Assembly (NCBI GenBank): GCA_027021195.1 | Contig: JALUUW010000003.1 | Span: forward strand, 4,843-68,842 | Direction of reading: 5' to 3' | DNA length: 64,000 nt | DNA from: Candidatus Pacearchaeota archaeon | Lineage (GTDB): Archaea; Nanobdellota; Nanobdellia; Pacearchaeales; GW2011-AR1 | In this document: positions 1 through 64,000 of the stretch, piece after piece | Layout of the letters: every line of letters starts with the position of its first letter | Numbering within the stretch: position 1 is the stretch's first letter | Translations under genes and position numbers: made by a program | Notes under the pieces: model-generated | Seen by the model: only the letters and a program-made list of their open reading frames with translations | Databases searched by the model: none | What the model was told of the DNA's origin: nothing

Positions 1-587
1 CTGAAACTATTGAACCTGGGAAGATAGAAATCGCTATCTTTAATGATTTGAAAGAGTTTACAAAAAAATATGAATTTGAAAATAATAAATCTCTTCCTTT
101 TTTTGTTGTAGGATTTGCTGGAAAGAACGGCAGAATTTTTATCTTGGATAAAAAACTTTTTCCAAAACAAGGACACAGAGAAGAAGAATTTGAAAGAGTC
201 GTTGTTCATGAATTATGCCATGTATTTATCAGGAGAATGCTACACCCCAAACATACTTTCATTTGGATAGAGGAAGGGCTATGTGAATTTTTGTCTTTTG
301 GAGATTATCCTTTAAAAATAAAAAAAATAGTGGATTTTAGAGAGATTGAAACTTCTGAAGGATGGAGAAAGCATAATGCCTATCAACAAGCAAAAGGTTT
401 TTTTAAATATTTATCTAAAAATTATGGGGATAAAAAAATAGTGGAATTTATTAAAAAAATTAAAGTTACTTCTGAGAGAAAGGCATTTAAAGAGGTGTTT
501 GGAAAAGAAATAAATGAAATCCAAGAAAAGTTCTTTAACACCTTGAAAAATGAAAAAACTCTATCATCCGGGAATTCCTTGCAATGA
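1..587 (+). CDS. 5'-partial CDS: HExxH zinc metallopeptidase-like protein (gluzincin-like HELCH...EEGLCEF)
   Basis: Reading frame is open to the window edge. The track starts it at a TTG at 48. HELCH motif plus a downstream EEG..E. Overlaps the start of the rSAM gene. Confidence 0.45.
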   Translation, partial: ETIEPGKIEIAIFNDLKEFTKKYEFENNKSLPFFVVGFAGKNGRIFILDKKLFPKQGHREEEFERVVVHELCHVFIRRMLHPKHTFIWIEEGLCEFLSFGDYPLKIKKIVDFREIETSEGWRKHNAYQQAKGFFKYLSKNYGDKKIVEFIKKIKVTSERKAFKEVFGKEINEIQEKFFNTLKNEKTLSSGNSLQ

Positions 588-1716
588 GAATATAGTTCAA
601 AAAGATTTAGAAAAGAGTCTTATTAATTTTAGAAATAAGCGTATAGAGATTGTTGAATGTAATGAAGGGTTTGGAGTTTTTGATAAAGACTGGTTTTGGG
701 CAACAAAAGAAGAGTTAGATTCTCTTAAGAAATGCCCAGATATCTCAATAAGGTATTTTTTAGATAATGAAAAGTTCAATCATGAAGGATGGTTTTTTTA
801 TAACCCAATAGAACTTGGTATAGAATTAACAAGAGAATGTAATCAGCTGTGTATTCATTGTTGGAATGAATCTTCTTCAAGGGATACTAAAATGCCTTTG
901 AAGAAGGCAAAAGAAATTATTCAGGAATTTAGAAAAGGAGGAGGACAGAAAATAAAGATATCTGGTGGAGAACCATTATCATATTCTTCTTTAGATGAAT
1001 TTTTATTTTTTTCAAAAGAAGTTGGGATAAAAAAAGTAGATATGACATCTAATGGAGTGTTAATGAATAGGGAAAAAGCAAAATTTTTATCTACTCATCT
1101 AACAAATATATGTATAAGTATTCATGGTTCTAAATCAGATATACATGACGATATAACTTACAATAAAGGAAGTTTTGTAAAATCTATTAAAGCAATAGAG
1201 CATCTTCAGGAAGAAGGGTTAAACCCCATAATTAATTATACTGTTATGCAGAAAAACAAAAAGGACATTGCAGACATGATTGAATTAGGGAAAATTCTTA
1301 ATGTTAACGGGATAAAATTCAGTTGTTTAAAAAAGATTGGAAGAGCGAGAAATTTAGAGGTAATTTCTAAAGAAGAGGTAAATACATTAAGAAATTTAAT
1401 ATATACTAAATCGAAAGAGCTTGGAATTGAGTTAGAGAAGAGTGAATTGTATCCTGCAGGATATGTTCAAGGCATTAGTCAATCAAAATTTTATGGATGT
1501 AATGGATTAAGAACCCAACTATATATCTCTTCAGAAGGCAACGTTTACCCATGTAGTTTAATAAATGAAAGTATTGGAAACATTTACCAAGATTCTTTAT
1601 TTAATTTATGGAGAAGTAAAAAAGCTCAGGAATTTAGAAGATTGGATAATTGTATTAAAAATGATTGCAAAATAATTAGGGATTGTGGGAGAAAGTGTAG
1701 GGCAAGTTTGAAGTAA
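550..1716 (+). CDS. radical SAM / SPASM-domain enzyme (peptide-modifying rSAM family)
   Basis: CNQLCIHC = Cx3Cx2C radical SAM motif. SGGEPL glycine-rich SAM motif. C-terminal Cys-rich SPASM/twitch region (CNGL...YPCS...CIKNDC...CGRKC). About 95-aa N-terminal extension before the core. Confidence 0.8.
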   Translation: MKKLYHPGIPCNENIVQKDLEKSLINFRNKRIEIVECNEGFGVFDKDWFWATKEELDSLKKCPDISIRYFLDNEKFNHEGWFFYNPIELGIELTRECNQLCIHCWNESSSRDTKMPLKKAKEIIQEFRKGGGQKIKISGGEPLSYSSLDEFLFFSKEVGIKKVDMTSNGVLMNREKAKFLSTHLTNICISIHGSKSDIHDDITYNKGSFVKSIKAIEHLQEEGLNPIINYTVMQKNKKDIADMIELGKILNVNGIKFSCLKKIGRARNLEVISKEEVNTLRNLIYTKSKELGIELEKSELYPAGYVQGISQSKFYGCNGLRTQLYISSEGNVYPCSLINESIGNIYQDSLFNLWRSKKAQEFRRLDNCIKNDCKIIRDCGRKCRASLK

Positions 1717-1793
1717 CGAGGGAGAGTTAAATATAAAATATATTTTGACCATGGAAGAAAAATAGGGTATGGGAAGCTAAAAAAAGAGCAGAT

Positions 1794-2372
1794 ATGGAAG
1801 GTTATGAGAATATAAAATTTGTTAAAGCTGATATCAATTCCTTACCCTTTGACTCAGAAACGTTTGACGTTGTCATAGTAGGAAATGTCTTCTCTTTGAT
1901 AGAAAATAAAAAAATTGCATTAAAGGAATGCATGCGTGTTTCTAAAAAAAATGGATTTATTATTGTAATCCCTATGTATTACATAAAAGAACCTTCGAAG
2001 GAACTTATAAAGAGAGTTTCCAAAGCCCTTAAAGTCGACATTGCTCCTATGTATCGATCAGATTGGATAAATTTCTTCTCAATATCTGGATTAGAAATAT
2101 ATTGGTCAAAAGATTTCAAATTTGACCACATAGACAATAAAAAAATAATTTCCTTTTGTGAGGAGATTTTTAATAAAGAACATTTACGAAACTTGACTAA
2201 ATCGGCATATGAGAAACTATTTGAAGTTTATCAGAAATTTATGTTTCTATTTCGCGATAATTTATCTCATATGGGATATATCATACTTATTTTATCTAAA
2301 AGAAAGTTGTGGGAAGATCCAGAACTCTTTACATCCAGAGAAAATATCTCCCTTGGAAACTTTAGTCAATAG
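1794..2372 (+). pseudogene. N-terminally truncated class I SAM-dependent methyltransferase (motif I missing)
   Basis: Protein begins at the post-I/motif II region (VKADINSLPFDSETFDVVIV...KKNGFIIV). No GxGxG motif. Only 77 nt separate it from the upstream rSAM stop, with stops in all upstream frames. Confidence 0.4.
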
Positions 2373-2390
2373 AATAAAATATGGTAATTC

Positions 2391-3416
2391 TTATTTGATT
2401 CCTTTTTCTAAGAACTCAAAATTGTTTGTTTCTGAGTCAATTACAACTTTTGTACCAATAGGGATAGTTAGCTGAGGATCGGTATGACCTATATCCACTC
2501 CAAACAAAATGGGAAAATTATATTCTTTTGTTCTCTCCAGTAACTTCTTTTTTAGCATTTCTATATCTTCTTCATTATATCTAAAAGGTCTGCCAAAAAT
2601 TAGCCCTCTGATTTGTTTAAATACTCCTAAAATGTTTAACTGCTCCAGATACCAGTCAACATAAGGAAGGGGTTCCCCTTCATCAAATGTCTGACCTTCT
2701 GGCAATTCTAAAAATAGAATCTTATCTGTATGATCTGGCCAGTATTTTGTACCTGGCAAATGGACTATTGATGTGAGACATCCTCCTATAATTTTACCTT
2801 CTGCTTTTCCTCCTCGCAACCATTCAAAACCTTTATTTTCTTTCAATTTTCTTGGCCTTGTAAGATCCAACTTTTTACTCCAATCTAAGAATTCATCAGT
2901 CCAGCTTTCAGAAGGAGATACTTTTCCTATGGGTTCATCTGATGCTACTGCCTTATTAAAATAATCTAAAGTATATTTAAGAGGATGAGGGTATTCTCCA
3001 AATTGAGTTATAATACATGGTCCATAAAAAGTTATAAGATTGGATTGCGTATGGAGTGCATAGTGCAAGATAGAGATATCTGAATAACCACAGAATATCT
3101 TTGGATTTTGTTTTATTTTCTCAAAATCTAAATAATTTAGAGTATGGGTTGCTACTGTTCCTCCAATTAAAGATATAATTGCTTTTATATCTTTGTCAAG
3201 AAAAGCGTCCATTATGTCTTTAGCCCTTTCTTCTGCAGGAGCAGATTCCCATCCGTTAACTTTTCTTGCTGTAGGAAACTCTTTAATTTTATAACCCTCA
3301 GATTTTAGAAATTTAACCGCATTGTCAAGTCTATGGGGAAAGTTCAATCCAGACGATGGAGCGATTATTGCTATTGTATCTCCTTTTCCAAGTCGTGGAG
3401 GCTTAATTAGTTCCAT
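2391..3416 (-). CDS. S66 family LD-carboxypeptidase (LdcA/MccF-like)
   Basis: N-terminal GDTIAIIAPSSG. Catalytic-Ser motif CGYSDIS. C-terminal GHTD. Typical ~340 aa length. Confidence 0.7.
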   Translation of the reverse strand: MELIKPPRLGKGDTIAIIAPSSGLNFPHRLDNAVKFLKSEGYKIKEFPTARKVNGWESAPAEERAKDIMDAFLDKDIKAIISLIGGTVATHTLNYLDFEKIKQNPKIFCGYSDISILHYALHTQSNLITFYGPCIITQFGEYPHPLKYTLDYFNKAVASDEPIGKVSPSESWTDEFLDWSKKLDLTRPRKLKENKGFEWLRGGKAEGKIIGGCLTSIVHLPGTKYWPDHTDKILFLELPEGQTFDEGEPLPYVDWYLEQLNILGVFKQIRGLIFGRPFRYNEEDIEMLKKKLLERTKEYNFPILFGVDIGHTDPQLTIPIGTKVVIDSETNNFEFLEKGIK

Positions 3417-3623
3417 TAATTTTTAACAGAGGTAAAACTTTAAATATTTATTGGATTCCCTCTAACAACCCCTTCATTCAAAATAAAAGAAAAAGCCATT
3501 ACAGATATGACTATGATGCTAATTTGAATTAAGGACAAGCAAACCTTCGGCCCTTTTTTTGGGATGGGTTAATGAAAACAATGGCATTTATTCTTGTTTA
3601 TGGGTATTTACTAAGAATAATGG

Positions 3624-3839
3624 CTAAGGAAAACAGCCTAATTTTTCATGTGCTTTTATTAAAAAATCCCTGAAATCTTTTTTGCTTTCCCATACAGGAT
3701 TTAACTTGTTCCTGATTAAATCAAAATCTATCTTCTTTAATCTTCTAATCTCTGCTAATTCACTTATCATTCTTTCGTACTTTTCTTTTGATATTTTTGC
3801 CATTTCCATAATAGCTAAATGGGGCTGATATTTATACAA
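3624..3839 (-). CDS. hypothetical small protein (71 aa), last gene of the rSAM operon
   Basis: ORF lies 23 nt downstream of the HExxH gene on the same strand. No recognisable motif. Confidence 0.3.
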   Translation of the reverse strand: MYKYQPHLAIMEMAKISKEKYERMISELAEIRRLKKIDFDLIRNKLNPVWESKKDFRDFLIKAHEKLGCFP

Positions 3840-3862
3840 TTTTCTAAATAAAACAGGGAATC

Positions 3863-4531
3863 TTATATCTTAATTCTTTTAACATATTCTATACATTCAT
3901 TAATTAGAGGAATTATATCTGGATTATGCTTCCACGTTTCCATTACTCTCTTTCTTAATTCTTTATGTTCAGCATAGCCTTTATCTTCAACAAACCATAG
4001 ATCTCTACACTCTAAATTTAAGATTGCAGTTAAAGACTCATTAACATACTCTATTTCTCTAAACCCTAGCTGATTTCTAATTAAAGGCAAATGTGTTTTT
4101 TCCATCTGTAAATGCATTAATTCATGTCCACATGTTCTTAAATTTTGCAACAGAGGTCTTCGAATTGAGACCATGAAAGAATCCTCCTCCACATTATAAG
4201 GACATCTTCCAGCAGTTGTAATATATGCATTAAATTCATTTGAATATATTTTGTGTTTGGTAATTTTTTCTAACCTTTCAAAAAACCTGTTATTTATTTT
4301 TCCCCAAGAGTTCTGCAATGTTTCTAAAAAGATGTCTAAATGGCCTGAAGAATATAATGGTTGAATATACTGTTCAATCTCTTCCCTACATTCTTCAAAT
4401 TTTCTATTTTTCCACCTCTGTAGGACTGACCCTCTTTCTAATTCATTCTCCCATGGATGCTCGTAGTTGCTAGTTTCCCATATATTCCAAAGGTCTTTTT
4501 CCTTATCAAACTTAAAAATTACTTTTGACAT
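3863..4531 (-). CDS. HExxH metallopeptidase-like protein
   Basis: CGHELMHLQ motif with downstream acidic residues (REIEYVNE). Lies 16 nt downstream of the MTase gene. Confidence 0.4.
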   Translation of the reverse strand: MSKVIFKFDKEKDLWNIWETSNYEHPWENELERGSVLQRWKNRKFEECREEIEQYIQPLYSSGHLDIFLETLQNSWGKINNRFFERLEKITKHKIYSNEFNAYITTAGRCPYNVEEDSFMVSIRRPLLQNLRTCGHELMHLQMEKTHLPLIRNQLGFREIEYVNESLTAILNLECRDLWFVEDKGYAEHKELRKRVMETWKHNPDIIPLINECIEYVKRIKI

Positions 4532-4547
4532 ATTCTTTTTTTGAAGG

Positions 4548-5072
4548 TTAAGCTTTTTGTTTATTTTTTAATAGTAATAAAATAACATTATGTTTATGGG
4601 GGGGCAAATTATCATGCTCTTCAATGGGGGTCTCATACATTCCTTCCTTCATTATTTCCCAATCAGAATATAGGTTTTTTAATTGTTTTAATGAAGGATA
4701 AAACCTATTTTGTGCATTTCTTGCCATAGGGTCTTTATCTGAAAAACAGATGATAAAAGTATGTCCTTGCTCAGAGGTATGTGTTTGTATCTTTTTTAAA
4801 ATATTTTGTGCAGTTACCTTATCTAAAAAATGCAAAACTAACGAAGCAATTATTAAGTCATATTTCTCTTTGAATTCAAAATTTGTTATATCTTCATTAA
4901 AGAATTTAAAATTTTTCTGGGAGATTTCCATAGGTCTTTTATCTACTCCAAGAACTTTTACGCCTTGTTTGGCAAATCTGAGAGATTTATGCCCTTTCCC
5001 ACAACCCAGATCCAAAACATTTTGAGGCTGTAGTTCTTTAAGATATTCTTTGACTTTATCCCTTATTATCAT
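4548..5072 (-). CDS. class I SAM-dependent methyltransferase (TehB-like, Methyltransf_11/25)
   Basis: VLDLGCGKG motif I. Post-I acidic residue. DLIIASLVLHFL motif II/III. Confidence 0.75.
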   Translation of the reverse strand: MIIRDKVKEYLKELQPQNVLDLGCGKGHKSLRFAKQGVKVLGVDKRPMEISQKNFKFFNEDITNFEFKEKYDLIIASLVLHFLDKVTAQNILKKIQTHTSEQGHTFIICFSDKDPMARNAQNRFYPSLKQLKNLYSDWEIMKEGMYETPIEEHDNLPPHKHNVILLLLKNKQKA

Positions 5073-5108
5073 TTATTAATTCTTTAAGTTTATTTTATTT
5101 AATTCTTT

Positions 5109-6170
5109 CTAATCTTGTGAGCTTCCCTGCACATATTCTTTAAAACACATAGGGTCTTTGGCCATATAATCTCCTGTTACTGCATAAGCAATTGCCCTAC
5201 ATCCTCTGCAGTGCACCACTTTATCACAAAGAGTATTCTCCCTCATTTTATTCAAATCTCTTAAATTTTGCATTACCTTGTTCTCTAAAATTAAATTACC
5301 TATTCCGTCACTTATGCGACCTATTTTAATAGGAAGTCTTCTACAAGGATAAACAGTTCCGTCCGATAATATTGAAAGCATTCTAAATCCTGCAGAACAC
5401 CCCCAAAGATATTTATTTTGCTCCTTTGCTGTTTTTATTACTTCGTTTTCTTTTTCCAATATTTGCCAAAGAACATCAGATTGAAGGACATTAATCTTAT
5501 CTCTATATTTTTCATTTAGTCTTTCAGTTTCTTTAACCATCTCGTAGATTTCTTTAGCATTAATAAATTCAGGATCTTTAATTCCTAAGTTTGAATCTGG
5601 ATTATAAGTTTTAAAACCCACTTTTTTAGCTCCTGCTAAAATTGCATTTTGGATAACATCCTCAAACTCTTTTTTATTAGACTGCATAAGAGTCATGGCT
5701 ACTGTAACATTTAAGCCTTCTTTTGAAGCATTTCTTATCCCTTCAATTGCCATATCATATGCAAAATCTTTTCTCCTAATTTTATTATGTGTGCGCTTAG
5801 ATCCATCAAGAGAAACTTGTATTGCTTCAACTTTTTGCTCCAAAAGTTCTCTAGCTTTTTTAGGAGTAATTAATGTGCCATTAGTTAACAAATTTGTTAT
5901 AACTTTTTTCTTACAAGCATATTCTAAAATTTCAAGATGATCTTCCCTCATTAAAGGATCTCCTCCCGAAATTGCGATTCTGGGTATCATCTCCCACCTT
6001 TTTGCTGTCTCTGCTAAATCATCTATCATTGATTTTACTTCATTTAAACTCATTAAATTATCATCTTGGATGTGGTCTACATTCCCTTCGTTGTTATGAT
6101 AACAATGGGAGCATTTAAGATTACAATCATTTGTGGAATCCCCTTGAATATATAAGTGTCTTTTAGCCAT
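5109..6170 (-). CDS. radical SAM / SPASM-domain enzyme
   Basis: CNLKCSHC Cx3Cx2C motif at residue 16 with no N-terminal RRE-like extension. ISGGDPL. C-terminal SPASM cysteines (CSAGF...YPCRR...CDKVVHCRGC). Confidence 0.8.
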   Translation of the reverse strand: MAKRHLYIQGDSTNDCNLKCSHCYHNNEGNVDHIQDDNLMSLNEVKSMIDDLAETAKRWEMIPRIAISGGDPLMREDHLEILEYACKKKVITNLLTNGTLITPKKARELLEQKVEAIQVSLDGSKRTHNKIRRKDFAYDMAIEGIRNASKEGLNVTVAMTLMQSNKKEFEDVIQNAILAGAKKVGFKTYNPDSNLGIKDPEFINAKEIYEMVKETERLNEKYRDKINVLQSDVLWQILEKENEVIKTAKEQNKYLWGCSAGFRMLSILSDGTVYPCRRLPIKIGRISDGIGNLILENKVMQNLRDLNKMRENTLCDKVVHCRGCRAIAYAVTGDYMAKDPMCFKEYVQGSSQD

Positions 6171-6212
6171 TACAAATTAAGAGCAGTTTTTCTAAATCTA
6201 TTTGGAATTTTT

Positions 6213-6338
6213 TTATTCTAAAGAATAGACATCATCTGCGTAACATGCATCTGGACCACAAGCATCGCAAGGGTCACAGTGATAACGATCTTTCTCTTGA
6301 GACGCTTTATTAGTTATATAAGAACTAATATCTAACAT
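6213..6338 (-). CDS. candidate RiPP precursor peptide (41 aa, Cys/Asp-rich core)
   Basis: Hand-translated ORF not in the track: MLDISSYITNKASQEKDRYHCDPCDACGPDACYADDVYSLE. ATG start. Stop lies 42 nt upstream of the rSAM start on the same strand. TTTTTATA element about 55 nt upstream. Confidence 0.45.
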   Translation of the reverse strand: MLDISSYITNKASQEKDRYHCDPCDACGPDACYADDVYSLE

Positions 6339-6392
6339 ACCCTTAAGAAAAGCTTGTTCCTCAGCAGTTCTCTCCAGTTTATTTGTTTTTGC

Positions 6393-6400
6393 TATAAAAA
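6393..6400 (-). promoter_or_regulatory. candidate archaeal TATA box (TTTTTATA) for the precursor-rSAM operon
   Basis: AT-rich octamer about 55 nt upstream of the peptide ATG on the minus strand. Confidence 0.25.
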
Positions 6401-6801
6401 GCCAACAACCTTAATATATTTAAATTTTATTGTAATGGATTTATTTTGTAGTGCCTAAGTAACTTAAAAAGTTATTTATTTGCAGATTTTTCAGAAGAAA
6501 CAACCTCAAACTCAGTTGAGCCTATATAATTTCCATCTACATTAAACACTGTTTTGCAAATCCCTAATTGTAATGATTTGTCAAAACAAAATCCTCTTCA
6601 TTTACATTTCTTGAAAACAAATTGTTTCATTTAATCCATATACCCCGCAGCTCTGCTGCGGTTGGGAGCTTCACTTCAGAACGAGATGGGGCAGAAGTCA
6701 TGACTCCAGAATTAGCGGATGTGTCTTAACAGGAAGTCTTTCTCCTCTGGAAGAATACGTTCTTCTCTCAAAAACCCTTCCCTATCAGCTATTCTAAGGG
6801 T

Positions 6802-7386
6802 TCACTCAGATGTTCTGCTGATTTCATTCAGATATTCTGCTAATTGCCTCATATCATCAGGCTTCCCCTCTAATTCAGAATAATATTTATTGTCCATTTC
6901 AAAGTAAAACCTATTCACGAAATCAATAGTCTCTTTGTATTTGCTTATGCCTTTTTTCTCAACTAATTTATTAAAGCAGTCAATATATCTCATTAGGGCT
7001 TCAGTCAACTCCCTTGTTTCCTCGCTCTCCTTAAGCAGGGCTTTATCCATATTAGAATATGCTTTATCCAAAAATTCAATTACTTCTTTATAATTCTCAA
7101 CCCCTTTTTTTTCCACCAATTTGTAAAAAGCACACGCATATTCTGTTAAAGCCATAGTCAGGTCCCTGATTTCCGGGTCTTTGATTCTATGTATCTCTTT
7201 CTGGAATCTATCCATATCATCAAGTTCTTTTTCTATTGTCTCTTGGAAAGTTTGGTTTTTTATTTTTGACCGAAAAATGATTCCGTGTTCCACTAGACCT
7301 TTATGGAATCCTCTTAATCCTTTCAATATCTTTTCATTTAATTTAATTTTTTCTGCTTCTATCATTTTAATCTTACATAGTTCCAC
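6802..7386 (-). CDS. hypothetical coiled-coil protein with an internal ~42-aa tandem repeat
   Basis: Repeat LTxAL..Y...F.KLVEKKG...YKE.I.F seen twice in the translation. Confidence 0.4.
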   Translation of the reverse strand: MELCKIKMIEAEKIKLNEKILKGLRGFHKGLVEHGIIFRSKIKNQTFQETIEKELDDMDRFQKEIHRIKDPEIRDLTMALTEYACAFYKLVEKKGVENYKEVIEFLDKAYSNMDKALLKESEETRELTEALMRYIDCFNKLVEKKGISKYKETIDFVNRFYFEMDNKYYSELEGKPDDMRQLAEYLNEISRTSE

Positions 7387-7624
7387 CTACCCTTATGCAT
7401 TAATAAAAAAGACAAAAAAAGAAATTATCTTTCAGGTCTTATTTCTTTTCAGATCCTTCAGTCATTTCTAAAACCTTCTCATTTGGCATAGAGGTTTCTA
7501 CAAGACCCAAATGGAAATTCTCAAGACCTTCCAACATTTCCCTGTTAAATCCACATAGGGGCATTTTCTTTTCCTCCTAATTTAGTTAACTATAATATAT
7601 AATTACTTTATATAAACTATTCTA

Positions 7625-8668
7625 TTGGATAATTTTACAAAAAAGAAATATTTATATATTGGTACTTATTTTATGTATAAAATGATGAAATTGGATGTAT
7701 ATGACCGGAGAATTTTGGAGGTTTTAATAGAAAACTCCGAAGAGCAAATAAGCGCTATTGCCAAAAAGATAAGGCTCAGAAGAGAAAACGTTAACTATCG
7801 GATAAACCGCATGGTTAAATCAGGTCTGATAAAAGAATTTAACACAATCTTAAATGAAAGAGCGTTGGAGCTTTCCCACTATGTTGTTTTTGTAGAACTG
7901 ATTAAACTGGAAGAAAAAACAGAGCTGGAAATTATAGATTATCTCAGGAATAGCTCCTTTGTGAGCTGGATAGGAACTTCAGCAGGGAGATGGAGCCTGG
8001 TTTTTGATATAATAGCCTATGATAAAGGCTCAAATTTTGAAAAGATATTAACGGAGTTTCTCAAAAGATTTGGCGGAGATCATATTGAAAACTACGAGGT
8101 TTTGAGGCTGAATAAAAGAGATTATTTTGCATCAAAGTTAATTGGCAAAGAAAAATATTTCCATGAAAATGCTGAAAGCAAGGCCTCTCTTAAAAGATTG
8201 GACAATATAGATCTCAGAATACTTTCATTGCTAAACAAAAATTCAAGAAAAACTTTGGTAGAAATATCTTCTAAAATAGGCTTGACTCCAAATGGAGTTA
8301 ATAATAGGATTAAGGGCCTAATCAATAATGGCATTATAACAGGATATACGATTTCCATTAATTGGAAGAAATTAGGCTATGAGTGGTTCACAATACAAAT
8401 TAAGCTGCACAAGTATGGTGAAGAAGTATATGCCAAAATGGAATCTTTTTTCAGGAATCACAAGAAAGTGGTGTTTTACTACAGATATCTTGGAGGAAGC
8501 TGGGACTATGATATAGGGGTTTTGGTTCAGAATTCAGACGAATTAAGGGATTTTATCAATGAATTCAGGAGAAATCTTTCGGATGTTTCCAAAATCTCTG
8601 ATGTTTTTTTGACTCTTGAAGAAATAACAGGATATAAAATGCCTGAAGGGGTTTTTAATCCTTCTTAA
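7625..8668 (+). CDS. tandem (duplicated) Lrp/AsnC-family transcriptional regulator
   Basis: Two HTH_AsnC-like segments (LDVYDRRILEVL...ISAIAKKI and LDNIDLRILSLLNKNSRKTLVEISSKIGL), each followed by a RAM-like domain. True start is probably at an internal Met near 7673-7685. Confidence 0.6.
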   Translation: MDNFTKKKYLYIGTYFMYKMMKLDVYDRRILEVLIENSEEQISAIAKKIRLRRENVNYRINRMVKSGLIKEFNTILNERALELSHYVVFVELIKLEEKTELEIIDYLRNSSFVSWIGTSAGRWSLVFDIIAYDKGSNFEKILTEFLKRFGGDHIENYEVLRLNKRDYFASKLIGKEKYFHENAESKASLKRLDNIDLRILSLLNKNSRKTLVEISSKIGLTPNGVNNRIKGLINNGIITGYTISINWKKLGYEWFTIQIKLHKYGEEVYAKMESFFRNHKKVVFYYRYLGGSWDYDIGVLVQNSDELRDFINEFRRNLSDVSKISDVFLTLEEITGYKMPEGVFNPS

Positions 8669-8689
8669 TTCGGCAACGAGATTATGCCC

Positions 8690-10177
8690 TCAGCTGTTAT
8701 ACCCCTCAACTCCGATAAAATTTGTTGAGCCTCCGCAGTCTCCAAGAGAGATACATGCATTATTCATCTCTTTCTTCCATGACTCTGAAAGGCACTCACA
8801 GTTTTTCACGCACTTTTCCTTTCCAGTCAGCCCTTTTTCAAATACTACTGTGCATTGAGTGTCTGCTATAGAGCATAAAGATTCAGCCTCAGTGTCCTCT
8901 TCCCAAAAATTAAATCCAGGGGCATTTTCAGGAACGCATCCTATTGAAGACCATTTGCAGTCTCTCCTGTCTTTATTCTCGCAGTCTTTTTTGGTTGTTT
9001 GAGAGGAGCAGTCCTGCCATTTATTTACTCTGCATGCAGCTGTCTTAAATCCGTCAATGTCGTCCTGGACACAGACTTCCTGCCTGAAATCCGCGCACGG
9101 CTCTATGCTTACCTCTCCGTTATAACACACCAGCCTGAAATGCCTGCTTCCAGGAAGGCTTTTGTCTGTCCCGCTTGCATCTGCGCACCATGTTTCCCCA
9201 TGCTTATATTTTTTTCCAAGATAATTGCAGCTTAAGTCTCTGCAGATGTTGTCTCCGTAAGTTGGCTTTACTCTGTCCTTTCCTCTTTCATAGGATTTGC
9301 AGGTGCTTCCCAAAAAATAATCGCAGTTGCCGCACCCGGATGATCCGGCATTTCCGTCTGCTGAACTAAATCCGCAGCTCTTTTCCTTTCCATAAGCCTT
9401 TGTCCAGTAGTTTTTGTCTTTTATTTTTGAGGCATCATAAATATTCGCAGGATTTCCGCAGCTGTCAACAAAGAAGACTTCATCTCTTCCTTCAATGCAC
9501 GTTGTTCTTTCTGAGGGTCCGCAGTTTGTTGCAAGCTCTTCTGCAGAGCATAAAAGCCCCTCGTAAAACTCTACATTGGAATCAGGAGAGCTCGCTTCCA
9601 TTTTTCGGCACTCTCTTTTTGTTATGAACTTGCATGTTCTTGCCATCTCTTCAGGATCCTCAAACACACATGCTCCTTTGACATCTGAAGTAGCAGAAGC
9701 AATGCATTCTATCTCGCTTCCTATGTTTGTCCTGAAGTCAGTTTCGAGCCCGTAAAGGGACGAAAGCCTTTTGCATCTCGTCTGCGTTACAAAAGCAGCC
9801 TGGTCTCCTATCAGGCAGCACCCAAGAGAGCATTGGGGGATTTCATCCATCTTCCCTTCGTTCCATACCCCTCCTGAATCCTCGCATACTTTTTGAGGAG
9901 TGTTTTCCATGCAGGTTCCCTCCTGGCTGTCTATGCAGGTTCCAAGCTTGCAATAAGAGGTCGCCTCGCAGGAAGTCGGGACTTTTCTGTATGAGCTGTC
10001 GCATTTATCCTGAGGAGCGTTCTGGCACCATGCATTGTTTACTGTTTTTTCGCAGCAGTATGAAACCTCTCCGACAGCTGAGACAATTGCAATATATGCT
10101 ATGACTGCCAAAAAAATCAGCGCAACTCCTGCTGCTAACCCTTTTTCAAAAACATTATTTGTCTTGTTTCTTCCCAT
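8690..10177 (-). CDS. Cys-rich secreted or surface protein with a class III-like N-terminal signal (FEKG|LAAGVALIF)
   Basis: N-terminal charged segment, then KG and a hydrophobic stretch. More than 50 Cys. N-terminal domain is paralogous to the 1247-aa protein (CC..T....C...(K/E)LSS(L/F)YG). Confidence 0.5.
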   Translation of the reverse strand: MGRNKTNNVFEKGLAAGVALIFLAVIAYIAIVSAVGEVSYCCEKTVNNAWCQNAPQDKCDSSYRKVPTSCEATSYCKLGTCIDSQEGTCMENTPQKVCEDSGGVWNEGKMDEIPQCSLGCCLIGDQAAFVTQTRCKRLSSLYGLETDFRTNIGSEIECIASATSDVKGACVFEDPEEMARTCKFITKRECRKMEASSPDSNVEFYEGLLCSAEELATNCGPSERTTCIEGRDEVFFVDSCGNPANIYDASKIKDKNYWTKAYGKEKSCGFSSADGNAGSSGCGNCDYFLGSTCKSYERGKDRVKPTYGDNICRDLSCNYLGKKYKHGETWCADASGTDKSLPGSRHFRLVCYNGEVSIEPCADFRQEVCVQDDIDGFKTAACRVNKWQDCSSQTTKKDCENKDRRDCKWSSIGCVPENAPGFNFWEEDTEAESLCSIADTQCTVVFEKGLTGKEKCVKNCECLSESWKKEMNNACISLGDCGGSTNFIGVEGYNS

Positions 10178-10178
10178 T

Positions 10179-10967
10179 TTACACTAAAACTTCATCAACT
10201 CCGTATCCAGGAGGCCATGCAAGGCTTCTTGAAGCAAACTGGAATTTATTTCCGCTGTTGAGGTCTGTTAAAATATAGATTGTAGTGCCGTCGGATTGTT
10301 TTTTCTTCTCAACTTTCAAATCACGGTAATAGTTCATGTAGGTTGTTGTTTCAGCATCTCCGTATCTTGTTTCCCATGCAATTATGCTGTTTGCAATACT
10401 TAATAGTTCATAAAGATTATTGTTCAGGACTACTCTTAAATTGTCATAGCTTTCTGAAGATTCTTTTGTGAGAGTTAAGGAGTTGCTGAATGTAGCGACA
10501 ATTCTTTTTGGAAGCAGCTCAACATCAGGCTCTCCCTGCTTTAAGCTTACTTTATACCCTCTTTTCTCATAACTCTCTTTCATGGAATCAAAGCACTCTT
10601 TTGCCTTTCCTCTTATGTCTTTTTTTATCTCAGACTCAATGTGCTTTTTCAGCATTGGCTGCTGCACCACGCATGTTTTGTAGTACTCCTCAGTGTAGCA
10701 AAGATATTCTACTTTTTCATCATTATACAAAAAATAGTGTTCTGGCTTCAGGCTGCCACCCTGCATTGAAAGCCTTTCAACAGAATTTTTAATATCCTCT
10801 TCCATGCAGTTTTGAATAAATGCAGACGGATTCATGCTCTCGAGCCACAAATTAGACCCTATCTTTGGATAAAACAAGTAAGATAAAACACCTATAATCA
10901 CAATCATTATTGCAATTATGATGAAAATCGTCACTTGCCCCTTTCTTTTCCATGATATTTCCCGCAT
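10179..10967 (-). CDS. type IV pilin-like protein (class III signal peptide KRKG|QVTIFIII)
   Basis: Basic N-terminus, KG-Q cleavage-like site and a hydrophobic helix. Paralog of the 14771..15601 protein (SMQGG, YLCYT, PML..H). Start overlaps the downstream gene's start region. Confidence 0.45.
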   Translation of the reverse strand: MREISWKRKGQVTIFIIIAIMIVIIGVLSYLFYPKIGSNLWLESMNPSAFIQNCMEEDIKNSVERLSMQGGSLKPEHYFLYNDEKVEYLCYTEEYYKTCVVQQPMLKKHIESEIKKDIRGKAKECFDSMKESYEKRGYKVSLKQGEPDVELLPKRIVATFSNSLTLTKESSESYDNLRVVLNNNLYELLSIANSIIAWETRYGDAETTTYMNYYRDLKVEKKKQSDGTTIYILTDLNSGNKFQFASRSLAWPPGYGVDEVLV

Positions 10968-11025
10968 TTTTATTTAAAGGAAATCTGATTTATAAATGTT
11001 GATAGTTTTTAATGTTTTTAATAAA

Positions 11026-14000
11026 TTAAATTGATTCCGGCCTTAATATAATTGCACAGCCAGGATTTGTATTTCCTCCAAGATCTTCGCATTTGATGTA
11101 ATGCCTCTTTCCAGACTCCCACTCGCTGGTATGGGTTCTTGAAAATACATCTGTCATAGGCTTTGCATCCTCTCCTCGAATGTCAAATCCGCATCCATTA
11201 AAACTGTAATAGCATTTTGCATCTTCGTCTGTTATTACCTTTAACTCTCCCTCGCTGTAAGCCCTTACTATTTTTGGAGCTTCAGTGTCAAGCTCTAAAG
11301 TGAATACTGCATTTCCATAAGCAGTATTTCCTGCATCGTCTTCGCACTTTACATAAATATTGTAGTCTCCTTTCATCATAGTGTTGAAGTTCTGCTTATG
11401 CCTCCTGGAGAAGCTCTCAAAAAACAGAGTCATGTCATCATATCCTGAGAAACTGTAATAACAGGAAGACTTTCCATTCCTCGCCCCTCCGGAAGTCTCA
11501 ACTTCAAGGTCTACTGAGATTGGCTCGAACCATCTCTTGATTTTTCCCTGAGGGGTTATTGAGGTTATGTTAAGATTTGTCTCTGAAACATAGAGTGTAT
11601 AAACAAAATCCTCTTCATTTACATTTCTTGAAGTGTTCTCTGGAGGAAGCCATGGCTGGTCTTTGCACCTGATGTAAAAATTGTTTTCTCCTTCTGCAAG
11701 CCCTTTAAGAGTGGTGCTGCACTGCCATCCCAACAGCTCCCTCTCTGTTATTCCTGTTTTGCAATCCATTGAATTGCTCATTTCCTCATAGCTTTTTCCG
11801 CTTTCAGTGCTGTACCTGCATTCAGCAGGCTCACTTAGGTAAATCTGAAGAGGCGTTTCTGTAACATTATATTTCAGGAAACTTTCATCCTCTGGAACTG
11901 CAACTGTTCTTGAATGGTCTACAGCAGTTGTGTCTGGCCCTGAGTTAATGCAGAAATTCACCGTATACTCGTCAATATTGTAGTTTCCATGATAGTCCTT
12001 GCACTTAACATACATATTCATGTTTCCAAACATCTCTCTTATGTCTCCTGCAACATCATAGACGCTTAAGCTGTCCAGGCTTGGCATTGAAAATGAAAAA
12101 GTGTGGTTGAGAGTGAATGCATTTTGCTCAACAGGGTATCCTCTCATTTCGTCATATTCTGTTTTCTGGAAATCAAACTTGCACTGCGCAAATTCATCTG
12201 TTTTTAGGCTGAAGCTGACAGGAGTGAATTCAGGGATGCAGTTTCCGTTTTCCCTTCTTATCTCAACTCTTTTTGCATCTTCGTTATTGAACTTGTAGCC
12301 CTCGTCAATATCTCCTGCAGAAATTACAGGAGGATTGCTTTCATAAGGGATGCTCTCGCAGACAGGGTTTTCTGTTTCTTCATTAAGGATTCTGCATGCC
12401 TGCCCAAGGCTCTCGCATCTGTATCTTGTGCAAGGCATTCCTTTTTCAGCAAGCTCGTTGCATCTTTTGCAATTCTCTCCTCCTGCAGGAGCCTGCCATG
12501 GCATGCATGTAAACTCAACAACCCTTTCTTTTGTCTTTCCCCATCCAACAACTATGACATATACCATTATTATTACTGCTGCTGCCAGTGCGTATGTTCC
12601 AAAATTCAATCCCCATTTGAGCCATCCGACCTTCATTAGGCCAAGTATTCCTCCTGCAACCCCTCCTGCTACTGTCAGGACTGTTGCTGCATTTCCAGAC
12701 CTTCCCAAAGACTGGGCAATAAATGCTCCTGCAACTGTTCCTATTGCAAACCCTGCTGCTGCCCATGCGAATGCTCCTATGGATGTATATGTGGTAGAAA
12801 CAACTGCTTCAGATCCTGCAAAAATTGTCTTTGTTCCCAATAATGATGTTGTTGTTTCATAAGCTCCATAAGTGTAGGTGGTAGTTCCTATTCCCAAATG
12901 GCTAATGGCCATAATCAAGGTTCCAGCTCCTCCTGAAACTTCTCCAAGCTGCTTTATTACAGCCTGTATTTTATCCTCTTTAGGCTTTTTGCCAGAATTA
13001 CCGCTTATTGAAGAGATGTAATCATCAATTTCCTGGGGCTTTACATACTGGCCTTCTACAGGATCTGCATAATCCTTATATCTTTCCCATGAAACACTTG
13101 GAGACCGCGTTACTTTAATGTTATCGCTTCCCTCTCCAATATAATTGATATAGCTTCCGCAATCTCCGAGGCTGATGCAAAGGTCATTCATCTGCTCTGC
13201 AAAAACTCCTTTCTCGCAATTGCAGTTCTCAATGCACTCCCACTTTCCTCTTGAGTTTTTTTGGTATATGACAGTGCATTTTTGATTTGCCATTGCGCAT
13301 ATGCTGTCTGCAATAGAGCTTTCCCTTTGCCTGAACCCTCTTGGATATCTTCCAACGCAGACATCAAAGCTGAACCCGTCATCAATATTAATGTTTTTAA
13401 TCATGCAGTGCTTGTTTTTATTGCATTTTTCAGCCATGTTTCCCTGTGAATTGTAATCAAGGCACTTTGTAGCTTCGTTCACAACGCATGAGGCTACTGA
13501 AAAGCTTTTTCCGTTTTCCTCTATTTCTGATTCTGTGCAAAGCCCCCCTCTATAGTCACTGCATCCCTCTGTCTTTACTTCTCCATCAATACATATTTTT
13601 CTCCAGTGCCTGCTTCCTGCAGGATCTTTCCCTTCTCCTATATAAGAGTCATAAGCACACCAGCTCTCCCCGTTCTTTCTCTCTTTTCCGCCTGTCTCAG
13701 GAGATGCAGGGCAGTTTTTGTTTTTGCATATATAATCTCCGTCTTTTGCTTTTTTTCCTCCTGCCTCGTCTGAAGGCGCGCACATGCTTCCAAGGAAATA
13801 ATTGCAGTTTCCGCACTCTTCTGACTGAATATTGTCTGAATCAGGGTTGCAGCTTTCCTGTTTGCTTAACACCTTTCCGTTATTCCACGAAAAATCCCTG
13901 TCTGAGGAATAGATGTTTTCCCTGTTTCCGCAGGAATCAATCCAGTAAATCTCGTCTTTTCCCTCAATGCAGCTTATGCTTGCCTGCCTTTCACATTCAA

Positions 14001-14769
14001 CCCCCATTTCTTTAAATTCCGGATTTGAACATAGATGGTCTTTGTAAAAGTCTCCCTGAATGCTGAGGCATCTTGATTCTGTTGTAAATTCGCATCTGCC
14101 TCCTTCAAGGATGCATGCCCCTTCAAACTGGCTTGCAGAAAGAGCAAGGCATTCAAATTCTGTTTCAAGGTCTCTAAAGTCTTTTTTAAACCCGTAAAAA
14201 GATGAAAGTTTTTCACACCTTTTTTCTGTAACAAACTGCGCATTATCTCCCAAAACACAGCATCCTTTCTGGCATTCGCTTACTAAACATGATTCTTCAT
14301 TTTTCCATATTCCTCCTCCAGACTCGCATTTTTTTCTGGTGGATTTTGTTGTGCATAGCCCCTCATCTTCGTCAATGCAGCATCCTATCTTGCAGTCAGC
14401 AACTTCATCGCATTTTGTCGGAAGAGGATTGTCGCAGCTTTCAGTATCAAAAAACCCGACATCCTGGCATATTGCTCCGCTTTTTGTAACAGGGCAGCAT
14501 TTCCATGACTCTTCTTCTGCAGAAACAATTCCTATCTGTTTTATTGATAAAAATCCCACTAAGAGGCTTGCTCCTGCAGCAATGAGATTCCCAAGACTGT
14601 CTTTTCCTTTATCTCTTTTTATTATAATGGAGCTGCTGTCAGGCTGGCTGCTCATTCCTATAACATAGCTGGTTGCAGGACTCATATTAACCAGAAGGAA
14701 AATCTGGAACATAACAACAGCTAGCAAGCTTAGTTCTGTTTTTCTTTCCCTGATTTTTATTGACTTCAT
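11026..14769 (-). CDS. giant (1247 aa) Cys-rich surface protein with a central Gly/Ala-rich multi-TM region
   Basis: N-terminal hydrophobic segments. Cys-rich ectodomain homologous to the 8690..10177 protein. Residues ~600-730 have several hydrophobic G/A-rich helices. C-terminal Cys-rich beta-rich domains. Confidence 0.5.
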   Translation of the reverse strand: MKSIKIRERKTELSLLAVVMFQIFLLVNMSPATSYVIGMSSQPDSSSIIIKRDKGKDSLGNLIAAGASLLVGFLSIKQIGIVSAEEESWKCCPVTKSGAICQDVGFFDTESCDNPLPTKCDEVADCKIGCCIDEDEGLCTTKSTRKKCESGGGIWKNEESCLVSECQKGCCVLGDNAQFVTEKRCEKLSSFYGFKKDFRDLETEFECLALSASQFEGACILEGGRCEFTTESRCLSIQGDFYKDHLCSNPEFKEMGVECERQASISCIEGKDEIYWIDSCGNRENIYSSDRDFSWNNGKVLSKQESCNPDSDNIQSEECGNCNYFLGSMCAPSDEAGGKKAKDGDYICKNKNCPASPETGGKERKNGESWCAYDSYIGEGKDPAGSRHWRKICIDGEVKTEGCSDYRGGLCTESEIEENGKSFSVASCVVNEATKCLDYNSQGNMAEKCNKNKHCMIKNINIDDGFSFDVCVGRYPRGFRQRESSIADSICAMANQKCTVIYQKNSRGKWECIENCNCEKGVFAEQMNDLCISLGDCGSYINYIGEGSDNIKVTRSPSVSWERYKDYADPVEGQYVKPQEIDDYISSISGNSGKKPKEDKIQAVIKQLGEVSGGAGTLIMAISHLGIGTTTYTYGAYETTTSLLGTKTIFAGSEAVVSTTYTSIGAFAWAAAGFAIGTVAGAFIAQSLGRSGNAATVLTVAGGVAGGILGLMKVGWLKWGLNFGTYALAAAVIIMVYVIVVGWGKTKERVVEFTCMPWQAPAGGENCKRCNELAEKGMPCTRYRCESLGQACRILNEETENPVCESIPYESNPPVISAGDIDEGYKFNNEDAKRVEIRRENGNCIPEFTPVSFSLKTDEFAQCKFDFQKTEYDEMRGYPVEQNAFTLNHTFSFSMPSLDSLSVYDVAGDIREMFGNMNMYVKCKDYHGNYNIDEYTVNFCINSGPDTTAVDHSRTVAVPEDESFLKYNVTETPLQIYLSEPAECRYSTESGKSYEEMSNSMDCKTGITERELLGWQCSTTLKGLAEGENNFYIRCKDQPWLPPENTSRNVNEEDFVYTLYVSETNLNITSITPQGKIKRWFEPISVDLEVETSGGARNGKSSCYYSFSGYDDMTLFFESFSRRHKQNFNTMMKGDYNIYVKCEDDAGNTAYGNAVFTLELDTEAPKIVRAYSEGELKVITDEDAKCYYSFNGCGFDIRGEDAKPMTDVFSRTHTSEWESGKRHYIKCEDLGGNTNPGCAIILRPESI

Positions 14770-14770
14770 T

Positions 14771-15601
14771 TTAAAGCCCAGGAGGTATTATGCAGCTTCT
14801 CACTGCAAACCTGAATTTTTCTTTGCTGTTTTCATGCCTGACAGTATAGATTGTTTCTAAATCGCTTGTCTTGAATCTGTCTATATTGAATTGGGGATTA
14901 ATAATCATAAAGCCAAGATAGTCAAAATTGCAGAACCTTGCCTCTTGACTCAAAATCTCCTGCACAACAGCTGCAATATCATAAAATCTGCTTGGAATAT
15001 TCGCTTCAAGGTTTTCTTTTTTTGAGCTCTCCTCTGTTCTTGTAAGAGTAATCTCGCTGTCTGTTTTAATAATCACTCTCTTTGAGATTAAGTCAACTTC
15101 AAATCCCCTGTAATCCATGCTGACTTCATAATTCTGTTTTTCAAGATTGTTTTTTAATTCATCAAAACATACTTCCATGTCCTCTGCAATATAATTTTTT
15201 ATTTCTTTTTTTAGATGGCTCATCAGCATTGGCTCGTGATTTATGCAGGGAACATAATAATTTTGAGTATAGCATAAATAAGAGATATTTACAGGGTCTT
15301 CACCTTCAAACCTGAAGGTTTTGTAGAGCTCTGGTTCAATATATCCTCCCTGCATGGAGATTGTGCCAATAGCTTCCTTGACCTTGCCTTCAATACACGA
15401 GCTTAAAAAAGCTTCAGGATTTTTTTCAGGGCTCTTTCCTGTTTTTATAGGAGCTTCTCCCCTAAAGAATAAAAACGATGAAATTGCAACAACAACAATC
15501 ATGCCTGCAATTATGAAAATAGTAACCTGCGAGCGTTTTGCCTTTGGAAAAGCCCTTTTATTAAACAGCAGGCCTAAGGCACGAGTTCCTCTTTTTTTCA
15601 T
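14771..15601 (-). CDS. type IV pilin-like protein (class III signal AKRS|QVTIFIIAG)
   Basis: Paralog of the 10179..10967 protein. Stop overlaps the start of the giant gene. Confidence 0.45.
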   Translation of the reverse strand: MKKRGTRALGLLFNKRAFPKAKRSQVTIFIIAGMIVVVAISSFLFFRGEAPIKTGKSPEKNPEAFLSSCIEGKVKEAIGTISMQGGYIEPELYKTFRFEGEDPVNISYLCYTQNYYVPCINHEPMLMSHLKKEIKNYIAEDMEVCFDELKNNLEKQNYEVSMDYRGFEVDLISKRVIIKTDSEITLTRTEESSKKENLEANIPSRFYDIAAVVQEILSQEARFCNFDYLGFMIINPQFNIDRFKTSDLETIYTVRHENSKEKFRFAVRSCIIPPGL

Positions 15602-15706
15602 ATTTACTTAAATATTTTGCTGCTTATAAATCTTGTTGGATATGCTGTCTTTGTCTTCTGTCCAGACTCTCCCCTGTTATTTTCCGGATATTGATTTCCC
15701 TTCAAG

Positions 15707-16447
15707 CTAATCCTCTGTCTCAACTCTTGGAGCAAGAATAAAATTAAGTTCAAGATGCTCTGTTTTAATATCCATTCTCAGAGGATGGTCATTTGCGAAT
15801 TTCAGTGTGGTTTTCTCAGAAAGCTTTGACCCTTTCATAAACTTCTGAAGATATTCCAGACTGTATTTTGCCTTGCAGTTTTCTGCTTCTATTTTTGCCT
15901 CGTCTCCTGAAAATTCAGACTTTGCTGAGTTTATTCCTTTAGCTTCTATTATAAACTTTCCATCTTCAATTATGAATGAGCATGCGTCAGCCACAACAGC
16001 GCAGTCTTCAATAGAAGCAATCAAATCTCCTGAATCCATGTCAACTCTTGAGCTGAATTCTAAGTTAGGCATTTCTTTATCCTCGCTTTCAACATCAATA
16101 AGGCCTAAGGTGAAGCCCCTCTTAATCTTGTCCTGAATCTCTATGCTCAATAAGTTCTCCTTTTTTTCCAGAACTAAAGAGCTTCCGGAACCGCATCTTT
16201 TCAGAATTTTTTTCAGGCTGTCTAAATTAATGCCCAAAACCTCTTTTCCAGTTTCAAACTGGGAAAAAGCACTTTTTGGAAGCCTGAAACTAACCATTGC
16301 AACATTTGCAGGATCCATTGCCGTAATGCTCATCCCGAATTCACCTATCTTAATTCTTACCTCTGTAACCAACTCGGAAATTATATCAACAGCTTTTGAT
16401 AATAATGCAGGGTCTTCAAGTTTTACTAGCATTTTAGCTTCTATCAA
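15707..16447 (-). CDS. pcn: DNA polymerase sliding clamp PCNA
   Basis: 246 aa. Clear similarity to archaeal PCNA throughout (ITAMDPANVAMV, LKKILKR, LGLIDVE, FILAPRVE). Confidence 0.85.
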   Translation of the reverse strand: MIEAKMLVKLEDPALLSKAVDIISELVTEVRIKIGEFGMSITAMDPANVAMVSFRLPKSAFSQFETGKEVLGINLDSLKKILKRCGSGSSLVLEKKENLLSIEIQDKIKRGFTLGLIDVESEDKEMPNLEFSSRVDMDSGDLIASIEDCAVVADACSFIIEDGKFIIEAKGINSAKSEFSGDEAKIEAENCKAKYSLEYLQKFMKGSKLSEKTTLKFANDHPLRMDIKTEHLELNFILAPRVETED

Positions 16448-16588
16448 AGTACGGCTTGTTTTTTAAGTATTATTGTAATTAAGGATAAGGTATTTATTTA
16501 AACTTTGCCCACTCTTTCATAAGATGTTAAGTGAGCTCAGATTATTTTTTACAGAAGGAAGATTATTGAGCTAATTAAGAGATATAAA

Positions 16589-18202
16589 ATGCAGGAAAAT
16601 CTCAAAAATTCATCAGGGGAGCAAAGCTTCAAAGAGCAGAGGATAAGGAAGATAACTCATTTGTATTACTCAAGGCCGGACATACAGAAAGCAATTTTTG
16701 AATTCTCCAAAAACAGGGAAATTTCACCAAGATATTTTGAAGGCTTCGGCAAAAGGCCTGACAGCTTCCAGTATAAAGGAGATATATTTGAGCTTGTAAA
16801 AAAAGGAGCGACATCCTTTCATTGCTCAGAGGAATTGTGGCAGGACCCTCTTAAAATAACCACTGGAATGACAGAATCCCAGTCAAATGAGCTAAGAATC
16901 GGCTGGGACTTATTAATTGATATTGACTGCAAGTGGTTTGATTATTCCAAGCTGGCGGCAAAAGCAATAATTGGAGTTTTGAAAGATAATGGAATTAAAA
17001 ATCTGGGATTGAAGTTCTCAGGAAGCAAAGGATGGCACATCTTAATTCCCTGGAAATCTTTTCCAAAAGAAATAAATGGGGTCAGTTCATCAAATCTTTT
17101 TCCAGAGCTTCCAAGAAAAATTATAAATTATATAAGATTCCAGTCAGAAAAAAAACTAAAGGAGATGCTTCCTGAAGATTTTGAGGAGCAGTTTAAAGGA
17201 GTGAATATTAAGAGAGGGATAAAATGCAACAGGTGCAGTGAAATTGCCAGCCAGTATGTTTATGCTGTTTTTTCCTGCAGAAAGTGCGGAAGAAAAGAAT
17301 ACAAAAAATTCCATTCAAAAGGCCAGATGAAAAAATACAGCTGTCCTGAATGCGGGGCTGAATTTAAAATAGAGAGCCAACTTACCTATCATGAGTGCCA
17401 TCAGTGCAGGATAAATTCAAAATATAACCCAGATGATTTCTCGCAAACAATACAGGAGGATTTGTTTGATTTAATGGGGCTGGATATTATTCTGGTTTCT
17501 CCAAGGCACTTGTTCAGGATGCCTTATTCCCTCCACGAGAAAACAGCACTTGCAAGTGTAGTAATTGATGAGCAGGATATTGACGGTTTTCAGTTAAAAG
17601 ATGCCAGCCCTATGAAAATCTCTTCAGAAAAAATAAAAAATTTTTCCCCTGTCTCAGCAGAAGAAGCTGAAGCTGAAGCTCTTGTGAGAGAGGCTCTTGA
17701 CTGGACAAAAGACCTTCAGATTGCAAGAGGGGAAACAGAAGAAAAAATAACGGGAAAATATGCAGAGTACAAGCCGGTTAAGCTTGACAATCTTTCAGAG
17801 CAGAATTTTCCGCCATGCATAAAAAATATTCTAAAAGGAATTTCAGACGGAAAAAAGAGGGCTTTGTTTGCTTTAATAAATCTTTTCAGAAGCGTAGGAA
17901 TGGACAAGGAAAAAATGGAGAATGAAATTTATGAGTGGAACAAAAAAAACAATCCGCCGTTAAAAGAAGGGTATATTAAATCCCAGCTTTCATGGGCTTA
18001 CAGAAAAAAGCCAATAATGCCCCCTAACTGCAAGGAATTTTATCAGGGAATTGCAGCATGCCAGCCAGATGATTTGTGCCTCAACAAAGGAATAAAGAAT
18101 CCAGTTAATTATGTTGTAAGAAGAAGCATTTCAAAAAGAAAAGGGCATAGAAAGTCCAGGACAAATGGAAACAGTAAGGATAATTTTAAAAAGAAGAATT
18201 GA
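16589..18202 (+). CDS. priS: DNA primase, fused PriS catalytic domain plus PriL-CTD-like Fe-S domain (single-chain archaeo-eukaryotic primase)
   Basis: AEP motifs GWDLLIDIDC and FSGSKGWHIL. Zn-ribbon cysteines. C-terminal half carries four conserved Cys (FPPC, PNC, AAC, DLC), typical of the PriL C-terminal 4Fe-4S domain. Confidence 0.7.
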   Translation: MQENLKNSSGEQSFKEQRIRKITHLYYSRPDIQKAIFEFSKNREISPRYFEGFGKRPDSFQYKGDIFELVKKGATSFHCSEELWQDPLKITTGMTESQSNELRIGWDLLIDIDCKWFDYSKLAAKAIIGVLKDNGIKNLGLKFSGSKGWHILIPWKSFPKEINGVSSSNLFPELPRKIINYIRFQSEKKLKEMLPEDFEEQFKGVNIKRGIKCNRCSEIASQYVYAVFSCRKCGRKEYKKFHSKGQMKKYSCPECGAEFKIESQLTYHECHQCRINSKYNPDDFSQTIQEDLFDLMGLDIILVSPRHLFRMPYSLHEKTALASVVIDEQDIDGFQLKDASPMKISSEKIKNFSPVSAEEAEAEALVREALDWTKDLQIARGETEEKITGKYAEYKPVKLDNLSEQNFPPCIKNILKGISDGKKRALFALINLFRSVGMDKEKMENEIYEWNKKNNPPLKEGYIKSQLSWAYRKKPIMPPNCKEFYQGIAACQPDDLCLNKGIKNPVNYVVRRSISKRKGHRKSRTNGNSKDNFKKKN

Positions 18203-20064
18203 CTCTATCAGACATGGGAAAAAGAGTTCAAGCGTCATGTCTTTTAGTGATATCTCTGCTTTTTGTAATTCTATCAGCATCTTTTATGGCTGCAGAAGGC
18301 AACTCAACAAGTTCTGATGCGGACAAAATCAATAAAGCATATGGGTGTCTTGAAGATAAAGTAAAGGGAAAATGCCCCTCTCTTTCTCTGGAAGAGAGAA
18401 TTTTCTCTCTATTAGCTATAGGAGAGTGTAAAGAAGAGCTTCTTTCTAATTCAAAAGACGAGGAGTGCTGGCCAAAATCTGATTGCAAGGTTAAGCCTAC
18501 AGCTCAGGCTATTCTGGCCCTTAACGGAGCAAACAAAGATACAAGCAGGGCAGAAGAGTGGCTTTTATCTCAGAATTCCACTCCTTCTGAAATTGACTGG
18601 TTTCTGCAGATTGAAAGCGCAGAAGCCACAACATGTAATGTGGATTACTCAGGAAATTCTTATCAAGTATCTATTGACGCTGAAAAAAAACTGAGCTCTA
18701 ATGCAGGAAGTTGCCTCAGTCTTTATGGAGGGGATTACTGGTTTAGAATCTCTCCTTCATGCTATGATAACGAATTCGCAATTTCATGCGACAAGCCTTT
18801 TCTTACAACGCTTTTGTTTAAGAAAAAAACCTCTTCAACAATTCATGTCTCTCAAAAAACAAACTCTGCTGCATCAGAAGGGACAACAATAGAGAAGGTT
18901 GGCTCTCTTTGCTTTTCAAAAGGAGGCTCCTGTGATTATGAGGGGAGCTTATGGGCTGCTTTGGCACTAAACTCACTGGGTAAAGATGTTTCATCATTTA
19001 TGCCTTACCTTATAACAATGGCTGATGAGAATGGCAAGTATCTTCCGGAGTCTTTTTCCTATATTCTGACAGGATATGAGGATTTTCGCAATGAATTGCT
19101 CTTAAAACAAAAAAGCAACAAGTACTGGATGGAATCAGGGGACAAGTTTTATGATACTGCTCTTGCATTGTATCCGTTGCAGTATGAAACTCCTGAAGAA
19201 AAGACAAATGCAGTAAACTGGCTTTTGGAATCCCAGGACAATGAAGGGTGCTGGGAAGGCAACATAAGAAATACTGCTTTTATTCTTTATTCTGTCTGGC
19301 CAAAAGACTTTGCTGTTGATGAGGAGGATGAAAGAGTTGATTGCGAGAGTGCAGGATATTATTGCATGTCTGAGATAAACTGTGAAGGAGAGGTTCTTCC
19401 GGACTATTCCTGCTCAGGAGTTTTTAAGTGCTGCGACACCCCTATCCCTCTGGAAACCTGTGAAGAAATGGGCGGACAGGTCTGCAACTCAAATCAGGCA
19501 TGCGTTGAAGGAAGAGTTGAAGACTCTCCAGACCTTGATTTTGGAGAGGCTTGCTGCCTGGGTGGCTTTTGCGAAGACTCTGCCCCCGTTGAAGAAGAAG
19601 TGTCAGAATGCGAGTCATACGGAGGGGTGTGCAGAACAAACGGGTGTTTTGATGATGAAGAGGAATCTTCCTATTCCTGTGACTTCACTACTGACTCCTG
19701 CTGCACTGTAAAAATTTCTCCTAAAAAAAGCTATTGGTATGTCTGGGTGCTGTTGTTTTTAATAGGGCTTGTAGCTATTGGCATAGTTTTCAGGGATAAA
19801 TTGAGGCCTTATTGGTTTAGGCTGAAGTCAAAGTTTAAAGGCAAAGGCTCTGGAACTGGAAGCCCTGCTCCAAGAAGGCCAGGGTTCCCTCCTCCGTCTT
19901 CAAGAATTCCTTTAAGAAGGAGAATTATGCCAAGAAGAATAATTCCTCCGCAGCAGACTCCTCAAAATATTCCAAGACAATTTCGCCCTTCTGTTCAAAA
20001 GAAACAAAAATCAAGCAAGGAGCTTGATGAAGTTCTTAAAAAGCTCAGGGAAATGGGAAATTGA
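18199..20064 (+). CDS. secreted surface protein with a Cys-rich membrane-proximal module, C-terminal TM anchor and Pro-rich tail
   Basis: Sec-type signal peptide. Cys-rich region (CCLGGFC). TM helix YWYVWVLLFLIGLVAIGIVF. PRRPGFPPPSS tail. Confidence 0.45.
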   Translation: MTLSDMGKRVQASCLLVISLLFVILSASFMAAEGNSTSSDADKINKAYGCLEDKVKGKCPSLSLEERIFSLLAIGECKEELLSNSKDEECWPKSDCKVKPTAQAILALNGANKDTSRAEEWLLSQNSTPSEIDWFLQIESAEATTCNVDYSGNSYQVSIDAEKKLSSNAGSCLSLYGGDYWFRISPSCYDNEFAISCDKPFLTTLLFKKKTSSTIHVSQKTNSAASEGTTIEKVGSLCFSKGGSCDYEGSLWAALALNSLGKDVSSFMPYLITMADENGKYLPESFSYILTGYEDFRNELLLKQKSNKYWMESGDKFYDTALALYPLQYETPEEKTNAVNWLLESQDNEGCWEGNIRNTAFILYSVWPKDFAVDEEDERVDCESAGYYCMSEINCEGEVLPDYSCSGVFKCCDTPIPLETCEEMGGQVCNSNQACVEGRVEDSPDLDFGEACCLGGFCEDSAPVEEEVSECESYGGVCRTNGCFDDEEESSYSCDFTTDSCCTVKISPKKSYWYVWVLLFLIGLVAIGIVFRDKLRPYWFRLKSKFKGKGSGTGSPAPRRPGFPPPSSRIPLRRRIMPRRIIPPQQTPQNIPRQFRPSVQKKQKSSKELDEVLKKLREMGN

Positions 20065-20443
20065 TGGGGTATATAACAAGATAAGGATGATTGCGGGCTT
20101 TATGATAAAGCAAAAATTTTCCAGATAATGCAAATACTCTGCAATTATATTTAGAAACAATGAAAAGATTTGGCGAGGAGATGATGTTTTTCGCAACATA
20201 GGTATTGGAACTGTTTGCTCTTCTTGTGGAAATCATTATGAATTTGATTTTTACCATGATAAGAAGATGTTAGAAAGACTTGCTGAAGGTCCGGAACAAG
20301 AATTGCGTTGAATGTTTTGTTCAGGATGGCTCTATCCGCTTAGCTATGAGGAAGGGTATCTGCCTATATCACTGACAGAATTATGCATTCGTGTTCTTTC
20401 TAAATAAAAAAACTTTATTAACCATATATTTCTTTACATACTT

Positions 20444-21775
20444 ATGAAAAAAAGCATAATTATTCTTGCAGTTTTATTACTGGCAATTCAATTTGCCTCA
20501 GCAGTTGAGTTTGACATGAAATCAGAATTCAGTCAGGGAGAAACAATTATTGCCAGAGTTTCTGGAAATTTCATAGACCCTGTTCTCAGGGAAAACATAC
20601 ATTTTTACAGGGGCAATGTGCCGACTTCAATAATCTATGATGTTGCAAGAATAAGCGGAGAGTTTTACATTTATGCTATTCTCTCTGGAAAAAAAGAGGG
20701 AAATTATTCAATAGTGATAGAGAATGCAAAATACATGAAAGGCTCTCAGGTAGTTGAAGATGCAATAACAAAAAACTTCTCAATAACCAACAGTACAGCA
20801 GATTTTTCAGTAGATCCCGGGTTTATTATAACAAAAGGGAAATTTTTTGTGCAGGTTCAGAATCTGAAGGATTATAAAATAAATGTCAATGCAAAAATAC
20901 TTGCAGATTCAGGAAACAATGGCGGAGGGCTTTTTGATTCTTTGTTTGGAAACAATGGTGAAACAAATGTTTATGAGAAATCAGTTGCTCTGAAATCTGG
21001 CGAGATTAAAAAGATTGATTTTGAATTGGCAAATCTAACTGGCTCAGAACTGACAACTCTTGAAGTAAGCAGTGAAAATCTAAAATACAGCATCCCTCTT
21101 TATATTATAACGAATATGACTGGCGAGGAAGGGGAAAAAGAAAAGGGGATTAAACTTAAATTTGATCCTTCTGAATTAAATGTATCAATCCCTACTTCTT
21201 CAAACACTACAAGAATCATCTATCTGCGAAATTCCGGAGAAGTGGCAATAGAGAATATTTCTTTATCAGTGTCTGATTCCCTGAAGGATTATCTTTCTCT
21301 TTCAGCATATGATATTAATGGGCTTGAGGGGAACTCAAGTGTAAAAATAGAGGTTTATCTTTCTTCAGGAGATATAGAAAGAACTTTTGAAGGGCAGATA
21401 ACTGCAAAAGCTCCTTCAGCAGCTGAAGGAAATGACGTCTATGCTTATGCTGCTGTTTTTTTGAATTTTGTAAAAGGGTTTAAGCCTTTGGACAATGAAA
21501 CAGGAGAGATAAACTATGGAAAAGAAAATACCTGTTCGGAAATGAATGGTGAAATCTGCGCTGAAAATATGGAGTGTTACGGAGACCTAAAATATGCTTT
21601 AGATGGTGTTTGTTGTTTGGGAAGCTGCAGGGAGCTTAAGGAGAGCCCTACAGGAAAAATAATCGGATGGTTAATAATAGTTCTTGTTGCAGTCTTCCTT
21701 ATATGGTTTTTCCGGTTTAAATACAAGGAGGCAAAAAAAGAAGTAAATCTTTTGAAAATTGCCAAGAGAAAGTGA
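20444..21775 (+). CDS. secreted surface protein with a C-terminal Cys motif (CCLGSC) and TM anchor
   Basis: Signal peptide MKKSIIILAVLLLAIQFASA. C-terminal CSEMNGEICAENMECYGD..GVCCLGSC followed by a TM helix. Confidence 0.4.
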   Translation: MKKSIIILAVLLLAIQFASAVEFDMKSEFSQGETIIARVSGNFIDPVLRENIHFYRGNVPTSIIYDVARISGEFYIYAILSGKKEGNYSIVIENAKYMKGSQVVEDAITKNFSITNSTADFSVDPGFIITKGKFFVQVQNLKDYKINVNAKILADSGNNGGGLFDSLFGNNGETNVYEKSVALKSGEIKKIDFELANLTGSELTTLEVSSENLKYSIPLYIITNMTGEEGEKEKGIKLKFDPSELNVSIPTSSNTTRIIYLRNSGEVAIENISLSVSDSLKDYLSLSAYDINGLEGNSSVKIEVYLSSGDIERTFEGQITAKAPSAAEGNDVYAYAAVFLNFVKGFKPLDNETGEINYGKENTCSEMNGEICAENMECYGDLKYALDGVCCLGSCRELKESPTGKIIGWLIIVLVAVFLIWFFRFKYKEAKKEVNLLKIAKRK

Positions 21776-21778
21776 TTT

Positions 21779-22315
21779 TTACCTCCCTCCTTTTTTCCTT
21801 ACACCTTTCTTCTTTTTGGATTTTTTCTTTGTATTTTCAGCTTTCTTTTCTGAGGCTGTTTTTTTATCTCCAATAACTTCCCTCAGTTTTTTCTCAAGAA
21901 TGTTTCTTTCTACCTGCATTACTCTTGCAATTTCATCATATCCGTGGAGCCTTCTTGTAAGTTCATTAAGAATATCATTCCACCCGTTGTTTGTAAGCGC
22001 AATTAGCTCAGGGGATACAATTTCAATGTGGGCTGGCATATACTTGAAAAGAATTATTGCAAGGTTTAGTATGTCTTCAACCTCAATCTCAACTTCTGCA
22101 AAATTAGTATAAAATTCTTTTTGATCTTTCATTAATTTTGGCTCGTTTATCTTTTTGCTCACAACACTGACCCCTTTTTCACCATCAATCTGGCTTATAA
22201 TGTTGTTCAGCGTCTCAGTAAGATGTTCCGGAGGCCTTCCAATAACTTCGATTATAATTGCTGCTGTAATTCCTTTTGTTTCATACTTTTCTCTTTCTTC
22301 TTTACTCAAACCCAT
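21779..22315 (-). CDS. hypothetical protein with a basic Lys-rich C-terminal tail
   Basis: ORF only. KKKSKKKKGVRKKGGR tail suggests nucleic-acid binding. Confidence 0.3.
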   Translation of the reverse strand: MGLSKEEREKYETKGITAAIIIEVIGRPPEHLTETLNNIISQIDGEKGVSVVSKKINEPKLMKDQKEFYTNFAEVEIEVEDILNLAIILFKYMPAHIEIVSPELIALTNNGWNDILNELTRRLHGYDEIARVMQVERNILEKKLREVIGDKKTASEKKAENTKKKSKKKKGVRKKGGR

Positions 22316-23048
22316 TTTTTCTAAATTCCTTGTCTTTCATTTTCAATGCAAACAAGACTGCAAGCAAAATACAGAAGGCTATAAGGCCGTAAATTCCATA
22401 TCTGCCTTTTCTCAAACCTTCGTTGGAATCTCTGGTTTTTATACTTTTGGTATTAAGTTTTATCACTTCTGGAGAGTCGGAAGAGATTTTTTCCAGAGAG
22501 TCTTTTTTTGTCTCGCTGGTTTTTGTTTCTTCACGAATTTCAGGCAAGGGGCTTCTTTTTTTATTCTCATCCTCATTCTTTTGAGTGCCTCTTTTTTCCC
22601 TGCCTTCTTCTTTTGCTGTTCCGGCATCTTTTTCACATTCATTTTCTCTTCCTTTTGTTTCCTCTGAAAACCCCCATTCTTCATTGCAGAACCGCCATGT
22701 TAATGCGCTATTTTCAGAATCTTCAAGTAAATCAGTTTCATCAATAATGCTGTTTCCTTTGTATAAAAAGACTTTCTCATCAGAGTTGTCAAGCCATTGC
22801 TTGCTGAAGCCATAAACATAGTATCCTGAAAAAACACTGCCTGAATTAAACAATATCTCATCTCCGTCATTATTCAAAAGCCTGTACCCGCCGAGGTCAA
22901 CTTCTTCTTCACTGTAAAGCTCAATCCATTCATTGCCTGCATCTTTTCCAGGAGGATTTAACTCAACCTCTGTTATTCTGATAGCTGAGGCAAGAGAGGT
23001 AATTATTAATGCAATAATTATCGCAAAGAAGAGTTTTCTTCCAGCCAT
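22302..23048 (-). CDS. lamin-tail-domain (LTD) secreted protein with C-terminal TM anchor
   Basis: Signal peptide. ITEVELNPPGKDAGNEWIELYS is the LTD signature. C-terminal hydrophobic helix. Confidence 0.5.
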   Translation of the reverse strand: MAGRKLFFAIIIALIITSLASAIRITEVELNPPGKDAGNEWIELYSEEEVDLGGYRLLNNDGDEILFNSGSVFSGYYVYGFSKQWLDNSDEKVFLYKGNSIIDETDLLEDSENSALTWRFCNEEWGFSEETKGRENECEKDAGTAKEEGREKRGTQKNEDENKKRSPLPEIREETKTSETKKDSLEKISSDSPEVIKLNTKSIKTRDSNEGLRKGRYGIYGLIAFCILLAVLFALKMKDKEFRKNGFE

Positions 23049-23098
23049 TAAAATAAGAGCTAAAAGATTGTTTTAAATTTTATTGCATTCAGCCACAC

Positions 23099-23497
23099 TT
23101 AACAGAAAAACTGCGCAAACTTCTTTCCTTTTTTTCTCGCATCCTCAAGGCTAATGACAAAATTTTTCCCAGAGTCTCTCAGGCTTTTAGGATGGATAAA
23201 CAGCCATCCCTCTCTGTTGAATCTTAAGGCTATTACTGGCTTTAGCTTGAAAATTTCAGAGAATACTATGAAGTTGCTTATCTGTTCCTTGGATATATAC
23301 TTGACAGGCTTTTTGCTTGATTTCACCTCTATACAGTATTTTTTCCCTTTTTTTCCTGCAATTAAATCGCAGTCAGCATTCTCCATTGCTCCTGATCCTG
23401 CAACTCTGACAGCCCTGTAATTATTATCAATAAACATCTGAAACAGTTCGCGTTCAGCCTTGCTTCCCTTGGATTTGTTTTTTGGCATTTTTATCAC
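23099..23497 (-). CDS. hjc: Holliday junction resolvase Hjc
   Basis: 132 aa. ERELFQMF..G..AVRVAGSG....DLIAGKKGKKYCIEVKSS matches the archaeal Hjc catalytic core. Confidence 0.7.
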   Translation of the reverse strand: MIKMPKNKSKGSKAERELFQMFIDNNYRAVRVAGSGAMENADCDLIAGKKGKKYCIEVKSSKKPVKYISKEQISNFIVFSEIFKLKPVIALRFNREGWLFIHPKSLRDSGKNFVISLEDARKKGKKFAQFFC

Positions 23498-23567
23498 CTC
23501 ACATAAAATTAATAAGAAAAAAAGTTTTTAAAATTTCTCTAAACAAAAGCCAATAAGCCTTGTTTTA

Positions 23568-23753
23568 TCATAAATCCCTTGCCTGCAATGTTCTGCGGCC
23601 ATTTGCCTTTGCCCTTTTTATTGCCTCTACCAAAATCTCCTCAACTTTTCTTTCCAAAGCTGTTTCAACTTCATCAGCAACACTTGAAACCGCATTTTCC
23701 TTGTCAAGCTCTTTTACAGCTTTTCTTATATTGCTTTTTACAATTAATGCCAT
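23568..23753 (-). CDS. archaeal histone (HMf-family histone fold)
   Basis: 61 aa. Alignable to HMfB (..IVKSNIRKAV......VS..A...LE..V.EI...A...AK.NGRRTL.ARDL). Confidence 0.55.
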   Translation of the reverse strand: MALIVKSNIRKAVKELDKENAVSSVADEVETALERKVEEILVEAIKRAKANGRRTLQARDL

Positions 23754-23874
23754 TTTTTCAGTTTCTTTTTTTAGTGCAACACAATTTATTTGATTTAATC
23801 AAAGTTTCTATTTCAACAATGCTTAGCTTTTTATAATTTTCTTTATCAAAAGACTTCTTTTTTTAATTCACTTT

Positions 23875-25359
23875 TTACTTCTTTTCTCTTCCTTCTTCAG
23901 GCTTCATCAAAGGAAATATGACGCACTCTCTTATAGGCCTTCCCATTAAAAATGAAAACAATCTTTCTGATACTCCAAATCCGCATGTTGGAGGCATCCC
24001 GTATTTCAGGGCTTCAACAAAGTCTATGTCATGTTCATGAGCTTCTTCATATCCTTTATTCTTCATCTCCATTTGTTTTTTGAATCTTTGCTCCTGGTCA
24101 AAAGGATCGTTCAATTCACTGTATCCGTTTCCCATTTCTGTTCCTGCAAGAATAACCTGAAACTGCTCTACCTTTTTTGAGTCTTCTGCTTTTCTTTTTG
24201 CCAGAGGAGAGACCTCAACAGGCTGGTTAATCAAAAACCCCGGCCCTGAGATTTTCTTTCTGCAGTACTTCCATAGGCTGTCAACAAGGCTCCATTTCTC
24301 CCCGTCTTTTGTATGTTCTACGCCAAGCTCTTTTAGCTTTTTTTCAATATCTCTTTTGGTTGCAGAATAAATATCAATTCCTGTATATTTTTTTATTGTC
24401 TTTTCATAATCATAGATTTCCCATTTTTTTCCCAAGTCAACTTTATGCCCATGAGCCTCGAACTTTAAACTTCCGAGAGTTTCCTTTGCAACCTTTTGGT
24501 ACATTTCCTGAACAAGCTTCATTCCGTCTTCATAATTTGCATATGCCCAGTAGAATTCCATTTGAGTGTAGTCCTGAAGATGCTCTGCATCCATTCCTTC
24601 ATTTCTGAACTGCCTTCCTATTTCAAATGTTTTTTCATACCCTGCGACCATCAGCCTTTTTTGCCACAACTCCCCCATAGAAATTCTAAGATAGACATCC
24701 ATATTAAGAGCATTATGATGTGTTTTAAAAGGTGTTGCTGCAGCGCCTCCCGCGCTTATTTCTAAAACAGGAGTTTCCACCTCCAGAAACCCTTTTTCTA
24801 AAAGAAAATCTCTTATGGTTTTCCAGAACCTTGCCTTTTTTATAAAGAGCTCTTTTACTTCAGGATTCATAAGAATGTCAAGATATCTCTTTCTCAGCCT
24901 TTCCTCTTCATCCCTGAGGCCGTGCCATTTCTCAGGAAGCGGAAGGACAGACTTGCTCAGGAGTTCCAGTTTTTTAACTATGATAGAAAGCTCCCCTCTT
25001 TTTGTTCTCATAATGATTCCTTCCACTCCTACAAAATCTCCTGCATCAATATATCTCTTAAACAGTTCAAATGTATCCTTTGGAGTTTCCTTATCCTGCA
25101 GAACAATCTGTATCCTCCCGGATGAATCCTGCAGAGAGGCAAAAGAGATTTTCCCCAAATCACGTTTAACCATAATCCTTCCTGCTGTTTTTACCCTGTC
25201 CTTTGTCTTTGAATCATTCTTCAGTTTTTTATGCTTCTCCTGCAATTCTGCAAAACACTGTTTTTTCTCAAACCTGTTTGGGTAAGGATTAATTCCTTTC
25301 TTTTTGAGCTCAGAAAGCTTTCTTATTCTTTCACTTATTATTTGCTCTTCACGTCCCAT
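23875..25359 (-). CDS. lysS: lysyl-tRNA synthetase, class II
   Basis: 494 aa. OB-fold N-terminus plus class II catalytic core motifs. Confidence 0.9.
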   Translation of the reverse strand: MGREEQIISERIRKLSELKKKGINPYPNRFEKKQCFAELQEKHKKLKNDSKTKDRVKTAGRIMVKRDLGKISFASLQDSSGRIQIVLQDKETPKDTFELFKRYIDAGDFVGVEGIIMRTKRGELSIIVKKLELLSKSVLPLPEKWHGLRDEEERLRKRYLDILMNPEVKELFIKKARFWKTIRDFLLEKGFLEVETPVLEISAGGAAATPFKTHHNALNMDVYLRISMGELWQKRLMVAGYEKTFEIGRQFRNEGMDAEHLQDYTQMEFYWAYANYEDGMKLVQEMYQKVAKETLGSLKFEAHGHKVDLGKKWEIYDYEKTIKKYTGIDIYSATKRDIEKKLKELGVEHTKDGEKWSLVDSLWKYCRKKISGPGFLINQPVEVSPLAKRKAEDSKKVEQFQVILAGTEMGNGYSELNDPFDQEQRFKKQMEMKNKGYEEAHEHDIDFVEALKYGMPPTCGFGVSERLFSFLMGRPIRECVIFPLMKPEEGREKK

Positions 25360-25381
25360 GTCCTCTAAAAATAAATCTTGT

Positions 25382-25921
25382 TTAAATATGTTTTTGAAGC
25401 TCTTTTAAAGCAACCTTCAGCCAATAAGAATAATTGCCGGGGTTTTCTTTAATGTCTTTTTTTAATTCTTTCATAGAAATCCATTTGTAATCTTTAACTT
25501 CAATAGGATTCGGAGATATCTTCTGGCTTTCATTGATTTTTCCTATAAAAACACAGTCATATTCATGCTCAATCAGCCCGTTGTCAAACTCTGTTTTATA
25601 AGTAAAACAGAATAATCTTTTAAGTTTGCAGCTAAATCCCATCTCTTCAATAAGTCTTCTATTGGCTGCATCATAATCGCTTTCACCAGGCCTTGGATGG
25701 CTGCAGCAGGTGTTTGACCAAAGCCCGCCTGAATGGTATTTTGCTTTTGCCCTTTTCTGCAGCAGCAGCTCATCCTTTGAATTAAAAACAAAAATTGAAA
25801 AAGCCCTGTGAAGCTTCCCTTCCTTATGAGCCTTTATTTTTTCCTCTTCCCCGATTTTCCTGTTGTTTTCATCAACAAGTATTACTTTTTCTTTAGCTTG
25901 ATTTTTCATTGTTTTTTCCAT
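25382..25921 (-). CDS. idi: isopentenyl-diphosphate delta-isomerase, type 1 (Nudix fold)
   Basis: LHRAFSIFVFN, WSNTCCSHP and EHEYDCVF motifs. Confidence 0.7.
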   Translation of the reverse strand: MEKTMKNQAKEKVILVDENNRKIGEEEKIKAHKEGKLHRAFSIFVFNSKDELLLQKRAKAKYHSGGLWSNTCCSHPRPGESDYDAANRRLIEEMGFSCKLKRLFCFTYKTEFDNGLIEHEYDCVFIGKINESQKISPNPIEVKDYKWISMKELKKDIKENPGNYSYWLKVALKELQKHI

Positions 25922-25968
25922 TATCCATCAATGATAATTCTTTTGTTTCGCAGCTATTAAAAATTGTT

Positions 25969-26394
25969 TCATTTTTTCCAGTACCTTTTAAATCCGTGGC
26001 TGTCCAGCTCTTTGTTTAAAAGCTCATCAGCCATCTGCTGGAATTTGTCCCATCTGCTTACATGCTTGTAGGCTATTTCTTTAAAGTTCTCCTGAAGCTT
26101 CTGGACTTTTAGAAATAATGGAAGCAATTTTGGGTCTCTGACTCTGTACTCTCCTAAAAGCTGCTTGACTATTAATTCTGAATCCAAAAAACACATTACC
26201 TTTTCCCTAGTATGCTTTGAAGCGAGCTGCAATGCTTTAATTAATGCCTCATATTCAGCCATATTGTTTGTGACTCTTCTTCCTATAAACTGGCTGTATC
26301 TGGTAAGTATCTCTTCATCTCTTCTTACTATAACTCCTATTGCACCAGGCCCTGGATTGCCTCTTGCCCCTCCGTCTGAATTTGTGTATATCAT
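25969..26394 (-). CDS. rnhA: ribonuclease HI
   Basis: TDGGARGNPGPGAIGVI...TNNMAEYEALIKAL signature of RNase H type 1. Confidence 0.7.
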   Translation of the reverse strand: MIYTNSDGGARGNPGPGAIGVIVRRDEEILTRYSQFIGRRVTNNMAEYEALIKALQLASKHTREKVMCFLDSELIVKQLLGEYRVRDPKLLPLFLKVQKLQENFKEIAYKHVSRWDKFQQMADELLNKELDSHGFKRYWKK

Positions 26395-26427
26395 TTTATT
26401 TTTGCCATATATTTGGTTTTATCTGAT

Positions 26428-26703
26428 TCATATATGCAAAACCTTAAAGGCCTTAAATCCCTGAAATCTCTCAGGCTTAATCTGAACATTTTTTATCTGC
26501 GCATGGCGAGGGCCTTTTTTGCACAACTCAATCATCTTATTTACATCATTAACATCTCCTTCAAGAAAAACTTCAACTCTTCCGTCTTCTAAATTTCTTG
26601 TAAATCCTTTAACATTGTATCTTTCAGCATTTTCCTTTACAAATGCCCTAAAGAAGACTCCCTGAACAGTCCCGCTGATGTATAATCTTACAGACTTTTT
26701 CAT
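26428..26703 (-). CDS. acyP: acylphosphatase
   Basis: 91 aa. V.GTVQGVFFR...KGFTRNLEDGRVEV..EG motifs. Confidence 0.8.
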   Translation of the reverse strand: MKKSVRLYISGTVQGVFFRAFVKENAERYNVKGFTRNLEDGRVEVFLEGDVNDVNKMIELCKKGPRHAQIKNVQIKPERFQGFKAFKVLHI

Positions 26704-26791
26704 AATAAAGGATATTGGCTTTGGTTTATTAATTTTGTTAAAATTATATGAAAGCAGAAATAATTATAAACTGGCTCTGGCAGGTTTTTTT

Positions 26792-27433
26792 ATGGATCTG
26801 TTTGAGCAAATAAAAGAAGAAGTAAGATACTTTTTTGAAGAGTCTAAAGGAAGCCATGATTGGGAGCATGTTGAAAGAGTCTATAATCTTGCACTTCATA
26901 TAGGGCAAAAAGAAAATGCGGATTTGGAGATTTTGAAGCTTGCTGTAATCTTGCACGATATTGGAAGAGCTGAGCAGGATAATTCTAAGGGAAAAATATG
27001 TCATGCAGAAATTGGGGCGGCACTTGCCAGACAGCTGTTGGAAAAATATGGATTGGAAAAAGAGAAGATTGACAAGATAGTTCACTGCATTGAAACTCAC
27101 AGATTCAGGAACAGCAAGGAGCCTAAGTCAAAAGAGGCCAAGATACTCTTTGATGCAGATAAATTAGATTCAATAGGGGCTGTTGGAGTAGGAAGGGCAT
27201 TTTTATTTGCAGGAGAGCATGGAAACAAGCTCCATAATTCTAAAGGAATAGATGTTGAAAAGACAGATGCTTATACGAGAGAAGATACTGCTTACAGGGA
27301 ATTTATAGTTAAGCTTAGGAAAATTAAAGACAAGATGCTTACACAAGAAGGAAAAAGAATTGCTGAAGAGAGGCACAAATTTATGGAGGAATTTTTTGAG
27401 AGGCTGAATAAGGAGGTTGAAGGGGAATTGTGA
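26792..27433 (+). CDS. HD-domain phosphohydrolase
   Basis: H..HV..V...A..I and LHDIGR HD motifs. Start moved to the internal Met at 26792 to avoid overlap with acyP. The longest ORF starts at 26678. Confidence 0.65.
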   Translation: MDLFEQIKEEVRYFFEESKGSHDWEHVERVYNLALHIGQKENADLEILKLAVILHDIGRAEQDNSKGKICHAEIGAALARQLLEKYGLEKEKIDKIVHCIETHRFRNSKEPKSKEAKILFDADKLDSIGAVGVGRAFLFAGEHGNKLHNSKGIDVEKTDAYTREDTAYREFIVKLRKIKDKMLTQEGKRIAEERHKFMEEFFERLNKEVEGEL

Positions 27434-27446
27434 TTTTTTGTTTTAA

Positions 27447-28043
27447 CTAAATTCCTCTCCTGTCCAGCTCGTTGTTCACAATGGCAACTGTCTGGCTGGC
27501 AAAATACATCTTAGGGCCAATGGAGATTTTCTTTGCAATTTTTTTCAGCCTTTTAAGCTCTTTGATAGGAAGCCCTTCGTGGTCCCCTAAAACAAAAACA
27601 CTTTCTTCAGGAATTTTTGCCTTTCTTATGTCTTCTCCCTTTCTGTCAAGAATGAATATTTCATTTCCATCCTCATAGAGCCCCTCAACAACTTTCAGAA
27701 AGCTCTTTTTCTCTATAAAGCATCCGGAAAGAGCTTCTGTTTTTTTGCCTTCCCTGTACTTGTAAAGGATTTTTTTAATTAAATTCCCTATGTCTTTCTT
27801 GCTTATGTCAAGCTCAGGAGTTACCTGCATTTCAATGTGTTTTGGAGCATCAGGAGGGCCGTAAAATACCAAGTGCATCTTAACATCCTTTCTGAATCCA
27901 TGGGAAAGAAAAAAAGCAGAGATGATTGTGTGTATTGCAATGTCCATTCTACCTGCTTTCATCAGGTTTCCTTTTCCTTTTTCTCCTGAAAGGGCCTTTC
28001 CAGATGTCGCTGCTTTGCTTGAAAAATATATGAAGTGCCTCAT
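27447..28043 (-). CDS. trmY: SPOUT methyltransferase, probable tRNA(Psi54-N1) methyltransferase TrmY
   Basis: AFFLSHGFRKDV...LVFYGPPDAP...VLGDHEGL...ISIGP..YFASQ pattern resembles the DUF358/TrmY family. Confidence 0.5.
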   Translation of the reverse strand: MRHFIYFSSKAATSGKALSGEKGKGNLMKAGRMDIAIHTIISAFFLSHGFRKDVKMHLVFYGPPDAPKHIEMQVTPELDISKKDIGNLIKKILYKYREGKKTEALSGCFIEKKSFLKVVEGLYEDGNEIFILDRKGEDIRKAKIPEESVFVLGDHEGLPIKELKRLKKIAKKISIGPKMYFASQTVAIVNNELDRRGI

Positions 28044-28054
28044 GAAAAAATTAA

Positions 28055-28996
28055 TCAGGCATTCTTTTTAAAATTATACAGTGGCTGCAGAACAAATTCC
28101 GGCTTTGCAAAAATTTCATCTCTGTTTTTATCATAAGTGTTGATTACTTTATACATTCCGATAAACCTTTCTCCTGAAAAAACACATATAATTCTTCCTT
28201 TTTCAATCTCTTCCCCTTCATCCATCAAATCTTTAGTAAAAATTGGCTTTCCTGTTAAAAGCCTTTTAATCTCTTTTTCTTTGACCCGCACAACTGGATA
28301 AACTTCAGACACTATTTCAGCAGGGACTATAATGTCTTTCAATGGCTTTTCACTGCCTTTCCTGTATTCTTCAACAGCTTTTTCAAAATCATACAAATTT
28401 ACAGATGGATACTTGCAATTCTTGTTTCTGTATTCTGAGAAAATTCCTGCCCTTATCCTCCTTAATTCAAGCATGTGTGCTCCTATTCCAAGCTCTTTCC
28501 CCAAATCATCAATCAATTTCCTTATGTAAGTTCCTCCCTCGCACTCAACATGAAACAAAATATCTTTTCCATCTTCGCTTTTTTCAAGCAGCTCAAATTT
28601 TTTTATCTCTCTTTCTCTGAATTGCCTTTTAACTCTTGATTTCACAGGAGGCATCTGCATAATCCTGCCAATGAATTTTTCCCTTATTGTCTCTTTAATT
28701 TTTTCCATAGGAGTATCCTCATGAATTCTCATTATCCCAACATACTCTTTATCCTCTCCCAAAAAAAATCCAGTCAGCTTGCATGCTCTGTTTAATGCAA
28801 TGGGCAAAACTCCTGTAACTTTTGGGTCAAGTGTTCCAAAATGGCTTGTTTTCCTGATTCCAAAATCCTTCAAGGCTTTCCTGACAAAATCAGAAATATT
28901 GAATGATGTAGGTCCTGAAGGCTTGTCAATGTTTATAATCCCGAATTCCAAAAGCTCTTGAATGCTTTTCTTCACTTTTAGTTTTTCAATATCCAT
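28055..28996 (-). CDS. cbf5: H/ACA RNP pseudouridine synthase Cbf5 (TruB family, C-terminal PUA)
   Basis: KPSGPTSF and HFGTLDPKVTGVLPIAL catalytic motifs. PUA-like C-terminus. Confidence 0.8.
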   Translation of the reverse strand: MDIEKLKVKKSIQELLEFGIINIDKPSGPTSFNISDFVRKALKDFGIRKTSHFGTLDPKVTGVLPIALNRACKLTGFFLGEDKEYVGIMRIHEDTPMEKIKETIREKFIGRIMQMPPVKSRVKRQFREREIKKFELLEKSEDGKDILFHVECEGGTYIRKLIDDLGKELGIGAHMLELRRIRAGIFSEYRNKNCKYPSVNLYDFEKAVEEYRKGSEKPLKDIIVPAEIVSEVYPVVRVKEKEIKRLLTGKPIFTKDLMDEGEEIEKGRIICVFSGERFIGMYKVINTYDKNRDEIFAKPEFVLQPLYNFKKNA

Positions 28997-29145
28997 AATA
29001 TCTCCTGTTAAATGCCTTTAAAAAGCATTAATTTACTACTGAAATATCTTTGCAACCTTTCTTTAAGAAATCTTCTGATTTTTATAATATTTCTGCAAGA
29101 GCCTGTTATGAAAATCTTTATAAAGTTTGTAATTCTTAATAAAAA

Positions 29146-29724
29146 ATGCTTGATAGGGATATTTCCCAAGGCCAAGGTGTTTTTGAGGTCAGAGGGGATT
29201 ACAGCATAAAATTCCCAATGGGGAAAGAGGAGAGGGAGATTATATCAGGAGATTATGCAGTATATTTCTATAATCAGATTTTAAATGCAGAAACTCCTTC
29301 TGAATGTTCTTTTTTTAGAATAGTGTTTGACGGGCTTAGATTTGAGGAACAACAAAGCCTGATACGCATTCATGAATGGTGTATGGGTGAAAAAGCAAAT
29401 CACTATATAGGGTATGGAAATGCTGCTCTTGATTTGTATGAAAGAATGGGAGTTGATGTAGGGAACTACATTGAGATAATAAAAAGGCTTGAGGATAAAA
29501 AATATGGTCATTGCAATGAGTGCGGATACCTGTTTGATGAAGAGTTTAAAAAAGAGAACAGGATAGGCTTTATTACGAAAAATCCGGGCAGAATATTTAA
29601 GCCATTTAACATATCTTCCAGCTATTGCGACGACTGCCTTGAAGAGGTTAGAGATAAAAATAAGAGGCTGAAGATAGCTGAAAGATTAAGCCATGATTTT
29701 AGGATTTTTACCACCCTTTTATGA
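29146..29724 (+). CDS. hypothetical protein with C-terminal Zn-ribbon cysteines
   Basis: ORF plus CNECG...CDDC. Confidence 0.3.
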   Translation: MLDRDISQGQGVFEVRGDYSIKFPMGKEEREIISGDYAVYFYNQILNAETPSECSFFRIVFDGLRFEEQQSLIRIHEWCMGEKANHYIGYGNAALDLYERMGVDVGNYIEIIKRLEDKKYGHCNECGYLFDEEFKKENRIGFITKNPGRIFKPFNISSSYCDDCLEEVRDKNKRLKIAERLSHDFRIFTTLL

Positions 29725-29745
29725 TTTCGGATTATAATTTAAGTT

Positions 29746-30390
29746 CTACTTCTTTAAGGCCTTTCTAAATTCATGCTTTGGCTTTTTTGCCTTCTCTTGA
29801 ACCTGATGTTTTGCTTTTTTATGAGCTTCTTTTTCAAGTTGCTTTCCTTCTTCAACAACTGAGGCCTTTTTTTCTTCCTCCTCTTTTTTTTCTTCTTTTG
29901 CCTCTTCCTTGATTCTTTTTTCTTCAGCCTCTTTTGCAGCTGCTTTTTTCTTTTCAGCAACTTCTGATGCAAGCTTCTCTCTTTTTTCTTCCCTTAATCT
30001 CTTAAACTTTAATTTTTCAGGAAGCTCAGCAAGCTCTGCAACAACTGTATCGCTTCCTGATTCTTTAACTGCTTTAACTCTTACTTTTACAGGAGGCTTT
30101 CTTATTCCTCTGCTCCAGACAAATTCATTCAGGTATTTGTCAATCTTGACTTTTCCCAAATCCCCGTCTCTTATTTTCATATGCCTTACTAAGAACTCTT
30201 TGATTGTTTTTACTGCTTTGTTTGCTTTTTTATATCTTGGAACAGCTTCAAGCTTTTTCCGAAGAGGAATAACATATTCTCTTTCAATGCCTTTTGGATT
30301 CTCTTTTTTTGATTTATTATCTCCAGAGGCTCCTTGCTTTTGAGGGCTTTCTTTTCCTTTGGTTTCTCTTGTTTCAGTTTTTTCTGTCAT
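29746..30390 (-). CDS. rpl31e: 50S ribosomal protein L31e with long N- and C-terminal charged extensions
   Basis: Core EYVIPLRK...RYKKANKAVKTIKEFLVRHMK...LNEFVWSRGIRKPP matches L31e. 214 aa against a usual ~90. Confidence 0.7.
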   Translation of the reverse strand: MTEKTETRETKGKESPQKQGASGDNKSKKENPKGIEREYVIPLRKKLEAVPRYKKANKAVKTIKEFLVRHMKIRDGDLGKVKIDKYLNEFVWSRGIRKPPVKVRVKAVKESGSDTVVAELAELPEKLKFKRLREEKREKLASEVAEKKKAAAKEAEEKRIKEEAKEEKKEEEEKKASVVEEGKQLEKEAHKKAKHQVQEKAKKPKHEFRKALKK

Positions 30391-30400
30391 ATTATGGAAT

Positions 30401-30604
30401 TTAGCCGAAATGAGATTTTCTCTGTTTTCTTGGCTTGATATGCAATTTAGTTCTTCTCCATGAGCGCCTGTGTTTTGTTATGGCTGAAGGATGAATTCTT
30501 TTTCCCATTCCAAACTTTTTCAGGACAACCCACACAGGAGCCCACTTAGTCTGCCTTCCTTTTTTTGCAAGCTGCGCTTTTTTTTGCGGATTTTTTATTG
30601 GCAT
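30401..30604 (-). CDS. rpl39e: 50S ribosomal protein L39e
   Basis: 67 aa. KKAQLAKKGRQTKWAPVWVV...HP..RRSWRRTKL. Confidence 0.8.
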   Translation of the reverse strand: MPIKNPQKKAQLAKKGRQTKWAPVWVVLKKFGMGKRIHPSAITKHRRSWRRTKLHIKPRKQRKSHFG

Positions 30605-30609
30605 TTTCC

Positions 30610-30861
30610 TTATCTACTCTCCTTTGCTTTAAATTTTCTCAGAATATTGTTCTTTTTTCCACACAAGATTTCTGCAGGGACAAATTCTTTTCCAGATTTT
30701 AGCAAAGCGTATACTCTTGTTTCTCCACCCCTTTGAGATATTAAAAAATCTCTCCTGTCTTCTTTGCAAGTGAATTTTTCTAACTTTCCTTCTTTAATCT
30801 CCCAAGGATAAGCTATTCGGTAAATTGTTCCTGAATACTTTCTTCCTGAATAATCCATCAT
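30610..30861 (-). CDS. hypothetical small protein within the ribosomal gene cluster
   Basis: ORF only. Position between rpl39e and rps19e. Confidence 0.3.
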   Translation of the reverse strand: MMDYSGRKYSGTIYRIAYPWEIKEGKLEKFTCKEDRRDFLISQRGGETRVYALLKSGKEFVPAEILCGKKNNILRKFKAKESR

Positions 30862-31280
30862 TTTATTCCCTCCAAAAACTCTTTTCCTTTTTGAGTAAGC
30901 TTCCTTCCGGGCTTTCTTCCCTTTACTCCTTTGACAGCCTTTACAATCTCTGTAAAACCTGCCTTGTCTGATTGCTGAAGAATCGTCCTGATTATCTTTC
31001 CTCCGGCCTTTCTGAATTCTTCTGGCTTAAACCCTCTGTTTTTTTTGCTTCCATACTTTGTCCTGAGTCTGTTGACTCCTACACTGTTTTTTTTGTAAAT
31101 CTGCCTTAAAATGCTTGCAGCCCTCTTGTACCAAAAGTCAGGGTCATCTATTGGTCTTTCCTTTGCTGGCCCTGACTTGACAAATTCAGCCCACTCCGGC
31201 TGCTTAAATTCATCAACTTTCTTCAGCGCTTCAGCTAATTTTTTGTTGTATTCACTGGCATCAATGTCATAAACTCCCAT
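30858..31280 (-). CDS. rps19e: 30S ribosomal protein S19e
   Basis: PEWAEFVKSGPAKERP..DPDFWYKRAASILRQIY matches S19e. Confidence 0.8.
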   Translation of the reverse strand: MGVYDIDASEYNKKLAEALKKVDEFKQPEWAEFVKSGPAKERPIDDPDFWYKRAASILRQIYKKNSVGVNRLRTKYGSKKNRGFKPEEFRKAGGKIIRTILQQSDKAGFTEIVKAVKGVKGRKPGRKLTQKGKEFLEGIK

Positions 31281-31478
31281 TTTATGTTTTCTTTGTCTGA
31301 AATTTAGCCACGCTTTGCAGCGTTAGATAAGTCTCCTTTTTTGGAGACCACTCAGCTAAAAATTATCAACAAAGTTAGTTTATAAATCTATCTGAAACAC
31401 CTGATTGGATGATGAAGTTTTTAAAAAGCCAACTCCTTAATTAATATCATGACTGGATAAAAAAAGACCATATAAAAA

Positions 31479-32957
31479 ATGCCACAAAATAAAACCAGAA
31501 GCTTCAAAACAAAAACAAAGAATTTTCAAATAAGCACTGCTATAGACTATCCTTCTGGAAAGTTTCATCTTGGCCACGCCTATGAAAAAATATGCACTGA
31601 CACTTTTGCAAGATGGAAGAGGCTAAAGGGGTATAATGTGCATTTTAGCACCGGAACTGATTGTCATGGATTAAAGATAGAGAGGATAGCAAAAAAACAT
31701 GGCAAAACACCTCTTGAATTTGTTAATGAAATATCAGGGGGATTTAAGGATCTGTCAAAATCACTCAATGTCTCTTATGATGATTTTATTATGACGACTG
31801 AAGAAAGGCACAAGAAGGTTGTAGCAAAGATACTAAATGGCCTGAAAAATAAAGGAGAAATTTACAAAGGGTATTACGAAGGGCTTTATTGTGTTGAATG
31901 TGAAACATATTATACTGAAAAAGATGCAGAAAATATGTGCTGCCCAATACATAAAAATGCTCTGGAAAAGATAAAAGAAGAAAGTTATTTCTTTAAATTA
32001 AGCAAATATCAGAACAGGCTCATTAAGGCAATTAAAGACAGAAATCTGGTTTGGCCTGAAAAGAAGAAAAAAGAGATTTTGAACAGGCTAAAAGAGCCTC
32101 TAAAAGATTTGAGCATTAGCAGAGAAAATGTATCCTGGGGAATTCCCCTCCCTTTTGATAAAAATAAAACCGCTTTTGTCTGGGTTGAAGCTCTGATGAA
32201 TTATCTGACAACTGTTGATTATCCTAATAAGATGTTCAGGGATTTTTGGCCGGCAACCCATTTTATCGGCCCTGACATTGTGTGGCATCATACAGTAATA
32301 TGGTATTCGCTGCTAATGGCTTTAGAGTTAGAGCTGCCAAGAGTGGTTGTTCACGGATTTATAAATCTTAAAGGAGAAAAACTAAGCAAGGCAAGAGGCA
32401 TTACAATTGACCCTCTGGAACTATCAGAAAAGTTTTCTTCAGACAGCCTAAGGTATTTTTTAATGAGAAATATCCCCTTTGGCCAGGATGGAGATTTTTC
32501 AGAAAAAGCATTAATTGACAGGCATAACAACGAGCTGGCAGACAAGCTTGGCAACCTTGTTTCAAGAGTTTCAGGCTTAATTGAGAAAACAGGAATTGAG
32601 AAGACTCAAAACACTATTGCAGGAAAATTAAACATTGAAAAAATTGAAAAGCTGTTTGAGAGTTATGAGTTTGACAAGGTGCTGAATGAAATTTTTGCCT
32701 TTATTGACATATGCAACGAGTATATTCAGGAAAAAAAGCCGTGGGAGACAAAAGATGTTAAAGTTTTATATGAGGTTGCTGACAGCATTAAAGCAGTAGC
32801 AATTCTTCTTTGGCCTTTTATTCCTTCATCATGCGAGAGAATTGCAGAGCAGTTCGGGTTTGAAGTGGGAGAAAGGACTTTTGATAAAATTAAAGAGCCT
32901 TTAAAAATAAGCAAGATTAAAAAAAGAGAGATACTTTTTAAGAAAAGTAGCATTTAG
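31479..32957 (+). CDS. metG: methionyl-tRNA synthetase (catalytic core without a C-terminal tRNA-binding domain)
   Basis: HLGHAY (HIGH-like). Zn knuckle CVECETYYTEKDAENMCCPIH. KLSKARG (KMSKS-like). Confidence 0.9.
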   Translation: MPQNKTRSFKTKTKNFQISTAIDYPSGKFHLGHAYEKICTDTFARWKRLKGYNVHFSTGTDCHGLKIERIAKKHGKTPLEFVNEISGGFKDLSKSLNVSYDDFIMTTEERHKKVVAKILNGLKNKGEIYKGYYEGLYCVECETYYTEKDAENMCCPIHKNALEKIKEESYFFKLSKYQNRLIKAIKDRNLVWPEKKKKEILNRLKEPLKDLSISRENVSWGIPLPFDKNKTAFVWVEALMNYLTTVDYPNKMFRDFWPATHFIGPDIVWHHTVIWYSLLMALELELPRVVVHGFINLKGEKLSKARGITIDPLELSEKFSSDSLRYFLMRNIPFGQDGDFSEKALIDRHNNELADKLGNLVSRVSGLIEKTGIEKTQNTIAGKLNIEKIEKLFESYEFDKVLNEIFAFIDICNEYIQEKKPWETKDVKVLYEVADSIKAVAILLWPFIPSSCERIAEQFGFEVGERTFDKIKEPLKISKIKKREILFKKSSI

Positions 32958-32960
32958 AAA

Positions 32961-33308
32961 ATGGAGGGAATATTAAGCTTCAGCGACTGGCAAAAGCTTG
33001 ACTTAAGAGTAGGGCAGATTGTTGAAGTTGAAGATATCCAAGGGGCTGACAGGCTTTACAAGCTTACAATTGATTTGGGAGAGGAATTGGGAAAAAGAAT
33101 TGTCTGCGCAGGATTAAAAGAGCATTATTCTAAAGAAGAGCTAAAAGATAAAAAAGTAATTCTCTTTGTCAACCTGGCTCCAAGAAAACTAAAAGGAATT
33201 GAAAGCAGAGGGATGATTCTTGCTGCTGTTTCTGAATCAGGAGGCAGAAAAAAAGTATGTTTGCTTCAGCCAGACAAAGACATTGAAGCTGGGAGCAAAG
33301 TAAGTTAA
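32961..33308 (+). CDS. standalone tRNA-binding domain protein (Trbp111/EMAP-II-like, MetRS C-terminal domain homolog)
   Basis: LDLRVGQIVEVEDIQGADRLYKLTIDLGEE..RIVCAGL...LKGIESRGMILAA matches the OB-fold tRNA-binding domain. Lies 4 nt after the metG stop. Confidence 0.75.
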   Translation: MEGILSFSDWQKLDLRVGQIVEVEDIQGADRLYKLTIDLGEELGKRIVCAGLKEHYSKEELKDKKVILFVNLAPRKLKGIESRGMILAAVSESGGRKKVCLLQPDKDIEAGSKVS

Positions 33309-33358
33309 ACATATATTTCGTAATCTATATATTGAAAAGTATATATTATTGTTTCTAT

Positions 33359-34135
33359 TTAAGCCTTTAAGCCTAATTTTTTAAGAACTCTTTCAATCAT
33401 CCTCTCTCTGTCTTTGTTTGAATCATATTCCACTTCAAGAATTCTTGCAGCAATTTCTTTATATGCGCGGGAAGGCTTGCTCTTTGGATGAGTATGAACA
33501 ATTGCATCTTTCATGTTCAAAGATTCCTGCACAGTTATGTCCTCTGGAATCATTCCAAGGATTGGGGCCTCAAGCATCTCCTTAACAACTTCAGGATGCA
33601 TTTCTGTATGGTTTTTCCTTACTCTCGTGACAATAACCCCAAGGACAGGTTTTTTCATTTGTTCTGCAAGTTTTATTGTCTTTAGAGCGTCAGTTATTGC
33701 AGGCATCTCCGGGTTTGTTACAACTATCAGCTCATCTGCAATCTCTATTGAAGGCAGAACTTCGCTTCCAAGGCCTGCAGCGCTGTCAACAATTATGTAT
33801 TCAGAAATTTTCAGGAAGTCTTTTCTGAATCCCTTTATTTTCTCTGGCTTTGTCCTTCTTAATTCTTTTATTGACAGGGAGGAAGGAAGCACTTTCATCC
33901 CTGACTCATGCTCGTAAATTGCTTCAAATACGTCTGCTTTTCCAGAGAGAACCTGGTTTAAAGTTATAGGGACTTCAGGAGACCCAAGATGAATTCCTAC
34001 ATTCGGAGTTGTAAGATTTCCGTCAATTATAAGAACATCCTTTCCAAAATGATTCATTGCTGCCCCAAGATTTATTGCAGTAGTTGTCTTTCCAACCCCT
34101 CCTTTTCCAGATGTAATAACAATTATCTTTCTCAT
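33359..34135 (-). CDS. minD: MinD/ParA-family P-loop ATPase
   Basis: IVITSGKGGVGKTTTAINLGAA deviant Walker A. Confidence 0.8.
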   Translation of the reverse strand: MRKIIVITSGKGGVGKTTTAINLGAAMNHFGKDVLIIDGNLTTPNVGIHLGSPEVPITLNQVLSGKADVFEAIYEHESGMKVLPSSLSIKELRRTKPEKIKGFRKDFLKISEYIIVDSAAGLGSEVLPSIEIADELIVVTNPEMPAITDALKTIKLAEQMKKPVLGVIVTRVRKNHTEMHPEVVKEMLEAPILGMIPEDITVQESLNMKDAIVHTHPKSKPSRAYKEIAARILEVEYDSNKDRERMIERVLKKLGLKA

Positions 34136-34189
34136 TTTTAATTATCTCTGAAATATCTGTTTGAATCGCAGATAAAGAAGCTTAACTTC

Positions 34190-34630
34190 TTATCGTAAAA
34201 GAAATTGTTTTGTAGTGCTTATAAACTTTTCCAACATGTCGGCATATTCCTTTAAACGCTCAAGATTGATATTAATCTCCTTCCCCCTGTAAAAAACCTT
34301 TAGTGTGACATTTTTTCTGAATTCACCGATTCTTTCCTTCCTTAAGTCCTCAACTTTTCTGAACATCTCATAAGCATCCATTACTGCCAGGAAGTTCTTG
34401 TCATTTCTAAACAGTTTTCTGACCTCTTCTATTTTTTTTAAAGGATTTGACGGCACTGAAGATATCTTTTTCTTTTTTTTGGCATGCTTTAGTATTTCAT
34501 CTATGCTTCTCTCAATCATTCTCCTCCATCTCAGGAGAAGATTCATTATCACATCGCAGGTTTTTGTATATTTCAGGCTTACATACAATAGATGGTCTGC
34601 GCTTATTTTTTCCTGAATAATCTCTTCCAT
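34190..34630 (-). CDS. hypothetical protein
   Basis: ORF only. Confidence 0.3.
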   Translation of the reverse strand: MEEIIQEKISADHLLYVSLKYTKTCDVIMNLLLRWRRMIERSIDEILKHAKKKKKISSVPSNPLKKIEEVRKLFRNDKNFLAVMDAYEMFRKVEDLRKERIGEFRKNVTLKVFYRGKEININLERLKEYADMLEKFISTTKQFLLR

Positions 34631-34735
34631 TATCGAACTCCTATAAAATCACCAATTAGAAGTATCTTTTACATATACACAAGGCTTTTTATATTTTTCT
34701 CAAAAATGAAATTTTCTTAATCTTGCCCTTAAATG

Positions 34736-35074
34736 CTATTTGCTTAGGTTCAAGATAGCTTCAGCGAGGTCATTTGTCTTTTCAAGAGCCTCTCTCGCTT
34801 CTTCATCAGTGCATCCTGTTTTTTCCATTACTGTTTTCACGTCTTCTTCTGAAATTCCTGGTTCAGCAGTTTCTTCTCTAACCTCTCCTGCAATTTGGAA
34901 TGTCTCCTGTCCCTGTATCTCTATTTTTGTCACAGAAGGATTTTCAATTATTATCTTTCCACTGCCTGAAGAATCAGCTTTTTCAATTACAACTCTTGAA
35001 GCCGGAATCTCCTCCTGAGACATTCCCATTTGCTTCATCAATGCCTGCATCTTTTTAGGGTTTAGGTTGAACAT
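34736..35074 (-). CDS. nac: nascent polypeptide-associated complex protein (NAC alpha, with UBA domain)
   Basis: MMKQMGM, VVIEK, VTKIEIQGQETFQIAGE and a C-terminal UBA-like ISEEDVKTVMEKTGCTDEEAREALEKTNDLAEAI. Confidence 0.8.
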   Translation of the reverse strand: MFNLNPKKMQALMKQMGMSQEEIPASRVVIEKADSSGSGKIIIENPSVTKIEIQGQETFQIAGEVREETAEPGISEEDVKTVMEKTGCTDEEAREALEKTNDLAEAILNLSK

Positions 35075-35178
35075 TTTATGTATCCTCTAAAATGTATCAT
35101 GTTGTTATTATTTATACTTTTCTATATCTAATATTAAGAATATAAAAGGATGGAAGAGTTATTTGCTCAGGAATTATT

Positions 35179-35340
35179 TCAGTAAATCAATCCTAAAAAA
35201 ATTCTGAAAGCAACAATAAGTCCTATGAATACAATTACATGAATTGGCTTTAAATTGAATCTGCTTGCATACTCCTCATTGAATCTCATCAATCCCCCAA
35301 ATCCTCCTGGAAGATTTACTGAGTTTCCTGCTTGTGCCAT
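35179..35340 (-). CDS. preprotein translocase subunit Sec61-beta (SecG-like), 53 aa
   Basis: Hand-translated: MAQAGNSVNLPGGFGGLMRFNEEYASRFNLKPIHVIVFIGLIVAFRIFLGLIY. The GL.R...E pattern and C-terminal TM are typical of archaeal Sec61-beta. Not in the ORF track. Confidence 0.5.
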   Translation of the reverse strand: MAQAGNSVNLPGGFGGLMRFNEEYASRFNLKPIHVIVFIGLIVAFRIFLGLIY

Positions 35341-35391
35341 GCTTTTCTGAATAAGGGATACTTTTTAAAAGTTTCCTGACTGCCCTTACCT

Positions 35392-37776
35392 ATGCCAAAA
35401 AACAAAATTGACATTAAGAAAACAGAAGATAAATGGAAGTCTTTTTGGGAGAAAGAAGGAATTTATAAGTTTGAAGGAAAGAAAAGAAAAAAAATCTACA
35501 GCATAGACACTCCTCCGCCTTATGTTTCAGGGGACATGCACATCGGCCATGCTTTCTCATATTCCCAGCAGGATTTTATTGCAAGATTCAGAAGAATGCT
35601 TCACATGAAGGATGGAGAGGTTTTTTACCCTTTTGGAACAGACGACAATGGATTGCCTACTGAAAGGTTTGTAGAAAAAAAGAATAGAATAAAAAGCAAA
35701 AGCATTTCAAGGGCCGAATTTATTGAGTTGTGCTTAAAAACACTGAAAGAGATAACTCCTGATTTTATTCAAGACTGGAAAGACCTGGGAATATCATGCG
35801 ATTACAGTCTTTACTACTCAACTATTGACAAACACTCGCAGAAAATATCGCAGAAGTCATTTATTGAGCTGTTTAAGCAGGGAGATATATACAGAAAGGA
35901 GTTTCCGACTTTATGGTGTACTGAATGCCAGACTACAATTGCTCAGGCAGAGCTTGAAGACATGGAAAAAGACAGCCTGTTTTCAACACTCAAATTTAAA
36001 GCAGATGGAAAAGACCTGCTGATTGCAACAACAAGGCCTGAGATGCTGAGAGCGTGTGTTGCTGTTTTTGTGAACCCAAAAGATACGAGATACAAAAGCC
36101 TTATAGGAAAAAAGGCAAAAGTTCCTTTATTTAATCATGAAGTTCCTATAATTGAGGATGAGTCAGCAGACATTGAAAAAGGGACAGGAGTCTTAATGAT
36201 TTGCTCCTACGGAGACAAGTTTGATGTTGAGGCAATTAACAGGCATGGCCTTAATCCAAAGATAATTCTGGGTAAAAACGGAACCATGAGCATTGAAGGT
36301 CATGAAAAGTATAATAGCTTAAGAGTAAAAGAGGCAAGAAAAAAAATTCTTGAAGATTTAAGAGAAAATGGCCTGATTGAAGAGCAGAAGCAAATCTCGC
36401 ATGTCGTGAATGTTCATGACAAGTGCGGAACTGAGATAGAGTTTGTTCCGACAGAGCAGTGGTTTATTAAAATTCTGGACAAAAAGAAAGAGCTTGTAAA
36501 GCAGGGAAAAAAGATTAACTGGCATCCTGAATTTATGTTTAAGAGGTATGAAAACTGGGTTAATGGCCTGGAGTGGGACTGGAGCATTTCAAGAGAGAGG
36601 CATTTCGGAGTTCCTATTCCTGTCTGGATTTGCAGGAAATGCAATGAAATTATTCTTCCTGAAGAAAAAGAGCTTCCAGTTGACCCTCTGCAAGAAAGAA
36701 AAAAATGCTCAAAATGCAATGAGCTTGCAGAAGGGGAAGAAAGGGTTTTAGACACCTGGGCAACCTCGTCATTAACTCCGCAGATTGCTTCCTCTCTGCC
36801 GGCTGTTAAAAAAACTGCAGAAGTAAAAATGCCTTTTTCATTAAGGCCCCAGGCTCATGACATAATAAGGACATGGGCATTTTATACTATTGTTAAATCA
36901 TATTTGCATGAAAAAGAGATTCCGTGGAAGGACATTATAATTTCAGGGTTTGTGACACACAAAGGAGAAAAAATGTCAAAAAGCAAAGGAACAGGAATCA
37001 GGCCAAGGCAACTCATGGAAACATACGGGACAGATGCATTAAGGTTCTGGGCTGCTGGCTCAAAACTCGGAGAGGACATGGACTATCATGAAAAGGATTT
37101 AATAACAGGAAAAAAATTCATAACAAAACTGGTTAATGCATCAAGGTTTGTTTTTATGAATCTTGAAGACTATTCCTCTGGAAAGAGGAAGCCGAAAAAA
37201 CTTGAAAAGCTTGATGAGTTATTCCTGAATAGGCTGAACGCTCTTATAAAGAGCTCTACAGAAAATTTTAAGAGATATGAATATTCAAAAGCAAAATCAG
37301 AAACAGAGCAGTTTTTCTGGCATGTTTTTTGCGATAATTATCTGGAGATAGTTAAAAAAAGAATCTACAATGAGAAAGGAGACAAAAAAATCTCAGCGCA
37401 ATACACTCTTTACACTTCCCTTCTTACAATCCTGAAGCTAATTGCACCTATAATGCCGTTTATCACAGAGGAAATTTACCAGACTTACTTTAAAAAATCA
37501 GAAAAAGAAAAAAGCATTCATATTTCTAAGTGGCCTGAGGAGATTAAAATACCAAAGCTAAGCAAGAAAGAAGAGGGAATTTTTGATATAATGATTGAAA
37601 TCATTGCCAAAGTAAGGCATGAAAAATCCATTGCAAAAAAATCCATGAACTCTGAGATAGTTTTAACCTTAGAGAGAGATTTTTTAGAGAAGTTAGAAGA
37701 AGTCATTGATGACTTAAAGGCTGTTGCAAACGCGAAAGAAATCAGGGAAGGAAAATTCAGTGTTGAGTTTGTTTAA
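35392..37776 (+). CDS. valS: valyl-tRNA synthetase (compact class I LeuRS/ValRS/IleRS-type enzyme)
   Basis: YSIDTPPPYVSGDMHIGHAFSY, FGTDDNGLPTE, the ATTRPEM editing-domain motif, W.ISRERHFGVPIP and KMSKSKGT. Confidence 0.7.
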   Translation: MPKNKIDIKKTEDKWKSFWEKEGIYKFEGKKRKKIYSIDTPPPYVSGDMHIGHAFSYSQQDFIARFRRMLHMKDGEVFYPFGTDDNGLPTERFVEKKNRIKSKSISRAEFIELCLKTLKEITPDFIQDWKDLGISCDYSLYYSTIDKHSQKISQKSFIELFKQGDIYRKEFPTLWCTECQTTIAQAELEDMEKDSLFSTLKFKADGKDLLIATTRPEMLRACVAVFVNPKDTRYKSLIGKKAKVPLFNHEVPIIEDESADIEKGTGVLMICSYGDKFDVEAINRHGLNPKIILGKNGTMSIEGHEKYNSLRVKEARKKILEDLRENGLIEEQKQISHVVNVHDKCGTEIEFVPTEQWFIKILDKKKELVKQGKKINWHPEFMFKRYENWVNGLEWDWSISRERHFGVPIPVWICRKCNEIILPEEKELPVDPLQERKKCSKCNELAEGEERVLDTWATSSLTPQIASSLPAVKKTAEVKMPFSLRPQAHDIIRTWAFYTIVKSYLHEKEIPWKDIIISGFVTHKGEKMSKSKGTGIRPRQLMETYGTDALRFWAAGSKLGEDMDYHEKDLITGKKFITKLVNASRFVFMNLEDYSSGKRKPKKLEKLDELFLNRLNALIKSSTENFKRYEYSKAKSETEQFFWHVFCDNYLEIVKKRIYNEKGDKKISAQYTLYTSLLTILKLIAPIMPFITEEIYQTYFKKSEKEKSIHISKWPEEIKIPKLSKKEEGIFDIMIEIIAKVRHEKSIAKKSMNSEIVLTLERDFLEKLEEVIDDLKAVANAKEIREGKFSVEFV

Positions 37777-37841
37777 TCAATCCAATACGGCTTTGAACCT
37801 GTCATACTCAGTTTTATAAACATCTTTTTTCTTTTTAAAAT

Positions 37842-38930
37842 ATGACACAATTAACTAAAGCAGAACTTGAAGAAATTTTGGAAGAATTAGGAAAACACCG
37901 AGGAAGGGCAACAGAGCTTATCACAGTTTACATACCTTCAGGCCAGAATATTTATACTGTTTCAGACCAGCTTGAAGCAGAAAAATCAACTGCAAAAAAC
38001 ATAAAATCCACTTCAACACGAAAAAATGTAATTAATGCTTTGGAAAAGATAACAAGATACCTCAAAACCATGAAAAAGACTCCTGAGAACGGCCTTGCTG
38101 TTTTTTGCGGCAATGTAAGCAAGGTTGAAGGGCAGGAGGATCTGAAATTATGGGGTATTGAGCCTCCAATGCCCTTGAAAGTAAGAATGTACAGATGCGA
38201 CAAGGAATTTGTTCTTGAGCCTTTAAGAGAGCAGCTTGAAGTCTCAGAGGTTTTTGGCCTGCTTGTTATGGACAGAAAAGAGGCAACTATAGGCATGCTT
38301 GAAGGAAAAAGAATAGAGGTTTTGCAGCACATGACTTCAGGAATTCCAAGCAAAGTAAGGGCAGGAGGCCAGTCAAGCCAGAGGTTCCACAGAATTACTG
38401 AAGGATTAACAAAAGAATTTTACAAGAGAATTGCTGATGAGATGAAAAAGGTTTTTTTCGATATGCCGAAACTTAAGGGAATTCTTGTAGGAGGCCCTAT
38501 TCCTACAAAAGACGAGTTTCTTGACAATAAATATCTGGCCACAAAGCTTCAGGAAAAAGTGATAGGAAGAGTGGATATTGGAGATGCTGATGAATCAGGG
38601 CTAAAAGAGATTGTTGCAAAATCTCATGATATTTTGGAGAATCAGGAGATAATTCATGAAAAAAAGGTTCTTGAAAAGTTTTTTGAGACTCTTGGAGAAA
38701 AGCCTGATTTTGCTCTTTATAAAGAAGAAGATGTCAGAAAGGCTCTTGAATACGGAGCTGTAGATGTATTAATATTGTCAAAAGACCTTGATAAAAAACT
38801 CTCAAAAGAGCTGAAAAAAATGGCAGAGAGTATTTCATCAGAGGTTGAGGTTGTCTCCACAGAAACAGAAGAAGGAAAGCAGTTCAATAATCTCTCTGGA
38901 ATAGGGGCTTTGCTGAGGTTTAAGGTTTAA
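37842..38930 (+). CDS. prf1: peptide chain release factor aRF1
   Basis: NIKS motif (AKNIKSTSTRKNV). GGQ motif (RAGGQSSQRF). C-terminal LLRFKV. Confidence 0.85.
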   Translation: MTQLTKAELEEILEELGKHRGRATELITVYIPSGQNIYTVSDQLEAEKSTAKNIKSTSTRKNVINALEKITRYLKTMKKTPENGLAVFCGNVSKVEGQEDLKLWGIEPPMPLKVRMYRCDKEFVLEPLREQLEVSEVFGLLVMDRKEATIGMLEGKRIEVLQHMTSGIPSKVRAGGQSSQRFHRITEGLTKEFYKRIADEMKKVFFDMPKLKGILVGGPIPTKDEFLDNKYLATKLQEKVIGRVDIGDADESGLKEIVAKSHDILENQEIIHEKKVLEKFFETLGEKPDFALYKEEDVRKALEYGAVDVLILSKDLDKKLSKELKKMAESISSEVEVVSTETEEGKQFNNLSGIGALLRFKV

Positions 38931-39051
38931 CAGTTTTTCAGGGTATTTTTGGGATGATTGCAAGAATATCTGGATTTGCTCCTGACTAAATTAACTGATT
39001 ATAACTAATTTTAAACACAATCTTTAAAATCCCATCCCATTTATTATAAAA

Positions 39052-39603
39052 ATGGAAATAAGCAGCAAGACAGCAGAGGAAATTGATGAGGCAAAAGAAA
39101 AAGAGGATCTGAAAAAGCTTGAAGCAGTCTTTTTTGTTTCAGGAAGATTTCTGAATATGCAGGAGCTGATATCCTTGACAGACTTAAATCCAATAATAAT
39201 CAGGGAGCTGATAGAAAAGCTTCAGGAAAAGTATGACAATGGAGATTCTGCAATTGAAATTGTTGAAAAAAATAATCTTTGGAAGATGGATGTAAGAAAA
39301 GAATACTCTTACATAATTAACAGATTAGCTACAGGCTCCTCAGAGTTTTCAAAAGCAGAGCAGGAAACTCTTGCAATTATTGCCTATAAACAGCCAGTTA
39401 AGCAATCAGTAATAATTAAAATAAGAGGAAATAAGGCTTATGACCACATAAAAAAATTTGTTGAGCTTGGGCTTTTAAAAAAGAAAAAATCAGGGCATAC
39501 TCATGAGCTGAGCTTAAGCGATGAATTTTATGATTACTTTAATCTGGAGGACAGGAAAAGCTTTGCGGAGAATCTCTCCGGCAATGAATCTTCAAGAGAA
39601 TAA
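39052..39603 (+). CDS. scpB: segregation and condensation protein ScpB-like
   Basis: LEAVFFVSGRFL......IIAYKQPVKQSVIIKIRGNKAYDHIKKFVELGLL, two winged-helix repeats. Confidence 0.65.
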   Translation: MEISSKTAEEIDEAKEKEDLKKLEAVFFVSGRFLNMQELISLTDLNPIIIRELIEKLQEKYDNGDSAIEIVEKNNLWKMDVRKEYSYIINRLATGSSEFSKAEQETLAIIAYKQPVKQSVIIKIRGNKAYDHIKKFVELGLLKKKKSGHTHELSLSDEFYDYFNLEDRKSFAENLSGNESSRE

Positions 39604-39604
39604 A

Positions 39605-40834
39605 ATGGAATCTCTGACTGTTATTTATCTTGCTTATACCTTTATTGCGCTTTATTTTTTAGTCTTATTTATCTTGATTTATATTCCAAACAGAAAGAAT
39701 CTCTTTTTTTATCCAAATCCGGACAGGAATTATTCTTTAAGCATTGTTGTTCCGTGCTACAATGAAGAAGAGAACATAGAGGGGACTATCCGGGCTTTGC
39801 TGGATTCAGATTATAAAGGCCTTAAAAAAGTAATTGTTGTGGATGACTGCAGCACTGACCGCTCTTATGACATAATAAAAAAGCTGTCAAAAAAATATCC
39901 TAAAGTTCTTGCCCTGAAAACTCCAAAAAATACAGGCAAGGCAAGCGGAGCAAAGAATTACGGAGCAAAGTTTGTGACTACTGAGCTGATAGGATTTACA
40001 GATGCGGACTCATACCCAAAAAAGGATGCAATAACAAAGATGGTTGGTTTTTTTAATGATAAAAATGTAGGGGCAGTTACTGCAAGGGTTCTTGTAAAAA
40101 AAAGGGATAATTTTATAGAGAGGCTGCAGTCAATAGAGTATAAGATAATCTCTTTCTCAAGAAAGCTTTTGGGATTTATAGGGGCAATATATGTAACTCC
40201 TGGCCCTCTGGCCATCTACAGAAGAAGCGCCTTTAATGAAATTAACGGGTTTGATGAAAAAAACATGACAGAGGATATAGAGATAACATGGCATCTTATC
40301 TCAAAAAAATACAGGGTGGAGATGAGCCTCTTATCAAGAGTTTACACAGTTGCTCCTGATAATTTTAAGGCATGGTTTAGGCAGAGAGTAAGATGGAATA
40401 TTGGAGGGATACAGACAATAAATAAGTATAAGAAAACATTTTTTAAGGTTGGAATGCTTGGAAGCTTCATTCTGCCTTTTTTTGTCTTCTCATGGATGCT
40501 TGGAATTTTTGGAATTTTAATCTTGTTTTACAGGATTGTTAGGAGGGCTGTTGTCCAGTATCTTTCAACAACTTACTCTGTGAAGGCCCAGACAGCAATT
40601 TTTACATTCAGGGAACTGAACCTTACTCCAAGCATTCTTGTTTTTTTTGGAATAGCAATGTTTATCCTAAGTTTCTCTTTTACATTGCTTGCCCTTCTCC
40701 ACTCAAGAGAAAAAGAATTTAAAAAGCATAAATTGCTTGATATTCTGGCTTATATGTTTGTATATTTGCTAAGTTATCCAGTAATCCTGATAACATCAAT
40801 ATATAAATTTTTTAAAGGGAAACACTCTTGGTAA
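39605..40834 (+). CDS. family 2 glycosyltransferase, integral membrane (processive synthase-like)
   Basis: LSIVVPCYNEEENI and VVDDCSTD motifs. D.D. Several TM helices. Start chosen at the ATG right after the scpB stop rather than the track's overlapping 39521. Confidence 0.7.
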   Translation: MESLTVIYLAYTFIALYFLVLFILIYIPNRKNLFFYPNPDRNYSLSIVVPCYNEEENIEGTIRALLDSDYKGLKKVIVVDDCSTDRSYDIIKKLSKKYPKVLALKTPKNTGKASGAKNYGAKFVTTELIGFTDADSYPKKDAITKMVGFFNDKNVGAVTARVLVKKRDNFIERLQSIEYKIISFSRKLLGFIGAIYVTPGPLAIYRRSAFNEINGFDEKNMTEDIEITWHLISKKYRVEMSLLSRVYTVAPDNFKAWFRQRVRWNIGGIQTINKYKKTFFKVGMLGSFILPFFVFSWMLGIFGILILFYRIVRRAVVQYLSTTYSVKAQTAIFTFRELNLTPSILVFFGIAMFILSFSFTLLALLHSREKEFKKHKLLDILAYMFVYLLSYPVILITSIYKFFKGKHSW

Positions 40835-41493
40835 AAATGGCTGGAAATCCAAAGAACGTTTTTTTGCAGGCTTTTTTTTTAACTGCAGTTATATTTGTTT
40901 TTGGGCTTCTTCTCGGAGTTGCTTTTGAGGCATCTAGGATCGATAAGGTAAATGAGTATTACGCAAGATCAGAAATATCCTTAATAGATGCAGTTGCTCT
41001 GAACAGCCTGACTGACCTCTTTGATTCCAGCTGCGAATATCTAGTGGACGCAAATATTGATTTTGCAAACAGGATTTATGAGGAAGCCAAGCTTCTTGAC
41101 AGATATGAGGATGCTGGGAAAATTGATGACAATATTAAATTGGCTCATAAGAGGTATGACCTCTTGAGGACTTTTTTATGGATAAATGTGATAAAAACAA
41201 GGGAGAAGTGCAGCGAAGAGTTCTCTTCAGTCGTATATCTTTATGAATACGAGTCAAAAGATCTCGCAAAAAGAGCGACTCAGAATGTATGGTCAAAAGT
41301 CTTGTTTGACTTAAAGAAGGAAATGGGGAATGACATAATCCTTCTATCAATAGCTGCGAACAATAATATTGATTCTCTTGATTCTCTGAAAAGGAAATTT
41401 GGAATATCAAGGCTTCCGGCTGTTATTATAAATGAGAAATATGTAATACAGGAGCTTTCTTCTGTTGAAAGCTTGAAGAGATATCTTGTTTGA
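40828..41493 (+). CDS. hypothetical membrane-anchored protein
   Basis: N-terminal TM helix. Start overlaps the GT2 stop. Confidence 0.3.
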   Translation: MVKMAGNPKNVFLQAFFLTAVIFVFGLLLGVAFEASRIDKVNEYYARSEISLIDAVALNSLTDLFDSSCEYLVDANIDFANRIYEEAKLLDRYEDAGKIDDNIKLAHKRYDLLRTFLWINVIKTREKCSEEFSSVVYLYEYESKDLAKRATQNVWSKVLFDLKKEMGNDIILLSIAANNNIDSLDSLKRKFGISRLPAVIINEKYVIQELSSVESLKRYLV

Positions 41494-42365
41494 TTTTGTA
41501 TAGAAATATTAAAAAACAGGGTCAGCTCCATTGGTTTATGGAAGAGTGCTTTAGCTGCGGAGTTTCTGAAAAAAAGACGCTTTTGTCTGACGCAATTTCA
41601 GAGAAGGGAATAGTAAAGATATGCAGGAAATGCTCCTTTAAAGAAGAGGTCCTGATTATTAAAAAACCTTCTTTTGACTTTGAAGAGCCTGAAAAAAGAG
41701 GGAGTGTTTATGAAAGGGTTTCAAAAATTGCAGGAATTGACCCTGAAAAAACAAAAGAGCCTGAAAAGAACCCTGAACTTGAAAAACAAGAAGATTCTCT
41801 TAAAAAAATTGTTGAAAAGAACTTTAGTATGAGTGTTGGTGGGCAAAGCAGTTTTACAAAGAAAGGGGAGGGCTTGATTGATAATTTTCACTGGGTTATT
41901 ATGAGGGGAAGAAGGGCAAAACACTTGACTAAAAAACAGCTTGCAGAAGCAATTGCAGAGCCGGAACTGGCTGTAAATCTTGCAGAAAAAGGGATTCTTC
42001 CTGAAAACAGCTCGAAAATCATTGCCAAGCTGGAGAATTATCTTGGGATAAGAATCAGAAAAAAAGGAATTAACGGGAATCAAGGAATGTTTGATGCTTC
42101 AAAGGCAGGAGATGATTTATTGCAGAAAAAAGAGATAACTGAAATCGATTTTGACCCCCTTATTTCCCGAAATTTAACAATAGCAGACTTGAGGGAGATG
42201 AAAAAGAAAAAAGAGGAAGAGATGCTTGGAAAGGACAATGGTAACTTTCAGAAAAAAGAATCTGAAACAACTGACAGCATAAACAAGAGCCATGAAAAAA
42301 GAGAATTGTCTCAGAATGAGATTAATGACCTGATTTTTGGGAAAAAGAAAACACAAGCTTTATAA
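41490..42365 (+). CDS. Zn-ribbon plus Cro/C1-type HTH protein (MBF1-like architecture, extended)
   Basis: N-terminal C4 ribbon (CFSCG...CRKCS). HTH_XRE-like segment (LTKKQLAEAIAEPELAVNLAEKGILPENSSKIIAKLENYLGI). Confidence 0.4.
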   Translation: MILYRNIKKQGQLHWFMEECFSCGVSEKKTLLSDAISEKGIVKICRKCSFKEEVLIIKKPSFDFEEPEKRGSVYERVSKIAGIDPEKTKEPEKNPELEKQEDSLKKIVEKNFSMSVGGQSSFTKKGEGLIDNFHWVIMRGRRAKHLTKKQLAEAIAEPELAVNLAEKGILPENSSKIIAKLENYLGIRIRKKGINGNQGMFDASKAGDDLLQKKEITEIDFDPLISRNLTIADLREMKKKKEEEMLGKDNGNFQKKESETTDSINKSHEKRELSQNEINDLIFGKKKTQAL

Positions 42366-42387
42366 ATAAACTTTTATCCATTTTAAT

Positions 42388-42651
42388 ATGGATATCAATA
42401 TTCTTAAAAGCTCAAAAGATGAAATTGAAGTCGAGGTTGAAAGCCTGACAATTGCTGAAATTTTAAGGGTTTACCTTAATAAGGATTCTTCAGTCTCATT
42501 TGCTGCATGGAAAAGGGAGCACCCCACTAAGAAGCCGGTCCTTGCAGTTAAAACAAAAGGAAAAACACCCAAAAAAGCAATAAGTGATGCAGTTGCCGCA
42601 ATAACCAGGGACTTGGAGAAAATCGAGGGTGATTTTAAAAAACTAAAATAA
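42388..42651 (+). CDS. rpoL: DNA-directed RNA polymerase subunit L (Rpo11)
   Basis: 87 aa. E.ESLTIAEILRVYLNKDSSVSFAAWKREHP.....LAVKTKG pattern of RpoL/Rpb11. Confidence 0.65.
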   Translation: MDINILKSSKDEIEVEVESLTIAEILRVYLNKDSSVSFAAWKREHPTKKPVLAVKTKGKTPKKAISDAVAAITRDLEKIEGDFKKLK

Positions 42652-42705
42652 TTCTTAAAAAGCTTATTCAGGCATTTTTACAGCAATTTATATAAATTGC
42701 CTTAA

Positions 42706-43449
42706 ATGTTCTTTAGCATGGCTAATAACAGAATATCTGCAGGAAGCTTTGACCTGAACAAGTGGCTCCATGGAGGTTATGAAAAAGATATAATTACAAT
42801 GATTGCAGGGCCTCCCGGATGCGGTAAAACAAACATGGCTGTTCTTGCTGCCTGCAGCCAGGCGAAAAAAGGAAACAAAGTTATTTTTATTGATACAGAA
42901 GGAGGGTTTTCAACAGAGAGGGTGAAGCAGATTGTTGGAGAGGGCTATGAAAGCATTCTGGGAAATATTCTTCTCCTCGAACCTTCAAATTTTGAGGAGC
43001 AGAAAAAGTGTTTTGTAAATCTTCTGAAAAGGCTCAAAAAAAACCATATAGGGCTTATAATTGTTGATGGCATGGCAATGCTTTACAGGCTTGAGCTTGG
43101 AGATGCGGCTAAGTCAAAAGACGGCTCCAAAATAAAAGGAGTGAATAAAGAGGTGGCAAAGCAGATGCAGATTCTCGCTGAAATCTCAAGAAAACAGAAG
43201 ATTCCAGTCATAATAACAAATCAGGTTTACAAAGAATTTCTTTCAGAAGATGATTTAAAAAAAGGGGTTAAGCCAGAGGCAAATATTGTCGGAGGGGATT
43301 TGTTTAAGTATTGGAGCAAGTGTATAATTGAGCTGAAAAATGAAAGGGGAAGGAGAAAGGCAATTCTTCATAAGCATAGAAGCCTTCCGAGGAAAGAGAT
43401 TGGGTTTGAAATAAAAGACAGGGGAATTTTTAAAAGAGGCTGGCTGTAA
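42706..43449 (+). CDS. radB: RadB recombinase paralog (RecA/RadA superfamily)
   Basis: Walker A GPPGCGKTNMA. ~245 aa without the RadA N-terminal domain. Confidence 0.7.
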   Translation: MFFSMANNRISAGSFDLNKWLHGGYEKDIITMIAGPPGCGKTNMAVLAACSQAKKGNKVIFIDTEGGFSTERVKQIVGEGYESILGNILLLEPSNFEEQKKCFVNLLKRLKKNHIGLIIVDGMAMLYRLELGDAAKSKDGSKIKGVNKEVAKQMQILAEISRKQKIPVIITNQVYKEFLSEDDLKKGVKPEANIVGGDLFKYWSKCIIELKNERGRRKAILHKHRSLPRKEIGFEIKDRGIFKRGWL

Positions 43450-43549
43450 TTGCTCCGGATTATTGAATTCTGCAGCAAATAAATATTTAAAAACATAAAT
43501 GACTGAAGTCTTATTCAGTAAATATATGTGATTTTATTGAATAGCTGGC

Positions 43550-44200
43550 ATGGAAAGCAGATTATTGTCTCTTGAAGAAATAAGCAGAGATTATCCTTTT
43601 GTTATTCTGGATACAAGCGCCTTGCTTTATCCAATAGGAAGGAAAAGAATTCAGACGCTCAAAGACAAAATACACCTTTCCAGAGTTGAGAGAGATTCTG
43701 CGGTTTTCTTTAAAAAAAGCCTTCCGCAGTTAAATATTTATGTCACTGACCTTATTTTAAAAGAGTATTTCAGCGAGAAGAGGCGGCCCTGCAAAGGTAT
43801 GCCTTATTTTACAACAAGAAAAAAAGAAGTAATGAAGTTAAGGAGCATGAGGATGGATGCGCACAGAAAAAAGAGAAAATTAGCAGAAGCATTTGGCATA
43901 AACAACAGGGTTATCTCTGAGAGCTGTCTGAGTGAAGAGGAAAGGTCCAATTATGAAATTTTGCTGGAAGAGCATTCTTATTTCGAAGAAAAATACGGGC
44001 TCAGCTATCCTGATTTGGATTTTCTTGTTTTGGGATCAGCAATTTCGCAAAGCAGAGAGAGCGTATCTTTGATATCCAATGACAGCGGGATTATTAATGC
44101 ATGGAATGAGATGTTAAAAAAATATAAAAGCAGTCCGGAAAGGCTCGGCTTTTTCAGGAGAGAAAAGCTTAATGGATTTAGAAAGCTGAGAGTTACTTGA
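43550..44200 (+). CDS. hypothetical protein, possible PIN-domain nuclease
   Basis: N-terminal FVILDTSAL, typical of the first PIN acidic residue. Otherwise unassigned. Confidence 0.3.
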   Translation: MESRLLSLEEISRDYPFVILDTSALLYPIGRKRIQTLKDKIHLSRVERDSAVFFKKSLPQLNIYVTDLILKEYFSEKRRPCKGMPYFTTRKKEVMKLRSMRMDAHRKKRKLAEAFGINNRVISESCLSEEERSNYEILLEEHSYFEEKYGLSYPDLDFLVLGSAISQSRESVSLISNDSGIINAWNEMLKKYKSSPERLGFFRREKLNGFRKLRVT

Positions 44201-44317
44201 TAAAGAATAAAAATCCCTTTCTGCTATAGTTCTCTTTAGAAGCCATGCAGGGAATTCTGCAGGACAATTAAGTTCTTGCAACTATAAAAATATAAACTTC
44301 CATGCATCTGTCTTTTT

Positions 44318-45541
44318 ATGGATGGATTGGTTAAGGAAAAAATAAGGTTTGAGGCAATAAAAAAAATAGCTGAGACTGGTTTTAAATATCGGAGTTTGAA
44401 GAAGATATCAAATCTTGACACTAATTCTCCTCCAAGCGTTTTCATAGGCTCCAGGCTGAGATATCCTCTTGTGAATGTTGGGATTTTAAGCCCTCTTGAA
44501 AGAGATGAAAATTCCTGGATTTATGATGATGCAAAGTATTGGGCAGAAAATGATTTTAAAATCAATGATGTTCTTAAGTTTAGAAACAGCCTTGTAAATT
44601 CAAGATTCCAGTCAAAAGTCCATGGAAGCTCCAGCTTAAATAAGAGATTAGTCCTGATTGCACAGGAGATTGCCCTTGCTTCAAAGCCTGTTGATGTGGA
44701 AATTGAGCTGAGAAGAAGGCTGAATATTGACAGGAGAAGAGATAGAGTGACAATGCCTCAGGGATTCAAAGCCCCTTTAAAAAAAGCAAAAATAACCAGT
44801 AATGTAAAAATTCACAGAAAGGTTGACAAAGTAATAAATGATGAGATAAAGGCTTCTGAAGGAGTGAGATATCTTCATAAAAGCGGTTTCAGCGAGTATG
44901 CTTTGAGCAAGATTTTAAGTGTGGGTGTTCTCGGGCTGAAAAAAGATAAGAAGCTTGTTCCCACAAGATGGTCAATTACAGCCACTGACGATATTATTGG
45001 AAAAAGCCTTCTAAAAAAGATAAGGGATTATAAATGGATTGAGAATTATGAATTGTTTTTTGGAGAGTTTATGGGAAACCAATACATGATAATGCTTTTT
45101 CCGAATGTCTGGAGTTATGAGCTTTTTGAGCTTTACCTGCCTGGAAGCTCATGGAACCCCTCTCATGAAATAAAAGCCTCTACAGATTACGAGTCATACG
45201 CTGGAAGAAAAAGCTATGCTTTAGACACTGCCGGAGGGTATTATGCTGCAAGGCTTCCTGTTTTGGAGTATCTTGAGAAAATAAAAAGGCAGGCAAGCGC
45301 ATTAGTAATCAGAATTGAAACTCCAAGCTACTGGGCTGCTTTAGGGGTATGGGTGTGCAGAGAGGCATGCAGAAAGACTCTCAGATATAGGAAACTGGAG
45401 TTTGATAGTTTTGAAGAGGCAGTTAATAGCCTTCAAAACATCGGAAAAGCAAGATTCAATTTTGCCCCTTCAGGAATATTGAAGAAAAGCAGGCTGATAG
45501 AAGCTATAAAAACTCAAAAGAGCCTGAGAGAGTGGTTTTAA
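44318..45541 (+). CDS. hypothetical protein, possibly NreA-like (archaeal DNA repair-associated family)
   Basis: The ~400 aa length and the VPTRWSITATDD motif are remembered as conserved in the Nre family. Weak call. Confidence 0.3.
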   Translation: MDGLVKEKIRFEAIKKIAETGFKYRSLKKISNLDTNSPPSVFIGSRLRYPLVNVGILSPLERDENSWIYDDAKYWAENDFKINDVLKFRNSLVNSRFQSKVHGSSSLNKRLVLIAQEIALASKPVDVEIELRRRLNIDRRRDRVTMPQGFKAPLKKAKITSNVKIHRKVDKVINDEIKASEGVRYLHKSGFSEYALSKILSVGVLGLKKDKKLVPTRWSITATDDIIGKSLLKKIRDYKWIENYELFFGEFMGNQYMIMLFPNVWSYELFELYLPGSSWNPSHEIKASTDYESYAGRKSYALDTAGGYYAARLPVLEYLEKIKRQASALVIRIETPSYWAALGVWVCREACRKTLRYRKLEFDSFEEAVNSLQNIGKARFNFAPSGILKKSRLIEAIKTQKSLREWF

Positions 45542-45648
45542 TCCTCTGGGCTTAAAATGGCTCTGAGAAGATTATTTGGAGGAATGGAGGCTGGTTAGTT
45601 CTTCTTAAGAATATAAATCTTTATAAGAAATGTTAAAAAATAATCTCT

Positions 45649-46227
45649 ATGGAACAGAATAGAGCTATTAACAAAATCAAGTATGCAATTAAAAACAGGC
45701 TTCCGTCTTCTTTTGAATGCTACTCCCATGCCTGTAGCAACTATGCTATGTCAGAGATGATCGATCTTTCAGAGAAATCAATTTCTATGGTTATAAACTC
45801 CTATGACCCTGGACGCTATAATGATCCTTGCCTTATATACTCTTTTTTGAAATTTATAGATAAAACAGAAGGAAATGGAAGAATAAAGATAATCTTTGGA
45901 GAGGGGATTGGGAATATTGAAGAAAAAGGCCTTGTAGTAAGGATGAGAGCGCACTACAGAAGAAAAAACAAGGAAGATTCTCTGGAAGCCTACTCTCTTA
46001 GAGATAATGAGAAAGTAAGGTTTAGCAGATTTGCCCCCTCTCTTCTTTTCACAGCAGACTTAATGTCTCTTTGCGAGACTACAAAAAGAAATCTTTCTTC
46101 TGGAGAGGTGTTCTCTGTTTGGGCAAGCTTTAAGGGGTATGAGCCTGTTTTTTATATTGAGGGCCATCCTATCAGAGTGAGCAGTTTGATTAATCTTTAT
46201 TTAAATAATTCAGACAGGATTATCTAG
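45649..46227 (+). CDS. hypothetical protein
   Basis: ORF only. Confidence 0.3.
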   Translation: MEQNRAINKIKYAIKNRLPSSFECYSHACSNYAMSEMIDLSEKSISMVINSYDPGRYNDPCLIYSFLKFIDKTEGNGRIKIIFGEGIGNIEEKGLVVRMRAHYRRKNKEDSLEAYSLRDNEKVRFSRFAPSLLFTADLMSLCETTKRNLSSGEVFSVWASFKGYEPVFYIEGHPIRVSSLINLYLNNSDRII

Positions 46228-46244
46228 TAGGATTTAAATTCAGT

Positions 46245-48653
46245 TTATTCTCCTTTCTCCTCTTTCTTCTTTCTGTATTCCTCCAGCCTTTCTTTGTTTG
46301 TCTCACATTCTGGATTAAAGCAGAAAGTCCATGGCCTTTTTCCTTTTCTTAGAGATATCAGCATTGGAAAATTGCATTTTTCGCAATTTTTTAAGGGAGT
46401 TGTTTTTTTTATTGTTCCGTTTGGTGGGAGAGAGTATGTTTTCGTGCATTCCGGATAGCTGTCACAGGCAATAAAATTTCTTTTAGTCTTTTTTGAGTAT
46501 GTTATTGCAAGGTTCCCCTTTCCGCATTCCGGACATGCGCAGAGAGTATTTTCTGCTTTTTGCTGCTCTCTTAATTTGATGTTTGCCTGCAAAAGTTCTT
46601 TTCCTATTTCTTTCTCATTTTTTTCAAACTGCTTTGCTATTTTTGTTATGGCCTCTTTTGCCTCGCTGATTATTCTCTTTTCATGCTCCATAAACCCCTC
46701 TTTTTCTTCCTGAATCTTATCCATTTCTTTTTCAAAGTGCCTTGTCAGCTCTTCATCTATTATTATTGGAGAGTATTTTTCCAGAGTTTCAATTAAAGAG
46801 ATTCCAAGCGGTGTTGCCTCTATGCTTTTCTCTTTTATGTAATTTCTTTCATAAAGAGTCTCCAGGATTGAGCTTCTTGTTGCTTTGGTTCCGAGATTTC
46901 TTTTTTCCAGTTCAGAAACAATTGATGCCGGAGAATACCTTTTAGGAGGCTGCGTTTCTTTTTCCTCTATCCTTGAGTCTGTTATTTTCACCTCCCCTTT
47001 CATGTCAGGAATTTCATTTTCTTTCATTTTAACAGGATAGATTTCCATCCATGCTTTTTTTCTGACTGATAATCCTTTTGCTGAAAATTTTAATTCATCA
47101 ACACTTGCTGTAATCTTCTTGTTGTCTATTATTGCATCTTCGCAGAAAAGAGAGAGAAATCTTTTTACAATCAGGTTGTAAATTTTTTCTTCGTCTCCTG
47201 AGAGTATTATGGAGTCATTTTGTCCTGTTGGGTATATTGAAGGGTGCGCAGGGTCTGTTTTCTTTCCTTCTACTGGCTTTTCCCTTTTTATGAGGTGTTC
47301 TGCATTATATTTTTTGGCAAGCCTTTTAAGAATCTCTCTGTATCCTATGGAATCAGGAAGCTTCTGGCTTGAAGTTCTTGGATAGGATATGAGGCCTGAA
47401 AGATAGAGGGATTGGGCTGCCCTCAGAGTGTTTGAAGGAGTAATTCCGTGAAGCTTGTATGCTTCTGTCTGAAGGGTTGTTAAATTGAAAGGCGGTGAAG
47501 GAGGGATTATCTGTTCTGTTTTTTTTGTTTCTGCAGTTGCGGTTTTTCCAATGAGATTCTCAAATTTTTTAAGTTCCTTTTTCTCAAAAATATCTTTGTT
47601 ATGCTTCAGCTCCAGGCTGTTTTTTCCGTCATTTGCTTCAATAAAAACCTGCCAGTATGGCGTTGGCTTGAATGACTGGATTTCTCTTTCTTTTTGGACT
47701 ATCAGGTTCAATGCAGGGCCCTGCACGCGCCCTATAGACATAATCCTGAATTTTCCTGTTGTTTTAATTGCATTCATCAGTGCTCTTGAAAGATTTATAC
47801 CGTAAAACCAGTCCAGATAATGCCTTGTCTCTCCTGCAATTGCCTGCCCCCAGTTCACGCTTGAGGATTTTTCCTCGTATGCTTTGTTCAGCTCTTTTTC
47901 TGTCAGTGTGGAGAATTTCATTCTTTTTGCATCCTTCTGGTTGCAGATAAATCTTACAACATTCAGCCCAATGAGCTCCCCTTCAATGTCGTAATCTGTT
48001 GCAACTGTAATGCTTCCGGCATTTTTTGCAAGTTTCAGAAGAGTGTCATGATATCTCTTTGTAAAATCATTCTTTCTAGCCATATAATTTGGGATCCAGC
48101 TTATATCAAAAACAGGAACTTCTGATCCAGGAGTGTTCTGTTTAAGAGTGAATAAATGGCCTACAGCGCATGCCACTATTATTTTTTTGCCGTCTCTCTC
48201 AACCTCATAGTATGGGACACTTCCGGAGTTTTTTTTAGTTGATTTTCCAAGTGCAGAGGATATTTTCAGGGCAGCCTGTGGCTTTTCAGTAATAATAAGC
48301 TCATATCCGTTTTTCTTTAATTCTGTTTTCGGGGGAGAGTACTTCTCCATGCTTTTTGCTTTTTTCTTTCTTGCCTGTTTCTTTTTTTTCCCGACTTTTA
48401 TTACTTTTTCAAGAGACTTTCTGTCAGGCTTGAGATACTCTTTTTCAACCGCTCCCTTCAATATCTCCTCTTTTGGAAGAGGGTCTTTTATCGGTATTTC
48501 AACAGACTTTTTTGCAAGGTCGTGCTCACTAAGAACTATTTTCTTTTCTGCTTTCTCAATTTTCTCAGTAGCATATTCAACATCACTCTTATCTACTGGG
48601 AAATAACTTTCAGCTACTTTCTCTTCATGTGTTTTTCTTGGTTTTCTTGGCAT
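46245..48653 (-). CDS. topA: DNA topoisomerase type IA with C-terminal zinc ribbons and a Lys-rich N-terminal extension
   Basis: TOPRIM (LIITEKPQAA). Active-site region GLISYPRTSS. C-terminal CxxC zinc ribbons. No helicase domain. Confidence 0.8.
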   Translation of the reverse strand: MPRKPRKTHEEKVAESYFPVDKSDVEYATEKIEKAEKKIVLSEHDLAKKSVEIPIKDPLPKEEILKGAVEKEYLKPDRKSLEKVIKVGKKKKQARKKKAKSMEKYSPPKTELKKNGYELIITEKPQAALKISSALGKSTKKNSGSVPYYEVERDGKKIIVACAVGHLFTLKQNTPGSEVPVFDISWIPNYMARKNDFTKRYHDTLLKLAKNAGSITVATDYDIEGELIGLNVVRFICNQKDAKRMKFSTLTEKELNKAYEEKSSSVNWGQAIAGETRHYLDWFYGINLSRALMNAIKTTGKFRIMSIGRVQGPALNLIVQKEREIQSFKPTPYWQVFIEANDGKNSLELKHNKDIFEKKELKKFENLIGKTATAETKKTEQIIPPSPPFNLTTLQTEAYKLHGITPSNTLRAAQSLYLSGLISYPRTSSQKLPDSIGYREILKRLAKKYNAEHLIKREKPVEGKKTDPAHPSIYPTGQNDSIILSGDEEKIYNLIVKRFLSLFCEDAIIDNKKITASVDELKFSAKGLSVRKKAWMEIYPVKMKENEIPDMKGEVKITDSRIEEKETQPPKRYSPASIVSELEKRNLGTKATRSSILETLYERNYIKEKSIEATPLGISLIETLEKYSPIIIDEELTRHFEKEMDKIQEEKEGFMEHEKRIISEAKEAITKIAKQFEKNEKEIGKELLQANIKLREQQKAENTLCACPECGKGNLAITYSKKTKRNFIACDSYPECTKTYSLPPNGTIKKTTPLKNCEKCNFPMLISLRKGKRPWTFCFNPECETNKERLEEYRKKKEEKGE

Positions 48654-48703
48654 TTTCTATAAATCATATAAACATAGTGTAGAAAAAGGGTTTTTATAGG
48701 TTT

Positions 48704-49543
48704 TTAAAAAATCTTATTCATCTCCTGAAGCCTTTTTCCCGAGCCTATTGAGCTGTTGAACATTTTCCAGAATATTCTCGTCATCCACTCTGTCCATTCC
48801 CTGTTTTTGATTGTATAGAACACAAAGAGCCTTTTATTCAGCTCTTTTTCTTTTCCTGTCGGCTCTTTCATTTCCTTCATGTTAAAGAGCTTATTGTCTA
48901 TTATTGTGGCTCTTAATGGCTGTTCTCTGTGCCTTATTTCCACTAATTCTTTTCCATGCTTGAAATTTAAAGACAGCATTTTTTCTATGTTCTTCTTGCC
49001 TGCTAAATCAACCCTGCAGACGACCTTAATGCTTATTCCATTTTTCACAAGCCTGTCAAGAATATCAAAGATGTCTGTTTTTCTGTCTTTGTAATTTATA
49101 AGCGAAAGGTTTCCTGAAAAAAACAGGATTTGCTTTTTTGCGCTTAACAGGATGTCTTTAAACTCCTTTAGCCTTCCTGATTTCATCTCGCTTTCCCCCT
49201 TTTTCATCCATGCCTCCTTGTCTTTGTCCGCGACATGCTGAAAAATGTCAAATGCAGAAAAGTCCCCCTTGTTTTTGCCCTGCATTATCTGCTCCTCCAG
49301 CTTCTCCTGAAAAACAGAGTGGTTCGCCTTTTCTACTGAAGCCCAGTAAACGATTTTCAGTGCTCCGCGAGTCCCTTCCCTGAAGGTTCTTGTTGCCAGT
49401 GTTCCGAATTCTTTTTCAATTTCCTGAACATACCTGTCAGCAGTTCTCCAGTTTTTTCCCAGGTGCTTGGCTATCTCCTGTATGCTTCTTGGCTTTGAAT
49501 AGGCAAAATCCTCTATTTTTTTTATTGTTTTAGTGTCAAGCAT
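48704..49543 (-). CDS. hypothetical HTH-domain protein
   Basis: N-terminal winged-helix-like segment (SIQEIAKHLGKNWRTADRYVQEIE). Confidence 0.3.
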   Translation of the reverse strand: MLDTKTIKKIEDFAYSKPRSIQEIAKHLGKNWRTADRYVQEIEKEFGTLATRTFREGTRGALKIVYWASVEKANHSVFQEKLEEQIMQGKNKGDFSAFDIFQHVADKDKEAWMKKGESEMKSGRLKEFKDILLSAKKQILFFSGNLSLINYKDRKTDIFDILDRLVKNGISIKVVCRVDLAGKKNIEKMLSLNFKHGKELVEIRHREQPLRATIIDNKLFNMKEMKEPTGKEKELNKRLFVFYTIKNREWTEWMTRIFWKMFNSSIGSGKRLQEMNKIF

Positions 49544-49648
49544 AGTGTTTCAACCATTTTGTGATATTTAAGCATTTCTACAATATACAACACTTTTGAC
49601 AAAATATGTACAGTAAAATGTATCTAATCTGCAAGTCTTTGTTAGAAT

Positions 49649-50224
49649 ATGAGAAAATACGTCTTGACAGGAGGGCCGTGCTCTGGAAAAACAACACTTA
49701 TTAATGAACTTAGAAAAAACGGCTTTTCTGTTTTAGATGAAACTGCAAGAGAGGTGTTAAGCTCTGCCCTAATCTCTGATAAGGTTATTAATAATAAAGA
49801 GAATTATGAAAAACTGGAGATTGAGATATTTCAAAGGCAGCTGAAAAAGGAAAGCAGCCTTTGCAAAAAAACCTTGCTTTATTTTCTTGACAGAGGAACT
49901 ATTGACTGCCTTGCTTATTCAGAGGTGTTTCTTGGATATGTTCCTGAAGAAATTGCAATCCACACTCATTCCGGAAGGTATGACAAAGTCTTTGCTTTAG
50001 AAAGATTGCCTTTTGTTAATGACGGAGTAAGAGTTGAGGGCACAGAAGAGGAAGCTAAAAAAATTCACGATTTTCTGATTAAGACCTATCTTGATTACGG
50101 ATATGAGCTGATACATGTTCCTGTTATGTCAGTAGAAGAAAGGATGGAATTTATTCTAAGATGCATTAAATCATGCTGTCTCAATAGATATCCTTCCCAA
50201 CAAGGATGTTTATCTGGAGATTGA
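49649..50224 (+). CDS. P-loop NTPase (AAA_28-like small ATPase). The 3' end may be frameshifted.
   Basis: Walker A GGPCSGKTT. An open frame with no start codon continues downstream (50160..50316) in another frame. Confidence 0.55.
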   Translation: MRKYVLTGGPCSGKTTLINELRKNGFSVLDETAREVLSSALISDKVINNKENYEKLEIEIFQRQLKKESSLCKKTLLYFLDRGTIDCLAYSEVFLGYVPEEIAIHTHSGRYDKVFALERLPFVNDGVRVEGTEEEAKKIHDFLIKTYLDYGYELIHVPVMSVEERMEFILRCIKSCCLNRYPSQQGCLSGD

Positions 50225-50316
50225 AGGAGACAAAAAATCAATCTTAAAGTGCCTGAGGGATTTTGGGCTGAAGCTTGAGGATATTGAAAAAAGGCCCTAT
50301 CAGGAGATAATCAAAA

Positions 50317-51624
50317 ATGCATAAAAACATAATAAGAATAAAAAAGGAAAAGAGCAATTACCTGATTTTCAGCTCTGAAGGAATGCTCCTCTCCCTGACT
50401 CGGGAGGAATTTGAGGCTTTTGAAAAACACGGAAAAAAGAAAAAAATCAATCCTGAATATAAGGAAATACTTTCAAGGCTTGCATCTTATGGCATTCTGG
50501 AATTTGAGGATTTTAAGCCAGATGATGAAAGAAAGACTTATGACCTGTCTCTTTTAAGGCACAACTCTTCTGAGCCTCTTTATCCTGCTCCTGTTCTTGC
50601 TCATTTGTCTGTAACCAATAAATGCAATATGTCCTGCGAGTATTGCTCTGTCAGGGAACTGCACTGCTCTAATGCTGAAAAAGAACTGACAACAGAGCAA
50701 TGGAAAAAAATAATTTCCGGGCTTGCAGAATGGGGTGTTTTTCAGATAGGGTTCACAGGAGGAGAGCCGACACTGAGAAAGGATTTGCCTGAGCTTGCAA
50801 ACCATGTTCATGAAAAAGGATGCGTATTTAACCTGACAACAAACGGCTGGCTTTTAGATGAAAAGCTTGTTAGCAAGCTTGCAGAATCAGGAATGAAGCA
50901 GTGCCAGGTTTCCTTAGACTCCCACATTAAAGAGACTCATGAAAAGCTGAGGGGAAAAGGCTCTTATGAGAGAGCCATAAAATCCATAAGGCTGTTAAAG
51001 GACAAGGGAGTTGCTGTTGGAATAGACTGCGTTGTTTCTAGAAATAATATCGGCTCAATTCCTGAATTTATAAAGTGGATTGAAAAAGAAGGGATTCCTT
51101 ATCTGACTTTAATAAAGCTGAAAAAAGGGGATTTAAGCAGAGAGTATTATAATTACCTAATGCCTGATTACCATGCATATTCTAGATTGATAAAAGATAT
51201 ATGCTGCAGGGAAAAAAACAAAAACCCCAATATAACTCTTGACTGCGGAAGCGTTTCAAACCTTCAGGCAGTTGCTGATAAAAATAAATTTCATAATCTT
51301 CCTGTTGCAGGATGCCCTTTAGGCCATCATTTAATATGCATCTCTCCTTCTGGAAATATTTTCAGCTGCGCTGCCCTTCTTGATAAAAGGCTTTGTCTTG
51401 GAAATGCCTTAAAAGATGATATTAAGGAAGTCTGGGAAAACAATTCTCTTTTAAGGGAATTTAGATTAATAAAACAAAAAATCTCAGGAAAGTGCAGGAA
51501 TTGCGAAAGGCTTGACATATGCAGGGGAGGGTGCAGGGGAATTTCTTATTCAATAAACAATGGGTTGTTTGGCTCTGACTCAACATGTAAATTTCAGGAG
51601 GTGAAAAATGGAAATACGGGTTGA
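50317..51624 (+). CDS. radical SAM / SPASM-domain enzyme with ~100-aa N-terminal extension (possible RRE)
   Basis: CNMSCEYC Cx3Cx2C. FTGGEPTL. C-terminal SPASM cysteines (CPLGHHLICISPSGNIFSC...CRNCERLDICRGGC). Confidence 0.8.
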   Translation: MHKNIIRIKKEKSNYLIFSSEGMLLSLTREEFEAFEKHGKKKKINPEYKEILSRLASYGILEFEDFKPDDERKTYDLSLLRHNSSEPLYPAPVLAHLSVTNKCNMSCEYCSVRELHCSNAEKELTTEQWKKIISGLAEWGVFQIGFTGGEPTLRKDLPELANHVHEKGCVFNLTTNGWLLDEKLVSKLAESGMKQCQVSLDSHIKETHEKLRGKGSYERAIKSIRLLKDKGVAVGIDCVVSRNNIGSIPEFIKWIEKEGIPYLTLIKLKKGDLSREYYNYLMPDYHAYSRLIKDICCREKNKNPNITLDCGSVSNLQAVADKNKFHNLPVAGCPLGHHLICISPSGNIFSCAALLDKRLCLGNALKDDIKEVWENNSLLREFRLIKQKISGKCRNCERLDICRGGCRGISYSINNGLFGSDSTCKFQEVKNGNTG

Positions 51625-51719
51625 CAAGCTTCAGGGCGGGCATTATGCTTTTTTAAGCGAGCTGCCTCATCTTGCAGAAAAGAGCAAACAGCTTTCTGAA
51701 AAGCTTGCTTTTGAAAAAA

Positions 51720-51842
51720 ATGAAAAGAAGCTTATTTGAGGTGGCATGGGAAATAACAGATGGGTGCAATCTTGAGTGCATCCACTGTTACAACCCCCAA
51801 AAAAAGAAGATATTTTTTAGGCCAGTTAAAGACCTTTGTTGA
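51720..51842 (+). pseudogene. remnant of a radical SAM gene (40-aa N-terminal fragment carrying the Cx3Cx2C motif)
   Basis: Translation MKRSLFEVAWEITDGCNLECIHCYNPQKKKIFFRPVKDLC then stop. Typical rSAM N-terminus that ends before the rest of the domain. Confidence 0.5.
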
Positions 51843-51854
51843 ATAACCCATAAA

Positions 51855-52475
51855 TCAAATGTCAAAAATCTTCTCTTTTCTTGAGACATTAATGATTTTT
51901 GTTTTTCCCATTTTTTCCTCAATCCCTTCAGCCTCATGAATGTGCGCGCTGATTAAGATGTCTGGCTTGAATTCTTTTACTGCCTTTTTTATTGCCTTGC
52001 TTCCTTTAAATCCTGAGAATTCCGCCTTGCTTCCATTGTGATGCATATGGGTTACCATAATTTTTTTATTGACTTTTTTAAGGGCATTGTTTCCTTTTTT
52101 CAGAGCATCAAAAATCTCTTTTTCTGTTGTATTAAACTCCAGTGCCCCTCCTGCCCCGAAAATACCCACTTTGTCTTTTACAAAAGAGTATCCATGAATG
52201 TTCTTGGTGTTTGGATACATTTCTGCAAGAAAATCCACTGTAGCAATAGATTCGTGGTTTCCATGAAGCAATAAAACCGGTTTTTCTGCTTTTGTGAAAG
52301 GGCCTACAATGTTTTTTACTGAGCTTTCTGCCAGAGTCAGGTCTCCTGCAAGTATTACTAAGTCAACATTTTCTTTTTTTGCCTTTTCAGCCAGCTTTTT
52401 CACTAGCCCAGTGTCTCCATGAATGTCTCCAACTGCAAGTATTCTTGTTTTTTTTCTGTTTCCTGGATGTTTCAT
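51855..52475 (-). CDS. metallophosphoesterase (calcineurin-like, YfcE/MJ0936 family)
   Basis: ILAVGDIHGD, ILAGDLT, LHGNHES and GHIHE-like motifs. Confidence 0.75.
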   Translation of the reverse strand: MKHPGNRKKTRILAVGDIHGDTGLVKKLAEKAKKENVDLVILAGDLTLAESSVKNIVGPFTKAEKPVLLLHGNHESIATVDFLAEMYPNTKNIHGYSFVKDKVGIFGAGGALEFNTTEKEIFDALKKGNNALKKVNKKIMVTHMHHNGSKAEFSGFKGSKAIKKAVKEFKPDILISAHIHEAEGIEEKMGKTKIINVSRKEKIFDI

Positions 52476-52643
52476 GATATTAAATTAAAATTTTGATTAA
52501 TAAAGATTATTAATTTATTTTTTGGCTATTTTATAGAAGGTATTATTTTTTAAATGTTTTGGCAGATATATCCTTCCCAAAAGATTTAAAAGGACTATAC
52601 TGTCTGGATATATACATTAAACTATACATATCCGAGTATCAAA

Positions 52644-52910
52644 ATGAAAGACAATTTTGATATCTTTTTCAGGAGAAAGCCAGCTCTGATGCTGGTATCT
52701 CTTAAAAAGAATACAAGGATGAGGTATGGTAGTGTTTTGGCTAAGGAAGTTGACTGCACCTACAGCCATGCAGTGAAGATTTTGCAGACACTTGAAGACC
52801 TTAAGTTAGTTGTTTTTGAAAAAAAGGGGCGGATAAAAATTATACAGCTAACGAAGAAGGGAAGAGAAGTTGCAGATGCAATTGAAAACATTCAAAAGCT
52901 GATTAAATGA
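52644..52910 (+). CDS. small winged-helix transcriptional regulator
   Basis: 88 aa. HTH-like YSHAVKILQTLEDLKLV. Confidence 0.45.
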   Translation: MKDNFDIFFRRKPALMLVSLKKNTRMRYGSVLAKEVDCTYSHAVKILQTLEDLKLVVFEKKGRIKIIQLTKKGREVADAIENIQKLIK

Positions 52911-53052
52911 AAGCTTTTGGCTACCACGCCCCTGAAAGAGCCTTATGGGCAGAAGACAATAGCAGGCAGTATTTAGTTTAGGATTAGCCTGGATGCTTTA
53001 AGATATTTTTTATCCTATGCAATGCTTTTCTGTGTTTGGGATTTTATAAGCA

Positions 53053-53127
53053 TGGCCCTGGAGGGATTTGAACCCCCGACACCCAGATTAAGAGTCTGGT
53101 GCTCTAACCAGGCTGAGCTACAGAGCC
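53053..53127 (-). tRNA. tRNA-Lys (anticodon CTT), no encoded CCA
   Basis: Hand-folded. Acceptor GGCTCTG/CAGGGCC with one G-U pair. D-arm TAGCTCAGCCTGGTTAGAGCA. Anticodon stem-loop CCAGA-CTCTTAA-TCTGG. T-arm GGGGGTTCAAATCCCTC. Discriminator A. Confidence 0.85.
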
Positions 53128-53169
53128 ATAATTCAATATCAGAGAAGAAGTTTAAAAATCTTTACTAGC

Positions 53170-53475
53170 TTACCTGTATTCTCTCCATGTATGCTCGCAT
53201 TTTACGCATTTGAAGAATTTTGTTTCCGCCTCGTCTCCTGAACGCGTCTGAACTGTCCAGAAGTATGCCTTTCCATTACCGCATTTTTTGCATATTTCAT
53301 CAATAATTGGAAAAACCTCTGTTCCTTTTTTAAGGACAGCCACGCCTTTTTTTTCCTCTATCTTTTCAGATGTCTTTATTTTTACTTTCTCTTTTGCAGA
53401 ATAACTGCATCTTGGACATCCGTCTTTCTTTCTTTTTTGCACAAGAACAGCACCGCATTTTGGACAAAATTCCAT
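53170..53475 (-). CDS. tfs: transcription factor S / RNAP subunit M family (TFIIS-type C-terminal zinc ribbon)
   Basis: N-terminal CPKCG...CPRC ribbon. C-terminal CKKCGNGKAYFWTVQTRSGDEAETKFFKCVKCEHTWR. Confidence 0.8.
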   Translation of the reverse strand: MEFCPKCGAVLVQKRKKDGCPRCSYSAKEKVKIKTSEKIEEKKGVAVLKKGTEVFPIIDEICKKCGNGKAYFWTVQTRSGDEAETKFFKCVKCEHTWREYR

Positions 53476-53550
53476 TTTGACTTCTGATTAATAACCAAAT
53501 TCTTTTAAAAATCTTTCTTTCCTGGTTTTTCACAGGCAAATGGTAAAACA

Positions 53551-54189
53551 TCAATTTTCTTTGCAGAATCCCCTCTCGCTCGGAGGCTTTCCAATCTCAA
53601 AGAACACCAGCTTCCCCCATCCTATATAAGGAGCAATCCTGAATGCAGCCTTTCCGACGAGCTGCTCTTCTTTTATGCTTTTTTCAAAAGTTAGCTGCCC
53701 TCTGTTGTTGTCTCCCATTGTTGAGAAAATTTTTTCCCCTTTTTCATTTCTGATGCTGATTATTCGATGTATAACAGGATTTCTCTGTCCTGCACTGAAT
53801 ATGACTACATCTCCGATTTTCAGCCTGTCAGGATCTGCTTTTGTTATAAACAAGATATCTCCTTTGTTAAATCCGTTTTTAAATATAAACTCCTCAAACT
53901 CCTCTTTTTCAATATTAAATTTGGAATACTTTGCTTCATGCCTCTCCCACCATTCATCATAATTGGAGAGGAGATTTCCCTGATGATACATGCTGCATGA
54001 TTCAACAATTGCCAGAGGAAGCGCAGTTCCTGTTGCCAGGCTCAGAAGAGGAAAAAAGATGAACTTTATGAATATAAAAAGAAATGCAATTGAAAAAATC
54101 CACCCTTTAAAGCTGTCATCTTTCCACAGCAGAAACCAGAATTTTTTCCACAATTTAAAAGCACTCTTTTTTACGGCATTTTGGCCCAT
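53551..54189 (-). CDS. signal peptidase I (Sec11/S26B-like)
   Basis: N-terminal TM. SCSM (catalytic Ser box-like). VIHRII (His box). GDNN box. Confidence 0.6.
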   Translation of the reverse strand: MGQNAVKKSAFKLWKKFWFLLWKDDSFKGWIFSIAFLFIFIKFIFFPLLSLATGTALPLAIVESCSMYHQGNLLSNYDEWWERHEAKYSKFNIEKEEFEEFIFKNGFNKGDILFITKADPDRLKIGDVVIFSAGQRNPVIHRIISIRNEKGEKIFSTMGDNNRGQLTFEKSIKEEQLVGKAAFRIAPYIGWGKLVFFEIGKPPSERGFCKEN

Positions 54190-54341
54190 GTAAACAAGTA
54201 ATTGCAGAGAGTTTATAAGTGTTTCATGTTTTTACGCATTATGCCAATTTATTTTTTCATGAATTTAATCATTTTTTATTTTTTTATCTGCTCTGGCTTT
54301 TGCCTCTCCGGACAGGGCAGAAAAACCGCAAAGTTTAAATA

Positions 54342-54432
54342 GTATACATGTATGTGTATATACATAAAGGTATATACTTTTTGTATAACCTTCTTTCACC
54401 CCTCTTTAAGACCGTGTCATTCCGGCACGGTT
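54342..54432 (+). promoter_or_regulatory. cluster of palindromic operator-like motifs and a hairpin upstream of the Cdc48/Hsp20 operon
   Basis: Perfect 10-bp palindrome ATACATGTAT at 54344-54353. 8-bp palindrome GTATATAC at 54356-63 and again at 54370-77. Related GTATAAC at 54383-89, giving ~14 bp periodicity. Hairpin ACCGTG/CACGGT at 54411-16 and 54426-31. Confidence 0.3.
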
Positions 54433-54451
54433 CATTTTAAAAGTCAAAAAA

Positions 54452-54829
54452 ATGAAAATGGCAGACATATTTGAGAACACAATACTTTGCAAAAAATGTG
54501 ATGCAGAAATGGAGAAAGTAAAACTAATGAAAAACGGATTTCTAATGCGGGCAGTGGCTTGTCCGGAATGCAATGAAAAGATTATGCATCCGGTTGATGA
54601 GCAAGAGTACCATAGGTTTATAAATTTGAAAAATAAAGAGTTTAGAGTTAAGATGAGGCTTGTTGGAAACAGTTATGCAGTATCAATTCCTAAAGAAATT
54701 GTTTCATTCATGGAAGAGCAGAAAAAAATTATGGATGATATGGTGAGGTTATGCTTTGAAGATGTTGGAAGGCTGTCTCTCAGTTTCGGAGATTTTGAAG
54801 AATTAAAAATTAACAGGAGAAAAAAATGA
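54452..54829 (+). CDS. Zn-ribbon plus AbrB/SpoVT-like swapped-hairpin domain protein (possible regulator)
   Basis: CKKCD...CPECN ribbon. VGNSYAVSIPKEIV resembles the AbrB/MazE-type fold. Stop overlaps the next start. Confidence 0.35.
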   Translation: MKMADIFENTILCKKCDAEMEKVKLMKNGFLMRAVACPECNEKIMHPVDEQEYHRFINLKNKEFRVKMRLVGNSYAVSIPKEIVSFMEEQKKIMDDMVRLCFEDVGRLSLSFGDFEELKINRRKK

Positions 54830-55107
54830 AAAACATCTGGCTTGTTGTAGATAATACCGGAAAGAAACTGGCTTACTCGCCTATTAGGCTGGCTCCTAAA
54901 TTGAGGATTGCCAGTAATCCTGAAACTAATCAGGAGTATGATGATGCAAAAGATGGTGAAGTTGGAGAATTTGAGAGATGTGTTTCATGCTGGAATCCTA
55001 CAGATATTAAAAAAAACACTCCTATAGATAAAAGGCCTTTTTATGTTGAAGGGGTGGGGCAATTAGACAGAGAATGCTTTATGGAGGTTTATGGAATTAG
55101 AAAATGA
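54826..55107 (+). CDS. hypothetical protein (93 aa), translationally coupled to Cdc48
   Basis: ORF with 4-nt overlaps on both sides. Confidence 0.3.
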   Translation: MKNIWLVVDNTGKKLAYSPIRLAPKLRIASNPETNQEYDDAKDGEVGEFERCVSCWNPTDIKKNTPIDKRPFYVEGVGQLDRECFMEVYGIRK

Positions 55108-57398
55108 CAAAAGAAAAGCAAATTCAGCTGAAAGTGGTTGAGGCGCTGCAGGATGATGCCTACAAAGGGATAGCAAGGATAGACAGCGAGGTAATGAGAG
55201 AGCTTGACATAAGGAGAGGGGATGTTATTAAGATAAAAGGAAATAAAGAAACAGTTGCAATTGCCGACAGGGCATACCCTGCAGACATGGGAGAGAATAT
55301 TATAAGGATAGACGGGATTATGAGGAGAAATGCAAAGACAGGAATCGGAGATATTGTAACAATATCAAAGGCAGAAGTAAGAGAGGCAAAAAAGATAATG
55401 ATTGCACCTGCACAAAAAGGGATTCTGGTTCAGGGAGATTCTGAAAGTTTGAGAGGGGGCCTTTTAGGCAGGGCTGTAATGAAAGGAGACATTGTTGTTT
55501 TGGGAGGAGTCCAGAGAAGAAGAGATCTTCTCTCAGATGATTTTGGCGAGATTAATGACATGATTGGAGACATGCTTGGAAATATGGGATTTGGAAATCT
55601 TGGAGGAGGTGTTACGCAAATAAGGTTCCTTGTTGTCAACACAACCCCAAATCAGCCAGTTATTGTTACTGAAAATACTGAAGTGGCTCTTAGCCCTAAA
55701 GCAGTAGAGGTAAGCGACGAGAAAATCCCTGAGATTACTTATGAAGATATTGGAGGATTGAGTGAGGAGATAAAGAAAATAAGGGAAATGGTTGAGATTC
55801 CCTTGAAGCACCCTGAGATTTTCAATAAATTGGGGGTAGAGCCTCCTAAAGGAGTGCTGCTTCACGGGCCTCCAGGAACAGGAAAAACCCTTTTGGCAAA
55901 GGCAGTTGCCAATGAATCAGATGCAAATTTTATTCTTCTTAACGGGCCTGAGATTATGAGTAAGTTTTACGGAGAAAGCGAAAAGAAAATAAGAGATATT
56001 TTTGAGGAAGCAGAAAAAACAGCTCCGACAATCATTTTTATTGATGAGATTGATGCCATTGCTCCAAAAAGAGAAGAGGTTATGGGAGAGGTGGAGAGAA
56101 GAGTTGTAAGCCAGATTTTAACAATGATGGACGGACTTAAGTCAAGAGGAAAGGTGATAGTCATTGGCGCTACTAACAGGATTAATGCAATTGACCCTGC
56201 TTTGAGGCGCCCAGGTCGTTTTGACAGGGAAGTTGAGATTAATGTTCCGAGCAAAAAAGGAAGAAATTCTATCCTAAAGATTCATACAAGAGGGATGCCG
56301 TTGGCAAAAAATGTTAATCTTGGGGAAATAGCTTCTCTGACTCATGGTTTTGTTGGTGCTGATTTGGAGTCTTTAAGCAAGGAAGCTGCTATGAATGTTT
56401 TAAGAAAACATCTCCACAAAATAAAGCTTGATGATGAAGAGATTCCTCCGGAGATTCTGGAAAAAATGATTGTCAGGCAGGAAGATTTCATGGAGGCATT
56501 AAAAGTTGTGAGGCCTTCAGCCATGAGAGAGGTGTTGGTTGAAACTCCTAATGTAGGCTGGGATGCTGTCGGAGGCCTGGATAAAATCAAACAGGAGTTA
56601 AAGGAGGCTGTTGAATGGCCTTTAAAATATCCTGGAAGCTTTAAGAGAATGGGTATCAGGCCTTCAAGAGGGATTTTGCTTTACGGTCCTCCAGGAACAG
56701 GAAAAACTCTTTTGGCAAAGGCCGTTGCCAAAGAATCAGAGGCAAATTTCATTCAGGTTAAAGGGCCTTCACTATTGAGCATGTGGGTCGGAAAAAGCGA
56801 AGAGGGAGTTAGAAAGATATTTGAAAGGGCAAGGCAGGTAGCTCCTTGCGTTGTGTTTTTTGACGAGATTGATGCTCTTGCAGGAAAAAGAGGCCAGGAA
56901 ACAGGAACAAAGGTTACTGAAAGGGTTTTAAACCAGCTTCTTGCTGAAATGGATGGGTTGGAAGATCTGAATGATGTTCTTGTTATTGCTGCAACAAACA
57001 GGCCTGATATGCTTGACCCTGCGCTTTTAAGGCCAGGAAGATTTGACAAAATCCTTCTTGTAAATGCTCCTGAAGAAGAAGGAAGGTATAAAATACTCCA
57101 GATACACACAAAAAATATGCCTCTGGCAAAAGGGGTTAAGATAAGAGATCTTGCAAAGACAACTGTGGGATATACAGGGGCTGATCTTGAGGCTCTGACA
57201 AGGGAGGCTGCATTGCTTTCATTAAGAGAATCTATTGACTCAAAGGAAGTCAAGAAAAAGCATTTTGACGAGGCATTGAAGAAAGTGAGACCCAGTGTAA
57301 GCAAGCCGACAATTGAAGTTTACAAGAAGATTGAAGATAATCTCCTTAAATCCGCAAAGTCTGCAGTTGCTTCTGTTGGAAGCAGCTATCTCGGATAA
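55104..57398 (+). CDS. cdc48: Cdc48/VCP-like AAA+ ATPase (N-domain plus two AAA modules)
   Basis: Two GPPGTGKT Walker A motifs, DEID Walker B and the second region of homology. CDC48-N-like start ([25 protein letters not shown]). Confidence 0.9.
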
Positions 57399-57424
57399 TT
57401 AAATTAAGATGTTGAGAGATAAAA

Positions 57425-57808
57425 ATGAGCTTTTTCGATGAGGATCCGTTTGAGACAATTGTAAGGGAGTTTTTCGGCCATAGCCCTTCAAGAGAGAGGT
57501 ATAAGGAAGAGATTATTCATGGCGAAGAGGAAGACAGAGTTATTGACTTCGTAGAGCATAAAAATAAGACTTATCTTATTTTTGAACTTCCTGGATTTGA
57601 TGAAAAGGATATTTTTGTAAGTGTTAAGGACAGGAAATTGGAGATAAAAGTGAAAAAGAGAAATAAAGAAGGAATTCAGGCTTACCTGGTTCCGAGGCTG
57701 AGTCAGGAGGAGATTATCAGGAAACCTCTTCCAAAGTTTGTTGATCCAAAGACGTTTTCATATACTGTAAAAAATGGAGTTTTGGAGGTTGCTTTTAATA
57801 AAAAATGA
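57425..57808 (+). CDS. hsp20: Hsp20/alpha-crystallin small heat-shock protein
   Basis: Alpha-crystallin domain (DFVEHKNKTYLIFELPGFDEKDIFVSVKDRKLEIKVKK). Confidence 0.8.
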   Translation: MSFFDEDPFETIVREFFGHSPSRERYKEEIIHGEEEDRVIDFVEHKNKTYLIFELPGFDEKDIFVSVKDRKLEIKVKKRNKEGIQAYLVPRLSQEEIIRKPLPKFVDPKTFSYTVKNGVLEVAFNKK

Positions 57809-59988
57809 CCAGAGAAAAAGAACCAAAAAAAATTGAACTTGAAGTTGCAGAGTCACTGCAGGAGGACATTGATAAAGGAATTGCAAGAATACCTTCTGAT
57901 TTTATGGATTCTTTAGGCATCTCTTCAGGAGATATTGTGGAGGTCAGGGGAAAAAGCGCCGCTGTTATCAAGGCAATGCGTTCCTTAAATGACAGTAGCC
58001 AGGATATAATAAGGCTTGATGGGTCTACAAGGTCAAATATCGGCGCTTCTATCGGGGATAAGATATCCTTGAGCCCAGTAAAGATTAGCGAGGCTAAATC
58101 CCTGACACTCTCTCCTCTTCAGGAAGTGAGGTTTAGCGACAATCCGACAGAATATTTCCATACAAAACTGCTCCATAAGCCTCTGAGTGCCGGGCAGAAG
58201 ACAATTATTGATGTTTTTGGAACAAGGCTTGAATATATGGTGTCAAAAACAAGTCCAAAAGGATATGTTATTGTTACCCCTGCAACAAAGATTATTGTTT
58301 CTGATGTTCCTTATTCAGGAGAGTTTAAGGCTACAGGAGTTTCATACGAGGATATTGGAGGATTGAAAAGCGAAGTTGAGCTTATCAGAGAGATGGTTGA
58401 ACTTCCAATGAAGCACCCAGAGGTTTTTCAGAAGCTTGGAGTGGGAGCTCCAAAAGGAGTGTTGCTTACAGGCCCTCCTGGAACAGGGAAAACCCTCTTG
58501 GCAAAGGCGGTTGCCAATGAAACAGACTCTATGTTTTATTCCATTGCAGGCCCTGAGATAATGTCGAAATTTTATGGGGAATCGGAGAAGCACATCCGAG
58601 ACATTTTTGAAAAAGCAGAGAAAACAGCTCCTTCAATCATTTTTATTGACGAGATTGACAGCATAGCTCCAAAAAGAAGCGAAGGGACAGATCAGACTGA
58701 AAAGAGAATTGTTGCACAGCTTCTTACATTAATGGACGGCCTTAAGTCAAGAGGGCAGGTTGTTGTCATGGCTGCTACAAACAGGCCCGATGATATTGAT
58801 CCTGCTTTGAGGCGCCCAGGCCGTTTTGACAGGGAACTAAGAATAAATCCTCCTGATGAAAAAGGAAGAAAGGAGATTCTTCAGATACACACAAGAGGAA
58901 TGCCTCTTGACAAGGATGTGGATTTTAATGAGCTTTCAAATAAGACTATTGGATATACTGGAGCGGACATAGAGGTTTTATGCAAGGAGGCTGCACTGAA
59001 ATCAATAAAGCCGTATTTCTCAGAGCTGAAGAATATTCAGGAGAAGGTTCCAACACAAATTCTGGACAAGATTAAAGTATCCAGAGAGCATTTTATTGAA
59101 GCTATAAAACACGTAGAGCCGTCAGCCATGAGAGAGGTTTTAATTAACAAGCCGAATGTCAGATGGGAAGATGTCGGAGGAATGGATAAAATAAAAGAAA
59201 AGCTAAGAGAGCTTGTAGAGCTTCCATTGATAAGGCCTGACTTGTATGCTAAAGCAGGAATAAAGCCTTCCAAAGGAGTGTTGCTTACAGGCCCTCCTGG
59301 AACAGGGAAAACCCTTCTGGCAAAGGCAGTTGCGACAGAAGCAAATGCAAATTTCATTTCAGTTAAGGGGCCAGAGCTTGTAAGCAAGTGGGTTGGTGAA
59401 AGTGAGAAGCATATTCGTGAGATATTCAAAAAAGCCCGCCAGGTTTCTCCGTCAATAATTTTTTTTGATGAGTTTGACAGCATCTCAAAATTAAGGGGAA
59501 GCTCAATGAGTGATTCAACAGAGAGAATTGTTAACCAGCTTTTAACAGAAATGGATGGGATAGAGGAGCTTGAGAATGTAATTGTTATTGCTGCAACAAA
59601 CAGGAAAGACCTGATAGACCCTGCGCTTTTAAGGCCCGGAAGGATTGATTCAATAATAGAGCTGGAAATCCCTGATAAAAAAACAAGAGAGGCGATTTTT
59701 AAAGTTCATACAAAAAATATGCCTTTGGAAAAATCATTGAAGCTTGACGAGTATGTGGAAAAAACAGAATCATGGACTGGAGCAGAAATTGAAGCTCTCT
59801 GCAGAAATGCAGGTGTGAATGCAATCAAAAGAATGTATAAAGAGAGAAAAAAATCTTCAGGAGAGCTGATAATCAGAAAAGAGGATTTTGACAAGTCCCT
59901 GAAAGAGACATCAGAGCAGATTAATAAGCCAATTAAGTCTGAGAAAAAAGAGCTAAAGAGCAAAGGAAAGAAAGAGTCAAAAAAATAA
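57805..59988 (+). CDS. cdc48: Cdc48/VCP-like AAA+ ATPase, second paralog
   Basis: Same architecture. About 70-75% identical to the first copy across the D1 domain by eye. Confidence 0.9.
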   Translation: MTREKEPKKIELEVAESLQEDIDKGIARIPSDFMDSLGISSGDIVEVRGKSAAVIKAMRSLNDSSQDIIRLDGSTRSNIGASIGDKISLSPVKISEAKSLTLSPLQEVRFSDNPTEYFHTKLLHKPLSAGQKTIIDVFGTRLEYMVSKTSPKGYVIVTPATKIIVSDVPYSGEFKATGVSYEDIGGLKSEVELIREMVELPMKHPEVFQKLGVGAPKGVLLTGPPGTGKTLLAKAVANETDSMFYSIAGPEIMSKFYGESEKHIRDIFEKAEKTAPSIIFIDEIDSIAPKRSEGTDQTEKRIVAQLLTLMDGLKSRGQVVVMAATNRPDDIDPALRRPGRFDRELRINPPDEKGRKEILQIHTRGMPLDKDVDFNELSNKTIGYTGADIEVLCKEAALKSIKPYFSELKNIQEKVPTQILDKIKVSREHFIEAIKHVEPSAMREVLINKPNVRWEDVGGMDKIKEKLRELVELPLIRPDLYAKAGIKPSKGVLLTGPPGTGKTLLAKAVATEANANFISVKGPELVSKWVGESEKHIREIFKKARQVSPSIIFFDEFDSISKLRGSSMSDSTERIVNQLLTEMDGIEELENVIVIAATNRKDLIDPALLRPGRIDSIIELEIPDKKTREAIFKVHTKNMPLEKSLKLDEYVEKTESWTGAEIEALCRNAGVNAIKRMYKERKKSSGELIIRKEDFDKSLKETSEQINKPIKSEKKELKSKGKKESKK

Positions 59989-60083
59989 TTCTGCAAAGAG
60001 AATAAATGGCAAAGCCTGACTTGCTGCGTGGCAAGGGTTTCTGATAATGGGTTAGTTATCAGTGCTTACTCTGCAGGATGATT

Positions 60084-60980
60084 TTATCCCCTTGTCACAA
60101 TGATTTTTCCTTCTTCATCTATTAAAATAGTGTCTTCTGCCTGGCTGACCTTTCCTCCTGAACTCTCTACAAGCTGTGGAAAGTGGTGAAGATTTCCGTT
60201 TTGCTCCAGCTGCCTTAATGCAATCAGAGCCCCTGTTCCTGCTTTTTTTACAATCCATCTTGAGCAAAAAGGCATTGTCCTGTATTCTTCTTCAATTAGC
60301 TTCAGGACCTTTCTTGCAATAGGGCTTCTTATGTTTTTATTATTAATCAGAATGTAAATTCCTGAAGGATTTCCGTCATGCACTTTTCCGCTTCCAGGAG
60401 TTGCAAATGGCTCTATTGCATAAACGCCTTTTTGCAGAAGAATGTTTTTTTTATTGTCAATATTCGGGATTGTGAGCCCGGCATGAATTCTGTGCTGTTT
60501 TATTTCATGTCCTGATAAGTTCATTATTGGAGAAAATCCCAGAGATTCTATTGTTTCCTGAATTTTTTTTCCTATCTCTCTCACACTGATGCCTTCTTTG
60601 GCTGTTTTAACTGCGCTCTCAAGAGCTTTTTCAGAGGCCTCTATGAGCTTTTTGTTTTCCTCGCTTTCCTTTCCTCTTTCAAGGTCAAGGGAAAAAGCAG
60701 TATCAGTTATCCATCCGCCTATGTGGACTCCTATATCCACTTTCAATAATCCTCTTGCAAGAGTTTTTTCATCATGCGAAGGAGTGTAGTGCGCAGCAAT
60801 CTCATTAATGCTTAAACTTACTGGAAAAGCAGGCTCTCCTCCCAGCTCTCTTATTTTTTCTTCAATCTTCTCAGCTATTTCCAGAAGAGGAACACCTCTT
60901 TTAATAATTGTTTTTGCATACTCTTTGGCTTGGCAGGCAATTTTTCCAGCTTTGATGATTTTATCCTTATCCATGTCCAA
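60084..60980 (-). CDS. map: methionine aminopeptidase, type 2
   Basis: VDIGVHIGGWITDTAFS, GHEIKQHRIHAG and IEPFAT motifs with the characteristic insertion. Confidence 0.85.
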   Translation of the reverse strand: MDMDKDKIIKAGKIACQAKEYAKTIIKRGVPLLEIAEKIEEKIRELGGEPAFPVSLSINEIAAHYTPSHDEKTLARGLLKVDIGVHIGGWITDTAFSLDLERGKESEENKKLIEASEKALESAVKTAKEGISVREIGKKIQETIESLGFSPIMNLSGHEIKQHRIHAGLTIPNIDNKKNILLQKGVYAIEPFATPGSGKVHDGNPSGIYILINNKNIRSPIARKVLKLIEEEYRTMPFCSRWIVKKAGTGALIALRQLEQNGNLHHFPQLVESSGGKVSQAEDTILIDEEGKIIVTRG

Positions 60981-61030
60981 AATTAGCCTGTTTATTTTAT
61001 AAATTAGCGTATAACAATAATTAAATATGT

Positions 61031-61321
61031 TTGTATTATTGGTATTTCATGGGTGAAAGCGAGAAACCCGCATATTATAGGTGGCTGAAAGAGCCTTATA
61101 AGGATTTTAAGGATTCAACAAGTAACTGGGAAGAATACTCTTATCACAGAGAGTTGTTATTCAGATGCATTAAGAATATTGTTCCAGAAGGAGAGCCTTT
61201 GAGAGAGCTTTATGATAAAGCCAAATCCAGTCTAAGGGAGAGATATGACCCAAAAAACCCTCATGTCAGGAGGTTTTTGAAAGACCTTGAGAGAGGGATA
61301 TTTGGAGAGGAAGAGGATTAA
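61031..61321 (+). CDS. hypothetical protein
   Basis: ORF only. Confidence 0.25.
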   Translation: MYYWYFMGESEKPAYYRWLKEPYKDFKDSTSNWEEYSYHRELLFRCIKNIVPEGEPLRELYDKAKSSLRERYDPKNPHVRRFLKDLERGIFGEEED

Positions 61322-61340
61322 TTAAGATTTTTTATCCTGC

Positions 61341-61841
61341 TCAGTTTTTATCTTTTATTCTCCTGTTTTTTGGAATGAAGTTCGTTATTTTTTTCTCAGA
61401 GGCTTTTCCGCATCCAAGAAAATCGCCATTATATTTCATAACTAAAAAACCTTTTTTCCCTGTTTCAATCTGAAGCTCTTCTCCTCTCATCCATTTTTCC
61501 ATTTGTTCATGGCTTAATTCAAAAATATTTTTTGTTATCTGCTCTTTCAGGATTTGCGTTCCCTCAATGCTCAGCCTTACTTTGCTCTCTTCTTCTGCGC
61601 TTAAAACAAGCTTTGCAAAATAGACTCCAACCCTCTCAATCGAAATTGTTTTTTCAAGGCTTTTTATTTCACTCTCAGAAAAAGAGCCGGAAAAAAAGAA
61701 GAGCCTTTCTTTCCCTCTCTGAACAACTATCCCCGGAATATCTTTTACACCGAATTGCTGTTTTAGTTTTTTTAATATCTCTTGTTTTTCATCCCTGCTT
61801 AGGATTCTTAGTTTAGTGTATCCCTTTTTTTTCTGTTTCAT
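61341..61841 (-). CDS. hypothetical protein translationally coupled to the NSUN methyltransferase (possible RNA-binding accessory domain)
   Basis: 4-nt overlap with the upstream NSUN gene. No firm motif. Confidence 0.3.
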   Translation of the reverse strand: MKQKKKGYTKLRILSRDEKQEILKKLKQQFGVKDIPGIVVQRGKERLFFFSGSFSESEIKSLEKTISIERVGVYFAKLVLSAEEESKVRLSIEGTQILKEQITKNIFELSHEQMEKWMRGEELQIETGKKGFLVMKYNGDFLGCGKASEKKITNFIPKNRRIKDKN

Positions 61842-62854
61842 TTTATTTTTTTTATCTTCACAAGGAAAAACCCTTCTGTGTCATTGTCATGAGGGTAAAT
61901 CCTGCACGAGTATTTAACTTCTTCAGCATACTCTTTTTCCTGCCACTTTCTTATTCCTTCGCGGGGCTTTATTGGCAGTGATATCTTCTCTATTTTTATT
62001 CTGCCTTTAAATTCATCTGAGTTCAGAATAAAGTCAACAACTTCTTCATTTTCTTCAGGAGAGTGCGTGCATGTTGAGTAAATCAGTTCTCCGCCTGTTT
62101 TTAAGATTTCTATTGCTGAAAAAACCAGCTGTTTTTGTATTCTTGAAAGGCTTTTTACTGTTTTTATATTCCACATAAGGCATGTCTTTGGATTGCTTCT
62201 TAATGTCCCCTCTCCAGAGCATGGAGCATCCACCAGAATCCTGTCAAATTTTAATTCAGGATTGTATTTTTTTATTTTTCTGCAAAAAGCAATCCCGTCT
62301 TTTCTGGTGATGATTGTATTTGTAACTCCGCATCTCTCAAGATTTGACGCCAGTATCTTTAATCTGGACATAGAAACCTCATTTGCAATTATTGTTCCTG
62401 TATTTTTCATTTTTGCAGCCATTTGCGTTGTTTTGCTTCCAGGAGCAGAACACAGATCAAGTATTGTTTCATTTTCCTTGGGATTCAAAGCAATAACCGG
62501 AAGCATGCTTGCAAGTTCCTGAATATAGTAATATCCGAGCAGATGCTCTAAAGCTCTCCCCAACTCTCCTGGAAGGAGGCCTCCCCTGTCCTCTGTGGAA
62601 TTTGCATCCTCCTCTCTATTAACAATCATCACTTCAGGATGGCTTTTCCATGGCTGAGTGATTTTCCAGCCTTTTTTTTCAAGCCTTTTTTTTAATCTTT
62701 CCGGAGAGATTTTTAAAGTATTGCATCTTATAGACTTTAGTTCAGGCTTTTTCAAAATCTCAAGATATTTCATGAAATCTTCCTTCTCCTCAAAAAGCAA
62801 CTTCATTCTTTCAACAAAAAGCGGCTTGAGCTCCATGGGCTTTCTTTGTTTCAT
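61838..62854 (-). CDS. NOL1/NOP2/Sun-family RNA (cytosine-C5)-methyltransferase
   Basis: DLCSAPGSKT SAM motif. DAPCSGEGT catalytic motif. TCT..PEENE. Confidence 0.8.
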   Translation of the reverse strand: MKQRKPMELKPLFVERMKLLFEEKEDFMKYLEILKKPELKSIRCNTLKISPERLKKRLEKKGWKITQPWKSHPEVMIVNREEDANSTEDRGGLLPGELGRALEHLLGYYYIQELASMLPVIALNPKENETILDLCSAPGSKTTQMAAKMKNTGTIIANEVSMSRLKILASNLERCGVTNTIITRKDGIAFCRKIKKYNPELKFDRILVDAPCSGEGTLRSNPKTCLMWNIKTVKSLSRIQKQLVFSAIEILKTGGELIYSTCTHSPEENEEVVDFILNSDEFKGRIKIEKISLPIKPREGIRKWQEKEYAEEVKYSCRIYPHDNDTEGFFLVKIKKIK

Positions 62855-63132
62855 AAATAACTAATCAAAGAATTGCTTTTAATATTTTCCTTAGTTTATG
62901 CTCTGCCCGCAGTCCTTCAGACAATTTGCTGGAACTTTGTTACATCTAAATTTTTCTGATATTCGTTGAGAATTTTATAAAAGAGAAAGTTAATATACCT
63001 ATAAGAAGATTGAGCTCTTTCTCTCAAATGCAATCTGTTAAACAGGCACACGAGGGAAAGGAAGAAATACAAACGAAGAAGGGTAAAATAAGGCTTCTAA
63101 CCGCAGCAAAGTTGCATGGCATATGGATTAAA

Positions 63133-63471
63133 TCAATACCTAAATCTTCTTTCATAATCTTTATGGCTCATCCATTCAAGGATAATTGACAGTATTGTAA
63201 TTTCCCCATTAGCCACAGAATAAATCAATCGCCAACCTTTTGGCAAATCATATTTCCAGATATTATCAATTCCATATTTCTCAATGTAAGCTTTTGGAAT
63301 TAATCTTTTTTGTATCCTTATTCCACAAAAGGCGTTTTCCTCTAAATCTTCAAAAGCTCTACAAATCCATTTGTATAATTTTTGATCTTCTGTTTTTGAT
63401 TCTTTTAAAGCCTCAAAACTCTTCTGAATCTTCTCGTCAGCAAATTTGATTTCAGATTTCATTTTCTCCAA
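63133..63471 (-). CDS. RelE/ParE-family type II toxin-like protein
   Basis: 112 aa. WRLIYSV...ITILSIILEWMSHKDYERRF resembles the RelE C-terminal signature (W.LIY.V....I.I..I.H.KDY). Confidence 0.45.
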   Translation of the reverse strand: MEKMKSEIKFADEKIQKSFEALKESKTEDQKLYKWICRAFEDLEENAFCGIRIQKRLIPKAYIEKYGIDNIWKYDLPKGWRLIYSVANGEITILSIILEWMSHKDYERRFRY

Positions 63472-63743
63472 CTTAGATGAGGCTTAGACAGGTATTTTTT
63501 TACAAGTTCCGGATTCCAAATCCAGACAACCCATCCTTCTTTGTCTTGTGCTATTTTTCCAGACTCCAACAAATAGTCAAAAATTACACAGAAAGTTTGG
63601 TAAATCATTTTTTTAGGCAGTGCTTCCCAAAGAGATTTTTTCTTGTATTCCCCGGAATTTTCTCTAATAAACTCCTCTACCATCAGAATAGTATCTAATT
63701 GTGGATAGTGCAAAATATTTCTTTTTGATATTTCTTGTGGCAT
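63459..63743 (-). CDS. putative cognate antitoxin / small HTH-like protein
   Basis: Overlaps the toxin start by 13 nt. Start placed at the internal Met because the track's longer ORF (to 63923) adds an unlikely Cys-rich extension. Confidence 0.3.
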   Translation of the reverse strand: MPQEISKRNILHYPQLDTILMVEEFIRENSGEYKKKSLWEALPKKMIYQTFCVIFDYLLESGKIAQDKEGWVVWIWNPELVKKYLSKPHLSWRK

Positions 63744-64000
63744 GGTTATACATACTTGTATAACTATTAAAATCTTTCGGTTTTCAAAAAATCCTTCTTT
63801 CTCCAAAAAAGAAACAAAAAACCCTTTCTCAGATATACTGGAACGTTTCACGTGCCAGCTTGCTCTCTTTTTTAGAATTTCATCCTTGCAACATGGCTGT
63901 TTATGCTCTGCCTGCAGGCTCAAAAGTCCCCAAGAGTCATCTGCCTTTTTCCTTCAATAATCTCTTTTATGTCCAGACCAAAAACCTGAAAAATGTTTTC

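What the first reader, a model, noticed from the sequence alone, without database searches (positions are those of the whole stretch)
16589..18202. Single-chain primase: PriS catalytic domain fused to a PriL-CTD-like Fe-S domain
The 537-aa protein has the AEP catalytic motifs and zinc stem of PriS. It also has a C-terminal ~150 aa with four spaced cysteines (FPPC, PNC, AAC, DLC), like the 4Fe-4S domain of the primase large subunit. No separate priL is seen nearby. Such fusions are a hallmark of Nanoarchaeota/DPANN compaction.
Basis: partly seen in the sequence, partly recalled or inferred. Interest (0 to 1): 0.5.

Follow-up and report, generated by a model that had tools for sequence, protein, structure and literature searches.

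The report
Single-chain DPANN replicative primase (PriS–PriL fusion)

Summary
The ORF at 16589..18202 (+) is real and encodes 537 aa. Residues ~15-345 are an archaeo-eukaryotic primase (PriS) catalytic domain with all three catalytic motifs. Residues ~401-509 are a PriL C-terminal domain with four cysteines at the Fe-S ligand positions and the D-G-K-K-R/F initiating-nucleotide motif. Profile, fold and residue-by-residue comparisons with the characterised Nanoarchaeum equitans primase NEQ395 all agree. The gene sits in ordinary archaeal chromosome, divergent from PCNA, and this arrangement recurs in most of 80 related genomes. No second PriS or PriL is present in the 64 kb window. The fusion is published: Iyer 2005, Raymann 2014, Dombrowski 2020 (all Undinarchaeota and cluster-2 DPANN) and Schneider 2023 (biochemistry). 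One correction: the "zinc stem" is not the canonical PriS zinc motif. It is an ~70-aa module with four invariant CxxC pairs, probably two zinc ribbons, inserted between motifs II and III, and the short (NEQ395-like) half of the family lacks it. In passing, about half of the close relatives have lost all four Fe-S cysteines together while keeping every catalytic and nucleotide-binding residue. Verdict: reader supported; known kind; low novelty.

The parts
16589..18202 (+). Single-chain primase gene (537 aa plus stop)
   Evidence: ORF list. An identical protein is in public collections on a 72.5 kb contig.
16631..17623 (+). PriS-type AEP catalytic domain (residues ~15-345)
16820..16822 (+). H78, equivalent to NEQ395 H58 (binds the elongating nucleotide)
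   Evidence: Residue map. H in 73 of 81 relatives, N in 8.
16910..16927 (+). AEP motif I, LLIDID (D111, D113 are metal ligands)
   Evidence: Invariant in 81/81. Equivalent to NEQ395 D87/D89 (PMC10250227).
17018..17038 (+). AEP motif II, SGSKGWH (S144, K147, H150)
   Evidence: Invariant in 81/81. Equivalent to NEQ395 S119/K122/H125.
17210..17422 (+). Inserted cysteine-rich module with four CxxC pairs, predicted to be two zinc ribbons (residues 208-278)
   Evidence: All eight Cys invariant in the 36-sequence alignment and present in ~80/81 loci. Predicted beta-rich with pLDDT 80-91. Weak generic zinc-ribbon matches only. Absent from the short-insert half of the family.
17483..17536 (+). AEP motif III region (D299, H307, R310, SLH316)
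   Evidence: Invariant in 81/81. Equivalent to NEQ395 D194/H202/R205, all at offset +105.
17624..17788 (+). Linker (residues 346-400) with a predicted long helix at 363-379 followed by a low-confidence loop
   Evidence: AF2 models. Analogous to the helical linker of NEQ395 that sets primer length (PMC10250227).
17789..18115 (+). PriL C-terminal (Fe-S type) helical domain (residues 401-509)
17816..17818 (+). C410 (FPPC), putative [4Fe-4S] ligand 1
   Evidence: Aligns with the FPPC of P. abyssi PriL. Equivalent to NEQ395 C289.
17846..17869 (+). D420-G-K422-K423-R424-A-L-F427, the motif for the triphosphate of the initiating nucleotide and the primer 5' end
   Evidence: D420, G421, R424 and F427 invariant in the 36-sequence alignment. 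R424 80/81 and F427 79/81 in the loci. Equivalent to NEQ395 R301/R303/F306 (PMC10250227) and PriX D70/R72-K73-R74 (PMC5700102).
18029..18031 (+). C481 (PPNC), putative [4Fe-4S] ligand 2
   Evidence: Aligns with the PPNC of P. abyssi PriL. Equivalent to NEQ395 C364.
18059..18061 (+). C491, putative [4Fe-4S] ligand 3
   Evidence: Equivalent to NEQ395 C376. Kept or lost together with the other three.
18077..18079 (+). C497, putative [4Fe-4S] ligand 4
   Evidence: Equivalent to NEQ395 C384. Kept or lost together with the other three.
18116..18199 (+). Basic, low-complexity C-terminal tail (12 K/R in 28 residues), predicted disordered
   Evidence: Sequence. pLDDT below 50. Length varies among homologs.
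15707..16432 (-). PCNA gene, transcribed divergently from the primase
   Evidence: PCNA_N and PCNA_C. A PCNA homolog lies upstream on the opposite strand in 68 of 80 related loci, within 600 bp in 64.
16433..16588 (.). AT-rich intergenic region shared by PCNA and the primase (presumed divergent promoters; not analysed further)
   Evidence: Sequence.

Best explanation
This is the cellular replicative primase of a DPANN archaeon of the Pacearchaeota/Woesearchaeota group. It is one polypeptide that does the work of the usual PriS-PriL heterodimer.

Shown here by sequence, profile and fold:
- Residues ~15-345 form the AEP catalytic domain. D111, D113 and D299 are the metal ligands. S144, K147, H150, H307, R310 and H78 form the pocket for the elongating nucleotide.
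- Residues ~401-509 form a PriL C-terminal helical domain. It has four cysteines at the [4Fe-4S] ligand positions and a D420-G-K-K-R424...F427 motif.

Inferred from the characterised homologs NEQ395 and Sulfolobus PriSLX:
- The C-terminal domain holds the 5'-triphosphate of the initiating nucleotide (and Mn2+/Mg2+ through D420) on the template.
- The PriS active site adds the second nucleotide. The enzyme then extends a short RNA primer as a monomer.
- The helical linker (residues 346-400) acts as a tether whose length limits primer length.
- The Fe-S cluster is probably structural or regulatory rather than catalytic.

Speculative: the lineage-specific double zinc-ribbon module between motifs II and III may bind single-stranded template or a replisome partner.
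For: ORF and motifs.

PriS half:
- PF01896 E 1.4e-5 and TIGR00335 E 7e-5.

PriL half:
- PF04104 24.6 bits, above its 22.4 cutoff, matching only profile positions 72-191 of 266.
- NCBIfam PriL models matching only their C-terminal parts.
- P. abyssi PriL 9f26_B aligned over FPPC and PPNC..C..C.

Comparison with NEQ395: all 16 residues probed by mutagenesis map to identical residues, except R301, which maps to K422. Offsets are constant within each motif block (PMC10250227).

Conservation across 80 species-level genomes: catalytic residues 81/81, R424 80/81, F427 79/81. The four cysteines behave as one unit, present together or absent together.

Chromosomal, vertically inherited context:
- Housekeeping neighbours including aaRS genes, aRF1, Cdc48, Cbf5 and Nre.
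- Divergent PCNA upstream and a conserved gene downstream in most of the 80 loci.
- No second PriS or PriL in the window.

Literature: the fusion is reported for all Undinarchaeota and cluster-2 DPANN (PMC7414124; PMC3914693). NEQ395 is an active monomeric primase (PMC10250227).
Against: - The PriS Pfam hit is just below the curated cutoff (26.0 against 26.8 bits).
- Whole-chain Foldseek hits are not significant; the best is E 0.04.
- The AF2 model is poor for the conserved residues 44-92.
- I could not retrieve the NEQ395 sequence, so that comparison rests on published residue numbers, not a direct alignment.
- Only 64 kb of the genome is visible, so a separate PriL or a second primase elsewhere cannot be excluded from these data.
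- Metal content and activity are untested.
Confidence: 0.9

Rival explanations
1. It is a primase-polymerase from a plasmid, virus or integrated element, like Thermococcus PolpTN2 or pRN1 ORF904, and not the host's replicative primase.
For: PriS-PriL-like fusions do occur on mobile elements (PMC3973330). Raymann et al. raised horizontal transfer as a possible origin (PMC3914693). There is a weak PriCT_1 hit at residues 426-464, E 0.002, below its cutoff.
Against: The neighbours are housekeeping genes, and no integrase, helicase or Rep fusion is present. The gene order around PCNA and the primase is kept in most of 80 species-level genomes. GC content is unremarkable around the gene. Phylogeny in PMC7414124 supports a single ancestral fusion that was inherited vertically.
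Confidence: 0.03
2. It is a repair-type AEP polymerase (LigD PolDom, Prim-PolC or PrimPol-like) rather than a replicative primase.
Against: PF21686 scores 14.3 bits against a cutoff of 27.4, while the PriS and PriL models score better. No Ku or ligase gene lies nearby. A PriL C-terminal domain with the initiating-nucleotide motif is specific to primases (PMC5700102). The higher Z for LigD probably reflects the shared minimal AEP core without PriS-specific inserts, which is my inference.
Confidence: 0.03
3. The C-terminal domain is a cluster-free helical bundle of the PriX, pRN1 helix-bundle or PriCT type. Its four cysteines bind zinc, form disulfides or are incidental, so no Fe-S cluster is present.
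Against: The four cysteines align with the ligand motifs of P. abyssi PriL. They match the spacing of NEQ395 C289/C364/C376/C384, and mutating those abolishes the 410 nm absorbance (PMC10250227). They are kept or lost strictly together, as expected for the co-ligands of one cluster.
Confidence: 0.06
4. The fused gene coexists with a canonical priL (or priS plus priL) elsewhere in the genome, so it is an accessory primase rather than the only one.
For: Only 64 kb of the genome is visible. One related MAG, JAACWA01, carries two diverged copies of the fused gene.
Against: No such gene is in the window. Cluster-2 DPANN genomes are reported to have the fused version where cluster-1 genomes have canonical priS and priL (PMC7414124). 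N. equitans has no other AEP domain (PMC10250227).
Confidence: 0.05

Closest known systems
NEQ395, the monomeric primase of Nanoarchaeum equitans (Schneider, Bergsch and Lipps 2023, PMC10250227; first noted by Iyer et al. 2005)
   Same: Both are a single chain with an N-terminal PriS catalytic domain, a helical linker and a PriL C-terminal domain with four cysteine ligands. All 16 residues tested by mutagenesis have identical counterparts here, except R301, which corresponds to K422, and the spacing within each motif is the same. Both lack the PriL N-terminal domain.
   Different: This protein is 144 aa longer (537 against 393). It has about 80 extra residues between motif II and motif III, which carry the four CxxC pairs, about 16 more in the linker, about 20-25 more at the N-terminus, and a ~30-aa basic tail. 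No direct alignment was possible because the NEQ395 sequence could not be retrieved. Activity, sequence specificity and primer length are unknown for this protein.
[quoted passage not shown] 2020, PMC7414124; Raymann et al. 2014, PMC3914693)
   Same: Same gene family and the same lineages. Homologs are labelled Pacearchaeota, Woesearchaeota or Nanoarchaeota. The representative search found 741 clusters at 50% identity.
   Different: Those papers treat the fusion as a phylogenetic marker. In the passages I retrieved by term search, they do not describe the zinc-ribbon insertion or the cysteine-free C-terminal domains seen here.
Canonical archaeal/eukaryotic PriS-PriL heterodimer (for example P. 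abyssi 9f26, S. solfataricus 1zt2, human primase)
   Same: Same catalytic fold and motifs. Same Fe-S type C-terminal domain with the initiating-nucleotide site.
   Different: The canonical enzyme has two polypeptides, and PriL has a large N-terminal domain that docks on PriS; that domain is missing here. The canonical zinc motif lies close to the active site (PMC4434180), just after motif I in the sequence (my own knowledge, from the human p49 ligands C121-C131). Here that segment has a single cysteine, and the cysteine-rich module sits after motif II instead.
PriX of Sulfolobus PriSLX (Holzer et al. 2017, PMC5700102)
   Different: PriX is a separate subunit and has no Fe-S ligands. This domain is fused to PriS and has four.
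PolpTN2 (Thermococcus nautilus plasmid pTN2, PMC3973330)
   Same: It is also a PriS-like domain fused to a PriL-like domain in one chain.
   Different: It is plasmid-encoded, and Raymann et al. report no sequence similarity to the DPANN fusions and an independent origin (PMC3914693). The gene here is chromosomal and syntenic with PCNA.

Membership tests
DPANN single-chain PriS-PriL(CTD) primase (NEQ395 type) | AEP motif I (hhhDhD) | tested here: met
   LLIDID at residues 108-113. D111 and D113 are conserved in 81/81 relatives.
DPANN single-chain PriS-PriL(CTD) primase (NEQ395 type) | AEP motif II (sxH) with the S/K/H nucleotide-binding residues | tested here: met
   SGSKGWH at residues 144-150. 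S144, K147 and H150 are conserved in 81/81.
DPANN single-chain PriS-PriL(CTD) primase (NEQ395 type) | AEP motif III (hD) followed by the conserved H and R | tested here: met
   D299, H307 and R310 are conserved in 81/81. Their offset to NEQ395 D194/H202/R205 is a constant +105.
DPANN single-chain PriS-PriL(CTD) primase (NEQ395 type) | Prim (AEP) fold of the N-terminal domain | tested here: met
DPANN single-chain PriS-PriL(CTD) primase (NEQ395 type) | A PriL C-terminal domain in the same polypeptide | tested here: met
DPANN single-chain PriS-PriL(CTD) primase (NEQ395 type) | Four cysteines at the [4Fe-4S] ligand positions | tested here: met
   C410, C481, C491 and C497 align with the PriL motifs and match the NEQ395 ligand spacing. 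They are kept or lost together in relatives. Actual cluster binding cannot be tested here.
DPANN single-chain PriS-PriL(CTD) primase (NEQ395 type) | Initiating-nucleotide / primer 5'-end motif (two basic residues plus Phe; NEQ395 R301, R303, F306) | tested here: met
   K422, R424 and F427 sit at identical spacing from the first cysteine. R424 is conserved in 80/81 and F427 in 79/81.
DPANN single-chain PriS-PriL(CTD) primase (NEQ395 type) | No PriL N-terminal (PriS-docking) domain | tested here: met
   Only profile positions 72-191 of 266 of PF04104, and about 202-353 of 360 of NF002588, are matched. The segment between the two domains is a ~55-aa linker.
DPANN single-chain PriS-PriL(CTD) primase (NEQ395 type) | Direct sequence relatedness to NEQ395 | tested here: inconclusive
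   The NEQ395 sequence could not be retrieved with these tools. Indirect support: published residue numbers map exactly, and short-insert proteins of about 390-470 aa, the NEQ395 length class, are found by phmmer at E <= 1e-69.
DPANN single-chain PriS-PriL(CTD) primase (NEQ395 type) | It is the only PriS/PriL gene in the genome | tested here: inconclusive
   None is present in the 64 kb window. The literature reports the fused version as the form found in cluster-2 DPANN (PMC7414124).
DPANN single-chain PriS-PriL(CTD) primase (NEQ395 type) | Monomeric, template-dependent RNA primer synthesis | not testable with these tools
   This needs biochemistry.
Canonical PriS zinc knuckle / zinc stem | Four Cys/His/Asp ligands in the segment following motif I, next to the active site | tested here: not met
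   The 30 residues between D113 and S144 contain one cysteine (C114) and no histidine. The position of the canonical motif is taken from my own knowledge of the human p49 ligands and from PMC4434180. The eight-cysteine module lies between motifs II and III and is absent from the short-insert half of the family.
PriX (third primase subunit of Sulfolobales) | A separate polypeptide with a PriL-CTD-like fold and no Fe-S ligands | tested here: not met
Mobile-element primase-polymerases (pRN1 ORF904, PolpTN2) | Plasmid or viral context, often with a fused helicase | tested here: not met
   The context is chromosomal and housekeeping, with conserved PCNA synteny and no helicase domain.
LigD PolDom / Prim-PolC repair polymerases | A family-level sequence match and association with Ku or a ligase | tested here: not met

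The most novel reading that the evidence does not exclude
The window's protein may represent an undescribed architectural subtype of the DPANN single-chain primase. In this subtype, a double zinc-ribbon module inserted between motifs II and III takes over the role of the missing canonical PriS zinc motif, for example in gripping the template or docking to the replisome. Its family also switches naturally between C-terminal domains with four Fe-S cysteines and domains with none, while the catalytic and nucleotide-binding residues stay invariant. If so, evolution has already run the experiment on whether a cellular replicative primase needs its [4Fe-4S] cluster. The sequence patterns themselves are solid. 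What is uncertain is the function of the module, whether the cysteine-free enzymes are the only primases in their genomes, and whether this has already been reported outside the searchable library.
Probability: 0.3. Interest if true: 0.55.

Novelty: already known. Interest (0 to 1): 0.22.

Why it matters
For the window itself, the result is a confident annotation. The gene is the replicative primase of a cluster-2 DPANN archaeon and sits next to PCNA. It also serves as a lineage marker, because the fusion is treated as a shared derived character of Undinarchaeota plus cluster-2 DPANN (PMC7414124).

Single-chain primases are useful minimal models for the more complex eukaryotic enzyme (PMC10250227).

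The side observations could matter more than the finding. The family offers natural variants with and without the zinc-ribbon module, and with and without the Fe-S ligands. These could be compared directly to address the disputed role of the primase Fe-S cluster.

Tried and rejected
- The first AF2 model, from 36 close homologs, was poor for the conserved residues 44-92. No more diverse alignment could be submitted under the tool's input restrictions.
- Model coordinates are not exposed, so I could not measure Cys-Cys distances or the position of the zinc module relative to the active site.
- I could not obtain the NEQ395 sequence. The single genome-collection scan returned the 80 closest loci, all of the Pacearchaeota/Woesearchaeota type, and the paper has no supplementary text on file.
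- A neighbour-joining tree of the N-terminal 386 residues was star-like, with cysteine-free forms scattered through it. I do not trust it to count how many times the cysteines were lost. The similar replacement motifs (PPNFDKDYY..GII.PTEEE; PPNFDN.IYKEIGVY) argue for few events or for exchange of the domain.
- Literature searches for a report of Fe-S-less DPANN primases returned only the NEQ395 paper. Searches for a statement of where the canonical zinc ligands lie failed, so that point rests on my own knowledge.
- A recurrent C-terminal ...(D)NFKKKN motif turned out to be present in only 18 of 120 and 5 of 81 relatives, so I dropped it as a general feature.
- The rivals (mobile-element primase, repair AEP, PriX-like cluster-free domain) were considered and rated low, for the reasons given under rival explanations.
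Full report
**Observation**

The ORF at 16589..18202 on the + strand exists as described. It starts with ATG and encodes 537 aa. The three AEP motifs are present: LLIDID (residues 108-113), SGSKGWH (144-150), and D299 followed by H307 and R310. The protein has 14 cysteines: C79, C114, eight in four CxxC pairs (213/216, 230/233, 252/255, 270/273), and four in the last 130 residues.

**Domain identity**

- Pfam gives DNA_primase_S (PF01896) on residues 117-327 at E 1.4e-5. The score of 26.0 bits is just under the 26.8 cutoff.
- Pfam gives DNA_primase_lrg (PF04104) on residues 370-484 at 24.6 bits, above its 22.4 cutoff. Only profile positions 72-191 of 266 are matched.
- NCBIfam PriL models match residues 381-534 through their C-terminal parts only, with a best E of 5e-8. 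TIGR00335 PriS matches residues 120-341.
- Against solved structures, the best sequence hit is P. abyssi PriL (9f26_B). The alignment runs through FPPC and PPNC...C...C.

So the N-terminal part is a PriS-type AEP domain. The C-terminal part is a PriL C-terminal domain without the PriL N-terminal domain.

**Comparison with the characterised enzyme**

The N. equitans primase NEQ395 (393 aa) is a monomeric, highly active primase. Residues H58, D87, D89, S119, H125, D194, H202 and R205 are needed for polymerisation. R301, R303 and F306 are needed for initiation. C289, C364, C376 and C384 hold a [4Fe-4S] cluster that is dispensable in vitro (PMC10250227).

Each of these residues, and K122 (whose alanine mutant kept about half its activity), has an identical counterpart here. 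The one exception is R301, which corresponds to K422. Offsets are constant within each block: +24/+25 for motifs I and II, +105 for motif III, and +121 for C410 through F427. The D420-G-K-K-R424 stretch also matches the D70/R72-K73-R74 triphosphate-binding motif of PriX (PMC5700102). I could not retrieve the NEQ395 sequence, so this mapping stands in for a direct alignment.

**Family and context**

- The protein has more than 3,300 database relatives. The closest are 58-70% identical and about 500-540 aa long, and those that carry a name are labelled Pacearchaeota, Nanoarchaeota (Nanobdellota) or simply archaeon.
- 379 loci were confirmed in the species-level genome collection, and the best 80 were fetched. 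These are labelled Woesearchaeota, Pacearchaeota or Nanoarchaeota, apart from a few labelled otherwise.
- An exhaustive search of 50%-identity representatives gives 741 clusters at E <= 1e-3 and 313 at E <= 1e-30.
- Across the window protein and the 80 loci, D111, D113, S144, K147, H150, D299, H307 and R310 are conserved in 81 of 81. R424 is conserved in 80 and F427 in 79.
- The window is ordinary archaeal chromosome. It carries Val/Ile/Leu-type, Met-type and Asp/Lys/Asn-type aminoacyl-tRNA synthetases, aRF1, Cbf5, two Cdc48-type ATPases, Nre, a topoisomerase I and a tRNA-Lys.
- PCNA lies immediately upstream on the opposite strand. A PCNA homolog sits in that position in 68 of 80 loci. A 616-aa gene follows on the same strand in 68 of 80.
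- Family HMMs run against all six-frame ORFs of the window find no second PriS- or PriL-like sequence. The best non-self score is 5.1 bits for the C-terminal-domain model and 8.1 bits for the N-terminal one.

All of this fits a vertically inherited replicative primase and argues against a mobile-element origin.

**What is already known**

The fusion was noted in N. equitans by Iyer et al. (2005). Raymann et al. (2014, PMC3914693) extended it to Nanohaloarchaeota and Parvarchaeota. Dombrowski et al. (2020, PMC7414124) reported it for all Undinarchaeota and cluster-2 DPANN, with a single origin inferred from phylogeny. Schneider et al. (2023, PMC10250227) characterised it biochemically.

**Correction on the zinc stem**

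In canonical PriS, the zinc motif lies close to the active site (PMC4434180). In the sequence it lies just after motif I; that position is my own knowledge, from the human p49 ligands C121-C131 relative to D109/D111. Here the 30 residues between D113 and S144 hold one cysteine and no histidine.

The eight cysteines instead form a ~70-aa, beta-rich module (pLDDT 80-91) between motif II and motif III. This is where canonical PriS carries unrelated helical inserts (PMC4434180). The module matches only generic zinc ribbons, namely eL43/L37ae, HVO_2753-like, TiaS and TFIIB, and never reaches a curated cutoff.

I could parse 107 of the 150 listed 50%-identity representatives. Of these, 47 have a long motif II-to-III spacing of about 140-180 aa, nearly all with 7-10 cysteines in the insert. 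The other 60 have a short spacing of about 40-120 aa with two cysteines at most. NEQ395, at 69 aa, belongs to the short class. The module is therefore a lineage-specific insertion. Its function is unknown. Template or partner binding is a guess.

**Mechanism**

- Shown here: both domains, all catalytic and nucleotide-binding residues, and the four cluster ligands are present and conserved.
- Inferred from NEQ395 and PriSLX: the C-terminal domain presents the initiating NTP, with D420 and K422-R424 on the triphosphate and F427 at the primer-template junction. The PriS site forms the first dinucleotide and then extends it. The helical linker (predicted helix 363-379, followed by a flexible loop) tethers the two domains and limits primer length.
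- Speculative: any role for the zinc module and for the basic C-terminal tail.

**Side observation on relatives**

Among 76 related genomes with a complete C-terminal domain, 40 have the four cysteines (two of them carry a fifth), 36 have none, and none has an intermediate number. The cysteine-free forms carry conserved replacement motifs and keep K/R422, R424 and F427. Among the 120 closest 90%-identity clusters, the split is 99 with four or more cysteines against 20 with none.

This all-or-none behaviour is good evidence that the four residues act as a single unit in the window's protein. It also means that many apparently cellular primases in this lineage lack the Fe-S ligands. I found no report of this in the searchable literature. 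I could not establish how many times the cysteines were lost.

**Verdict**

The kind is already known and interest is low. The residual novelty lies in the zinc-ribbon subtype and in the cysteine-free relatives.

Noticed in passing
L001-L080 (for example L021, L026, L052, L071, L076); P0049, P0083, P0103, P0121: About half of the close relatives of this primase have lost all four Fe-S cysteines of the C-terminal domain together: 36 of 76 complete species-level genes, and 20 of the 120 closest clusters. All catalytic residues and the K/R-x-R...F initiation motif are kept. No complete domain has one to three cysteines. I found no report of this in the searchable literature.
   Followed up: partly
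window 17210-17422; P0121-P0270: The eight-cysteine (four CxxC) module is a lineage-specific insertion between AEP motifs II and III. Roughly half of the family's 50%-identity representatives have it, with a spacing of 140-180 aa. The other half, the NEQ395 length class, have a cysteine-free spacer of about 40-120 aa.
   Followed up: partly
P0122, P0128, P0177, P0189, P0248, P0210 (relatives, 759-1019 aa): Several family members carry inteins (splicing domain plus LAGLIDADG endonuclease) inside the primase, at two or more sites. One site is near motif II and another just after motif III. The window's gene has none. P0201 instead has an alpha/beta-hydrolase region after the primase, which may be a gene-calling fusion.
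   Followed up: partly
L049 and L052 (both from MAG JAACWA01): One MAG carries two copies of the fused primase that are 59% identical, one with four cysteines (L049) and one with none (L052). L052 has the full PCNA synteny. L049 has only the downstream neighbour. This could be true paralogy or a mixed bin.
   Followed up: partly
window 11026-15601 (-) and 18214-21775 (+): PCNA and the primase are flanked by large, cysteine-rich, apparently secreted or membrane proteins of 1247, 276, 616 and 443 aa with no convincing Pfam match. Homologs of each are present in 52-68 of the 80 related loci, nearly always on the same side and strand. The 616-aa gene starts 12 bp after the primase stop (ATG at 18214), or overlaps the stop by 4 bp if the TTG at 18199 is used.
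   Followed up: partly
window 550-1716 (+), 5109-6170 (-), 50317-51624 (+): Three radical SAM proteins with SPASM domains lie within one 64 kb stretch of what is presumably a small genome.
   Followed up: no
window 2391-3416 (-); window 1-8000: An LD-carboxypeptidase (Peptidase_S66), an enzyme of bacterial murein-peptide recycling, is encoded in an archaeal contig. The first ~8 kb of the window is also lower in GC (0.29-0.33, against 0.35-0.43 elsewhere).
   Followed up: no
window 55104-57398 (+), 57805-59988 (+); 46245-48653 (-); 44318-45541 (+): There are two near-adjacent Cdc48-type double-AAA ATPases, a bacterial-type topoisomerase I with a C-terminal zinc ribbon, and an archaeal Nre protein.
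   Followed up: no

Follow-up and report, generated by a model that had tools for sequence, protein, structure and literature searches.

The window analyzed here, a stretch of 64,000 nucleotides, contains three radical SAM (rSAM)/SPASM genes, located at 550-1716 (+), 5109-6170 (-), and 50317-51624 (+), whose products share 23 to 27% identity in pairwise comparison. The third, here termed gene A, has an ATPase gene upstream and a 40-codon open reading frame (ORF) resembling the start of a further rSAM gene downstream. This arrangement raises the question of what kind of locus gene A belongs to and how the fragment beside it arose. A sequence-only reading of the same DNA had described turnover of an rSAM locus next to a tRNA-Lys gene. 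The observation itself was confirmed, with every ORF that it named found in place, and its interpretation is partly supported: a three-component cassette for peptide modification is conserved among DPANN archaea, and the region is probably a copy of it that has decayed in part.

Enzyme A and its N-terminal domain

Gene A (50317-51624, +) encodes a 435-amino-acid (aa) protein with significant matches to the Pfam families Radical_SAM (PF04055; 99 bits versus a cutoff of 29.5, E value 4e-28) and SPASM (PF13186; 34.6 bits versus a cutoff of 21.5, E value 2e-8, residues 333 to 397), indicating that it is a radical SAM/SPASM enzyme. A motif scan located the CxxxCxxC motif of the radical SAM [4Fe-4S] cluster at 50623-50646 (+), and its cysteines C103, C107, and C110 are invariant across 75 orthologs. 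Since this motif occupies residues 103 to 110, about 95 residues stand before the core, consistent with the N-terminal extension noticed earlier. The SPASM region (51244-51588, +) contains eight cysteines (C310, C333, C351, C393, C396, C402, C406, and C424), which are invariant or nearly so in alignment A1 and include a CxxCx5Cx3C block (C393-x2-C396-x5-C402-x3-C406). This number of cysteines is sufficient for two auxiliary Fe-S clusters. Gene A is intact, with none of the 39 family-wide invariant residues lost. Its orthologs form about 80 clusters from DPANN archaea, with 40 to 70% identity over the full length. A protein search of genome contigs with the single A sequence returned just two distant bacterial rSAM genes.

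The extension had been called RRE-like, and its fold bears this out. The N-terminal domain of A (residues 1 to 92; 50317-50592, +) consists of three beta strands followed by helices, as in the PqqD-like fold of RiPP recognition elements (RREs), and its best structural matches were RRE structures. A Pfam search with 19 N-terminal domains gave no match to PqqD (PF05402) at an E value of ≤10, and a profile search of PDB sequences yielded nothing of relevance. Plain HMM searches often miss RREs because their sequences have diverged too far, and the absence of a sequence match is thus compatible with the fold assignment. On the basis of the modeled fold, the domain is a candidate RRE. In the AlphaFold2 model of A (pLDDT of 92), the best PDB match was SuiB, which aligned over the full length with a TM score of 0.70 (5v1s/5v1t), and the PqqE structure 6c8v came in fifth place. 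Against NCBIfam, A scored best, though always below threshold, with the peptide maturases WgkB, MftC, GeoRSP, and PqqE. Sequence and model together suggest that A has the architecture of a peptide maturase.

The gene upstream of A (49649-50224, +) was correctly recognized as a P-loop ATPase. It encodes a NadR-kinase-like AAA_28 P-loop NTPase (121 bits versus a cutoff of 27, E value 6e-35, covering positions 1 to 164 of the 164-position profile), with the Walker A motif GGPCSGKT at residues 8 to 15 (49670-49693). A kinase-like gene adjoining an rSAM gene recalls the antiviral modules in which a viperin is associated with a kinase, and PADLOC pVip models, including the one for viperins associated with kinases, matched A with E values of 1e-22 to 2e-25. 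These matches are limited to the generic rSAM core (residues 98 to 281) and score about half as high as the peptide-maturase models, whereas A also has SPASM and RRE domains, neither of which viperins are known to have. The AAA_28 gene adjoins the cassette in only 4 of 23 loci (the window, L003, L021, and L025), and the viral contigs scanned contained no ortholog of A; the highest identity there was 36%, across 139 residues of the generic core. An antiviral viperin-kinase module is thus a highly improbable identity for this locus. The AAA_28 gene is an occasional accessory gene outside the core of the cassette.

Partial deletion of the partner gene B1

All of the other 22 loci with an ortholog of A contain a second, adjacent rSAM/SPASM gene, which belongs to one of three classes (B1, B2, or B3), and the class is swapped even between close relatives. 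In L001/L002 and L003, the genes are arranged in the order topoisomerase, 279-aa protein, AAA_28 (in some loci), A, a small ORF, B1 (316 to 318 aa), and phosphoesterase. Intact B1 proteins of the relatives are rSAM/SPASM proteins of 316 to 323 aa. In the window, the place of B1 is taken by the 40-codon ORF (51720-51842, +), which reads MKRSLFEVAWEITDGCNLECIHCYNPQKKK... and had been described as an rSAM N terminus cut off by a stop codon. Homology to B1 is confined to codons 1 to 30 (51720-51809) and does not extend into the last 10 codons. Over the first 30 residues, the stump shares 70 to 76% identity with the B1 proteins of relatives (73% with that of L001, 70% with that of L003, and 72% with that of L008). 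A phmmer search of 1.84 billion representative proteins gave seven matches with an E value of ≤1e-3, the best at 4e-8 and another at 2.5e-7. One match was a 323-aa rSAM/SPASM protein, whose residues 1 to 29 aligned with residues 1 to 29 of the stump at 76% identity. The ORF is thus a true rSAM N terminus, with the significant database similarity on which that description depended. Between the stump and intact B1 orthologs, pN was 0.13 to 0.19 and pS was 0.70 to 0.82, the same as between intact orthologs.

The similarity does not extend to the rSAM genes of the window itself. The stump shares only 32 to 46% identity with their three products, limited to the Cys motif, and has no DNA similarity to the genes, so a local duplication of a window rSAM gene was rejected as its origin. 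The rSAM gene at 550-1716 was also rejected as a relocated partner of A. Its orthologs (41 to 46% identical) belong to a different conserved cassette, composed of a 436-aa rSAM protein, a Cys-rich peptide of 57 to 64 aa, an HExxH peptidase, and then the 550-1716-type rSAM protein. The 436-aa protein shares 24 to 26% identity with A and is not its ortholog.

DNA alignments located the break precisely. By blastn, window positions 51565-51813 correspond to 7246-7467 of L001, and positions 51859-52067 correspond to 8326-8534. The same break in homology was found against L003. At the junction (51814-51858), about 45 bp without a counterpart in the relatives occupy the place of some 858 bp of B1. 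On the right, the limit of the deletion is set by a convergent metallophosphoesterase gene (51855-52475, -; Pfam Metallophos, E value 1e-18), a syntenic flank in the closest clade that is positioned alike in L001, L003, L004, and L007. The stump ORF ends just 12 bases away from the stop codon of this gene, and no rSAM-like sequence was found 3' of the stump in any frame; the stop codon of the stump is therefore not a sequencing error that hides a longer gene. With significant homology to the start of intact B1, an orthologous position, and the remainder of the gene absent, the stump is, by its sequence, the remnant of the partner gene B1 after a deletion of about 0.86 kb. The turnover seen in the sequence-only reading is thereby specified as the loss of B1, and the tRNA-Lys gene plays no part in it.

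The same pattern would be expected if the organism had an intact B1 gene and about 0.86 kb had been collapsed or misjoined by the metagenomic assembler. The window does derive from a metagenome assembly (one contig of 72,494 bp was seen), and several related metagenomic loci also contain split genes. However, both flanks are collinear with the relatives right up to the junction, the unmatched sequence of about 45 bp is not a clean join, and the window has no repeat able to cause a collapse. An assembly artifact is quite unlikely, and a genuine deletion is the preferred explanation. The window is accordingly a natural example of partner-gene loss.

A 54-codon open frame at 50160-50321 was considered as a CYTH-domain fragment and was rejected, having no Pfam match and no conservation in other loci. 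Its match to residues 22 to 54 of a B1-type enzyme (12 of 34 positions) was weak and not significant.

A conserved short ORF as the candidate precursor

As had been stated, the region contains no Cys-rich precursor in the literal sense, but a conserved, Cys-free candidate had been overlooked. The short ORF at 51608-51739 (+) overlaps the stop codon of A and encodes a 43-aa candidate precursor peptide, MEIRVDKLQGGHYAFLSELPHL followed by a 21-aa tail. A ribosome-binding site, GGAGGTG, can be read from the sequence at 51597-51603 (+), within the 3' end of gene A and 4 nucleotides 5' of the ATG, and most related loci have this motif before their small ORF. The conserved part of the peptide (51608-51673, +) includes an invariant G-H-Y at 51638-51646. 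Among 40 distinct peptides, the core has the motif x-G-H-Y-[ASC]-[FY]-[LF]-x-x-L-P, with G, H, Y, and L invariant in all 40 and P present in 38. Cysteine is absent from 35 of the 40 within the 22 aligned positions, where the 5 cysteines that do occur are at variable positions; a few long forms have one cysteine in the variable tail.

Of the 18 loci that could be assessed, 17 have the peptide ORF, which lies beside A except in L010, where it precedes B3-A. It has been kept with the cassette in three gene orders, as the gene between A and B, the last gene, or the first gene; it is thus a short precursor-type gene co-conserved beside a maturase. Hairpins were found 3' of the ORF in loci where it ends the operon. 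A profile search with the peptide retrieved 32 database clusters (E values down to 2e-13), all labeled hypothetical and all from Nanoarchaeota or Woesearchaeota.

The stretch after A is short, overlaps the 3' end of A, and in its shortest versions is missed by most annotations, as would suit a noncoding element that acts in regulation as RNA or DNA, such as an attenuator located between A and B. The substitution pattern is, however, that of a coding sequence in exactly one frame: pS was 0.81 and pN was 0.32 in frame, and the relation was reversed in the shifted frames (pS of 0.31 to 0.39 and pN of 0.43 to 0.46). Over 20 codons, the window and L001 differ by 11 synonymous changes and 2 nonsynonymous ones. 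These values indicate that the peptide ORF is under purifying selection. The correct spacing of the ribosome-binding site, the retention of the ORF as middle, last, or first gene, and the lack of an Rfam match at this stretch also argue against a noncoding element, which we regard as a very remote alternative to a translated peptide.

The tail of the window peptide differs from those of its close relatives, which are 2 to 9 aa long. The window has GAA where L003 has TAA, and, in contrast to 19 of the 23 long forms, its peptide does not end in Tyr. The 21-aa tail probably arose by loss of the stop codon and may reflect decay, although tails of 2 to 50 aa occur among the family members.

Comparison with known systems and a possible pathway

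Like A, SuiB/StrB combines an N-terminal RRE, a radical SAM core, and a two-cluster SPASM domain in a single polypeptide, and the precursor SuiA/StrA of streptide, a KxxxW cyclic peptide, is likewise short and encoded beside the enzyme. The two enzymes share only about 20% sequence identity, and A scored 87 bits against the corresponding model (TIGR04080), whose cutoff is 500. The cassette also differs from the streptide system in that its peptide lacks Trp and the KxxxW motif, a second rSAM partner is present, and the hosts are archaea.

A second parallel is offered by the PqqE/PqqD/PqqA and MftC/MftB/MftA systems, in which an rSAM/SPASM enzyme and a PqqD-type RRE act on a peptide of about 22 to 30 aa with strictly conserved modified residues, including tyrosine. 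Enzyme A scored 161.6 bits with the MftC model (TIGR03962; cutoff, 265) and 150 bits with the PqqE model (TIGR02109; cutoff, 381). The peptides described here lack the hallmarks of both precursors. None ends in the Val-Tyr of MftA, and the E-x3-Y of PqqA is not conserved among the 40 aligned peptides, which have no conserved Glu four residues N-terminal to the conserved Tyr; their sole conserved Glu is five residues past the invariant Tyr. Furthermore, the RRE is fused to A, whereas it is separate in the PQQ and mycofactocin systems, and the cassette lacks conserved downstream genes for cofactor processing.

Two rSAM/SPASM genes beside a precursor gene, as in the cassette, are also found for thuricin CD (TrnC/TrnD; PMC12093266), ruminococcin C (RumMC1/MC2; PMC8188230), and SynChlorMet (ScmE/ScmF). 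In those systems the peptides are rich in Cys and acquire thioether links, whereas the cassette peptides are mostly Cys-free. Further differences from these two-rSAM cassettes are that only one enzyme of the pair has an RRE when the partner is B1 or B2 and that the partner class is exchanged between close relatives. Aromatic side chains are cross-linked by the rSAM/SPASM enzymes DarE, XncB, and the dynobactin enzyme, the last of which forms an N-Csp3 His-Tyr link (PMC10288494). The invariant His and Tyr of the peptide, followed by an aromatic residue, recall the substrates of His-Tyr-linking maturases. A difference is that His and Tyr are adjacent here, and A scored only 96 bits with the DynA model (NF041298; cutoff, 450). 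This likeness to cyclophane- and His-Tyr-linking maturases is only a lead.

The enzymes might instead act on small molecules or tetrapyrroles in the manner of AhbD and NirJ, the small ORF then encoding an unrelated microprotein or small subunit. AhbD and NirJ2 were the best-scoring models for the B classes (140 to 184 bits), some orthologs of A are named AdoMet-dependent heme synthase by JGI, and no conserved protease or exporter is found nearby. The scores with TIGR04545 and TIGR04055 (139 to 141 bits for A and 99 to 184 bits for the B classes) are nevertheless far below the curated cutoff of 500 bits. The best matches of A itself are peptide maturases, A has an RRE-fold domain that heme enzymes lack, and the small ORF stays with the cassette through three gene orders. 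A tetrapyrrole function is therefore unlikely. The enzymes and the peptide lie outside every curated family. We found no description of the cassette or the motif in the literature; a survey of archaeal RiPP clusters listed rSAM-type clusters in DPANN genomes, none of them characterized (PMC12144867).

We read the cassette as one of the RRE-dependent rSAM-SPASM peptide maturase kind, here in partial decay, with the peptide as its likely substrate. From this we infer how the peptide might dock, what kind of chemistry might follow, and in which order the two enzymes might act. A peptide of 22 to 72 aa would be translated from the short ORF, which has its own GGAGGTG site and usually overlaps the stop codon of A. 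Its N-terminal 10 or so residues, which alternate between hydrophobic and polar (e.g., EIRVDKL), may bind the RRE of A in the form of a beta strand. Enzyme A would cleave SAM at the CxxxCxxC cluster and, assisted by the two auxiliary SPASM clusters, modify the peptide by radical chemistry within the invariant G-H-Y-x-aromatic-hydrophobic-x-x-L-P core. The reaction would most likely yield a cross-link or a side-chain modification at the His-Tyr/aromatic stretch. A further step would be carried out by the neighboring rSAM/SPASM enzyme, of class B1, B2, or B3 depending on the lineage. Since the deletion left only the first 30 codons of B1, at most the A-dependent step is possible in this genome.

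More tentatively, the G-H-Y peptide may be the precursor of a DPANN-specific, so far undescribed peptide-derived molecule, such as a PQQ- or mycofactocin-like cofactor or a signal, made by two radical SAM/SPASM enzymes, with the interchangeable B1, B2, and B3 diversifying or completing the product. If so, genomes without a partner gene, such as this one, would be natural knockouts in which the second step is dispensable. The cassette homologs come from organisms named Woesearchaeota and Nanoarchaeota, and the related contigs were obtained from groundwater and sediment. DPANN archaea have very small genomes with few biosynthetic pathways, yet the cassette has been kept across lineages whose enzymes are about 40% identical, and it is therefore probably important to its hosts. 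An enzyme pair and a defined substrate candidate are now available for direct biochemical testing.

The divergent neighbor of the cassette (48704-49543, -) encodes a protein of 279 aa that belongs to no Pfam family and gave no match in a PDB sequence search. The gene has the same position and orientation in nine loci, where its product is 32 to 70% identical. Weak matches to HTH_23 and HTH_11 at residues 17 to 45 suggest that this protein is possibly a regulator.

The partner gene remnant downstream of enzyme A

The ORFs named in the sequence-only reading all exist in the window sequence. The radical SAM/SPASM gene at 50317-51624 (+) encodes a 435-aa protein, here called A, with CxxxCxxC at residues 103-110; its N-terminal extension, put at about 100 aa earlier, comprises ~95 residues ahead of the catalytic core. 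The 40-codon ORF at 51720-51842 (+), the stump, opens with MKRSLFEVAWEITDGCNLECIHCYNPQKKK and had been read as an rSAM N-terminus cut off by a stop. A phmmer search of 1.84 billion representative proteins bore this out, with 7 matches to its 40 residues at E <= 1e-3 (best, 4e-8), one of them to a 323-aa rSAM/SPASM protein (1-29 against 1-29, 76% identity). The stop lies 12 bases short of that of a convergent metallophosphoesterase gene (51855-52475, minus strand). Beyond 51842, none of the frames contained additional rSAM-like sequence, indicating that a sequencing error cannot conceal a longer gene, a possibility raised earlier. Nor is the stump a copy of any other gene in the window. The three rSAM/SPASM genes of the window (A, 550-1716 (+) and 5109-6170 (-)) share only 23-27% identity with each other.

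The gene order of the window recurs in the closest contigs (L001/L002 and L003): topoisomerase, an opposite-strand 279-aa gene, AAA_28 (in L003), A, B1 and the convergent phosphoesterase. B1 is an rSAM/SPASM gene, intact in these contigs and encoding 316-318 aa, and over the first 30 residues its product is 70-76% identical to the stump. At the DNA level, window positions 51565-51813 correspond to 7246-7467 of L001 and positions 51859-52067 to 8326-8534, and ~45 unmatched bases in the window stand in place of 858 bp of B1. The stump is an ordinary gene remnant. Its 30 homologous codons differ from intact orthologs with a pN of 0.13-0.19 and a pS of 0.70-0.82, the same pattern as among the intact B1 orthologs themselves, indicating that the deletion is recent relative to the split of these lineages. 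Of the loci compared, only the window lacks a full-length partner sequence; a few others retain an interrupted partner. A in the window retains every invariant residue although B1 is gone, so either A still acts alone and yields an incomplete product, or decay of the cassette has only begun.

A conserved DPANN cassette with exchangeable partners

Orthologs of A form ~80 clusters with 40-70% identity across the whole length, and the named ones come from Woesearchaeota, Nanoarchaeota or 'DPANN group' archaea. After these, identity falls to 32% in the next homologs, with the N-terminal extension unaligned. In a survey of 22 further loci bearing an A ortholog, a second rSAM/SPASM gene directly adjoined A in every one (22/22). 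These partners fall into three classes with 26-30% identity between them, B1 being located downstream of A and B2 and B3 upstream; B3 has an N-terminal extension of its own. Close relatives of the window carry different classes (B1 in L001 and L003, B2 in L004 and L007), indicating that the partner of A is exchangeable. Interrupted genes were also found: B2 of L007 has an in-frame TAG at 4585-4587, where L004 has Tyr; B3 is frameshifted in L020 and L022, as is A in L023; and the database protein P0153 is a B1 truncated to 102 aa. These interruptions could be recurrent decay or assembly error.

The AlphaFold model of A, built from 75 orthologs, is confident, with a pLDDT of 92. Its best PDB match was the streptide maturase SuiB (full-length alignment, TM 0.70), followed by PqqE, SkfB and anSME. 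Residues 1-92, modelled separately (pLDDT 87), formed three strands and then helices. Sequence searches with this N-terminal domain did not detect an RRE relationship, and the RRE assignment of the modelled domain therefore holds at fold level only. The C-terminal region contains eight conserved cysteines, which, judged from sequence, are consistent with a complete SPASM domain and its two auxiliary clusters. No curated NCBIfam model reached its cut-off for A or any B class; the best partial matches were the peptide maturases WgkB, MftC, GeoRSP and PqqE for A, and AhbD and NirJ2, at <40% of the required score, for the B classes. PADLOC viperin models matched the generic rSAM core only, so A is not read as a viperin. 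No A orthologs were found in viral contigs.

The candidate precursor peptide

The sequence-only reading overlooked a substrate candidate, a small ORF at 51608-51739 (+) encoding 43 aa, the first 22 of which are MEIRVDKLQGGHYAFLSELPHL. It starts 4 nt past a GGAGGTG motif and shares the last 17 nt of A. In all, 17 of 18 assessable loci contain the ORF. The peptide core directly follows A in the window and in 15 others, whereas in L010, which carries the most distant A ortholog among the loci examined, the peptide is encoded directly upstream of B3-A (3655-3723, MEIIIDKMQGGHYHFFTLLPRI), the classical precursor-first order. Where the small ORF closes the operon (L004, L007 and L009), a hairpin follows. 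Between the window and L001, 11 synonymous and 2 nonsynonymous changes were counted over 20 codons. Overall, this frame gave a pS of 0.81 and a pN of 0.32, against 0.31-0.39 and 0.43-0.46 in the shifted frames; the substitution pattern is coding in this frame only.

Pfam, NCBIfam and Rfam models did not match the small ORF. A profile of the peptides, searched against 5.8 billion proteins, retrieved 32 clusters with E values as low as 2e-13. All are labelled 'hypothetical' and belong to the same archaeal groups as the A orthologs, and many sit on contigs that also bear an A ortholog. Across 40 distinct peptides, no variation occurs at G, H, Y or an L further downstream. This L is followed by P in 38 of the peptides, D stands five residues ahead of G in 36, and E precedes LP in 35; the ~10 residues N-terminal to G-H-Y alternate between hydrophobic and polar. 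Conservation of the core equals or exceeds that of the enzyme: the peptides of the window and L010 agree at 13 of 22 positions, compared with 40% identity between the A proteins of these two loci. Behind the LP motif, the peptides carry tails of 2-50 residues. The long forms (39-72 aa; P0121-P0152) have variable tails with a Tyr in the last five residues in 19 of 23, Tyr making up 6.7% of tail residues, and this C-terminal Tyr may mark a second conserved site of modification or recognition. The 21-aa tail of the window peptide, which lacks a C-terminal Tyr and starts at the stop position of L003 (GAA vs TAA), is probably accidental read-through.

In the mechanism that we consider most likely, the N-terminal strand-forming segment of the peptide would dock on the RRE of A, which would use its auxiliary clusters and radicals derived from SAM to modify the invariant G-H-Y-x-aromatic core, and the adjacent partner enzyme would make a second modification. 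The type of reaction, which enzyme acts first and what becomes of the product are all inferred. The likeness to PQQ and mycofactocin, cofactors made from peptides, is closer than that to the variable antimicrobial RiPPs, although the motifs that define the PQQ and mycofactocin precursors are absent from the G-H-Y peptides. In dynobactin, an rSAM/SPASM enzyme joins His to Tyr (PMC10288494), which is a precedent for the G-H-Y core and not evidence. The architecture, in which a short precursor is encoded alongside an RRE-rSAM-SPASM enzyme and another rSAM enzyme, is already known. No curated families cover the A family, the partner classes or the G-H-Y peptides, and no description of them was found in the searchable literature; what makes the locus interesting is the conserved DPANN cassette exposed by the stump, together with the overlooked substrate candidate.

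Neighboring genes and other regions of the window

The P-loop ATPase reported upstream of A is a full-length AAA_28 protein (49649-50224; Pfam E 6e-35). It is not part of the cassette, which it adjoins at 4 of the 23 loci; its ORF extends ~15-20 codons beyond the end of the homology. The 54-codon open frame between AAA_28 and A (50160-50321), whose stop overlaps the ATG of A, has no start codon giving 30 aa or more, no Pfam match and no conservation in other loci. Over residues 22-54 of a B1-type rSAM it shows a weak match, 12/34, which is not significant. The 279-aa protein at 48704-49543 (-), without a Pfam family, is a conserved, divergently oriented neighbor of the cassette in 9 loci, at 32-70% identity. 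To judge from weak HTH matches at residues 17-45, it may be a regulator.

The earlier proposal of turnover in an rSAM locus next to tRNA-Lys stands for the loss of the partner gene, while the tRNA is not part of the cassette. tRNA-Lys(CTT) (53052-53128, minus strand) lies between a small winged-helix gene and a TFS-like gene, beyond the phosphoesterase and winged-helix genes, both of which are syntenic with L007. No integrase or other mobile-element gene was found near it, and the related loci examined have no tRNA at the corresponding position. In L007, a CTP synthase gene and an 84-aa ORF occupy the same interval (7755-9977), indicating that local gene content varies independently of the rSAM cassette.

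The window starts within a second, unrelated peptide cassette (1-1716). A HExxH (BSP-like) peptidase gene is truncated at this left edge (ORF 48-587, open frame to base 3) and is followed by the rSAM/SPASM gene at 550-1716. In relatives (L171 and L172), these two genes follow an rSAM gene of 436 aa and one for a Cys-rich peptide of 57-64 aa that ends in ...YSCDAGCKNCHCASY; in this genome the latter pair would lie just beyond the window edge. Because it belongs to this different conserved cassette, the 550-1716 gene was rejected as a substitute for B1. The third rSAM/SPASM gene (5109-6170 (-), 353 aa) has no N-terminal extension, and its best partial matches, the ACGX-system and NirJ2 models, were far under the cut-offs. 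The G+C content of 9000-15000 is 0.40-0.47, compared with ~0.35 elsewhere, and a 1247-aa ORF (11026-14769 (-)) is located within this region.

Follow-up and report, generated by a model that had tools for sequence, protein, structure and literature searches.

A candidate autoregulated Cdc48 operon of Nanoarchaeota and Pacearchaeota with phased GTATAC-core sites in its promoter

A plus-strand operon in the 64-kb window (the whole stretch of DNA analyzed) is probably an autoregulated Cdc48 (protein quality control) operon of a kind typical of DPANN Nanoarchaeota/Pacearchaeota. Its first gene encodes a small zinc-ribbon and SpoVT/AbrB-like protein, ZnAbrB, and its promoter carries a row of GTATAC-core sites. 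Across two deep Nanoarchaeota/Pacearchaeota clades, 122 distinct promoters share this layout of a TATA box followed by two to four phased GTATAC-core sites spaced 13–14 bp apart, each time ahead of the 125-aa gene and then the Cdc48-A ortholog; its recurrence across hundreds of related species makes a dedicated switch for proteostasis likely, one that has not been described before. The tiny-celled DPANN archaea are poor in transcription factors and still beyond genetic manipulation, and we know of no comparable heat-shock regulator described in them. In the present case, candidate operator, regulator, and target are defined to the nucleotide and are common to at least 347 species-level genomes, so that one recombinant 14-kDa protein and 70 bp of DNA would suffice to test the hypothesis. 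If correct, it would provide a first well-defined transcription factor-operator pair in Nanoarchaeota, a handle on the control of a probably central unfoldase in Nanoarchaeota/DPANN organisms, and a case of the regulator–Cdc48–sHsp circuit arising a second time on an unrelated DNA-binding fold, the only known archaeal heat-shock regulators, Phr and HSR1, both being euryarchaeal winged-helix proteins (PMC9133787).

The operon comprises five genes (Table 1), joined by 4-nt ATGA overlaps at three junctions and separated by a 26-nt gap at the fourth; the ORF coordinates bear out the chain of overlapping or closely spaced genes described in an earlier sequence-only reading. Profile searches also agreed with its domain calls, returning a weak MazE/AbrB match together with a CxxC..CxxC zinc ribbon in the first protein, HSP20 in the fourth, and Cdc48 in the two large ones. 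All five genes exist, but the conserved unit is shorter than the five-gene operon proposed and consists of the promoter, the small regulator, and Cdc48-A; sequence comparison identifies two lineage-specific inserts, the 93-aa ORF and the Hsp20-Cdc48-B module. The 93-aa ORF matched nothing in Pfam, NCBIfam, PADLOC, or PHROG, and a word-indexed search returned only the ORF itself; its C-terminal half recurs in six related loci at 37–52% identity, placed either 5′ of the promoter or in the interval from ZnAbrB to Cdc48-A. Hsp20 matched PF00011 with 33.8 bits (cut-off 20.8, residues 42–126) and the NCBIfam archaeal Hsp20 below threshold. Among relatives it was found only in loci L014, L047, L059, L068, L070, and L076, each time directly 5′ of a Cdc48-B ortholog, and Hsp20 and Cdc48-B were present together in only ∼7 of 85 related loci. 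Among the ORFs examined in the window, none was a thermosome, prefoldin, or proteasome gene.

Table 1. Positions of the genes, promoter elements, and leader elements of the Cdc48 operon, numbered from the first nucleotide of the window.
Feature	Position	Strand	Remarks
Core promoter	54326..54341	+	archaeal; BRE-like purine-rich stretch and TATA box TTTAAATA (54334–54341); conserved in relatives
Site 0	54342..54347	.	GTATAC, adjoining TATA box; missed by the sequence-only reading; GT(A/G)TA(T/C) there in nearly all clade relatives
Site 1	54355..54364	.	TGTATATACA, perfect 10-bp palindrome, core GTATATAC at 54356–54363; ∼−9 to +1 of inferred start
Site 2	54369..54377	.	GGTATATAC, palindromic core GTATATAC at 54370–54377; ∼+6 to +14 of inferred start
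Site 3	54383..54389	.	GTATAAC, degenerate; ∼+20 to +26 of inferred start
Leader motif	54388..54401	+	ACCTTCTTTCACCC, family consensus ACCTCTTTTCAACC; ≤3 mismatches in 52 of 78 related promoters
5′-UTR stem-loop	54410..54432	+	GACCGUGUC / GGCACGGUU, loop AUUCC; covariation
ZnAbrB	54452..54829	+	125 aa; zinc ribbon and SpoVT/AbrB-like; candidate autorepressor
93-aa ORF	54826..55107	+	small Cys motif ECVxC...YVEGxGQL..ECF..VYG; lineage-specific insert
Cdc48-A	55104..57398	+	764 aa; CDC48_N, CDC48_2, 2xAAA, lids; conserved payload
Hsp20	57425..57808	+	127 aa; Hsp20/alpha-crystallin small heat-shock protein; PF00011
Cdc48-B	57805..59988	+	727 aa; CDC48_N, CDC48_2, 2xAAA; old paralog; ATGA overlap with Hsp20

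Both large genes have the archaeal Cdc48/VAT architecture (CDC48_N and CDC48_2 followed by two AAA modules with lids). They had been taken for recent paralogs; however, the two copies share only 50% identity, and each has separate orthologs, at 75–84% identity for Cdc48-A in the close clade (59–68% in the divergent clade) and 61–77% for Cdc48-B in seven loci, a pattern that marks them as ancient paralogs. The (S/T)Y(L/F)G tail at the C-terminus of Cdc48-A hardly varies among orthologs. In the window it ends S-Y-L-G, with Tyr at −3 rather than −2, and does not fit the canonical HbYX motif ([LVIMGAPFYW][FY]x at the extreme C-terminus; PMC3493965), although a few orthologs ending S-Y-F-G or S-Y-Y-G do. 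The C-terminus of Cdc48-B is Lys-rich and lacks the Tyr motif.

Cdc48-A comes after ZnAbrB in 81 of 85 loci, as it does in the divergent loci; ZnAbrB occupies one syntenic position, with no signs of mobility, in the species-level genomes counted above. Start/stop overlaps between the two genes are frequent, or the gap is very short; intervening sequence includes the 93-aa ORF in the window, ∼600 nt in L006, L017, and L024, and, in L003, a 277-aa Exo_endo_phos gene. The sites, the small gene, and Cdc48-A remain together across both clades, with the small protein down to 40–50% identity. In one clade, a very conserved wHTH protein lies nearby and has its own promoter motif with TATATAC; its gene is unlinked in the divergent clade, where the sites, ZnAbrB, and Cdc48-A are linked.

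The core promoter, (a/c)cNaaa(t/c)aTTTA(A/T)ATA, lies at the same position in the 122 related promoters. In leaderless relatives, the first T of the TATA box is 30–39 nt from the ATG, and in six other genes of the window the distance is exactly 29 nt, from which we infer a start site at ∼54363–54365. The four GTATAC-core sites, spaced 14, 14, and 13 bp from start to start, extend from the TATA box to ∼+25 of that start. Three of them, sites 1 to 3, had been noted as GTATA(T/A)AC repeats with ∼14-bp spacing and are indeed present. The upstream palindrome reported with them, ATACATGTAT, likewise exists (54344–54353), but it is not conserved in relatives, which retain only GT(A/G)TA(T/C) after the TATA box; the site 0 equivalent in L025 is a complete GTGTATAC. 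In most promoters of the window’s clade, the site 1 equivalent, GTGTATAC(AC), is centered 26 nt from the TATA start, and the center of the site 2 equivalent lies ∼39–40 nt from it in related promoters, whereas site 3 is limited to one sub-lineage (the window, L006, L007, L048, L054, L068, L071, and L077). Across related promoters, the intersite spacing has a mode of 13 bp, with centers at fixed distances from the TATA box.

A shuffle test and the near-absence of the layout from ∼1.4 Mb of flanking DNA speak against AT-rich background. Within the window, GTATAWAC had five strand-matches against 0.93 expected, with five or more in one of 100 shuffles, and all matches to GTRTAYAC fell inside the Cdc48 operon promoter; no second copy of the motif was seen in the window, and no second target promoter was seen. 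In 0.9 Mb of related loci, GTRTAYAC occurred ∼150 times against 8–13 expected under Markov models, and in just two places outside the ZnAbrB-Cdc48-A promoter. Of the divergent clade’s 70 distinct upstream regions, 69 contained at least one GTATAC/GTATATAC core, with 119 cores in 5.8 kb of upstream regions versus 30 in 405 kb elsewhere. Site pairs spaced 9–17 bp were found outside this promoter once in ∼1.4 Mb. The suggestion that the repeats resemble operators is strengthened by the retention of their sequence, number, spacing, and position across the 122 promoters, and they behave as candidate operator sites.

The first small gene had been suggested as the regulator, and it appears to be the best candidate, encoding a SpoVT/AbrB-type protein that always accompanies the sites, in loci that were gathered via the ZnAbrB protein itself, so that co-occurrence of site and gene is expected by construction. 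Translation probably begins at 54458, giving 123 aa. The match to PF04014 (MazE_antitoxin) was below the cut-off (19.8 versus 24.7 bits; E 7.7e-4, residues 69–84), and TIGR02609 (NCBIfam) was matched at E 3.6e-5; among 27 divergent family members, 14 matched PF04014 at E up to 0.01, the best at 7.1e-9. An hhalign comparison with Escherichia coli MazE (E 0.001, residues 70–104) spanned the entire b1-b2-a-b3 region. The AF2 monomer model has the topology b-b-a-b-b (pLDDT 83), a fold that requires a dimer, and its structural neighbors are the MqsA N-domain/ZifS and MazE/VapB/C56. No HTH family was matched in Pfam or NCBIfam, the predicted fold being a zinc ribbon plus an AbrB-like domain, and no description of an MqsA-like zinc domain combined with an AbrB-like domain was found in the literature searched. 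In strand 1, K67-x-R69 is invariant inside each Cdc48-linked clade, A1 and A4, while in the wider family K67 alone is nearly invariant. In a remote subfamily, the gene overlaps a 102-aa ORF in a two-gene cassette that does not adjoin Cdc48 and carries an inverted repeat, ATATCT-N4-AGATAT, directly after its own TATA box, which suggests that the entire ZnAbrB family is self-regulating.

Under the favored model of an autoregulated operon, ZnAbrB would dimerize through its AbrB-like domain, bind the row of sites cooperatively, and block recruitment of TFB/RNA polymerase at the start site, repressing its own operon; a proteostasis challenge (heat, oxidation, or client overload) would lift repression, with the zinc ribbon as the likely sensor or partner-binding module. 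The sHsp-Cdc48-B module would contribute a holdase and a second unfoldase without a Tyr tail, and its acquisition, with that of the small Cys protein, would tie the operon to stress protection. Heat induction of the Cdc48 operon is conjecture. A more far-reaching version, which we regard as unlikely, casts ZnAbrB as a domesticated antitoxin-type repressor with Cdc48 in place of the toxin, forming a chaperone-titration feedback loop on an AAA+ unfoldase and the main stress switch of the genome-reduced DPANN archaea. The MqsA-like zinc ribbon would then dock on free Cdc48-A, which would act as co-repressor on the GTATAC array, and misfolded clients occupying Cdc48 would leave the repressor without its partner and derepress the operon. 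Such a loop would resemble HspR-DnaK or the conditional cooperativity of toxin-antitoxin systems.

Several known systems share parts of this arrangement. In HspR-dnaK and HrcA-CIRCE, the repressor gene lies inside the chaperone operon that it controls through inverted-repeat promoter operators, and the chaperone feeds back on repressor activity; HspR and HrcA are unrelated to ZnAbrB, and feedback by Cdc48 is hypothetical here. The C-terminal domain of ZnAbrB resembles the DNA-binding domains of MazE/VapB and its zinc domain is MqsA-like, type II antitoxins autorepress via promoter palindromes, and the remote ZnAbrB relatives sit in a toxin-antitoxin-like pair; unlike MqsA and the MazE/VapB antitoxins, however, ZnAbrB has no toxin partner here but Cdc48-A as its constant neighbor, and its chromosomal synteny is fixed in hundreds of species. 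The comparison with a heat-shock operon made in the sequence-only reading seems apt by analogy, in that Phr and HSR1 repress hsp20 and cdc48 via palindromes at the start site and HSR1 is in the same operon (PMC9133787, PMC5852551, PMC10746257). As with Phr of Pyrococcus furiosus and HSR1 of Archaeoglobus fulgidus (arCOG01684), autoregulating repressors controlling hsp20 and the Cdc48/VAT AAA+ ATPase, the sites overlap the inferred start just 3′ of the TATA box and the regulator is linked to cdc48/hsp20. The resemblance is functional only: Phr and HSR1 are winged-helix proteins, whereas ZnAbrB has no HTH, and they use a single palindrome (Phr TTTA..TGGTAA..AAAA, HSR1 CTAAC-N5-GTTAG; PMC9133787) rather than two to four phased GTATAC-core sites and a structured 5′ leader. 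As proposed for ZnAbrB, MraZ of the dcw operon is an AbrB-superfamily protein encoded first in a very conserved operon, its own, and it represses by binding three to four repeated promoter boxes that include the start site (PMC12957436). A basic K-x-R in the first strand of MraZ contacts DNA, comparable to the conserved K67-x-R69. MraZ (UPF0040) is bacterial, with cargo other than Cdc48, binds direct TGGGN-type repeats with a ∼10-bp period rather than cores at 13–14 bp, and has two AbrB-like halves per chain, forming octamers or dodecamers, whereas ZnAbrB has one half (residues 66–112) plus a zinc ribbon and so must dimerize.

ZnAbrB could instead be a cofactor or substrate adaptor, its swapped-hairpin barrel and zinc ribbon docking on Cdc48 or its clients, with a different, unlinked transcription factor on the GTATAC sites, a possible but rather improbable alternative. 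It keeps 70–80% identity along its entire length, similar to Cdc48-A and also to TFS, a level of conservation uncommon among transcription factors that may point to a partner protein, and the overlaps or very short gaps with Cdc48-A suggest translational coupling. There are also faint zf_UBZ matches in ZnAbrB, and AbrB barrels are related in evolution to the double-psi barrel of the Cdc48 N-domain, according to Coles et al. (2005) as cited in PMC12957436. The wHTH protein with the TATATAC motif would be available as the separate factor, but its gene, unlike the sites, ZnAbrB, and Cdc48-A, does not stay linked in the divergent clade. Moreover, SpoVT/AbrB superfamily members of known function bind DNA, the remote relatives away from Cdc48 have their own promoter-proximal inverted repeat, and unrelated genes often intervene between ZnAbrB and Cdc48-A.

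The repeats might also be core-promoter or RNA features (alternative TATA boxes, initiators, or 5′-end folding sequences), given that GTATATAC contains TATATA and that sites 2 and 3 with their flanks AAGGT/ACCTT can pair into a predicted 10-bp hairpin, the first of the leader, at its 5′ end. This is improbable, however: many sites are GTGTACAC or GTGTATACAC, without TATA character, sites 0 and 1 lie upstream of the inferred start and so would not be transcribed, leaderless variants keep the sites though the leader is lost, and the fixed 13–14-bp phasing of two to four sites is typical of cooperative protein binding. Least probable, and by our estimate very remote, is a toxin-antitoxin-like addiction module beside Cdc48, with ZnAbrB in the role of antitoxin and a toxin encoded by the 93-aa ORF or another small one. 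The combination of an MqsA-like zinc domain with a MazE/VapB-like domain is antitoxin-like, and so is the cassette of the remote relatives with its overlapping ORF, but Cdc48-A is the constant neighbor and the small partner ORFs differ between species or are missing, the single syntenic position shows no mobility, and neither PADLOC nor toxin families gave a match. No known toxin-family gene was found adjoining ZnAbrB, the neighbors being the 93-aa ORF, which has no family, and Cdc48-A.

In the window’s clade, the leader motif and stem-loop may add a post-transcriptional layer to the autoregulated operon. The genome’s mRNAs are mostly leaderless, and the operon leader of ∼90 nt in this clade is unusually long. 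The conserved leader motif is a pyrimidine motif; it always lies 5′ of the stem-loop, and both are missing together from leaderless variants. Predicted folding of the leader gave z = −5.1. In Rfam, the best match to 54250–54520 reached 26.7 bits where the gathering score is 50, leaving the stem-loop without a family, and the only gathering-level match in the window was one tRNA. The hairpin that had been proposed ahead of the first ATG is real, with 54410–54418 pairing with 54424–54432: RNAalifold across 31 species recovered eight pairs, seven of them with compensatory changes, and 98.4% of alignment cells were paired versus 85.8% in shuffles, with slid controls falling to 24–46%. Double changes numbered 47 against 12 expected, a count attained in 0 of 500 shuffles, and 23 G-U cells in the stem point to sense-strand RNA. 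This covarying 5′-UTR stem-loop represents a new candidate cis-regulatory RNA in a mostly leaderless lineage.

Judged from sequence comparison, the conserved unit at this locus is an operator-array promoter followed by the genes for ZnAbrB, a small protein with a zinc ribbon and a SpoVT/AbrB-like domain, and Cdc48-A. The sequence-only reading had proposed a five-gene operon; the five plus-strand ORFs are present and chained, in order, by an ATGA overlap, a second ATGA overlap, a 26-nt gap and a third ATGA overlap, but what is conserved is the smaller unit. The operon's neighbors are a signal peptidase gene, oriented divergently, and a methionine aminopeptidase (MetAP) gene, oriented convergently, and a long syntenic block is conserved, specifically TFS, signal peptidase, regulator, Cdc48-A, MetAP and PUA/RsmB methyltransferases. 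The true start of ZnAbrB is probably 54458, because homologs begin at MADIF. One related locus (L003 7985-8110, identical to L026) carries a duplication of the regulator gene's initial ∼25 nt together with the ribosome-proximal leader (aaataaaATGACAACAGATATTTTTGACAATGG); the extra copy lies about 90 nt 5′ of the real start and gives an annotated product of 149 aa.

Features of the Cdc48 operon, its promoter and other genes of the window
Feature	Position	Strand	Remarks
TATA box	54334-54341		TTTAAATA
Site 0	54342-54347		GTATAC
Site 1	54355-54364		TGTATATACA
Site 2	54369-54377		GGTATATAC
Site 3	54383-54389		GTATAAC
ZnAbrB, 125 aa	54452-54829	+	sub-threshold MazE/AbrB and zinc-ribbon Pfam matches
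93-aa ORF	54826-55107	+	no Pfam match
Cdc48-A, 764 aa	55104-57398	+	Pfam CDC48_N, CDC48_2 and two AAA modules
Hsp20, 127 aa	57425-57808	+	Pfam HSP20
Cdc48-B, 727 aa	57805-59988	+	Pfam CDC48_N, CDC48_2 and two AAA modules
tRNA-Lys(CTT)	53052-53128	-	just upstream of operon
TFS/RPB9-type zinc-ribbon transcription factor	53170-53475	-	just upstream of operon
Archaeal signal peptidase I	53551-54189	-	just upstream of operon
MetAP gene	60084-60980		convergent flank
Genes with TATA-like box 29 nt 5′ of ATG (examples)	10179-10967, 18214-20064, 27447-28043, 29146-29724, 37842-38930, 60084-60974

The candidate operator sites share a GTATAC-type core. In the 64-kb window, GTATAWAC gave five strand-matches against 0.93 expected, every GTRTAYAC match fell in the Cdc48 operon promoter, and no second operator was found. 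A relative of the small protein is encoded by 347 species, and a first set of 80 loci from GTDB species genomes, plus three from long contigs, was collected through it; over about 0.9 Mb, these loci had ∼150 occurrences of GTRTAYAC, where Markov models expect 8–13, with only two places outside the Cdc48 operon promoter. A second set of 80 metagenome loci represents a divergent clade (small protein 39–50% and Cdc48-A 54–68% identical to those of the window) with the layout TTTATATA, then two or three GTATAC(AC) sites, then ATG; a core site was present in 69 of 70 distinct upstream regions, with 119 cores in 5.8 kb of upstream regions versus 30 in 405 kb elsewhere. Because the loci were collected through the small protein, co-occurrence of sites and gene is partly by construction. 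The search space for further targets was about 10–14 kb around each locus plus the window. Over all sequence of both sets, a single pair of cores 9–17 bp apart lay outside the Cdc48 operon promoter. Spacing between core sites peaked at 13 bp, and the offset of site centres from the TATA box was fixed: about 12, 26 and 39–40 for the window's clade, and about 18 and 32 for the divergent one. Since many sites read GTGTACAC or GTGTATACAC, the conserved feature is the GT..AC palindrome and not TATA-likeness. The upstream sites first noticed as operator-like are real, their sequence, spacing and TATA-box distance being kept within each clade. The window's ten largest ORFs (Cdc48 genes and a 1247-aa ORF set aside) included no thermosome or proteasome gene, and viral contigs scanned with the operator pattern gave 120 background matches, none near ZnAbrB or Cdc48. 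A bacterial sigma-70/terminator scan, irrelevant in an archaeon, found fewer promoter-like sites than in shuffles.

In several genes of the window, the TATA-like box begins exactly 29 nt before the ATG, a signature of leaderless mRNAs; the genome thus seems to use mostly leaderless mRNAs, with the Cdc48 operon and its leader of roughly 90 nt as an exception. Where relatives of the small gene are leaderless, the last site is immediately followed by the ATG, 30–39 nt past the TATA start. From these two distances, we infer that transcription of the Cdc48 operon starts at about 54363-54365, which would put the start after sites 0 and 1, themselves 3′ of the TATA box, and before sites 2 and 3, at ∼+6 to +26. 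Archaeal repressors such as Phr block polymerase recruitment from a start-site position like that of these sites (PMC9133787).

The simplest mechanism would be autorepression, in which ZnAbrB binds the operator array and represses its own operon. This is favored because, to our knowledge, every characterized relative of its C-terminal domain binds DNA, and because sites, gene and target stay together across deep divergence. K67, R69, G72, N73, S74, P80 and E82 are invariant in each of the two Cdc48-linked clades, and K67, G72, S74 and P80 are nearly so across the wider family; the K-x-R on strand 1 may parallel K13-x-R15, which contacts DNA in MraZ, a bacterial AbrB-superfamily protein (PMC12957436). 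The main rival holds that ZnAbrB is a partner of Cdc48 and that the sites are read by another factor, consistent with the unusually even conservation along ZnAbrB and its tight coupling to Cdc48-A. The two readings are compatible if ZnAbrB is a repressor that senses free Cdc48 through its zinc domain.

Only as part of that rival was wHTH88 kept; it was rejected as the true regulator, its own promoter motif being different and its gene unlinked in the divergent clade. This 88-aa winged-helix protein (52644-52910, plus strand) is 83–97% identical across 45 related loci, better conserved than Cdc48. Its promoter (52550-52643) carries TTTAAAAG, about 10 nt, then (C)TGAATATATACATT, often with a second GAATATATA copy upstream of the BRE, and has only the TATATAC core in common with the Cdc48 operator.

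Phr and HSR1, winged-helix heat-shock repressors, control hsp20 and cdc48 in Euryarchaeota (PMC5852551, PMC10746257), and at the level of function an autorepressed Cdc48 operon would work like these systems. The fold of ZnAbrB and the GTATAC-type operator differ from theirs, however, so that the ZnAbrB system is an analog and not a member; the suggested resemblance to an archaeal heat-shock operator holds for the arrangement but not for fold or operator. No earlier description of the module was found in the searchable literature.

By sequence clustering, the ZnAbrB family is narrow and very conserved, with 2393 homolog clusters at 70–80% identity and, in a set of 1.84 billion proteins, a collapse to 135 representatives at 50% identity; the labels of homologs and loci, Pacearchaeota, Woesearchaeota and Nanoarchaeota (NCBI kingdom Nanobdellati), put the organism within DPANN. 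The canonical SpoVT/AbrB pattern (VKVGKLGNSLVLRIPKEI..KGD) is seen in divergent members, of which 14 of 27 match PF04014 (best E 7e-9). AF2 with a diverse alignment predicted a three-stranded zinc ribbon, a helix and a b-b-a-b-b domain (pLDDT 83), superseding a model from a shallow close-homolog alignment in which the C-terminal domain was poor (pLDDT 68). All nearest matches of the model among solved structures were weak, a profile search of PDB sequences returned only noise (thermosome, trigger factor, E about 0.1), and PHROGs gave only two weak matches, to families of unknown function. Relatives in a remote subfamily, about 28% identical, do not adjoin Cdc48. There the 109-aa protein (L086 7640-8330, also L087) is encoded behind a 102-aa ORF with which its gene overlaps and which belongs to no known family; a TATA box and ATATCT-N4-AGATAT-N7-AGATATC lie upstream, and the two genes look like an undescribed self-regulated toxin-antitoxin-like pair.

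The Cdc48 copies had been taken for recent paralogs, which is contradicted by their 50% identity and by closer orthologs of each type elsewhere; on sequence identity they are old paralogs. Across 85 related loci, the small-protein gene was always followed by one of A type (75–84% identity to A, 46–51% to B); a B-type gene (61–77% identity to Cdc48-B) occurred in seven, directly 3′ of an Hsp20 gene in six. Pairing of small heat-shock proteins with Cdc48 is an old archaeal theme, and the Hsp20–Cdc48-B pair in the operon of the window's lineage is the sole direct hint at a stress role. The C-terminus of Cdc48-A orthologs is (S/T)-Y-(L/F)-G almost without exception; B orthologs have Lys-rich tails. 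The A tail resembles the HbYX proteasome-docking motif and may serve in docking, although the Tyr of the window's Cdc48-A stands one position further from the C-terminus than the published pattern, [LVIMGAPFYW][FY]x> (PMC3493965), allows. In nine loci (L066, L091, L109, L111, L128, L129, L165-L167), Cdc48-A tblastn matches were split by 1–2.5 kb of unmatched sequence or the gene started far downstream, suggesting inteins or other insertions in several species.

In the window's clade, roughly two promoters in three have a long leader that combines the motif ACCTCTTTTCAACC with a stem-loop and, shortly 5′ of the first ATG, TTATAWTCA; in loci with an additional small ORF inserted ahead of the regulator gene, it is this ORF that the leader precedes. 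The hairpin reported just before the first ATG proved to be a real, conserved and covarying stem-loop (54410-54432), with compensatory changes in seven of eight consensus pairs, 98.4% paired cells (85.8% in shuffles, 24–46% in slid controls) and 47 double changes versus 12 expected, a count reached in 0 of 500 shuffles; the 23 G-U cells suggest folding of the sense RNA. Neither it nor the leader matched an Rfam family at gathering or E-value thresholds, and roles in stability, translation control or protein binding are all possible. In the window, an 8-bp A/U helix also forms over the AUG (54431-54438 with 54449-54456); an RNA thermometer was rejected as a conserved feature (AUG pairing 0.47 versus 0.42 shuffled, Wilcoxon p = 0.29, 36 species). 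Sites 2 and 3 with their flanks AAGGT/ACCTT (54367-54392) form a predicted 10-bp hairpin at the extreme 5′ end of the leader, its 3′ arm overlapping the conserved leader motif. By eye, AGGT before site 2 could pair with the leader-motif ACCT in some lineages (GAGGT/ACCTC elsewhere), and ACCCC-type leaders offer it no partner; the hairpin may be either an RNA helix or merely operator symmetry.

The 93-aa ORF, which matched only itself in a word-indexed search, contains a small Cys-motif domain of unassigned family (ECVxC..YYVEGAGQL..CY..IYG) that recurs in L015, L039, L043, L056, L066 and L074, either upstream of the promoter or between regulator and Cdc48-A depending on species, and appears loosely attached to the operon. 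PADLOC gave zero matches. Elsewhere in the window, the large ORFs at 8690-10177, 16589-18202, 18214-20064 and 20444-21775 had no Pfam match at E up to 1e-5, and G+C rises to 0.39–0.43 around 8–14 kb (8000-14800), versus about 0.36 elsewhere, a stretch that spans the 1247-aa ORF (11026-14769).
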